A stretch of DNA of 32,000 nt from Polynucleobacter sp. MWH-CaK5 (GCF_018687615.1 NZ_CP061299.1:256020-288019); one strand, 5' to 3'. Shown: positions 1 to 32,000, counted from the stretch's first letter. The notes: a model not told the origin generated them from the sequence alone. Numbers and translations: made by a program.

Positions 1-81
1 TATTAAGCATTTTTTATCCTCATATATAAAACAAAGTATTAAATATTGATAACTTTGATCTCATTATAAGGTACTTTTATC

Positions 82-315
82 TTGATTACAAGTGGTCAAA
101 TTAAAGCGGCTCGCGCATTAGTTGATTGGACAGCTAGAGAATTGGCTACAAAAGCGGAAATAGGTTTTTCAACATTGATTCGTCTAGAGTCTGCTAATGG
201 TGTGCCGGCTGGAAACATCAAAACTATTGATGCTGTAAAAAAAGCTTTAGAGGATGCAGGTATTGAGTTCATCGGCACTCCGGAAAATGGTGCTGGAGTT
301 AGGTGGCGTAGCTAG
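82..315 (+). CDS. Small XRE/Cro-like helix-turn-helix DNA-binding protein (77 aa)
   Basis: Intact 77-aa ORF with a TTG start at 82. The N-terminal stretch GQIKAARALVDWTARELATKAEIGFSTLIRLE looks like a classic HTH_3-type motif. Its stop lies 17 nt before the next ORF, suggesting co-transcription. Confidence 0.55.
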   Translation: MITSGQIKAARALVDWTARELATKAEIGFSTLIRLESANGVPAGNIKTIDAVKKALEDAGIEFIGTPENGAGVRWRS

Positions 316-332
316 GTGCTTAAAAGAACTAT

Positions 333-1373
333 ATGTCAATAAAGAAAAAAAGCGGACCCAAAACAATTGCTGGTAAAGCAGTATCTTCGAAGAATTCAAC
401 TAAGCACGGATTAACCACGCAAACACCATCATCGGTGAAAGAAAAAGAAATCGTTAGTGCTTATATTCAAGAATTAACTATCTACTACAAACCGGAATCT
501 CCGCTAGAAAAAATACAAATTGAGCGTATAGCTATTTGTAAAGCAAAATTAGATCGGCTTTATGAAGTAGAGGGCTTGCAGTTAGATTTAGTTGTGGAAA
601 AATTTATCCAAGACCCAGGTCAAATATTGGATCAAATCCCTATGGCTAGAGGTGCGACTAGAGGTATGGTCAAGGAATTGATTCAGTATGGTGAAATTAC
701 TTTACCCTGCAAATTAAAAATTAAAGATCTGGAGATCATTTGTGAGGAGATTATTCATCACAGAAAAAATGTTCTTAAGGAACCTGATTTAGAAGTCTAT
801 TGGCCGAATCTAACAAGGTTCTTAAAGTCATATAAACCCATTTATCTTTCAGACGCCAATAGCAACCTTCTTGAAAAATTAGCATTAATTTCTGAGGGGA
901 TCGAACATTCTTTGGGTCATCAAGATAAATATTTTGAGCGATATCAGGACCTCATTGAAATTGCTCTCAGATTAAAAGAGCAATCGGAGTCTGAATCTGA
1001 GGATGATTCTTTAAATGATGACCTTGAACTTGAAAAGTTAATTGAAGAAAAAAATGCGGTTCGAGAAGCTCAAAGACAGAAACGATACCCAAATAACAAA
1101 GAGCCAGAATTGGTGATTCCCCAAGAGCCGCTCATTGATCAAGAAAAGTTAACTCAGCAATTAAAATCATTTGCAAATTTATTAAGAATTCACAATTTGA
1201 GCCTAGAGGTTTATGAACAATATCAATCAATGAAAGAGTTGATGGTTCAAGGTGTTATTCTCCCCCAGAGAGAGTCGGACTTGTTCATGCGTTATCAAAC
1301 AACGTTGGATCGCAGACTTTCCACGGCAATCGGTGAATTACTACATTTGCAAACAAAAAGAAATTCATCGTGA
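333..1373 (+). CDS. Hypothetical protein (346 aa): basic N-terminus, acidic coiled-coil-like centre, no recognisable catalytic motif
   Basis: Long uninterrupted ORF with an ATG start. N-terminus KKKSGPKTIAGKAVSSKNSTKHGL, acidic run ESESEDDSLNDDLELEKLIEE, C-terminus MRYQTTLDRRLSTAIGELLHLQ. I see no Walker, nuclease or other enzyme signature. Confidence 0.5.
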   Translation: MSIKKKSGPKTIAGKAVSSKNSTKHGLTTQTPSSVKEKEIVSAYIQELTIYYKPESPLEKIQIERIAICKAKLDRLYEVEGLQLDLVVEKFIQDPGQILDQIPMARGATRGMVKELIQYGEITLPCKLKIKDLEIICEEIIHHRKNVLKEPDLEVYWPNLTRFLKSYKPIYLSDANSNLLEKLALISEGIEHSLGHQDKYFERYQDLIEIALRLKEQSESESEDDSLNDDLELEKLIEEKNAVREAQRQKRYPNNKEPELVIPQEPLIDQEKLTQQLKSFANLLRIHNLSLEVYEQYQSMKELMVQGVILPQRESDLFMRYQTTLDRRLSTAIGELLHLQTKRNSS

Positions 1374-1506
1374 GTGATTCAAAAACACTGATTTTGCGAA
1401 ACGAACTTCTTAAGTTATTGATTTTATTAAGTCCGGTTAATCGCCACTGCGTATTAGATCTAAATTCACAGCAGCTAATCAATAATGTTCGTCAAGGTAT
1501 TGACCC

Positions 1507-2577
1507 ATGATTTTGGTGACAGGTGGCGCAGGTTTTATTGGTGGGAATTTTGTCTTGGATTGGTTGGCTAATCCAAGTGCGGAGGGCATCGTTAATCTAG
1601 ATAAATTGACCTATGCAGGCAATCTTGCCACTCTTCAATCTATATCCTCTGATTCGCGCCATGTGTTTATTCAGGGTGATATTGGCGATTATGAGTTGGT
1701 TCTCTCTTTATTAAGGAAGCATCAGATTCGTGCGGTAGTGAATTTTGCAGCAGAGTCACATGTTGATTGCTCAATAGACAGTCCTGTTAATTTTATTCAA
1801 ACAAATGTTATAGGAACTTTTCATTTGCTAGAAGCCGTTAGAGCTTATTGGTCGGATTTACCACAGCGGCACCAAAAAAATTTCCGATTCTTGCATGCCT
1901 CTACTGATGAAGTTTATGGATCTTTGATGTCTGACGAAGCCCCATTTTTAGAGATAACGTCGTATAAACCTAATAATCCTTATTCAGCCTCAAAAGCTGC
2001 GTCGGATCATTTTGTGAGAGCGTGGCACCATACTTACAATTTACCAGTGATAACCACTAATTGCTCTAATAACTATGGACCATATCAGCATACAGAAAAA
2101 CTCATTCCTTGCATGATTCAGAATGCGCTAACTGGACATGCATTGCCTATTTATGGTGATGGGCAACAGATTCGTGATTGGTTGCATGTGAAGGATCATT
2201 GCGTGGCCCTTCGTCAAATATTGGAAAGTGGTGTGGTGGGGCAGACATACAATATTGGCAGCAGGAATGAGAGGAAAAATCTGGAAATTGTGCGTATGAT
2301 TTGTGCCTACCTAGATGAGCTTAAACCCAAGGTAAGTGGTGAAAGTTATGCATCTCAAATTTCTTTTATCAAAGATCGCCCTGGACATGATCAACGTTAT
2401 GCAATAGACCCTAAAAAGTTAGAGGGTCAGTTGGGTTGGAAACCTACTCAAGATTTTGAGGAAAGTTTAAAGTCCACGGTGCAGTGGTATTTGGATCATC
2501 AGGAATGGGTTATTGAAGTTTGCAACTCTACTATTAAAAATAGTCCAAAGAGTTTTGCCAAATCTTTAGGCCAGTAA
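1507..2577 (+). CDS. rfbB: dTDP-glucose 4,6-dehydratase
   Basis: SDR Rossmann motif VTGGAGFIGGNF, STDEVYG, catalytic YSASKAASDH (YxxxK), and the length and C-terminal region typical of RmlB. Followed directly by rmlD and rmlC. Confidence 0.92.
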   Translation: MILVTGGAGFIGGNFVLDWLANPSAEGIVNLDKLTYAGNLATLQSISSDSRHVFIQGDIGDYELVLSLLRKHQIRAVVNFAAESHVDCSIDSPVNFIQTNVIGTFHLLEAVRAYWSDLPQRHQKNFRFLHASTDEVYGSLMSDEAPFLEITSYKPNNPYSASKAASDHFVRAWHHTYNLPVITTNCSNNYGPYQHTEKLIPCMIQNALTGHALPIYGDGQQIRDWLHVKDHCVALRQILESGVVGQTYNIGSRNERKNLEIVRMICAYLDELKPKVSGESYASQISFIKDRPGHDQRYAIDPKKLEGQLGWKPTQDFEESLKSTVQWYLDHQEWVIEVCNSTIKNSPKSFAKSLGQ

Positions 2578-2587
2578 ATATTCAAAT

Positions 2588-3610
2588 ATGGTCGATAACT
2601 TATATCAAGTCTCTGATAAAGCTAAACCAGTATTGGTATTCGGTCGTAATGGTCAAGTTGGGAGGGCGTTGCAAAGATGCTTCTCCAATCTTGATGTACC
2701 TGTTGTTTTTTTGGGGCGTGCAGAATGTGATTTGGCTAATGAAGATGAGATTATTAAGACATTAAATCTGTATCAACCTCAGGTCATCATTAATGCAGCA
2801 GCTTATACAGGGGTTGATAACGCTGAAAGCGAGCGCGAGCTCGCTTTTGCCATTAATGCGAAGGGGCCAGCAGTCATGGCGCATTACATGGTTAATGTGG
2901 CTCATGGTATTTTGGTGCATTACTCTACCGACTATGTCTTTGCTGATACAAAACAAACATCCTACTTAGAAACCGATATTGCAGGGCCTTTAGACCAGCT
3001 GAGTGTTTATGGCCAAAGTAAATTAGCGGGTGAAGAAGCCATTAAAAAAACTTTTAATTTGGCACATGATTCTGGAGATGGTAAATATCAAGAAAATTTT
3101 TCTAGATATTTCATTTTACGAACATCTTGGGTTTATGGTGATGGTGAGAATTTTATTCAGAAGATATTGCGCTTAGCTGGTGAGCAAACTCAACTCAAAA
3201 TTGTGAATGATCAAATTGGAGTGTCTACCTCTGCTCAATGGTTAGCAGAAATGAGTGTGAAAATGATTGATTCAAATATTGAGTCTGGCATTTATCATGT
3301 GGTACCTGATGGTGAAACTTCTTGGTATGAATTGGCAAGATTCGTAATTGAGACAGCTTCGAGGTCTAGTGAGGGCATTGATATTAAGTTAACAAATATC
3401 TTGCCTGTAGCCACCGTAGATTATTCAATGCTGGCCAAGCGACCTCACAACTCTCGGTTAAATAATGTTAAATTCAAAAAAGCATTATCAAAGATAGCTT
3501 TTGTCGAACAATATCCTCAGTGGCAAGAACAGGTAAAGGCCTACGTTAAAGAAAGTGTTACCACCCCTCCACGAGCTGGTGAAGTTGATGGGATTTATGT
3601 ATGCCAATAA
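2588..3610 (+). CDS. rfbD: dTDP-4-dehydrorhamnose reductase (longer than usual, 340 aa)
   Basis: VLVFGRNGQVGRAL nucleotide-binding motif, YGQSKLAGEE (YxxxK), RTSWVYG. Sits between rmlB and rmlC. Its last 10 nt overlap the rmlC start. Confidence 0.82.
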   Translation: MVDNLYQVSDKAKPVLVFGRNGQVGRALQRCFSNLDVPVVFLGRAECDLANEDEIIKTLNLYQPQVIINAAAYTGVDNAESERELAFAINAKGPAVMAHYMVNVAHGILVHYSTDYVFADTKQTSYLETDIAGPLDQLSVYGQSKLAGEEAIKKTFNLAHDSGDGKYQENFSRYFILRTSWVYGDGENFIQKILRLAGEQTQLKIVNDQIGVSTSAQWLAEMSVKMIDSNIESGIYHVVPDGETSWYELARFVIETASRSSEGIDIKLTNILPVATVDYSMLAKRPHNSRLNNVKFKKALSKIAFVEQYPQWQEQVKAYVKESVTTPPRAGEVDGIYVCQ

Positions 3611-4155
3611 CTGTGATATCTACCAAAATACCTGATGTATTGATCATTGAGCCTAAAGTTTATGATGATGATCGTGGTTGGTTTTATGAATCATTTAATG
3701 AAAAAGAATTTTCAGCCGCTGTTGGATGCAACATAACTTTTGTTCAAGATAATCACTCATCTTCCAAGAAGGGTGTTTTGCGGGGTCTTCATTACCAAAC
3801 TCAACAAACGCAGGCTAAGTTGGTGCGTGTCTGCCGTGGAATTGTTTTTTCTGTGGCGGTAGACTTACGCAACTCATCGCCAACATTTGGCCAATGGGTT
3901 GGGGTAGAGCTTTCAGATGAAAATAAAAAACAACTTTGGATACCAGAAGGCTTTGCCCATGGTTTCTTAGCGCTCTCTGATGAAGTAGAGTTCTTGTATA
4001 AGACGACTGATCACTGGCATCCCTCTAGTGAGCAATGCATTGTCTGGAATGATCCAACCTTGGATATTCAGTGGCCTCAGATTGGGATGGAGCTAATTTT
4101 GAATGCTAAGGATCAGCAAGGACTTTCTTGGAGTCAGGCTCCTAAATTCGATTAG
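3601..4155 (+). CDS. rfbC: dTDP-4-dehydrorhamnose 3,5-epimerase
   Basis: Cupin-type RmlC motifs: IPDVLIIEPKVYDDDRGWFYESFN, RGLHYQ, WIPEGFAHGF. 184 aa. Confidence 0.92.
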   Translation: MPITVISTKIPDVLIIEPKVYDDDRGWFYESFNEKEFSAAVGCNITFVQDNHSSSKKGVLRGLHYQTQQTQAKLVRVCRGIVFSVAVDLRNSSPTFGQWVGVELSDENKKQLWIPEGFAHGFLALSDEVEFLYKTTDHWHPSSEQCIVWNDPTLDIQWPQIGMELILNAKDQQGLSWSQAPKFD

Positions 4156-4220
4156 GCTGAAAGCTTAATTTATATCGGTATTTGGCTTAAATCCTTTAAT
4201 ATTTCATATAAAATTTGGGG

Positions 4221-5663
4221 ATGTCTAGTAATATCAAACCAGTTATTCTGTGCGGGGGTTCAGGTACTCGTTTGTGGCCACTTTCTCGCGAATCTTTCCC
4301 TAAGCAATTTGTTCCCTTAATTGGTGGTCAAAGTCTTTTGGGTTTAACCGTAGGGCGTGTCAAAAAGCTGGGTTTTCCTGTTTGCATTACAAACGAAGAG
4401 CATCGTTTCTTTGTTCAAGACTTATTAACTTCATCGCTTAATGGTGCTACCGATGCTGGCGCTAATGTTCTTTTGGAGCCAGCGGGTCGTAATACTGCTG
4501 CTGCCATGGCAAGCGCTGCTTTAATGCCAGGTATTGCTAGTTCAGATTTGTTGCTTTTTTTGCCATCAGATCATTTTGTGCCAGATGTTGATGCATTTAT
4601 TTCAACGATGCAGTCCGGAGTTGATGCTGCTCGTTCCGGTTATATCGTTACCTTTGGTGTTCAGCCAACCTTCCCAAGCACGGCTTATGGCTACATTCAG
4701 CAGGGCAGCTGCATCAAAGACTTAAGTGCTAGCCCTAGTGCTAGTGCAGCTTATGCTGTGGAGCGTTTTGTGGAAAAGCCTCAGCTTGATAAAGCACAGG
4801 AGATGTTGTTGTCTGGCAATTATCTTTGGAATGCAGGTATTTTCTTGTGTCAGGCATCTACTTTGCTTGACGCCCTCTCTAAGCATGCACCAGATATTTT
4901 GCAGTCTTGTCAAGCAGCAATGCAGGTTGCCAAAGTTGATGGCTCTTTTGTCCGACCTAACAAAGAAGCTTTTTTAGCTTGTCGCTCAGAGTCTATTGAC
5001 TATGCAGTGATGGAGTATTTTGACAAAGTCGCGGTTATTCCATTTAATGGCGCCTGGAGTGATGTGGGCAGTTGGAATGCTGTTGCTAACCTATCCCCAG
5101 CAGATGAAGCGGGCAATCGTATCAATGGTCAAGGTTTGGCAGTGCAATCAACCAACACCTATATCAATGCACCTCATCGACCTGTGGTGGCATTAGGCAC
5201 ATCGGATTTGGTGATTGTGGATACGCCCGATGCAGTTTTGGTGGCTTCCGCTGACAAGGTGGAGCAGGTGAAAGAAGTGGTGGCTCAGCTTAAAAAAGAC
5301 GGTGCTTCACAAGCGGTGATGCATCGTCGCGTTGCTCGTCCTTGGGGTTGGTACGACTCTATTGATATGGGGGAGCGTTTTCAGGTGAAACGTATTGCTG
5401 TTAAACCAGGCGCCAGCTTGAGTTTACAAATGCATCATCATCGTGCTGAGCATTGGATAGTGGTCAAGGGTACGGCCAAGGTGACTAATGGCGAAGATGT
5501 TTTCTTACTAGAAGAAAATCAGTCGACTTATATTCCGATTGGGGCTAAGCACCGTTTAGAAAATCCAGGTAAAACAGACCTAGAGATGATTGAGGTTCAA
5601 TCGGGGGGGTATCTGGGAGAGGATGACATAGTTCGCTTTGAAGATACCTACGGCCGTAGTTAA
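4221..5663 (+). CDS. manC: Bifunctional mannose-1-phosphate guanylyltransferase / mannose-6-phosphate isomerase (type II PMI-GMP)
   Basis: N-terminal nucleotidyltransferase motif [24 protein letters not shown]-terminal cupin with [13 protein letters not shown] and [14 protein letters not shown] prefer the ATG at 4221 over the track's TTG at 4215. Confidence 0.9.
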
Positions 5664-5688
5664 GAATTGGATTAAAGAAAATATAGAT

Positions 5689-6825
5689 ATGACAAACAAC
5701 AAACAACAAAAAGTAGCTTTGATCACAGGTGTGACCGGCCAAGATGGTTCTTATTTGGCAGAGTTTCTATTGGAGAAAGGTTATGTTGTTCACGGCATTA
5801 AGCGCCGAGCATCTTTATTTAATACCGATCGAGTGGATCATCTCTATCAAGACCCTCATATCGATCATCGCAACTTTGTATTGCACTATGGTGATTTGTC
5901 TGATTCTTCCAATTTGACGCGCATCATTCAGCAGACTCAGCCTGATGAAATCTATAACTTGGGTGCGCAAAGTCACGTAGCAGTGTCTTTTGAATCACCA
6001 GAGTACACAGCTGATGTAGATGGTATGGGAACGCTTCGCATCTTAGAAGCCATTCGTATTTTGGGCCTAGAGAAGAAGACGCGTTTTTATCAAGCATCGA
6101 CCTCTGAGTTATATGGTTTAGTTCAGGAAATTCCTCAAAAAGAAACTACGCCGTTTTATCCACGATCTCCTTATGCGGTAGCAAAGCTCTATGCTTATTG
6201 GATCACGGTCAATTACCGTGAGGCTTATGGCATGTATGCATGTAATGGTATTTTGTTTAATCATGAGAGTCCCCGTCGTGGTGAGACTTTTGTGACTCGA
6301 AAAATCACTCGTGGTTTGGCGAATATTGCCCAAGGTTTAGAGCAATGTTTGTACATGGGCAATATGGATGCGCTTCGTGACTGGGGTCATGCGAAAGATT
6401 ATGTGCGTATGCAGTGGATGATGTTACAACAAGATCAACCTGAAGATTTTGTGATTGCCACGGGTATTCAATATTCTGTCCGAGAGTTTATTGCCAAGAG
6501 CGCAGCTCAGTTTGGGGTCACTCTTAAATTTGAAGGGCAAGGTATTGATGAAAAGGCAGTGGTATCCGCAATTTCTGGTAACGATGCACCAGCTTTGAAA
6601 GTGGGTGATGTGATTGTCAAAGTTGATCCGCGCTATTTCCGTCCTGCCGAAGTAGAAACACTGTTAGGTAATCCTGCTAAGGCTAAGCAAAAACTAGGTT
6701 GGGTGCCAGAGATTACTTTGGATGAGATGGTTCAAGAAATGGTGGCGCATGATTTGGAGCAAGCAAAGCAGCATGCACTACTAAAAGATCACGGCTATGC
6801 TGTTCATGTGGGTAAAGAGAATTAA
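5689..6825 (+). CDS. gmd: GDP-mannose 4,6-dehydratase
   Basis: [48 protein letters not shown]. The ATG at 5689 (MTNNKQQK...) is preferred. The track's TTG at 5638 would overlap the end of manC. Confidence 0.95.
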
Positions 6826-6860
6826 TCATGACTAGCTGATGAACCAGACTAATAAAAATT

Positions 6861-7835
6861 ATGAGTATCAATAAAAACACTAAAATTTATGTGGCTGGCC
6901 ATCGAGGCATGGTGGGCTCAGCCATTGTTCGTCAATTGCAGGCGAAAGGCTTCAATAATTTGGTGATGCGAACTCATGCAGAGTTGGATTTGACCAATCA
7001 ACAAGCTGTTGCCGATTTCTTTCAAAAGGAAAAACCTGAGCAGGTTTATTTGGCGGCAGCAAAAGTGGGTGGTATTCATGCTAATAATACTTACCCAGCG
7101 GAATTCATTTATCAGAATCTAATGATGGAAGCTAATGTGGTTCATCAAGCTTTTCTGGCAGGCGTTAAGAAACTACTCTTTTTGGGTTCAAGTTGTATCT
7201 ATCCAAAGATGGCACCACAGCCAATGGCTGAAGAAGCCCTGTTAACTGGCAAGTTGGAAGCGACTAATGAGCCTTATGCGATTGCTAAGATTGCAGGCAT
7301 TAAATTATGCGAGAGTTATAACCGACAATATGGTCAATCACATGAGATTGATTACAGATCCGTGATGCCAACCAACTTATATGGGCCAGGTGACAATTAT
7401 CATCCTGAAAATAGTCATGTGATTCCCGCTTTGATTAGACGTTTTCATGAGGCTAAAGAAAGTAATATGCCAGAAGTTGTCATTTGGGGTACGGGTACTC
7501 CGAGGCGCGAATTCTTGTATGTGGATGATATGGCTACTGCTTCTGTATACGTGATGGAATTAGATAAAGCCACTTATGATTTGCATACTGAGCCGATGCA
7601 AAGTCACATCAATGTTGGTGTTGGGTCAGATGTGATGATTAAAGAGTTAGCTGAGACTATTGGTAAAGCTATTGGTTATCGAGGAAAACTTTTCTTTGAT
7701 TCAAGTAAACCAGATGGCACTCCTAGGAAGTTGATGAACAGCGCTAAAATTAAGGGAATGGGTTGGCGAGCTGAGGTTGATTTGTATGATGGTTTAGTTA
7801 TTGCTTATCAAGATTTTTTACTTCAACAGACATAA
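6861..7835 (+). CDS. fcl: GDP-L-fucose synthase (GDP-4-keto-6-deoxymannose 3,5-epimerase/4-reductase)
   Basis: [27 protein letters not shown], and REFLYVDD, typical of Fcl/WcaG. Lies immediately downstream of gmd. Confidence 0.92.
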
Positions 7836-7894
7836 AGTCTTATGCTCACAATTGGTGATATATTAATATTAACTCTAGCCTCGGAGACTTAGAA

Positions 7895-8995
7895 TTATCT
7901 CAACGTACTCTTGAGTAGTATTTCTCTTAAATTTTCTGCTCCTAACCCGCAAAAATTATCTAATCTTTCGCGCGTTATCATCTTTTCTTGTAAATCAAGT
8001 AATTGTTGCTGGTTTAAAAATTTATTTATTCTACTTGGAAGCCCAAGACTCATTAGTAATTCTTGAGTACTCTTCAAAATTTCATGTGTGTAGCTGTCGA
8101 TAGATAACTTAGTAAGGTTGTAACTAAGTAATGCTGGTAACGTAAAGCTACATGCTAGTCCATGGGGCACACCATAATGAGTTGTTAGTGGGTATGATAT
8201 TGAATGTGCGAGAGCTGTCTTAGTTTGGCTTATTGCTAAACCGCTAAGTAGACTAGCATTTTGTAAATTTTTTCTTGCTTCAATCGACTGAGGTTTGTTT
8301 ACTGCATCTAAAAGATATAGGTTGGACAGGCGCAATGATTCTGTTGCAAATAAACGAGTAATGGGCGTACAGTTTTTATTCCATAACGATTCTATCGCAT
8401 GAGATATTGAATCTAAAGCAGGATAAATTGTGTTTTCTTCGTTTAGTGTTAGTGTTAATTTTGGATCGTATAGGGCGACATCTGAAAACATAAAATCACC
8501 CATTAAAGAATATTTTTTATTCTTTTCGTAATCCCAAATTGTTGCAAAAGGAGTAACCTCTGAACCGCTGCCAGAGGTGGTTGGTATTAAAGTTAGGGGT
8601 AAGCGATTTAACCAAGGCATTTTTATTTTTGATTGAAAGATATCAACCAAAGAAATATTTGTTTGGTTAGGCAGTAAAGCTACAGCTAATATTTTTGCTG
8701 AGTCTAGTACGCTTCCTCCACCTAAACCTATAACGTTATCAATATTTATTTTTTTAAGGTTTGAAATAGCAGCATCTAGGTGTTTAATATCTGGATTAGG
8801 TTTAACGTCATCCCATACTGTAATCTTATTGGGCCTCAGTATCTTCGAGATTGACTGTGCTAAACCTCTCTTAATGAATCCTTGTGATGTAACTAGTAAC
8901 GTATGCTTTGAGTGAAGTGGAGTGGTTAGGCTGTCAATAGAGCTTGATATGATTTGAACGGGAACAAAATGTGACCATGCTGTTTTAAGAAGCAT
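7895..8995 (-). CDS. Iron-containing (group III) alcohol dehydrogenase; candidate phosphonoacetaldehyde reductase (PhpC/FomC/DhpG-like)
   Basis: Fe-ADH glycine motif IGLGGGSVLDSAKILAV and histidine-rich metal region (SHAIESL, ALAHSISYPL, HGVPHGL). Its start overlaps the stop of the upstream phosphonopyruvate decarboxylase by 11 nt. The substrate assignment rests on context only. Confidence 0.7.
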   Translation of the reverse strand: MLLKTAWSHFVPVQIISSSIDSLTTPLHSKHTLLVTSQGFIKRGLAQSISKILRPNKITVWDDVKPNPDIKHLDAAISNLKKINIDNVIGLGGGSVLDSAKILAVALLPNQTNISLVDIFQSKIKMPWLNRLPLTLIPTTSGSGSEVTPFATIWDYEKNKKYSLMGDFMFSDVALYDPKLTLTLNEENTIYPALDSISHAIESLWNKNCTPITRLFATESLRLSNLYLLDAVNKPQSIEARKNLQNASLLSGLAISQTKTALAHSISYPLTTHYGVPHGLACSFTLPALLSYNLTKLSIDSYTHEILKSTQELLMSLGLPSRINKFLNQQQLLDLQEKMITRERLDNFCGLGAENLREILLKSTLR

Positions 8996-10109
8996 TTGCA
9001 GCTTTCATGAAAGCTAATTTGTTTTCTTCCGGGGTATTTTTTGGTCTGCCCAAATCATCTCTGGCACCGTTTTTTATTTTTAATTCCAAAAAACTTGGAC
9101 CATCAGTATTTACTAGTTTTAACCAAGATTTTTTGAGACTTATCAAATCTGTCGCCAATTGGTAGTTTGAGTAACCGCAACCCTTTGATATTTTTTTAAA
9201 ATCAAGGTTCCCTGCCACAGTGGGTTGCCCTCCGACTGACTCATGACAACCATTATTAAATAAAACGTGGATAAATTTATTTGGTTTATAGTTCCCTATC
9301 ACTGGAAGTGAGCCCATGTGCATCAGGAGTGAGCCATCGCCATCTAGACATATGACACGTTTTTTGGGTTGGCCAATCGCAACCCCTAGGGCTATAGAAG
9401 ATGTGTGCCCCATTCCGCCGACTGTTAAAAAATCACACTGGGCTTCATTTCTCTTGGATCTTAGTTCATATAACTCTCTAGATGTTTTTCCTGTGGTCGA
9501 AATAATTAGGTCATTTGAGGCGCATAAATTTAATAGCTCTGATAGAGCTTCTTCTCTTATTAAATTGGATAACCCAGCAGATTTTTTGGTGGATTTATAT
9601 TTTGTAAATGTGTCTTTACATATGACTAATGCTACTGGACCATTGCGAGACTGCATGGTTTTAAATGTGGTCTCAAGAGTTTCTAAGATATTGGTGTTGG
9701 GATTAATTATCAAATATGGAATCTCAAGAGTGTCAAGTTGATGTAGTGTAATTCTGCCTTGTTTAATGTGTTGTGGTTCATCTGCTATTTCAGGTTCTCC
9801 CCGCCAACCAATAATGAGAAGAATCGGTATTTTATACACTTCAATATCGGCAAGTGATGTGAATGGATTAATTATGTTACCTATACCAGAGTTTTGCATG
9901 TACACGGCGGCCGTTTTACCAGTCGATAAATGGTAACCCATAGCTAGCGCCAAAGCATTTCCTTCATTTGCGGCAATTAGATGTTTTTGTTTTTCTACGT
10001 GATCGTCTACATAAGAGCAGAAACTTGAGAGTAGTGAATCTGGCACTCCAGCATAAAAGTTGACGCCATGCTTCTCTAAGTGATTAAAAAAGTCTTCTGG
10101 TGCGATCAT
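8985..10109 (-). CDS. ppd: Phosphonopyruvate decarboxylase (ThDP-dependent)
   Basis: N-terminus FFNHLEKHGVNFYAGVPDSLLSSF and ThDP-binding motif CLDGDGSLLMHMGSL...NNGCHESVGGQ, as in Ppd/AepY/Fom2. Its start codon shares 1 nt with the pepM stop (TAATG). Confidence 0.85.
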   Translation of the reverse strand: MIAPEDFFNHLEKHGVNFYAGVPDSLLSSFCSYVDDHVEKQKHLIAANEGNALALAMGYHLSTGKTAAVYMQNSGIGNIINPFTSLADIEVYKIPILLIIGWRGEPEIADEPQHIKQGRITLHQLDTLEIPYLIINPNTNILETLETTFKTMQSRNGPVALVICKDTFTKYKSTKKSAGLSNLIREEALSELLNLCASNDLIISTTGKTSRELYELRSKRNEAQCDFLTVGGMGHTSSIALGVAIGQPKKRVICLDGDGSLLMHMGSLPVIGNYKPNKFIHVLFNNGCHESVGGQPTVAGNLDFKKISKGCGYSNYQLATDLISLKKSWLKLVNTDGPSFLELKIKNGARDDLGRPKNTPEENKLAFMKAANAS

Positions 10110-11410
10110 TATTTTGTACCTGGAATTAATTCAAGAATATCCTTTATGGGTAAAAGGTGTGCGTCAGCTTCTGCAGATCTTGCATTTGTTAAAATTAATT
10201 TTGCGGTATTAAGCATGGCCGGGTAGGCGCTGCGCAGTAAGTGATTTGCATAAATAACAATATTTGCACCATGAGAGGTTAGTTCGTCTTCTGTAACCAT
10301 GTTGTAGCTAGATGGAACAACAACTAAGGTTTTACGATTTGGCAATTGGTTATAGAGGTTGCAAAATTTAAAAATTTCATCGGGAGATGTTTTACGGCTG
10401 TGAATCATGATGCCATCTGCCCCAGCATCAAGGTAGGCCTTGGCTCGTATAAGAGCATCATCCATGCCCTTATCTAAAATCAAGCTTTCTATTCGGGCAA
10501 TAATCATGAATTCGTCTGTTGCCTGAGATTGTTTCCCTACGCGAATTTTTTCGCAAAAATTAGAGATTTCATCCTGCGTTTGAATTACATCGTTTCCAAA
10601 AAGTGAATTTTTTTTGAGACCAGTTTTATCTTCAATTATGATTGCCGAAATTCCTAATCGTTCCAGTGTGCGCACAGTAAAAATAAAATGCTCTGCTTGG
10701 CCGCCTGTGTCGCCATCGTAGATAATTGGTTTGGTTGTAACTTCTAAGACTTCGTTTAGAGTGCTTATGCGTGCGCTAAAATCCACAGCTTCTATATCTG
10801 GTTTACCTTTAGCCGTTGAGTCTGTTAGACTGCTGCCCCACATGCCATCAAATTCACGTATAGTTCCATCGGGCAATGTAATCGTTGTATTTTCGATAAT
10901 TAACCCAGTTAGCGCATTGTGTATATCAAGGAAACGTACTATTGGTTTAACTTGTAGGAGGCGTCTTAGGCGGTTGCGACGAATATCGGGAGTAGTCCCC
11001 ATTTCCTTTAGTGTTTTTTGAATTGCGGTTGACGAGATTCCATCTGTATATGGCACCTCAATTAATTCCCCACCCCATTCTGCCAGAGTGTCAATAACTC
11101 GTTGACGTGTTTCACGCTGAATACCTTCTTTCCAATCGTCACCGTGAACAACAAAATCTGGTTTGAGAAGGCGTAAATTTGCAGAATAATCTAGCGTGGA
11201 TTGAGTGATGACGTGACTAACACCTTTGATATTTTCAATGACCATCTTTCGTTGTTCAAATTTCATGAAGGGAAGGCGTTTATAGCTCGTAATTGCTGAG
11301 TCTGTTAGTAAGCCTACGGTTACTTCACCATATTGAGCAGCCACTTTAAGAATGTTTAGGTGGCCTGGATGAATAAGGTCTGCGCTCATGCCAACGTATA
11401 CTTTTTTCAT
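10109..11410 (-). CDS. pepM: Bifunctional cytidylyltransferase-phosphoenolpyruvate mutase fusion (Fom1/AepX-type architecture)
   Basis: The N-terminal ~130 aa carry cytidylyltransferase-family motifs ([15 protein letters not shown] with HxGH; [10 protein letters not shown] resembling RTxGISTT). The remainder is an isocitrate-lyase/PEP-mutase fold with the PepM-diagnostic EDKxxxxxNS motif ([16 protein letters not shown]). Confidence 0.88.
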
Positions 11411-11659
11411 TGAGTTTTAATATTGAAGTTAATTTTTTGGTTTTAGGTGTGGGTGTGGGTGATAATTTCTATTATTTGGATAATATAAATATTTTTTCAT
11501 TTTAATGGTAATGCAATTTCACTTAATTGTTGTGATGCATAATGAGCCTTTAATTGCGTATTGCTAGAGTTGGTTTGTCATTGGATATATACGCAAATCA
11601 GCAAGCCATTTTCGCACGATTTTTTTGATAGGGCACGATAATTTACTGTTGGTTAAAAA
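11411..11659. promoter_or_regulatory. 249-bp AT-rich divergent intergenic region between pepM (-) and the ABC exporter operon (+); presumed bidirectional promoter/control region
   Basis: It is the only sizeable non-coding gap in the centre of the locus and is flanked by divergent start codons. I could not pin down well-spaced -35/-10 hexamers. The best weak candidate is TTGCTA at 11561-11566 followed about 18 nt later by ATATAT. Confidence 0.4.
11446..11461. repeat. Short tandem hexamer repeat (GGTGTG)x2 plus GGTG
   Basis: GGTGTGGGTGTGGGTG read directly. It lies 36-51 nt upstream of the pepM start codon, where it reads CACCCACACCCACACC on the pepM strand. It is a G/C-rich island in otherwise AT-rich spacer. 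Confidence 0.6.
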
Positions 11660-13465
11660 ATGCTGAATTTCAATAGAATTATAAAGTTACTAACTCTCAA
11701 GGAAAAGCTACAGGCTTTATTGTTACTTATCATGATTATTATCATGGCTTTTCTCGATGTTATAGGTGTTGCATCAATCATGCCATTCATGGCTGTACTA
11801 GCTAACCCAAAGATTATTGATTCAAACCAACTATTACAATTACTTTATAAATCCCTGGGGTATGAAACTGCTAGTGGTTTTTTATTTTTTCTGGGAGCGG
11901 CTGTTTTTTTATTAATGGTGGTGTCTTTGGTTTTTAAGATGTTTACTAATTATGCGTTGATTCGTTTTTCTTTAATGCGCGAACACACATTAGCCATTAG
12001 ATTAGTTAAGTTATATCTTAATCAGAGCTACGATTGGTTTTTATACAGAAATAGTGCCAATTTGGGAAATACAATTCTTTCGGAGCTCAATCAAGTTATT
12101 GGTGGCGCCTTTATTCCTTTGATGCAATTAATTTCAGGGCTAGCAGTTATCGCTGCTATGTTGTTATTTTTGATATTTATTGACCCCGTGCTTACTTTGA
12201 TGATATTTGCATTTATGGGGGGTGTTTACATCATTTTATATTGGCTGATATCTTCGTATTTGGCAAGAATTGGTGAAAGAAGGCTATTTGCTAATCAGCA
12301 GAGATTTGGAATACTAAGCGAGGCATTTGGTGGTATTAAAGATATTAAAGTTGCTAACTTGGAGATCGAGTATCTAAAGAGATTTACTGAGCCCTCAAAA
12401 ATTTATGCGAAGTATCAGTCAATTTCAGCACTTATTGGTCAATTGCCTAGATATTTTTTGGAGGTAATTGCCTTTGGAGGCATTTTATTAATAATACTTT
12501 TTCTTTTAAAAGAAACTGGGGATGTTGGTCAGGTGCTGCCGATTGCTACGTTATATGCTTTGGCTGGCTACAGGTTTATGCCGGCGCTTCAACAAATTTA
12601 TGCCGCCAGCACTAGCCTCAAATTTACAAGTGCTTCATTGGATGCTTTGTATAAAGATTTCCTTGAGGTCTCAAAAGTTGAAAGTTCAATTTTGGCGCCC
12701 AACTCTATATCTAGGTTAGTGTTTAAAACTAAAATTTCAATAAATAATGTGTCGTATCGCTACCCCCAAGCAAACAATTACGCTCTGTGTGATATGACAT
12801 TTGATATTTATGCTAATACAACAGTTGGTCTCGTTGGGGTTAGTGGTAGCGGTAAGTCAACTTCAGTGGATCTCATTATGGGTCTTTTGGAGCCTAGTTC
12901 TGGGTCTGTCTTAGTTGATGATGTAACACTTTCTAATCAAAATAAAGCATCATGGCAAAAATTGATCGGGTATGTTCCTCAGCAGATTTTCTTGGCTGAT
13001 GACAGTATTGCATCAAATATTGCATTTGGGGTAAGGTCTGACCTAATTGATATTGATCTTTTGGCTCAAGCAGCAAAAATGGCAAATCTACATGATTTTA
13101 TTATCAATGAGTTGCCTAATGGTTATGATACGTTTGTGGGTGAGAGGGGCGTTCGATTGTCGGGTGGTCAAAGGCAAAGAATAGGAATAGCAAGAGCACT
13201 TTATCGAAAGCCGAGTATTTTAATTTTGGATGAGGCAACTAGTGCGTTAGATAATTTAACTGAGCAAGCAGTCATGGATGCTGTTAATCAATTAAGTGGG
13301 CGATTAACTTTAATTTTAATTGCGCATCGGTTGTCGACCGTAGAGAAGTGTGATCAATTATTTGTGTTTGATCATGGAAAGATTGTTGCTCAAGGAAAAT
13401 TTCACGACTTAGTTGAGCAAAGTCAGTTATTCCGATCCATGGTCAATCGTCACGTGGAGATTTAA
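11660..13465 (+). CDS. Fused TMD-NBD ABC exporter (MsbA/PglK-like half transporter)
   Basis: N-terminal hydrophobic half with about 6 predicted TM segments. C-terminal NBD with Walker A GVSGSGKST, signature LSGGQRQR, Walker B ILILDEATSALD and H-loop IAHRL. Confidence 0.85.
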   Translation: MLNFNRIIKLLTLKEKLQALLLLIMIIIMAFLDVIGVASIMPFMAVLANPKIIDSNQLLQLLYKSLGYETASGFLFFLGAAVFLLMVVSLVFKMFTNYALIRFSLMREHTLAIRLVKLYLNQSYDWFLYRNSANLGNTILSELNQVIGGAFIPLMQLISGLAVIAAMLLFLIFIDPVLTLMIFAFMGGVYIILYWLISSYLARIGERRLFANQQRFGILSEAFGGIKDIKVANLEIEYLKRFTEPSKIYAKYQSISALIGQLPRYFLEVIAFGGILLIILFLLKETGDVGQVLPIATLYALAGYRFMPALQQIYAASTSLKFTSASLDALYKDFLEVSKVESSILAPNSISRLVFKTKISINNVSYRYPQANNYALCDMTFDIYANTTVGLVGVSGSGKSTSVDLIMGLLEPSSGSVLVDDVTLSNQNKASWQKLIGYVPQQIFLADDSIASNIAFGVRSDLIDIDLLAQAAKMANLHDFIINELPNGYDTFVGERGVRLSGGQRQRIGIARALYRKPSILILDEATSALDNLTEQAVMDAVNQLSGRLTLILIAHRLSTVEKCDQLFVFDHGKIVAQGKFHDLVEQSQLFRSMVNRHVEI

Positions 13466-13486
13466 ATCATTAAAAGCGAAGATGAC

Positions 13487-14281
13487 GTGATCAATTCAAG
13501 CGATATACCTATGTTGCGTATGAAGCAATTGCGTATGCTTGATGTTTTTGTTGATATTTGCAATAAGAACCATTTAAATTATTGGCTCGACTTTGGTACG
13601 TTATTAGGCGCTATAAGACATCAAGGTTTTATTCCTTGGGATGATGATGTAGACGTTTCTATGCCATTGAGTGACTATTATAGATTCATCGAGATTGCAG
13701 AAAAATATCTACCCGATGACATTTTCCTTCAAACACCACACACAGACCCAGGATTTAAGCAAGCATTCATTAAGCTACGTGATCATAATTCAACATTTAT
13801 CGAGTTTCATGAGACGGGGCTAATGCCCTACCATCAAGGTATTTTTATAGATATATTTCCATCATATGAATACTCCAAAATTCCCACGTTGCTGAGAAAA
13901 ATAATGCAACGCACTACGGTTTTTTCTCGTTACTTCTTATGCGTCACAAGAAAGAAGGTTTTTTTAAATTGGCCTCTATATCAATTTTGTAAATTATTTT
14001 GGTTTTTTGCTTCGTTATTTAAAAAGGTGGCATTTGGTCAAATTCCTGAAGATAATGGCTATATGTATGCTAGTCCGTTGACTAATTTGTATCCATTGGG
14101 CCAGTGTAATTTTGAAGGTAAAACATATAACTGCCCGGCTCTGCCTCATGAGCATTTGTCCGTTTTATATGGAAAGCATTACATGACTCCACCCAATGTC
14201 AGCAATCGAGTTCCTCATGCAAAGTTAATTCTACCTAATGAACCTTGCCCTCAGTCTAGATTAAAATTGAGCGTTAATTGA
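13487..14281 (+). CDS. licD: LicD-family phospho(no)transferase
   Basis: LicD hallmark block NYWLDFGTLLGAIRHQGFIPWDDDVDVSMP. The start is uncertain: GTG at 13487 or ATG at 13511 (MLRMKQLRMLDVF...). Confidence 0.8.
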   Translation: MINSSDIPMLRMKQLRMLDVFVDICNKNHLNYWLDFGTLLGAIRHQGFIPWDDDVDVSMPLSDYYRFIEIAEKYLPDDIFLQTPHTDPGFKQAFIKLRDHNSTFIEFHETGLMPYHQGIFIDIFPSYEYSKIPTLLRKIMQRTTVFSRYFLCVTRKKVFLNWPLYQFCKLFWFFASLFKKVAFGQIPEDNGYMYASPLTNLYPLGQCNFEGKTYNCPALPHEHLSVLYGKHYMTPPNVSNRVPHAKLILPNEPCPQSRLKLSVN

Positions 14282-15264
14282 GTGATAAAGTGAATCATTT
14301 TGCACCGGTAGCTGTATTTGTATACAACAGACTTCAAAATACAATTGAAGTTATTGAGGCTTTAAGAAAAAATCGTTTGGCCATGCAAACAGAGGTTTAT
14401 TTTTTTTCAGATGGCCCAAGACATAAAAAAGATGAATCTTCAGTTCAAGAAGTCAGAAATTATTTAAGATCGGTGAATGGTTTTAAAAAAATTCATCTAG
14501 TGGAGCGCGAACAAAATTACTATATTGAAAAAAACATAATTTTGGGTGTCACCTATGTTATTAATAAGCATGGGTCCATCATTGTTTTGGAAGATGATGG
14601 CGTGACTTCAGAAGACTTTTTAGAGTTTATGAATGGAGCCCTAGATTTTTATAAGACTTTTAAAAAGGTCATGCATGTTGCCACCTTTACCTTCATAAAT
14701 ATGCCAAATGGTTTTAATAAAACATTTTTTTGGCGCTACACTGAAAACACTGGCGGTGGTTGGGCAACTTGGAAAGATAGATGGGCTAAGTTTGAGTATT
14801 TTCAAACAAAAGAACAAGCATTGAGTTCAATGTCTGAGACTGAAAAGGACTGGGTTGAGATGTCTGGTGAATATAAGTGCTTAGATCTACTAAGGTTACA
14901 GCCTATACCTTGGGATTTGTGTTGGTATATTTCAGTTGCAAAAAATCAGGGCTTGGCAGTGCAAGCCCCCTGGGCCTTGACTGTTAATAATGGCCTTTAT
15001 AACGGCACCCATTTTAATTTCTTTAATAGATTATTAGGGCGCAGCCCATTTGAAACTAATTTATCAGCACCACGAAAAATCATTTTTAGTGAGGATGTGG
15101 TCGAAGATAAGTATGCTCTTGGCCAACTTATCAAGTTTTATAAAGAAATGCAGAGTAATAAAAGGGCTAAGGCAATACATTTTCTGCTGAGAATATTAAT
15201 CTATTTAAAAGTTACGAAAATAGTTAAGTTCATCTTGAAAATTTATAGAGGATCAGTCAGTTGA
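14278..15264 (+). CDS. GT-A fold glycosyltransferase, GNT-I (GT13)-like, EDD motif; paralog of 18010-18939
   Basis: VAVFVYNR..., YFFSDGPR, IVLEDDGV and GGGWATWKDRW align with the corresponding blocks of the 18010 ORF. TTG start overlaps the licD stop (TTGA). The family assignment is from memory of similar HlpA-like/GNT-I-like annotations. Confidence 0.5.
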   Translation: MSDKVNHFAPVAVFVYNRLQNTIEVIEALRKNRLAMQTEVYFFSDGPRHKKDESSVQEVRNYLRSVNGFKKIHLVEREQNYYIEKNIILGVTYVINKHGSIIVLEDDGVTSEDFLEFMNGALDFYKTFKKVMHVATFTFINMPNGFNKTFFWRYTENTGGGWATWKDRWAKFEYFQTKEQALSSMSETEKDWVEMSGEYKCLDLLRLQPIPWDLCWYISVAKNQGLAVQAPWALTVNNGLYNGTHFNFFNRLLGRSPFETNLSAPRKIIFSEDVVEDKYALGQLIKFYKEMQSNKRAKAIHFLLRILIYLKVTKIVKFILKIYRGSVS

Positions 15265-15986
15265 GATCATTCATACATGAATTAATTGACAGATATGATC
15301 CATCTAGAATATTTAGGCGATGGTTGACACGTAATTTCTTGAAGTCTAAATATCCATATCTCGTTTTAAATAAGCCCCATCCTATTAGTGAATGGTGTGG
15401 TTTTGACCGTGGCACACCAATGGATCGCTACTATATTGAATACTTTCTCGAGAGTCAGCAACAGTTGGTAAGGGGAGTATGTCTTGAGGTTTTAAATAAC
15501 ACTTATACGACTTATTATGGTGGTGATAATGTGCTAAGTTCTGATGTTTTAGATATTGATGCGTCTAATAGAAATGCAACGATAGTGGGTGATATTAGAC
15601 AGCTTGATGCTGTTGATGATGAAACGTTTGATTGCATCATACTTACCCAAGTTCTTCAATTTATCGATAATTTAGATGCGTCGATAAGTGAGTGCAATAG
15701 AGTTTTAAAGACAGGTGGTGTTTTGTTGGTTACTTTGCCCGCAATTGGTAGGGTTGATTCTATTTCTGGAGTCCATGGAGATTATTGGCGGTTTACTACT
15801 GCTTCTGCAAAGTATATATTTGAGAAAAAATTTTCTAGAGATAAAGTTTTAATTAAATCATTTGGCAATGTTCGTTCCGCAATGTTGTTTTACGCCGGTA
15901 TGGCTATTGAAGATATTTCAAAGAGTGTTTTAGATGTTGTGGATGAGAATTTCCCAATGATTATTGCTGTAAAGGCTATAAAGTGA
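15261..15986 (+). CDS. Class I SAM-dependent methyltransferase
   Basis: VCLEVLNNTYTTYYGG...DVLDID...ATIVGDIRQLD...FDCIILTQVLQFIDNL...VLKTGGVLLVTLP matches the layout of Methyltransf_11/23-like O-antigen-cluster methyltransferases. Motif I is degenerate. TTG start overlaps the upstream stop (TTGA). Confidence 0.62.
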   Translation: MRSFIHELIDRYDPSRIFRRWLTRNFLKSKYPYLVLNKPHPISEWCGFDRGTPMDRYYIEYFLESQQQLVRGVCLEVLNNTYTTYYGGDNVLSSDVLDIDASNRNATIVGDIRQLDAVDDETFDCIILTQVLQFIDNLDASISECNRVLKTGGVLLVTLPAIGRVDSISGVHGDYWRFTTASAKYIFEKKFSRDKVLIKSFGNVRSAMLFYAGMAIEDISKSVLDVVDENFPMIIAVKAIK

Positions 15987-16831
15987 AATTTTTATTGAAA
16001 GAATTATTTAAAAAAGTCCCATTTTTAATTTTTTTTTATAGACTTTTAAATAGGACAGCATATTTATTATTAGAATTGTGGAGGCTAATTGAATCTTGGT
16101 TGATAAAAAACACCCAGCCTTCTGCGATCATACTTTTATATCATCGTGTCGCTGAGGTTAAATCTGATCCTGCGAAGCTAGCAGTCACACCGATTTGTTT
16201 CGAACAGCACATAATTTTTTTGAAAAAAAATTATGAGGTCATTTCCTTAGAAGAGCTTATCGAAAGGTGTCAAAGTAACTCCTTAGTTGGCAAAGAGGCA
16301 GTTATTACTTTTGATGATGGTTACCAAGATAATTTAAATGTTGCTTTGCCTCTCCTTGAGAAGTACCAGGTACCTGCAACTATTTTTGTCACAACTGGAA
16401 TGATAGGAGAGGTTCCGAATTTTCAGTGGAGTGCTGATTGCTTATCTGAAGATCAGCCAAGATATTTAACGAGTGATGAACTTGTTTTTTTAGCTAATCA
16501 TCCTTTAATCAGCATAGGTGGCCATACCAAAAATCATGCCAGATTGTCCGACCTTAATTTTATTGATCAATACGATGAGATTTCCAGTAACAAAAAACAT
16601 CTTGAAGAAATCATTGGCAAAGATGTAAACCTCTTTGCATATCCATATGGCAGATTTTTTGATTATGATCACAATAGTGTGAGAATAGCGCGACAATTAA
16701 ATTTCATATGTTCTGCCGAAAATATGCCGGGTTTAATTACGTCTAAGTCTGACTTGTTTAGATTGCCTAGATTCAATGTCAGAAATTACACGATTGATGA
16801 ACTCTCTAGGCTGGTTTTTCATGAAAGATAA
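15983..16831 (+). CDS. Polysaccharide deacetylase (NodB homology / CE4 family) with N-terminal hydrophobic segment
   Basis: NodB motif 1 VITFDDGYQDN, motif GGHTKNHARL, and FAYPYG. GTG start overlaps the upstream stop (GTGA). Confidence 0.75.
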   Translation: MKFLLKELFKKVPFLIFFYRLLNRTAYLLLELWRLIESWLIKNTQPSAIILLYHRVAEVKSDPAKLAVTPICFEQHIIFLKKNYEVISLEELIERCQSNSLVGKEAVITFDDGYQDNLNVALPLLEKYQVPATIFVTTGMIGEVPNFQWSADCLSEDQPRYLTSDELVFLANHPLISIGGHTKNHARLSDLNFIDQYDEISSNKKHLEEIIGKDVNLFAYPYGRFFDYDHNSVRIARQLNFICSAENMPGLITSKSDLFRLPRFNVRNYTIDELSRLVFHER

Positions 16832-18005
16832 ATCTGGCATGATAAAACTATCAATAATAATTCCTTGCTTCAATAGTCAAAAAACATTGCTTGAGGCAGT
16901 TCAATCATGTTACATGCAAGGTTTTGATTTGCAAGATTTTGAGGTTGTTATTGTAGATGATGCATCCAGTGATGCAACAAAAGAAGTTATTGAGCAGCTA
17001 CTAGATCAGTACTCAAATGTAAAAGCTTATTTTCATGATCAAAATATGGGTGGAGGGGCGGCAAGAAATACTGCGGTCTCAAGGTCAGTGGCGCCGGTAA
17101 TATTTTGTTTGGATAGTGATGATATTTTACCTTCGGGAATGTTAAGAAAGATGTATGAGCATCTTCTGTCGAATAAATTGGACGGAATTTTATTTTCTGA
17201 GACAAGGTTCTTTGAAAAAAATATTAATGAAACTGAGGTGGTTTCCAATAAAGGAGTTGGTTCATTAATAACTTTTTGGGATTTATATGAAACGGGTTCT
17301 GGATTTTTAACCCAGGTTAATTTTATGTATACATCAAAGGCATTTGGTGTTCTAGGTGGTTATCCAGTTAGCCACGGTTTTGACACCCAAGGTTTTGGGT
17401 TTAATTTTTTAGCGCAGAATCTTAGAGTTGCAGTTTGTCCTGAAACTTATTATTTTCACAGACGACAGCAAGCAGGAAGTAAATCATATTATGAGCGTGA
17501 ATATGAGAAGGGGTTGCTTTCAATTAATACTTACCTTTGCATTGAAAAGGCGCTCAACAGATTTGATGAAAACTTGATTTCTTTGATATTAAATTATGAT
17601 ATTTTTAAAAAAAATACACATGGAACAAATGCTAATCTTCATGATGCGATTGCTTATAGTTACAGGAATCGGGGCTTCGCTATAGCTAAAAATAACGATA
17701 AACGTAATGTTAGAGAGATTTTTATTCAACTATGCAATTTTTTGGATGGCGAAGATTATTTGTCAGCCAATGAGAGCTATGTAAAGTGCTTGAGATTGCT
17801 GGGTGTTGTTACGCCAATCATGCTCTTTATGCAATTAAGAATTGCCTATGGCCTAATGGGTGTCGGACTCCAAAACAGAGATAAATTTGCAATTAAATAT
17901 TTGCTAGAGTTGAATGTTTTTCAGAAGAGAAGGATGAAGAGATTGCCGTCTTTTTTGATTAAGTTTAAGAATCTTTTAGTGCAATTTATTCCCAAAAATA
18001 TATAA
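16821..18005 (+). CDS. Family 2 glycosyltransferase with an extra C-terminal region of about 150 aa
   Basis: LSIIIPCFNSQKTL, VVIVDDASSDAT, DxD motif CLDSDDIL. I prefer the ATG at 16821 (or 16839) over the track's 16776, which would overlap the deacetylase by 56 nt. Confidence 0.8.
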   Translation: MKDKSGMIKLSIIIPCFNSQKTLLEAVQSCYMQGFDLQDFEVVIVDDASSDATKEVIEQLLDQYSNVKAYFHDQNMGGGAARNTAVSRSVAPVIFCLDSDDILPSGMLRKMYEHLLSNKLDGILFSETRFFEKNINETEVVSNKGVGSLITFWDLYETGSGFLTQVNFMYTSKAFGVLGGYPVSHGFDTQGFGFNFLAQNLRVAVCPETYYFHRRQQAGSKSYYEREYEKGLLSINTYLCIEKALNRFDENLISLILNYDIFKKNTHGTNANLHDAIAYSYRNRGFAIAKNNDKRNVREIFIQLCNFLDGEDYLSANESYVKCLRLLGVVTPIMLFMQLRIAYGLMGVGLQNRDKFAIKYLLELNVFQKRRMKRLPSFLIKFKNLLVQFIPKNI

Positions 18006-18009
18006 ATAT

Positions 18010-18939
18010 ATGAATTATCCATTGCATCTGGATATTCCAGTTTTGGTAATTTTCTTTAATCGACCAAGTAAGTTAAAGGAGAACTTGCAGCAACTTTCAA
18101 AAGTAAAGCCTAGAAATATTTATTTTACTTGCGATGGTCCAAGAAATAATTCTAATCAGGATCTGGTTCTTATAAGGGAGTGCCAAGATTTAATTGACAA
18201 TTATGTTACTTGGGAATGTACTGTAAATACCTATTATTCTAATATTAATTATGGTTGTGATGAATGGGTGCCTAGGTCTATCACATGGTTTTTTTCGCAC
18301 GTTGATCGCGGTATTATTTTAGAAGATGATTGTCTTGTTGGGGAGAGCTTTTTTATTTTTTCTCAGGAGTTGCTTACTCTATTTCAAAATAATTCTAAAG
18401 TAATGAATATTTCTGCAGCTAATTTTCAGAGTGTAAAGTTCGGTGACGCAGATTATTACTTCTCAAAATACCCGGCTAATTGGGCTTGGGCTACATGGAA
18501 AAGAGCTTGGGATTTATACGATTCATCGGTTGAAGGATTGGATGATTTTTTTAAAAACACAAATAATTTATCCACCATCTTAAAATCTTCTTCTGAGAGA
18601 AAGTATTGGAGGAGATTTTTTTTGGGGCTTAAATCTGGCAAGTATACATTCTGGGATGCCAAATGGCTTTACTCAATCTGGAAAAATAATGCCTTGTCCA
18701 TATCTCCAAACATTAATATGGTAAAAAATATAGGATTTGGATCTGACGCCACTCATACCCAGAATTTATCCGATGATATGAATATGAGGATTTCCGATTT
18801 AACATCCTCAATATCTCATCCAATTTTGCCTCTTGAAGTTAATGCAGATGCAGATTATTTGCTATTTAAAAATCGCTATAAGCCTAAGCTATTGGCTAGA
18901 ATTAAATTTACTCTCTTGAGGATTTGGCGAGCATTATGA
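18010..18939 (+). CDS. GT-A fold glycosyltransferase, GNT-I (GT13)-like, EDD motif; paralog of 14278-15264
   Basis: VLVIFFNR, YFTCDGPR, IILEDDCLV, NWAWATWKRAW. Confidence 0.5.
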   Translation: MNYPLHLDIPVLVIFFNRPSKLKENLQQLSKVKPRNIYFTCDGPRNNSNQDLVLIRECQDLIDNYVTWECTVNTYYSNINYGCDEWVPRSITWFFSHVDRGIILEDDCLVGESFFIFSQELLTLFQNNSKVMNISAANFQSVKFGDADYYFSKYPANWAWATWKRAWDLYDSSVEGLDDFFKNTNNLSTILKSSSERKYWRRFFLGLKSGKYTFWDAKWLYSIWKNNALSISPNINMVKNIGFGSDATHTQNLSDDMNMRISDLTSSISHPILPLEVNADADYLLFKNRYKPKLLARIKFTLLRIWRAL

Positions 18940-20117
18940 AGATCTTGACAATTAATGCTAGTGATAATTCAGTTGGTGGTGCTGCTAGGGTTGCCATAAC
19001 TCTACACAAAGCTATCAACGATATTCAAGGTTCAAGGTCAGATATGTTTGTTGGTAGAAAATACTCAACAGATTGCCGAACAAAAGAAATCCACAGAACG
19101 TCTTTCTCGAAATATTTGGCCTATTTTCTTTCTAATGATATTGATTTTTTTTCAACAAAATACTTATTGAGAAGCCCTGAATTTATATCCGCAGACATTG
19201 TTCATCTTCACAATATTAATGGTTGGTATTTCAATTTGAAAACATTAATTGAAATGTCAAAACTGAAACCAATAGTTTGGACTTTACATGATTTTTGGGC
19301 CTTAACTCCTCACTGCTCAGCCACATCTAGCCGTGATCTTAGCAATGGCCTATATAAGTGTTCGAATGCATCTATTTATCCAAGTATGCTTTGGAATAAT
19401 GACAGATACTTATCTTGGAGAAAAAGTAATTTGTATGGTGAATTGAGCGCTAATATTGTGACGCCTTGTTCATGGCTTAAAGACGCGGTGACTTTAACTT
19501 CATTAGGTAGCCAAGAGATTAGTGTTATACATAATGGGATTGACACAAATATCTTCCGCCCTTATACAGATTTATCAGATATTCGATCTGAGTTAAATTT
19601 ATCTAACAAGCCCATTATTTTGTATGTCGGCGCCGTGCAAGATGAGAATTTAATTAAAGGTTTTTGTGATTTTGTTTGGATTTCAAAGAATTGGAAAGGT
19701 TGTAATGTTCAGTTTGTAGCCATTGGCGGCGAGACTGATGGTGTTAGGGATGGAATTCACTTTATTAAGAAAATAGCAGATCAAAAATTGATGGCCAAAT
19801 ACCTAAATGTCGCTACGGTATTGGTACTTCCATCTAGATATGAAATTTTCCCATTAGTCGTTCTAGAGGCTTTGGCATCTGGCACTCCAGTGGTTGCTTA
19901 CGATGTGGGGGGGGTTAAAGAGTGCTTGGGTAATATTGAGGGCTGTTTTGTTGTTGAGAAGGAAAATAAATTGGCTCTTTTAGCTTCGGTGAGGCAAGCA
20001 GTAGAGGCAAATATTAGGTTAAGTGATAGGGTAACTCAGTTGATGGTTGATAAATTTTCATCTGAAATAATGGTTGCTCGGTATTTATCTTTATATAGAG
20101 AAATAATTAGTCAATGA
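18936..20117 (+). CDS. Family 4 (GT-B) glycosyltransferase
   Basis: C-terminal Ex7E region PSRYEIFPLVVLEALASGTPVVAYDVGG. The ATG at 18936 (MKILTINASD) overlaps the upstream stop (ATGA). Confidence 0.8.
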   Translation: MKILTINASDNSVGGAARVAITLHKAINDIQGSRSDMFVGRKYSTDCRTKEIHRTSFSKYLAYFLSNDIDFFSTKYLLRSPEFISADIVHLHNINGWYFNLKTLIEMSKLKPIVWTLHDFWALTPHCSATSSRDLSNGLYKCSNASIYPSMLWNNDRYLSWRKSNLYGELSANIVTPCSWLKDAVTLTSLGSQEISVIHNGIDTNIFRPYTDLSDIRSELNLSNKPIILYVGAVQDENLIKGFCDFVWISKNWKGCNVQFVAIGGETDGVRDGIHFIKKIADQKLMAKYLNVATVLVLPSRYEIFPLVVLEALASGTPVVAYDVGGVKECLGNIEGCFVVEKENKLALLASVRQAVEANIRLSDRVTQLMVDKFSSEIMVARYLSLYREIISQ

Positions 20118-20998
20118 TATTAGTTAGATTGAATGGTGGTTTAGGTAATCAGCTTTTTCAGTATGCTGCAGGGTATGCCCTTGCAAAGAAGAATAATGTT
20201 GAACTAAAGATTGATTTGTCATCATATTCTGAAAATAGATCTAGGCTGCCTGAAATTTTGAAATTATCAATATCAGCAAAAATTGCAGATATTGATGAGG
20301 TTAGGCGGTACAGAAATCCTTATGGGATTATTTCAAAAGTAAAAAGATTTATATCTCAAAAAATATATAAAAAATACTATGTTGATTGGGAGCCAAGTGT
20401 GTTGAATAAGTCTGGAAATATATATTTAGACGGTTATTTTCAGAGTGATTTATATTTTAGTCACTGTACTCAAGATCTAGTACGTGAATTTCAAATATCG
20501 CAGCAAAGATTAGACAACATATCCGATACCATAAGTTTAATTCACGGCTTACCTAACTGCGTCTCAATTCATGTGCGAAGGGGGGATTACGTGACCGATC
20601 ATAGGACCAAATTTTTACATGATATTTGCGGTAATTCTTATTTTGGGGAAGCAGTTGCAAAAATAGAAAGCATTCTTGAGAGCTGTAATTTTCTGGTATT
20701 TTCGGATGATATTGATTGGGTAATGAAAAACATGGATTTACCACAATCAACTCATTATATATCTGGGCGGACTCGTTATGATGGCAACGTTCTTGATTCT
20801 GTGGACGAGTTATATTTAATGAGTATTTGTAAGCATCACATCATATCTAACAGCACATTTAGTTGGTGGGGTGCTTATCTAAATTCAAGTGCTGAAAAAA
20901 GAGTAATCTATCCCAGTTTATGGAACAGAAGCTCATCTTTTAAGCATAGATATATTATTCCTACAACTTGGAATTCTCATAAAATAATAACTTATTAA
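20114..20998 (+). CDS. Family 11 alpha-1,2-fucosyltransferase
   Basis: GT11 motifs NGGLGNQLFQYAAGYALAKK, IHVRRGDY and ISNSTFSWWGAYL. GDP-fucose synthesis genes are present in the same locus. ATGA overlap with the upstream gene. Confidence 0.85.
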   Translation: MILVRLNGGLGNQLFQYAAGYALAKKNNVELKIDLSSYSENRSRLPEILKLSISAKIADIDEVRRYRNPYGIISKVKRFISQKIYKKYYVDWEPSVLNKSGNIYLDGYFQSDLYFSHCTQDLVREFQISQQRLDNISDTISLIHGLPNCVSIHVRRGDYVTDHRTKFLHDICGNSYFGEAVAKIESILESCNFLVFSDDIDWVMKNMDLPQSTHYISGRTRYDGNVLDSVDELYLMSICKHHIISNSTFSWWGAYLNSSAEKRVIYPSLWNRSSSFKHRYIIPTTWNSHKIITY

Positions 20999-21002
20999 AG
21001 AT

Positions 21003-22130
21003 ATGCTCAAAAATTTTTTTTGGGGTAGGGTGAATAACCACTATACAAATTACCTCGCTCCAATTGTTTTTTTACCATATTGTTTGGATGTTTTGCTTCA
21101 TGTCTTTTTTGATGCTACTAGCATATTTAAGTCAATACATGGGGCTTTTGCAGTTTCTATATTGATTGCAATTGCACTTTATTTTTTCATGAAAAAAAAT
21201 TGGCATATTAAATTTGATGTTGTGTCGATTTGGATTATCTTGATGATGTGTCAAGTAGCCTTATCAACAATTTGGAGTTTCCAGAATGTTGGGTGGTTCA
21301 ATATAGTCTTATTTGTTTGCTTAACTCTGATTTATTTAAAAAGACCAAGCCTCGTTGAGATTGATTTTGCTGTCCAAATATTTATGTCATTGATGGGGTT
21401 ATCAATATTGTTAAGTTTAATTTTCAGTATTAACGAGTGGGGCTGGACACAACATAATATTCGTCATCCATGGGTAAGATTATTGGGTTTTGAGATTAAG
21501 AGATTGGCTGGGCTTTTCCCTGGCCCTGGCATGCTAGGAATGACCTCTGCAATTCTATTAATATACAGCGCTGTTAATGTACAGAAAAGTACTTTATGTG
21601 CAATTTCTTTATTTGGGTTATTGTTGGCAGATTCAAAAGCCGCGTTCGTTGCAATTTTTTGTAGCGCTCTTTTACTTATTTTTTGTATGCGAGGTGATAA
21701 TCATCGCCACAAAAATCGGTTAATTCTTATTGTTGTAGGTGTCATCATGTATATGATTGCAATTCCAGCGAGTCTCTCATTGGAAAGCAATGAACATCGT
21801 TTATCAATATGGGGTTTGTCTTTTTTGGGTGGTGGTTTGACTTCTGGATCTCACCAGGGAGAGTGGGGGGTGGCAAGCCATCATCATAATTTTATTTTAG
21901 ATGCTATCTATCGAGATGGTTTTTTGTTGACTGCTATTTACACCCTGATTTTTCTTGTCATGTTAGTTTTTTTAAAACAAGCAACCAACAAGAGAAATTA
22001 TTTATTTTTGAGTTTGCTTATGCCGGTTGTGGTTTATTCCATGTTTGACCTAGGCATTATTTGGGGCAAGCTAAATATTGCAACTATGACACTAATCCTA
22101 GCAATGCTTGGTGAGAGTTCTGATGACTAG
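21003..22130 (+). CDS. wzy: Polytopic membrane protein, O-antigen polymerase (Wzy)-like
   Basis: About 10 hydrophobic segments and a Wzy_C/O-antigen-ligase-type motif near the C-terminus (HHHNFILDAIYRDGFL). Its position among unit-building glycosyltransferases argues for a polymerase rather than a ligase. Confidence 0.55.
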   Translation: MLKNFFWGRVNNHYTNYLAPIVFLPYCLDVLLHVFFDATSIFKSIHGAFAVSILIAIALYFFMKKNWHIKFDVVSIWIILMMCQVALSTIWSFQNVGWFNIVLFVCLTLIYLKRPSLVEIDFAVQIFMSLMGLSILLSLIFSINEWGWTQHNIRHPWVRLLGFEIKRLAGLFPGPGMLGMTSAILLIYSAVNVQKSTLCAISLFGLLLADSKAAFVAIFCSALLLIFCMRGDNHRHKNRLILIVVGVIMYMIAIPASLSLESNEHRLSIWGLSFLGGGLTSGSHQGEWGVASHHHNFILDAIYRDGFLLTAIYTLIFLVMLVFLKQATNKRNYLFLSLLMPVVVYSMFDLGIIWGKLNIATMTLILAMLGESSDD

Positions 22131-22971
22131 TTGTAATTCAAACTTCGATCAAAAAAGAATATCTGTTAGTGTTGTAATTCCCTGTTATAGGTCAAGTCAA
22201 ACACTTTGGCGAGCTATTAGCTCAATTAAGCGACAATCTGTATTGCCTTTAGAGGTACTATTGGTTGACGATTGTAGTGATGATAATGATGCTACATATC
22301 AGTTATTTCAAGAAATCAAGCTTGACGCAGAGAGGCATCGGTTATTTGATGTTGTTTTGCTGTCGCTCAGCGTCAATTCTGGCCCTGGCTGTGCCAGAAA
22401 TCTTGGCTGGGACGCGGCTCGTGCTGACTACATTGCATTTTTAGATGCCGATGATTCATGGCATCCGCTTAAGCTAAAGATTCAATATGAATTTATGATC
22501 TCAAATAAAAATATTGACTTATGTGCACACGGATCGGTCTCAAAAGTTGGTGGCGAATCTACTTTAGGCATCTATGATGGGCATTATCCCACTAAGTCAG
22601 TTAAATTATTTCCTATGTTGTTTAAAAATAATATTGCTACTAGAACTGTAATGCTTAAAAATAATTGCAAGGAGAAATTTCATAATCTTATGCGTTACGC
22701 AGAAGATTATGATTTATGGCTGAGAATTATTGGCTCAGGTGGCCGGGTTGTATATCTTGATATTAATTTAGCTTATGTTTACCGGTCAGAGTGGAGTTCT
22801 GGTGGTTTAAGTGGAAATTTATGGGCTATGCAAGTGGGGGAAAGTAAGGCGCTATTTAATCTTTATAGGTGCAAAAAAATTTCCTTTCCAGTTTTACTTA
22901 TCGCAGAAGTTTTTTCGTGGATAAAATTTTTACGAAGAGTATTCATTAAGAGAGTGATTGGAAATGAATAG
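22123..22971 (+). CDS. Family 2 glycosyltransferase
   Basis: VSVVIPCYRSSQTL, VLLVDDCSDD, FLDADD. ATG at 22123 is preferred. The track's TTG at 22108 extends further into wzy. Confidence 0.8.
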   Translation: MTSCNSNFDQKRISVSVVIPCYRSSQTLWRAISSIKRQSVLPLEVLLVDDCSDDNDATYQLFQEIKLDAERHRLFDVVLLSLSVNSGPGCARNLGWDAARADYIAFLDADDSWHPLKLKIQYEFMISNKNIDLCAHGSVSKVGGESTLGIYDGHYPTKSVKLFPMLFKNNIATRTVMLKNNCKEKFHNLMRYAEDYDLWLRIIGSGGRVVYLDINLAYVYRSEWSSGGLSGNLWAMQVGESKALFNLYRCKKISFPVLLIAEVFSWIKFLRRVFIKRVIGNE

Positions 22972-24112
22972 CTCTAAATCAAAAATTTGTATTGTTTGCG
23001 CTACTCCCTTGACCGTTCATTTTTTCTTTAAAAGACATATTGAAGGACTTGCCAATTTTTCAGATGTAGATTTGCTCATCAACTTAAGTAATGAAAAATT
23101 TACGCCAGATATAGATTTGCCAATTAAGGTGATTGATTTTCCAATTACGCGTCAAATTAAACTTATTTCAGACATAAAAGTACTGCTTATATTAGTCAAG
23201 CATCTCATATTGAATAAGTATGATTTGGTCTGGGGTATTGGCCCTAAAGCTGGATTGATATCTATGCTGGCTTCTTGTATTTGCCGCGTTAGATGTCGTT
23301 TATTTATATTTCAGGGCGAAGTCTGGGCATCTAAACAGGGTATAGGTAGATTTTTATTGAAAAAATTGGATCGGTTGACGGTCCGTCTTGCCACTTCAGT
23401 TTTGGCGGTTGGATTTTCTGAGAAGAAATACTTGGAATCTCAGGGCGTAGCCAAGAAGGATCAAATTCAAATTCTTGGTTCAGGGTCAATTTGCGGGGTT
23501 GATTTAAAGAAATTTAACGTCAATCGAGATGTGAAGGAAAAGCTCAGGTCTGATTTATCTATTCAATTGCAGGCTCGAGTGTGCTTATTTTTGGGGCGCA
23601 TCAACAGAGATAAGGGTATTTTAGATTTAGTGGATGCCTTTAAATTGGCTCATCAAAAATCACCCAATCTATTTCTATTGATCATTGGACCTGATGAATT
23701 CGGATTGAATCAACTGATTCAATCTGAGTTGGTTGGTTATGAAAACTCTTACAAAATATTAGATTTTGTAACTGATACGGAAAAATATTATTCAGTAGCA
23801 GATTTTTTCTGTTTACCCAGTTATCGCGAAGGTTTTCCTATCTCAATTTTAGAGGCGGCAGCATCTGGGATTCCAACGATTGGATCTGATATTTATGGAA
23901 TCAATGATGCATTAATTAATGGCGTGACAGGTATTCAATTTCCGGTTGGTGATATCGCAGCATTAGCAAATTCCTTGTTGAAATTCTCTGATAACTCTGA
24001 ATATTGTGAGGGATTAGGTATTTCAGCCAGGAATCGTGTTGTATTGAACTATGAGCAAAGTATGGTCTGCGATCGCTACGTCAATTTTATGAGGGAATTG
24101 CTTAAAAATTAG
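22964..24112 (+). CDS. Family 4 (GT-B) glycosyltransferase
   Basis: PSYREGFPISILEAAASGIPTIGSDIYGINDALINGVTG (Ex7E region). ATG at 22964 is preferred over TTG at 22958. Confidence 0.8.
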   Translation: MNSSKSKICIVCATPLTVHFFFKRHIEGLANFSDVDLLINLSNEKFTPDIDLPIKVIDFPITRQIKLISDIKVLLILVKHLILNKYDLVWGIGPKAGLISMLASCICRVRCRLFIFQGEVWASKQGIGRFLLKKLDRLTVRLATSVLAVGFSEKKYLESQGVAKKDQIQILGSGSICGVDLKKFNVNRDVKEKLRSDLSIQLQARVCLFLGRINRDKGILDLVDAFKLAHQKSPNLFLLIIGPDEFGLNQLIQSELVGYENSYKILDFVTDTEKYYSVADFFCLPSYREGFPISILEAAASGIPTIGSDIYGINDALINGVTGIQFPVGDIAALANSLLKFSDNSEYCEGLGISARNRVVLNYEQSMVCDRYVNFMRELLKN

Positions 24113-24126
24113 CGATAATCACGACT

Positions 24127-24687
24127 ATGAAGAGATTCCTTGATATCTTATTGGTCGTACTTTTTGCCCCCATTTGGCTACCTGTTTATGGCTTGGTTTT
24201 TTTCGTGGTATTGATCAGCTCCGGGCTCCCTGTTATTTACTGGTCAAAGAGAGTAGGTAAAGACAATGTTATTTTCTTAATGCCAAAATTTCGCACCATG
24301 AAGCTTGGTACGCCAACAGTTGCTACAGATCTATTAGTCAATCCTCAGCAGTATTTGATTCCTTTGGGCGGTTTTTTAAGAAAAACCAGCCTAGATGAAT
24401 TGCCGCAATTGATCTCTGTTATTAAAGGGCAGATGTCTATTGTGGGACCAAGACCAGCTCTATTTAATCAAGATCAGTTGATTAAACTAAGAAGTTCAGT
24501 GGGCGTTGATCTATTGAGGCCTGGTTTAACGGGATGGGCTCAAGTCAATGGTCGCGATGATTTAAGTGACCAGCAAAAAGTTACTTATGATCATGAGTAT
24601 TTGCAACGTCAGTCATTGCTATTCGATATCAAGATTATTGGGTTAACTGCACTAAAAGTGATTAAAAGTGGCGGGGTGGCACATTGA
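24127..24687 (+). CDS. Small monotopic phosphoglycosyltransferase (PglC/ItrA/WbaP-C-terminal type undecaprenyl-phosphate sugar-1-phosphate transferase)
   Basis: 186 aa with one N-terminal hydrophobic helix, then SLDELPQL (catalytic DE dyad), IVGPRP and GLTGWAQVNGR. These are canonical bacterial sugar-transferase motifs. Confidence 0.88.
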   Translation: MKRFLDILLVVLFAPIWLPVYGLVFFVVLISSGLPVIYWSKRVGKDNVIFLMPKFRTMKLGTPTVATDLLVNPQQYLIPLGGFLRKTSLDELPQLISVIKGQMSIVGPRPALFNQDQLIKLRSSVGVDLLRPGLTGWAQVNGRDDLSDQQKVTYDHEYLQRQSLLFDIKIIGLTALKVIKSGGVAH

Positions 24688-26576
24688 GTAAAAAAAATAC
24701 GCCAGCCTATTTGCAAAATTTATTCATTGAATTGCCTCGACCACTAAAAAAGACTTTTGTTTTAGTGGTCGATGGGTTCTTGATCTTGTTGGCGACATGG
24801 CTAGCCTTCTCATTACGTTTAGATAGTTGGGATGTTCCTAAAGACAGTCATTATTGGGCGTACTACTTGGCATTGGCTTTCTCATTACCAACTTTTATTG
24901 CTTTTGGCTTGTATCGAGCAATTTTTCGTTATGCGGGCCAATTTACCATTGTGGCCATTGCCAAGTCGTCAGCTCTTTATGGCGTTGCTTTATTTGTAAC
25001 TCTGAATTTGTTCTTTAAGCCAGAAGAAATCCCTCGCAGCATTGGCATCATTCAACCAATCTTGGCTTTCCTAGTAGTAAGTGCTAGCAGGTTCTCGGCT
25101 AGATTTCTATTGGGTCAAGTTTATCGGAATATTTTTGCGTATCAAGAGAGGCCTAAAGTCTTGATTTACGGGGCTGGTCAATCAGGAAGGCAGGCTGCTT
25201 ATTCAATCCGGGCTGCTGAGACCATGACGGTCGTCGGTTTTATTGATGACAATAAAACATTGCAGGGCGGTACGATTGATGGCTTAAAAGTTTATGGAGC
25301 AGAGCAACTCTTGCGATTAAAAGAAGTGGCTGGCGTGAGTGATGTTTTATTAGCGCTGCCTTCTACCAAAAGATCACGCAGAAGTGTAATTCTGGCCGAA
25401 CTATCAAGACATCATGTGCACGTGAGATCACTTCCTAATCTAGCAGATTTTGCTGATGGCACTTTACACCTCAGCGATTTAAAGGAGGTAGATATTGATG
25501 ATTTACTTGGTAGAGATGTTGCTTTAGAGCTTGATGTTAAGGACACGCTTCATCAAGGCAAAGTTGTTTTAGTTTCCGGGGCCGGTGGTTCAATAGGTAG
25601 TGAATTATGTCGGCAAATTATTCTTTTGAAGCCTAAGAAAATAGTTCTGTTAGATCACAGCGAATTTAATTTGTACACCATTGAGCAAGAATTGTCGGAA
25701 TTCACTCAGCAGCAGGGCCTAAAAATTGATTTACTGCCTAAATTAGTGAGTGTTTTAGATTATAAGAACCTACATGATGTTTTAAAGGCTGAAAAAGTTC
25801 AGATTATTTATCATGCTGCAGCTTACAAGCATGTACCCTTGGTTGAATCTAATATCGCTACATCAGTTAATAACAATGTTTGGGGAACTCTGAATCTAGC
25901 CAAGATTGCCCTTGAATCGGGTGTTGAGAAATTTATTTTGATTAGCACTGATAAAGCTGTTAGACCAACCAATGTGATGGGAGCAAGTAAACGCATCGCA
26001 GAGATGATTCTTCAGTCTCTAGCAGATAGAGGTGCCAACACTTGTTTCTCAATGGTACGGTTTGGAAATGTGTTGGGATCTTCTGGTTCAGTGATTCCGC
26101 TGTTTAGAAAGCAAATCCAAGATGGGGGACCAATCACATTAACAGATCCCGAAGTTACCAGATACTTTATGACCATTCCTGAGGCTGCCCAGTTAGTTCT
26201 TCAGGCAGCTAGAATGTCTCAGGGTGGAGAGGTATTCATTCTAGATATGGGGCAGCCTGTAAAGATTTTAGATCTAGCCAAGAGGTTGATTGACTTATCA
26301 GGCCTTAGTTTTAGGGATGATAAGAATCCTCATGGCGATATAGAGATTCAGGTGACTGGGTTAAGGCCTGGTGAAAAGTTGTATGAAGAATTATTGATTG
26401 GAGATAACCCTGTATCTACCAATCACCCCAGAATCATGAAGGGGCTTGAAAATTTCATGGCTTGGGATCAGCTAGAACTACAGCTTGCTCAATTAAGCGA
26501 TGCTATATTAATCAATGACGAATCTGCAATTAAAGGCCATTTAAGGACGTTGGTTGCTGGCTATGTCACGCAATAG
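24684..26576 (+). CDS. Membrane-anchored UDP-N-acetylglucosamine 4,6-dehydratase family protein (WbpM/PglF/CapD/Gdr type)
   Basis: Four N-terminal TM segments, then two Rossmann regions (IYGAGQSGRQ; VSGAGGSIGSEL), AAAYKHVPLVE (YxxxK) and ISTDKAV. TTG start overlaps the upstream stop (TTGA). Confidence 0.9.
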   Translation: MSKKNTPAYLQNLFIELPRPLKKTFVLVVDGFLILLATWLAFSLRLDSWDVPKDSHYWAYYLALAFSLPTFIAFGLYRAIFRYAGQFTIVAIAKSSALYGVALFVTLNLFFKPEEIPRSIGIIQPILAFLVVSASRFSARFLLGQVYRNIFAYQERPKVLIYGAGQSGRQAAYSIRAAETMTVVGFIDDNKTLQGGTIDGLKVYGAEQLLRLKEVAGVSDVLLALPSTKRSRRSVILAELSRHHVHVRSLPNLADFADGTLHLSDLKEVDIDDLLGRDVALELDVKDTLHQGKVVLVSGAGGSIGSELCRQIILLKPKKIVLLDHSEFNLYTIEQELSEFTQQQGLKIDLLPKLVSVLDYKNLHDVLKAEKVQIIYHAAAYKHVPLVESNIATSVNNNVWGTLNLAKIALESGVEKFILISTDKAVRPTNVMGASKRIAEMILQSLADRGANTCFSMVRFGNVLGSSGSVIPLFRKQIQDGGPITLTDPEVTRYFMTIPEAAQLVLQAARMSQGGEVFILDMGQPVKILDLAKRLIDLSGLSFRDDKNPHGDIEIQVTGLRPGEKLYEELLIGDNPVSTNHPRIMKGLENFMAWDQLELQLAQLSDAILINDESAIKGHLRTLVAGYVTQ

Positions 26577-27716
26577 ACTCATTAATTGGTGAGCTATTTT
26601 TTGCGACGAGAAATTCTGTGAAAATAACTTGGATTCTTCAGCATAATTTTTTCTAAGTGCGGCATTATTGCTAATTTCAAACATGGCTAAACCAAGTTCA
26701 TCGGGATTATCTTCAGTGAAAGAAATCAGTTTCCCTAATTTGCCATTTTGTAGGATATCTGTAGGCCCGGTTGGGCAGGCAAGAGAGATGATGGGGCATC
26801 CCAAGGCCATACCTTCCAGCAAGCTCACAGGAAAACCTTCTTCACGAGAGCTCATGACAAAACCACCTGCTTTAGCCAAGTAAGGGTGCGGATTGGTTTG
26901 GTAGCCTAAAAAGTAAACAGCTTCCTCTAAACCTAATTTTTTGCTCAGGTCAAGTAAATCAACCCTATCTTCACCATCTCCAATAATTGCCAATGACCAT
27001 TTGCAACCAAGTTCACGGGCTTTTGCAAATGACCTCAGTAATAAATGAATGTTTTTTTGATGGGTGAGTCTTGCTACAGAAACAAAGTACTCCCCAGGGG
27101 TGAGGTTTTCTGGAAAATCAATCGAGCACGCTGATTTTTTTAGAAGCGAATCTAAGTCTACTGGATTGGGAAGTACAAGGAGCTTATCTTTGAGATGGGG
27201 CCATACAAAACAAGCTTCTTCATACATTTCATCGCAAAGAACAACTAGTTTTTGATAATGCTTGAGGCGTTCTCCAATACGGCGAAGCTTGTTTGTGCCA
27301 CCATTTCTAAAACGTTTGGGTCTAAAGTGGAAAAACCCAATTTTGGGCGCACCAATTAGGTGTGCGGATCTCAATAGAGATAAATCATAGTCAACCACTA
27401 TATCTGCATGATGCTGATTGATGTGTTTGGCAATCAGCTTATGAATTTCAAATAATCCAATGGCATCAAGTAACTTATGGGCGATGCTTTTTTTTCGATT
27501 CATGTGCAAGTTTCCCCAAAAGCTCGTGCGGGGAAGCGCGCAATCATGATTCACAGCATCACTAATTTCTGATAAAAATGGGCTCTTGTGGTCTAACTCA
27601 TAAATTTGATGGAGGATGAATGTGTTATCTGCTCGTGGTAGTTCTAAAAGAATATTGGTCAGGGCACGCTCAATACCGTGCTTTCCAAAGACTCCAGTGT
27701 TGAAAAGTATTTTCAT
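26541..27716 (-). CDS. Family 4 (GT-B) glycosyltransferase
   Basis: SSREEGFPVSLLEGMALGCPIISLACPTGPTDIL (Ex7E region). The ATG at 27716 (MKILFNTGVFGKHG) forms an ATGA overlap with the waaL-like stop. The track's 32-codon upstream extension is rejected. Confidence 0.8.
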   Translation of the reverse strand: MKILFNTGVFGKHGIERALTNILLELPRADNTFILHQIYELDHKSPFLSEISDAVNHDCALPRTSFWGNLHMNRKKSIAHKLLDAIGLFEIHKLIAKHINQHHADIVVDYDLSLLRSAHLIGAPKIGFFHFRPKRFRNGGTNKLRRIGERLKHYQKLVVLCDEMYEEACFVWPHLKDKLLVLPNPVDLDSLLKKSACSIDFPENLTPGEYFVSVARLTHQKNIHLLLRSFAKARELGCKWSLAIIGDGEDRVDLLDLSKKLGLEEAVYFLGYQTNPHPYLAKAGGFVMSSREEGFPVSLLEGMALGCPIISLACPTGPTDILQNGKLGKLISFTEDNPDELGLAMFEISNNAALRKNYAEESKLFSQNFSSQKIAHQLMSLLRDIASNQRP

Positions 27717-28921
27717 TTTTCGGATGCCAACATGGCCCCTAGCCAAAACCAAATAAAGTGACCTTCGTGAAAGGTTGAGAAGTGTGAGTTTGCAAGACTG
27801 GTGGCGCACCATCCAATCAGCACTGTTAAGCCAATCATGCGATAAGGTTGGCTGACATTTTTGGTGATAAAGGCTGAAAAGATGATTGCCAAAAGTGCTA
27901 AAAATCCAATCACACCTTGTTCAACCAATATTTTTAAAAATTGATTATGTGGATCATTGGTTTTTGTTGCTGCTGGGCCAGTCAGATCTTTGATTTCATT
28001 ATCTAATCCAACGGCAAAAGCTCCCGTACCAATGCCCAAAACCGGATTCTTTTGAATCATTTCAATGCTGTGTTTCCACCAATAAGTTCTGACCCCAATA
28101 GATCCGGCGTCTCCAGAACTTCTGGGTTGAGTCATCTCTTGAATACCTTCTAAGATTCTATTTCTAGATTTTTCAGCAGTAACAAAGAGGCCACTGGACA
28201 TCACAATACTAGCTATCAAAACTAGAGTTCTTTTCTTGACTGATAAATTCCTGGTTTGATAAATCAAAAAAGAAATCAAGCAAATGAATGTGATGACATA
28301 GCCACTCCTTCCGTGAGTGACCGTTAAAATATTGATAAAAAATATCAAACTAGTAAAATACAAGGCAATCGATTGAATGTCAAAGATTGGTGACTTAGAT
28401 GCCTTGGTGAGGCAAATGAGCATGGCTATTCCAAAAAACATGCCTTGCGTCGCATGATTTTTGACAATGATTCCAGCGGAGGTTGTGTAAAAAAATGTAC
28501 CTGGGAAGTTATAGCTTAAAAACGACCATGCTAAGCAAGCAATAGACGTTATAAGAAAAGTTTGAATTATTAAATCTTTGGATGCTGTTTTAAAAAGAGC
28601 TACATAAGCAAATGGCAATATGAGAATTTTTCTCCAGCCATTGACCATGCCCCAAGCTTCATTGGATGGAGCAATGCTGTAGATTGCAGCAATAATAATA
28701 ATTGCATAAAAAAGTAGGGCTGTGATACATATGGGTGAATTGAGCGCCTTAATGAGTCGATTTCTTAATGTCTTAGAGCTGATCACACTCAGTATGAGTA
28801 GGCCTTCAAGGATGTTGACAACTGGGGCAGAGAAAAACAAAGCAATCGTTAGGCCAGCCGCAATCCATTGAGTGATTTTTACTTGTATATCTTCCAATGA
28901 ATGAATGGCTAAAGTGTTCAT
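27713..28921 (-). CDS. waaL: O-antigen ligase (WaaL)-like polytopic membrane protein
   Basis: About 10-12 hydrophobic segments and a Wzy_C-type motif NDPHNQFLKILVEQGVIGFLAL. Flanked by GT25 and GT4 genes, as is typical of core-oligosaccharide blocks. Ligase versus polymerase is an inference. Confidence 0.6.
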   Translation of the reverse strand: MNTLAIHSLEDIQVKITQWIAAGLTIALFFSAPVVNILEGLLILSVISSKTLRNRLIKALNSPICITALLFYAIIIIAAIYSIAPSNEAWGMVNGWRKILILPFAYVALFKTASKDLIIQTFLITSIACLAWSFLSYNFPGTFFYTTSAGIIVKNHATQGMFFGIAMLICLTKASKSPIFDIQSIALYFTSLIFFINILTVTHGRSGYVITFICLISFLIYQTRNLSVKKRTLVLIASIVMSSGLFVTAEKSRNRILEGIQEMTQPRSSGDAGSIGVRTYWWKHSIEMIQKNPVLGIGTGAFAVGLDNEIKDLTGPAATKTNDPHNQFLKILVEQGVIGFLALLAIIFSAFITKNVSQPYRMIGLTVLIGWCATSLANSHFSTFHEGHFIWFWLGAMLASEK

Positions 28922-29667
28922 ATTTTCTTAAAAAAATTGATTATGTCGTAATACGTTTGAGGACAAGTTCTGCGCTTAAATTTTTTCCACTCAAACAGTA
29001 ATCTGTTAACTGATGGACTTTTGCGGCTACGGTTTTTATCTAAGGTGGTGGGGAATAAGCCAAAGACACTGCCTTGGGTCACCAATGATTTTTTGGGCCA
29101 GTACTGTGTAATTGAGCAATCTTGATCAATTTTAACGGTTGCATGGTCGGCCGGTAATGAAATGCGGTGCTTTTCTAACCACTCCATCCTTAATTTTATG
29201 GCCGTTAGGTCGGTGATGTAGGCTTCAGCAGTCGGCATGCTTAATTCATACAGATCATCTTTGTATTTAAAGAATTCTTTGGGCACTTTGGTATCGGCAC
29301 CACCTAAAAAAATTAGATAGCCAGGGCTGATGTTATTTGCAGCCCGTAATACATTTTGTAGCTTTGTTGAAAAGTTGTCATCAAGAACGACATCATCCTC
29401 AAAAACTAAAATTTGTTGATGCTTGTTGTGCAGGGCTTTTTTCCATGCACAAATATGTTTGAGCGTGATTGATTTGGCGGCTGGTGATAACGTTGAAGGT
29501 TGCGAAAAATATTGCTGATCAACGGCGTCGTTAATTGCGTATATGTCGTAATCAAAAATAAACTCAAACGCAAGTTGATGCTTTGCCATCTCTTGTCGGA
29601 CATGGTTGATTCTGTCAGTGAATGTCTTGACAGATAAAACATAGATGGGCGGTAGTGAAATTGACAC
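28918..29667 (-). CDS. Family 25-like LPS/LOS glycosyltransferase
   Basis: N-terminus IYVLSVKTFTDRINHV..., ILVFEDDVVLDDNF, and a ~250-aa length resembling Lic2B/LgtB/LpsA-type GT25 enzymes. ATGA overlap with the downstream waaL-like gene. Confidence 0.5.
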   Translation of the reverse strand: MSISLPPIYVLSVKTFTDRINHVRQEMAKHQLAFEFIFDYDIYAINDAVDQQYFSQPSTLSPAAKSITLKHICAWKKALHNKHQQILVFEDDVVLDDNFSTKLQNVLRAANNISPGYLIFLGGADTKVPKEFFKYKDDLYELSMPTAEAYITDLTAIKLRMEWLEKHRISLPADHATVKIDQDCSITQYWPKKSLVTQGSVFGLFPTTLDKNRSRKSPSVNRLLFEWKKFKRRTCPQTYYDIINFFKKI

Positions 29668-29794
29668 GTTTTAGGTTTTTGTTTGATATTCCAAGTATTA
29701 TAAGTGATGAAAATGCTTGATTTAAGCAGTTTTTCAGGTAAGGCGACTTAAAGGTCCTAAATCCTGATTTGTCATTAATTTTGAGATATTTGCC
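29668..29794. promoter_or_regulatory. 127-bp divergent intergenic region between the GT25-waaL-GT4 operon (-) and galE (+)
   Basis: Divergent start codons flank an AT-rich spacer. No convincingly spaced sigma-70 hexamers were identified by eye. Confidence 0.35.
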
Positions 29795-30799
29795 ATGATT
29801 TTGCTAACGGGTGCTACAGGTTACATTGGATCTCATACATGGGTTGAGCTACTCAATGCTGGACATGAGGTTATTGGAATTGATAATCTTTGTAATTCCA
29901 GTGAAAAGTTATTAGCTCGAGTTGAGTCAATCACCAATATCAAGCCAAACTTTATCAGGGGTGATATTCGGAATATTGATGTGCTTAGAAAAATTTTTCA
30001 ATCTCACAATATTGATTGCGTTGTTCATTTCGCAGCACTAAAAGCCGTTGGCGAATCGGTTGAAAAACCCCTTGAGTATTACGATAATAATATTAATGGC
30101 TTGCTACAGCTTTTGCGGACATGCAATGAGTTCTCTTGTGAAAATTTTGTTTTTAGTTCATCTGCAACTGTTTACCACACTGAAAATAATCCGCCATATT
30201 TTGAAAATATGGCTTTAGGGCCTGTCAATCCCTATGGTTGGACCAAGATGATGAGTGAGCAGATTTTACGGAATTTTGAGGTTGCCTCTCTTTCCACTAG
30301 AGTTGCCTATTTACGTTACTTCAATCCTGTTGGAGCTCATGCCAGCGGTTTAATTGGAGAAAATCCATTAGGTGCACCCAATAATTTGATGCCTTACATA
30401 GCTCAAGTGGCCGTTGGTAGAAGAGAGCTTCTATCTATCTATGGCGGTGATTGGCCAACAGTAGATGGAACAGGTGTCCGTGACTACATTCACGTTGTTG
30501 ATTTGGCAAAAGGTCACATGGCAGCAATTGACTATTTGACTCAGCAAAAGAAATCATTGACGGTTAATCTTGGAACGGGGGTGGGTACGAGTGTCTTGCA
30601 ACTGGTGCATGCCTTTGAGATTGCAAGTAAGAAAAAAATACCTTATGAAATAGTTTCAAGGCGAGTTGGCGATATTGCTGTTTCTTACGCCAATACAGAT
30701 TTGGCTAAAAAACTAATGGGCTGGTCGGCTCATATGGGTGTTGACCAAATGTGCCAAGATGTCTGGCGCTGGCAATCCAATAACCCTTCAGGTTATTGA
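29795..30799 (+). CDS. galE: UDP-glucose 4-epimerase
   Basis: LLTGATGYIGSHT, SSSATVY, catalytic YGWTKMM (YxxxK), and VRDYIHVVDLAKGH, typical of GalE. 334 aa. Confidence 0.92.
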   Translation: MILLTGATGYIGSHTWVELLNAGHEVIGIDNLCNSSEKLLARVESITNIKPNFIRGDIRNIDVLRKIFQSHNIDCVVHFAALKAVGESVEKPLEYYDNNINGLLQLLRTCNEFSCENFVFSSSATVYHTENNPPYFENMALGPVNPYGWTKMMSEQILRNFEVASLSTRVAYLRYFNPVGAHASGLIGENPLGAPNNLMPYIAQVAVGRRELLSIYGGDWPTVDGTGVRDYIHVVDLAKGHMAAIDYLTQQKKSLTVNLGTGVGTSVLQLVHAFEIASKKKIPYEIVSRRVGDIAVSYANTDLAKKLMGWSAHMGVDQMCQDVWRWQSNNPSGY

Positions 30800-30826
30800 T
30801 TTAACTCGCCTGATGATACTGAGCTC

Positions 30827-32000
30827 ATGAAAAAAAATTGGTTGATTATTTCTCACGCTTTCAATATGGATGGAAGGGCTGCCAGTCAAACCATCACTGA
30901 TAAGATTCCTGATTTGTTGCATTCAGGAATCAATATTGAAGTTCTGAGTGCTAAGACTGGAGCTAAAGATTTAACCCTTAACCACATACAGCTTTTTCCA
31001 TGGGGACCTTCTGCGCTGCGCTTTGACTTTAGGCACTTCATTAGTTTGCGATTTGGAAAAGGGCTTTTTTATCGAGTATCAACCGGATTAGCGGGAGCCT
31101 TGCTTGCCCCATTTGTTTTACTCGAAAAGTCTCTCATTGGACTTTCTAGCCAGTGGTCATGGTTTATGCCAGCTACTTTCGTGGGCATTTTCAAAGTTAT
31201 TTTTGGGCGTGTTGATATTGTTTATTCGACGGGTGGTGCATGGTCTGCACATTTGGCAGGATGGTTAATAAAAACTCTAACTAATGTCACTTGGATTGTT
31301 GAAATTCATGATCCATTGGTATTTGCATCAGATCAGCATAAAAAAAGTATCGGTAGCCATCGCGATTTAGCGACACAAAAATGGCTTGAGTCAAAAATAG
31401 CTGATAAAGCTGATGTAGTCTGGTGGTTCACAAAAGGAGCTTACCAAGCCGCCTGCACAAGACATCCTAAATTCATAAAAACTGGTTTTTGTATTTTGCC
31501 TGGAGTGAAGCCGCCATTGGATATCTTTCATCAATACGAAAAGCGATTGTGTATGAGCTTTTCTCATTTTGGATCTTTATCGAGTACCAGATCATTAAAA
31601 CCTTTTTTAAGCGCTTTACATAATTTTCTAAAAAAGTATCCTGAGCGGCTAAGCGAATTTTCTGTTGATGTATATGGCTCTGATTTGGATGAGCTCTCTA
31701 AAGAATATTTAAAGAATAATCTTTTAGCTTCTCTGGTTAAAGTACATGGGCGATTAGAGTTTAATCCTAATTCTGGAATGTCTGGACGTGATCAAATTTT
31801 AAGAAAAATGCATGAATCCGATGTTCTCCTTTTAATGCATGGCGATACTGATTGGTGTTCTGAATATATACCCTCAAAGGTCTATGAGTATTTTTATGCC
31901 AACCGTCCAGTATTAGCAGTGACACACCTTAATAAAGAACTGGATCAAATTATTTTGGATAGAAATGGGTATGTAGCTAAAACAATTGATCTTGATTCAA
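30827..32000 (+). CDS. Putative GT-B glycosyltransferase, 3' end truncated by the window edge (not in the supplied ORF track)
   Basis: My own translation from the ATG at 30827 (MKKNWLIISHAFNMDGRAASQTITDK...) stays open for all 391 codons to position 32000. The C-terminal part (IPSKVYEYFYANRPVLAV) resembles the GT-B Ex7E region. Confidence 0.5.
   Translation, partial: MKKNWLIISHAFNMDGRAASQTITDKIPDLLHSGINIEVLSAKTGAKDLTLNHIQLFPWGPSALRFDFRHFISLRFGKGLFYRVSTGLAGALLAPFVLLEKSLIGLSSQWSWFMPATFVGIFKVIFGRVDIVYSTGGAWSAHLAGWLIKTLTNVTWIVEIHDPLVFASDQHKKSIGSHRDLATQKWLESKIADKADVVWWFTKGAYQAACTRHPKFIKTGFCILPGVKPPLDIFHQYEKRLCMSFSHFGSLSSTRSLKPFLSALHNFLKKYPERLSEFSVDVYGSDLDELSKEYLKNNLLASLVKVHGRLEFNPNSGMSGRDQILRKMHESDVLLLMHGDTDWCSEYIPSKVYEYFYANRPVLAVTHLNKELDQIILDRNGYVAKTIDLDS

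Follow-up and report, generated by a model that had tools for sequence, protein, structure and literature searches.

What does the three-gene phosphonate module of the freshwater bacterium Polynucleobacter sp. MWH-CaK5 make, and how would its product reach a surface glycan? The DNA that we analyzed (a 32-kb stretch, hereafter the window) carried the module as an intact trio in the midst of an LPS/O-antigen locus. The genes and domains of the trio were as follows.

7895..8995, minus strand: PhpC-type group III Fe/Zn alcohol dehydrogenase (ADH), predicted phosphonoacetaldehyde reductase, 366 aa; PF00465, PF25137
8985..10109, minus strand: ThDP-dependent phosphonopyruvate decarboxylase (Ppd), 374 aa; TIGR03297, PF02776, PF02775
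10109..11410, minus strand: bifunctional cytidylyltransferase-PEP mutase, Fom1-like, 433 aa; PF01467 + PF13714, TIGR02320
nt 11003-11401 (about aa 4-136), minus strand: cytidylyltransferase (CyTase) domain of the fusion
nt 10115-10969 (about aa 148-432), minus strand: PEP mutase (PepM) domain of the fusion

A first-pass annotation had described three translationally coupled minus-strand genes, and the open reading frames (ORFs) and both junctions were exactly where it had placed them. The ppd start overlapped the stop codon of the fusion gene by 1 nt in a TAATG at 10111-10107, and the ppd and ADH genes shared an 11-nt overlap at 8995-8985 (ATGCTTCTTAA). The annotation had also read the genes as a CyTase-PepM fusion with HPGH, GISST, and EDKxxxxxNS motifs, a ThDP phosphonopyruvate decarboxylase, and a group III iron ADH with a GGGSVLDSAK motif. 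All of these motifs were present, and all four families that it had proposed for a profile check (PF13714/TIGR02320, PF01467, TIGR03297, and PF00465) were matched. Judged by sequence, the matches of the trio represent strong homology and not chance.

In the case of the PepM domain, the fusion matched PF13714 with an E value of 2e-52 in a profile search and scored 397.9 bits against the NCBIfam PEP mutase model TIGR02320 (cut-off, 319.55); its scores with the phosphonopyruvate hydrolase and methylisocitrate lyase models were far under their cut-offs. The EDKxxxxxNS motif was located at aa 260-269 and the DGDTGG motif, with the Mg-binding aspartates, at aa 232-237. In addition, the domain kept 79 of the 81 family-invariant positions, which were defined as those shared by 97% or more of 79 fusions, and the whole protein was 100% identical to an NCBI entry named phosphoenolpyruvate mutase from the same strain. 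The first-pass annotation had allowed that the domain might fail profile searches or lack catalytic residues; it did neither. The product of the coupled ppd gene scored 467.3 bits with TIGR03297 (cut-off, 312.5) and matched the ThDP domains PF02776 and PF02775.

The best NCBIfam match of the ADH was TIGR03405, the phosphonate-associated Fe-ADH family, with 316.2 bits; the next family was more than 140 bits lower, and the score fell short of the equivalog cut-off of 423.7 bits. The TIGR03405 model now carries the name of Burkholderia PsrA. The ADH was 100% identical to the NCBI entry phosphonoacetaldehyde reductase [Polynucleobacter sp. MWH-CaK5]. In P. fungorum PhpC, the metal ligands are Asp191, His195, His260, and His274, and HEP (2-hydroxyethylphosphonate) is clamped by Lys157, Thr256, Tyr264, and Arg349; Tyr264 is invariant in PhpC, and sulfoacetaldehyde reductases have a Phe at this position (PMC13576164). 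Mapped by a constant +4 offset rather than by direct alignment to PhpC, the counterparts in the window ADH were D195, H199, H264, and H278 for the metal and K161, T260, Y268, and R344 for the HEP clamp, with the equivalence of R344 being tentative. K161, T260, Y268, D195, H264, and H278 were 100% conserved in 160 homologues, and Y268 corresponded to the Tyr that sets PhpC apart from sulfoacetaldehyde reductases. Thus, the ADH is predicted to be a phosphonoacetaldehyde reductase that converts phosphonoacetaldehyde (PnAA) to HEP.

The N-terminal domain of the fusion matched PF01467 at aa 9-131 (E = 1e-13), and it carried the HxGH and (R)TxGISxT motifs as HPGH at aa 14-17 and GISST at aa 124-128. 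Over 133 aa, it was 67% identical (E = 1e-59) to the crystallized HEP cytidylyltransferase domain of Fom1 (PDB 5x3d). For comparison, we assembled a set of 80 related loci and derived from it a 28-position CyTase signature, with the positions being picked by conservation and not by contact with the Fom1 ligand. The order CyPepM-Ppd-ADH was found in 42 of the 80 loci, either as separate genes or as fusions that included two Ppd-ADH fusions, and CyPepM-Ppd-AEPT, with an AEP transaminase (AEPT), was found in 14. The window CyTase was identical to Fom1 at 28 of 28 signature positions, as were the CyTases of most ADH-type loci. In contrast, 4 to 6 positions were altered in the AEPT-type fusions of Clostridia, including K44 to F/W and Y75 to Q, and 8 to 11 positions were altered in those of Bacteroidales, Fibrobacter, and Smithella, in which HxGH was broken. 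Median CyTase identity to Fom1 was 63% in ADH loci versus 51% in AEPT loci (Mann-Whitney p = 8e-6, a value that overstates the support because the loci are phylogenetically non-independent), and PepM domain identity showed no such difference (p = 0.38). The signature therefore went with the ADH branch rather than with the AEPT branch, and the conservation of a Fom1-type CyTase favors HEP itself as the compound that is activated. A separate PF12804 PntC-like enzyme was present in 14 of 14 AEPT loci versus 12 of 42 ADH loci; several of the PF12804 genes in ADH loci adjoined rmlB/C/D-like genes, and these were not individually identified as rmlA.

The remainder of the window was examined with a Pfam scan of all non-nested ORFs that were 80 aa or longer. 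Among the annotated ORFs of the 32-kb window, there was no candidate for a radical-SAM enzyme, DUF402, FomD, HppE, or MpnS/HEPD; the Pfam scan detected no cupin in window ORFs except ManC, and no window ORF other than the fusion encoded a cytidylyltransferase. A tblastn search for an AEP transaminase (TIGR03301) and a PF12804 PntC, for which four confirmed AEPTs and one PntC served as seeds, detected neither in the window (best E value, 0.38). The ORFs without a family were a 9-TM Wzy-like protein, two GT-A-like paralogues, and a charged 346-aa protein. The window thus held neither the gene set of a fosfomycin cluster (Fom3, FomD, and Fom4/HppE) nor that of AEP surface decoration (AEPT plus a PF12804 PntC). 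These results agreed with the first-pass annotation, which had seen no AEP transaminase, Fom3-like radical-SAM gene, or HppE-like gene and had placed the module on the HEP branch, with glycan decoration rather than an antibiotic as its probable purpose. The PhpC-type HEP-binding residues, the Fom1-like domain, and the LPS/O-antigen surroundings point the same way, and the proposed route through HEP to CMP-HEP is well supported by sequence comparison.

The genes next to the trio bear on how CMP-HEP might be used. The relevant features were as follows.

7818..11665, no strand: inserted/swapped cassette relative to the collinear locus L087, 3.85 kb
11411..11659, no strand: AT-rich divergent intergenic region that separates the cassette from the ABC transporter gene, 249 bp, presumably with promoters
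11660..13465, plus strand: PglK/MsbA-type fused ABC exporter, 601 aa; PF00664 + PF00005; probable lipid-linked glycan flippase
13487..14281, plus strand: LicD-family phosphotransferase, 264 aa; PF04991, E = 1e-36; DDDVD motif
14278-15264 and 18010-18939: GT-A-like paralogues

Because promoter-like matches in 11411..11659 were no more frequent than in shuffled sequence, no promoter site was assigned there. The best NCBIfam match of the ABC exporter was PglK (360 bits, below the PglK cut-off), and an exporter of this type adjoined LicD in L087 and L089 as well. The LicD protein, which has both the PF04991 domain and an acidic DxD-type motif, was the only CDP-alcohol-type transferase in the window. 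It is the most likely candidate for transfer of the HEP-phosphonyl group from CMP-HEP to a glycan. The glycan locus context of the first-pass annotation held up, but this candidate transferase had been overlooked.

The annotation had also overlooked that the trio is an accessory insertion without a dedicated transferase. L087 is a metagenomic contig with a collinear locus, a 91% identical LicD, and no cassette; blastn aligned it with window positions 5205-7817 and 11666-21812 at about 80% nucleotide identity. In the cassette's place, L087 had 0.7 kb coding for a 219-aa TehB-like methyltransferase, and no flanking repeats were found at the cassette edges. Because L087 has a small methyltransferase where the window has the trio, the cassette is a plug-in that a resident O-antigen locus has gained as an accessory. 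The LicD block (ABC exporter, LicD, GT-like protein, MTase, deacetylase, and following genes) occurred without PepM, Ppd, and ADH in L087, L089 (Oxalobacter sp.), and L090; LicD must therefore have another donor there, and the cassette lacks a transferase specific to it. LicD and the cassette were therefore not co-inherited, and LicD was present in 5 of the 42 ADH-type loci: directly after the ADH in L001 and nearby in L013, L030, L031, and L050. Counting TagF-like enzymes too, 18 of the 42 ADH-type loci had a LicD or TagF-like CDP-alcohol phosphotransferase, often directly after the ADH. The genes that followed related HEP cassettes varied (TagF-like, sulfatase-family, sulfotransferase-like, and unknowns), so there was no fixed partner.

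Taken together, the data suggest that the trio is probably a self-contained HEP cassette, acquired as a plug-in, whose CMP-HEP would be delivered to an LPS/O-antigen glycan, most likely via LicD. In the proposed pathway, PepM would convert PEP to phosphonopyruvate, and Ppd would convert phosphonopyruvate to phosphonoacetaldehyde, with the decarboxylation drawing the unfavorable PepM equilibrium forward. The PhpC-type ADH would then reduce phosphonoacetaldehyde to HEP, and the N-terminal Fom1-type domain would join HEP and CTP to yield CMP-HEP. In the cytoplasm, CMP-HEP could serve as a CDP-alcohol-like donor that esterifies a sugar hydroxyl of an undecaprenyl-linked LPS/O-antigen unit, presumably through the neighboring LicD-family enzyme. 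The HEP-bearing unit might then be flipped by the PglK-like ABC exporter, polymerized by the Wzy-like protein, and ligated by the WaaL-like protein. The transfer step is weaker than the route to HEP and CMP-HEP.

The transfer step has a rival that we regard as unlikely yet worth weighing, namely that CMP-HEP is made but LicD keeps its ancestral donor, and an unlinked enzyme or a GT-A-like paralogue (14278-15264 or 18010-18939) transfers the HEP-phosphonyl group, possibly to another acceptor (lipid, protein, or different glycan). This would fit the cassette-less loci that hold the closest LicD relatives and the varied genes after related cassettes. However, neither a second CDP-alcohol-type transferase nor another cytidylyltransferase to feed LicD is present in the window, LicD lies directly after or close to the ADH in five ADH-type loci, and the GT-like paralogues are present in cassette-less L087 too. 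A more distant prospect, which we consider quite improbable, is that HEP is an intermediate only, with an unlinked MpnS, HEPD, or other tailoring enzyme making methylphosphonate, hydroxymethylphosphonate, or a small-molecule phosphonate and no HEP glycan. HEP is the methylphosphonate precursor in Nitrosopumilus and SAR11 clusters (PMC8931226, PMC9381506), but the 32-kb window lacked a cupin/dioxygenase candidate, radical-SAM enzyme, or epoxidase, the Fom1-type CyTase is conserved, and phpC greatly outnumbers mpnS and hepD in surveys (PMC9381506).

It is still less probable that AEP is the real product, made by a transaminase encoded elsewhere, and that the ADH has a side or salvage role in interconverting HEP and phosphonoacetaldehyde. 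PhpC homologues are reversible and also occur in catabolic clusters (PMC13576164), and PF01467-PepM fusions occur in AEP loci such as that of Bacteroides (PMC8942020). Against this, the ADH gene is translationally coupled to ppd, the window lacked both an AEPT and the PntC-like gene that accompanied every AEPT locus, and the CyTase signature is of the Fom1/ADH type and matches neither AEPT type. We give hardly any credence to a CyTase that activates a phosphate ester for LicD (glycerol-3-phosphate, ribitol-5-phosphate, or phosphocholine) with no connection to the phosphonate. PF01467 does include TagD-like glycerol-3-phosphate cytidylyltransferases, and the domain had a weak match to TIGR01518, but that match (47.6 bits) was far below the cut-off of 165, and the identity to Fom1 compares with an E value of 9e-9 for TagD. 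Moreover, thousands of relatives have the CyTase as a fusion with PepM, and the cassette-less relatives keep LicD without a CyTase.

Within the preferred reading of a cassette that supplies CMP-HEP to LicD, we tentatively propose, as a possibility short of likely, that a transferase-less HEP plug-in replaced the small methyltransferase gene and works because the resident LicD, which had another ancestral donor, also accepts CMP-HEP. As a corollary, the Fom1-type signature would predict HEP versus AEP specificity across PF01467-PepM fusions, and many AEP-type fusions would carry a dead CyTase. If this is true, a single insertion turns an ordinary LPS glycan into a phosphonoglycan, and the abundant freshwater genus Polynucleobacter would contribute HEP bound to polysaccharides to the dissolved organic phosphorus of lakes. 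Of the phosphonate phosphorus in aquatic high-molecular-weight organic matter, a large part is present as polysaccharide esters of HEP and methylphosphonate, which fuel aerobic methane production. To our knowledge, few producers and no glycan-transfer enzymes have been experimentally defined for these polysaccharides. With its minimal HEP cassette, this culturable freshwater strain can be set against a near-isogenic cassette-less comparator locus. This convenient system could address the formation of CMP-HEP by Fom1-type domains in organisms other than Streptomyces, which enzyme places HEP on a glycan, and how the modification serves the cell (resistance to phage, grazers, or phosphatases).

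The trio itself adds no new enzyme family and no new pathway logic. Loci with the pepM-ppd-phpC architecture are common and have been catalogued before, so the wiring that the first-pass annotation had called little explored has in fact been surveyed genomically (PMC6697681, PMC8942020, PMC9381506). PF01467-Ppm fusions make up 23.6% of Ppm proteins (PMC6697681), PhpC/HEP neighborhoods make up 8.5% of ppm neighborhoods, including those of Helicobacter and Campylobacter (PMC8942020), and phpC abundance is 64-76% of that of pepM in ocean metagenomes (PMC9381506). Polysaccharides that carry HEP esters are known from actinomycetes and from marine HMW-DOM (cited in PMC13576164, PMC9381506, and PMC8942020).

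Of the known systems, Fom1/Fom2/FomC of Streptomyces fosfomycin biosynthesis, respectively a bifunctional CyTase-PepM, a Ppd, and a PnAA reductase, resembles the trio in the predicted route from PEP through phosphonopyruvate, PnAA, and HEP to CMP-HEP and in the fusion of an N-terminal PF01467 domain to a C-terminal PepM, with the CyTase identity (67%) and signature (28/28) given above. It differs in that the window is a betaproteobacterial LPS/O-antigen locus without Fom3 (B12 radical-SAM), FomD, and Fom4/HppE, and CMP-HEP is a transient antibiotic intermediate there, whereas it is a predicted glycan donor here. The Pnt pathway (Rice et al. 2019, PMC6697681) and AepX/Y/Z of Bacteroides fragilis share the logic of nucleotidyl activation followed by LicD-type transfer to a surface glycan, but they use an AEP transaminase and a LicC-like PF12804 PntC in place of the ADH and the Fom1-type PF01467 domain; AEPT-type PF01467 fusions also have divergent or degenerate active-site signatures, unlike the window CyTase. 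The LicD/TagF-type transferases of phosphocholine, glycerol-phosphate, and ribitol-phosphate have analogous predicted chemistry, with CMP as the leaving group and a P-O-sugar ester as the product; here, the donor would be the phosphonate CMP-HEP, and the closest LicD relatives are found without phosphonate genes. Further counterparts are the pepM-aepY(ppd)-phpC HEP-branch neighborhoods of Li & Horsman 2022 (PMC8942020) and Lockwood et al. 2022 (PMC9381506), which have the same three-gene core, often within surface-glycan loci. Their catalogued hosts include Helicobacter cinaedi, Campylobacter jejuni, Stackebrandtia nassauensis (HEP exopolysaccharide), and Nitrosopumilus, and the host here is a freshwater Polynucleobacter. 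Nitrosopumilus and SAR11 have MpnS, for which the Polynucleobacter window has no candidate ORF. Compared with these catalogued HEP-branch loci, the cassette described here is visibly inserted into a locus that also exists without it.

Three adjacent minus-strand genes were found at exactly the positions and on the strand that the first-pass annotation had assigned to them, and all of the motifs it quoted, including GGGSVLDSAK, were present in the translated proteins. The open reading frames, supported by profile matches, were as follows.

10109-11410, minus strand: cytidylyltransferase-PEP mutase (CyTase-PepM) fusion, 433 aa
8985-10109, minus strand: phosphonopyruvate decarboxylase (Ppd), 374 aa
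7895-8995, minus strand: alcohol dehydrogenase (ADH), 366 aa

The host of the trio is a freshwater betaproteobacterium, and the genes are located on a 1.7-Mb contig. Both of the junctions that had been described could be read in the sequence, namely, a TAATG junction at 10111-10107, where stop and start overlap by 1 nt, and an 11-nt overlap, ATGCTTCTTAA, at 8995-8985. NCBI names for 100%-identical MWH-CaK5 proteins were "phosphonoacetaldehyde reductase" for the ADH and "phosphoenolpyruvate mutase" for the fusion.

Profile searches placed PF01467 at aa 9-131 and PF13714 at aa 148-406 of the fusion. The proposed PepM and Ppd identities held up, as TIGR02320, the equivalog model for PEP mutase, gave the fusion 397.9 bits (cut-off, 319.55) and TIGR03297 gave the Ppd 467.3 bits (cut-off, 312.5). 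Of the 81 positions conserved in 97% or more of 79 full-length fusions, the PepM domain kept 79, including the DxD Mg site and EDKxxxxxNS. In the case of the ADH, the expected PF00465 family was matched (PF00465/PF25137), but the best NCBIfam model, the phosphonate-associated TIGR03405, was reached at 316 bits, which is below its cut-off of 423.7 and far above the scores of all other ADH subfamilies. A 2026 study of PhpC named Asp191, His195, His260, and His274 as metal ligands and Lys157, Thr256, Tyr264, and Arg349 as the clamp for 2-hydroxyethylphosphonate (HEP); Tyr264 is invariant in PhpC, and sulfoacetaldehyde reductases have Phe at this site (PMC13576164). Residues D195, H199, H264, H278, K161, T260, Y268, and R344 of the window ADH corresponded to this set, R344 tentatively, and six of the eight were invariant across 160 homologues. 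We also considered a catabolic role for the ADH, in which HEP is converted to phosphonoacetaldehyde (compare PMC13576164). This role was dropped because the gene is translationally coupled to pepM-ppd and because phnX, phnA, and phnY are absent.

Constraint on the co-transcribed fusion and ADH appeared to be very uneven. Conservation of the fusion was unusually high, as over 100 of its metagenomic relatives were 77 to 81% identical to it, whereas the ADH showed only 45 to 58% identity among the metagenomic matches listed, several of them on contigs apparently shared with fusion matches. On the contigs that were inspected, the fusion was paired with an ADH of at most 57% identity.

The first-pass annotation had reported no AEP transaminase (AEPT) and no Fom3-like radical-SAM or HppE-like gene, and our searches agreed. 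Specifically, tblastn of the window with four AEPT seeds and one PntC seed gave no match (best E, 0.38). All non-nested window ORFs of at least 80 aa were scanned against Pfam, and many against NCBIfam as well; radical-SAM, epoxidase, DUF402, and second cytidylyltransferase genes were not found among them, and the only cupin was ManC. Because radical-SAM, epoxidase, and DUF402 genes were absent from the window, the trio locus is not a fosfomycin cluster. An MpnS/HEPD step likewise appears not to be encoded within the window. Of the ORFs that were left without a family assignment, one encodes a Wzy-like protein with 9 TM segments, two encode GT-A-like paralogues, and the last encodes a charged protein of 346 aa. 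Neither Rfam nor tRNA scanning gave a match in the window, and scans for promoters and terminators gave nothing above chance.

To place the trio among its relatives, we compared 80 loci carrying fusion relatives of 53 to 69% identity, with one genome per species. The taxa included Bacteroidota, Clostridia, Cloacimonadota, DPANN archaea, SAR86, and Pelagibacteraceae. CyPepM-Ppd-ADH was present in 42 of the 80 loci, mostly in the gene order of the window, and CyPepM-Ppd-AEPT was present in 14 (TIGR03301 was above its cut-off in the five AEPT sequences sampled); the rest were truncated or different. In two of the 42, both Gastranaerophilales loci, a fused Ppd-ADH gene of about 750 aa lies 3' of CyTase-PepM (L030, 11266-13518; L033, 5063-7321).

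The CyTase domain most resembled that of Fom1, the CyTase-PepM protein of Streptomyces fosfomycin biosynthesis. Aa 4-136 of the fusion matched the crystallised Fom1 CyTase (PDB 5x3d) with 67% identity and an E value of 1e-59, whereas TagD-type glycerol-3-phosphate enzymes reached only about 1e-8. Median CyTase identity to Fom1 was 63% in ADH loci versus 51% in AEPT loci (Mann-Whitney p = 8e-6, with phylogenetically non-independent loci), and the two classes were alike in PepM-domain identity to the window (p = 0.38). A 28-position signature, SDHGHTDKRPRQLDYHGDWQTRWYTSST, which was derived by conservation and not from ligand contacts, was identical in the window, Fom1, and most ADH-type loci. 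A strict search found no single position that fully separated ADH-type from AEPT-type fusions, and the difference is spread over several residues, with the AEPT-type fusions forming two separate classes.

The clostridial AEPT class carried K44 to F/W, Y75 to Q, T101 to L/I/Y, and S127 to I, a signature that might shift specificity to the AEP ammonium group; its members, with HxGH intact, were L037, L040, L042, L044, L046, and L051. In the other class, from Bacteroidales, Fibrobacter, and Smithella, HxGH was broken (H17 to L/Y), with 8 to 11 changes overall, and the fused CyTase may be catalytically dead or decayed. Broken-HxGH fusions, AEPT-linked and Fibrobacter-type, were seen in L045, L048, L056, L057, L060, and L064-L066, and also in L058, L059, L062, and L063; all of these loci but L058 and L059 had a separate PF12804 PntC-like gene. 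A PF12804 PntC-like gene adjoined the core in all 14 AEPT loci, compared with 12 of the 42 ADH loci with a family member. Several of the PF12804 genes in ADH loci, not individually identified as rmlA, adjoin rmlB/C/D-like genes.

The identity medians, the signature split, and the distribution of the PntC-like gene are most simply explained by the Fom1-type domain being the HEP-activating enzyme of ADH-type cassettes, a class that would include the window. There were exceptions in both directions. A small Firmicutes group (L067, L068, L073, and L074) was ADH-linked yet signature-divergent, and four or five loci had the full Fom1 signature and no ADH within 10 kb (L015, L016, L020, L028, and L036). 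The Firmicutes loci, from Lachnospiraceae and other Bacillota, had the order CyPepM-ADH-Ppd, fusions of 564 to 675 aa, and CyTase domains 41 to 48% identical to Fom1 with an altered ISST region. The proposal that CMP-HEP is made via a Fom1-like domain was supported by the 67% identity and the shared signature, and we consider it quite probable that the cassette makes HEP and CMP-HEP.

By its gene content, the window is an LPS/O-antigen-type locus. Profile scans gave the following order.

Before the cassette: rmlB/D/C-like genes, then manC-gmd-fcl
After the cassette: PglK/MsbA-type ABC exporter, then LicD (13487-14281; PF04991, E 1e-36)
After LicD: GT-like gene, SAM methyltransferase, polysaccharide deacetylase
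After the deacetylase: several GT2/GT4 genes and a GT11 fucosyltransferase
After the GT genes: Wzy-like gene, small PglC-like phosphoglycosyltransferase, PglF-like dehydratase
Last group, opposite strand: GT4, WaaL/Wzy_C ligase, GT25

The rmlB-, rmlD-, and rmlC-like genes lie at 1507-4155, and rmlA (glucose-1-phosphate thymidylyltransferase) was found nowhere in the window. The GT-A-like paralogues (14278-15264 and 18010-18939; 25% identity, E 1e-14) share a DGPR...EDD...WATWK pattern, are left essentially unassigned by Pfam and NCBIfam, and are kept in L087, a collinear metagenomic locus that lacks the cassette. The 346-aa protein, encoded by 333-1373 at the left margin of the glycan locus, is highly charged, coiled-coil-like, and without a family match. 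It is preceded by a short ORF ending near 315 that is HTH-like by appearance, and a mobile element or phage may be the source of this region. In the roughly 1.2 kb 3' of galE (30800-32000), ORFs do not exceed 58 aa, and neither Rfam nor tRNA scanning gave a match.

The closest LicD relative (91% identical) was on the L087 contig, JACCDN011191810.1, which is collinear with window positions 5205-7817 and 11666-21812 at about 80% nucleotide identity. The inverted trio lies in a 3.85-kb segment of the window (7818-11665) between fcl and the ABC gene, where L087 instead has 0.7 kb (2609-3318) encoding a 219-aa TehB-like methyltransferase. The exchange of trio and methyltransferase is a clean swap. 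At the cassette borders, direct or inverted repeats did not exceed chance, and we found neither a mobile-element scar nor any leftover of the replaced methyltransferase. The ABC/LicD/GT-like/methyltransferase/deacetylase block also occurs without phosphonate genes in L089 (Oxalobacter sp.) and L090, and the closest cassette relatives were in unrelated glycan loci with other genes after them. Because of these two observations, the cassette is taken to be an inserted, mobile three-gene module without its own transferase. LicD, in turn, is not cassette-specific. The SAM methyltransferase (15261-15986) is unlikely to be a phosphonate O-methyltransferase because it is conserved in L087 and L089, which lack the cassette.

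The window has no CDP-alcohol-type phosphotransferase other than LicD, which would move the HEP-phosphonyl group from CMP-HEP onto a glycan sugar hydroxyl. A LicD or TagF-like Glyphos_transf enzyme was present in 18 of the 42 ADH-type loci, often directly after the ADH, as with LicD in L001, and this co-occurrence fits such a transfer. We give the LicD step about an even chance. The gene after the ADH varied in other HEP cassettes (L012, 10017-11648; L084, 13545-14525; L026, 13567-14574; L081, 8405-9628), being sulfatase/alkaline-phosphatase-family, sulfotransferase-like, or a 407-aa protein without a Pfam match; these genes are possible alternative phosphonyl transferases. Our literature search turned up no published demonstration of a transfer from CMP-HEP to the glycan of a Gram-negative bacterium.

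Overall, the gene trio described in the first-pass annotation was confirmed and its interpretation supported, but the novelty was overstated, as this kind of locus is known and widespread. Wiring that had been called little explored belongs to established groups: PF01467-Ppm fusions make up 23.6% of non-redundant Ppm proteins, with Fom1 as the characterised example (PMC6697681), and PhpC/HEP neighbourhoods make up 8.5% of ppm neighbourhoods, including those of Helicobacter cinaedi and Campylobacter jejuni, with isolated products from Nitrosopumilus and Stackebrandtia only (PMC8942020). In ocean metagenomes, phpC abundance is 64 to 76% of that of pepM (PMC9381506), and as much as about 20% of marine HMW-DOM phosphorus is contained in HEP and MPn esters (PMC9381506; PMC13576164). 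The value added here is modest and lies in the signature split between Fom1-type and AEPT-type fusions, in the apparently decayed CyTase domains of many AEP loci, and in a clean cassette-swap comparison that makes the transferase question tractable in a culturable freshwater bacterium. The predicted CMP-HEP/LicD transfer follows a logic like that of the PntC/LicD route that has been proposed for AEP (PMC6697681).
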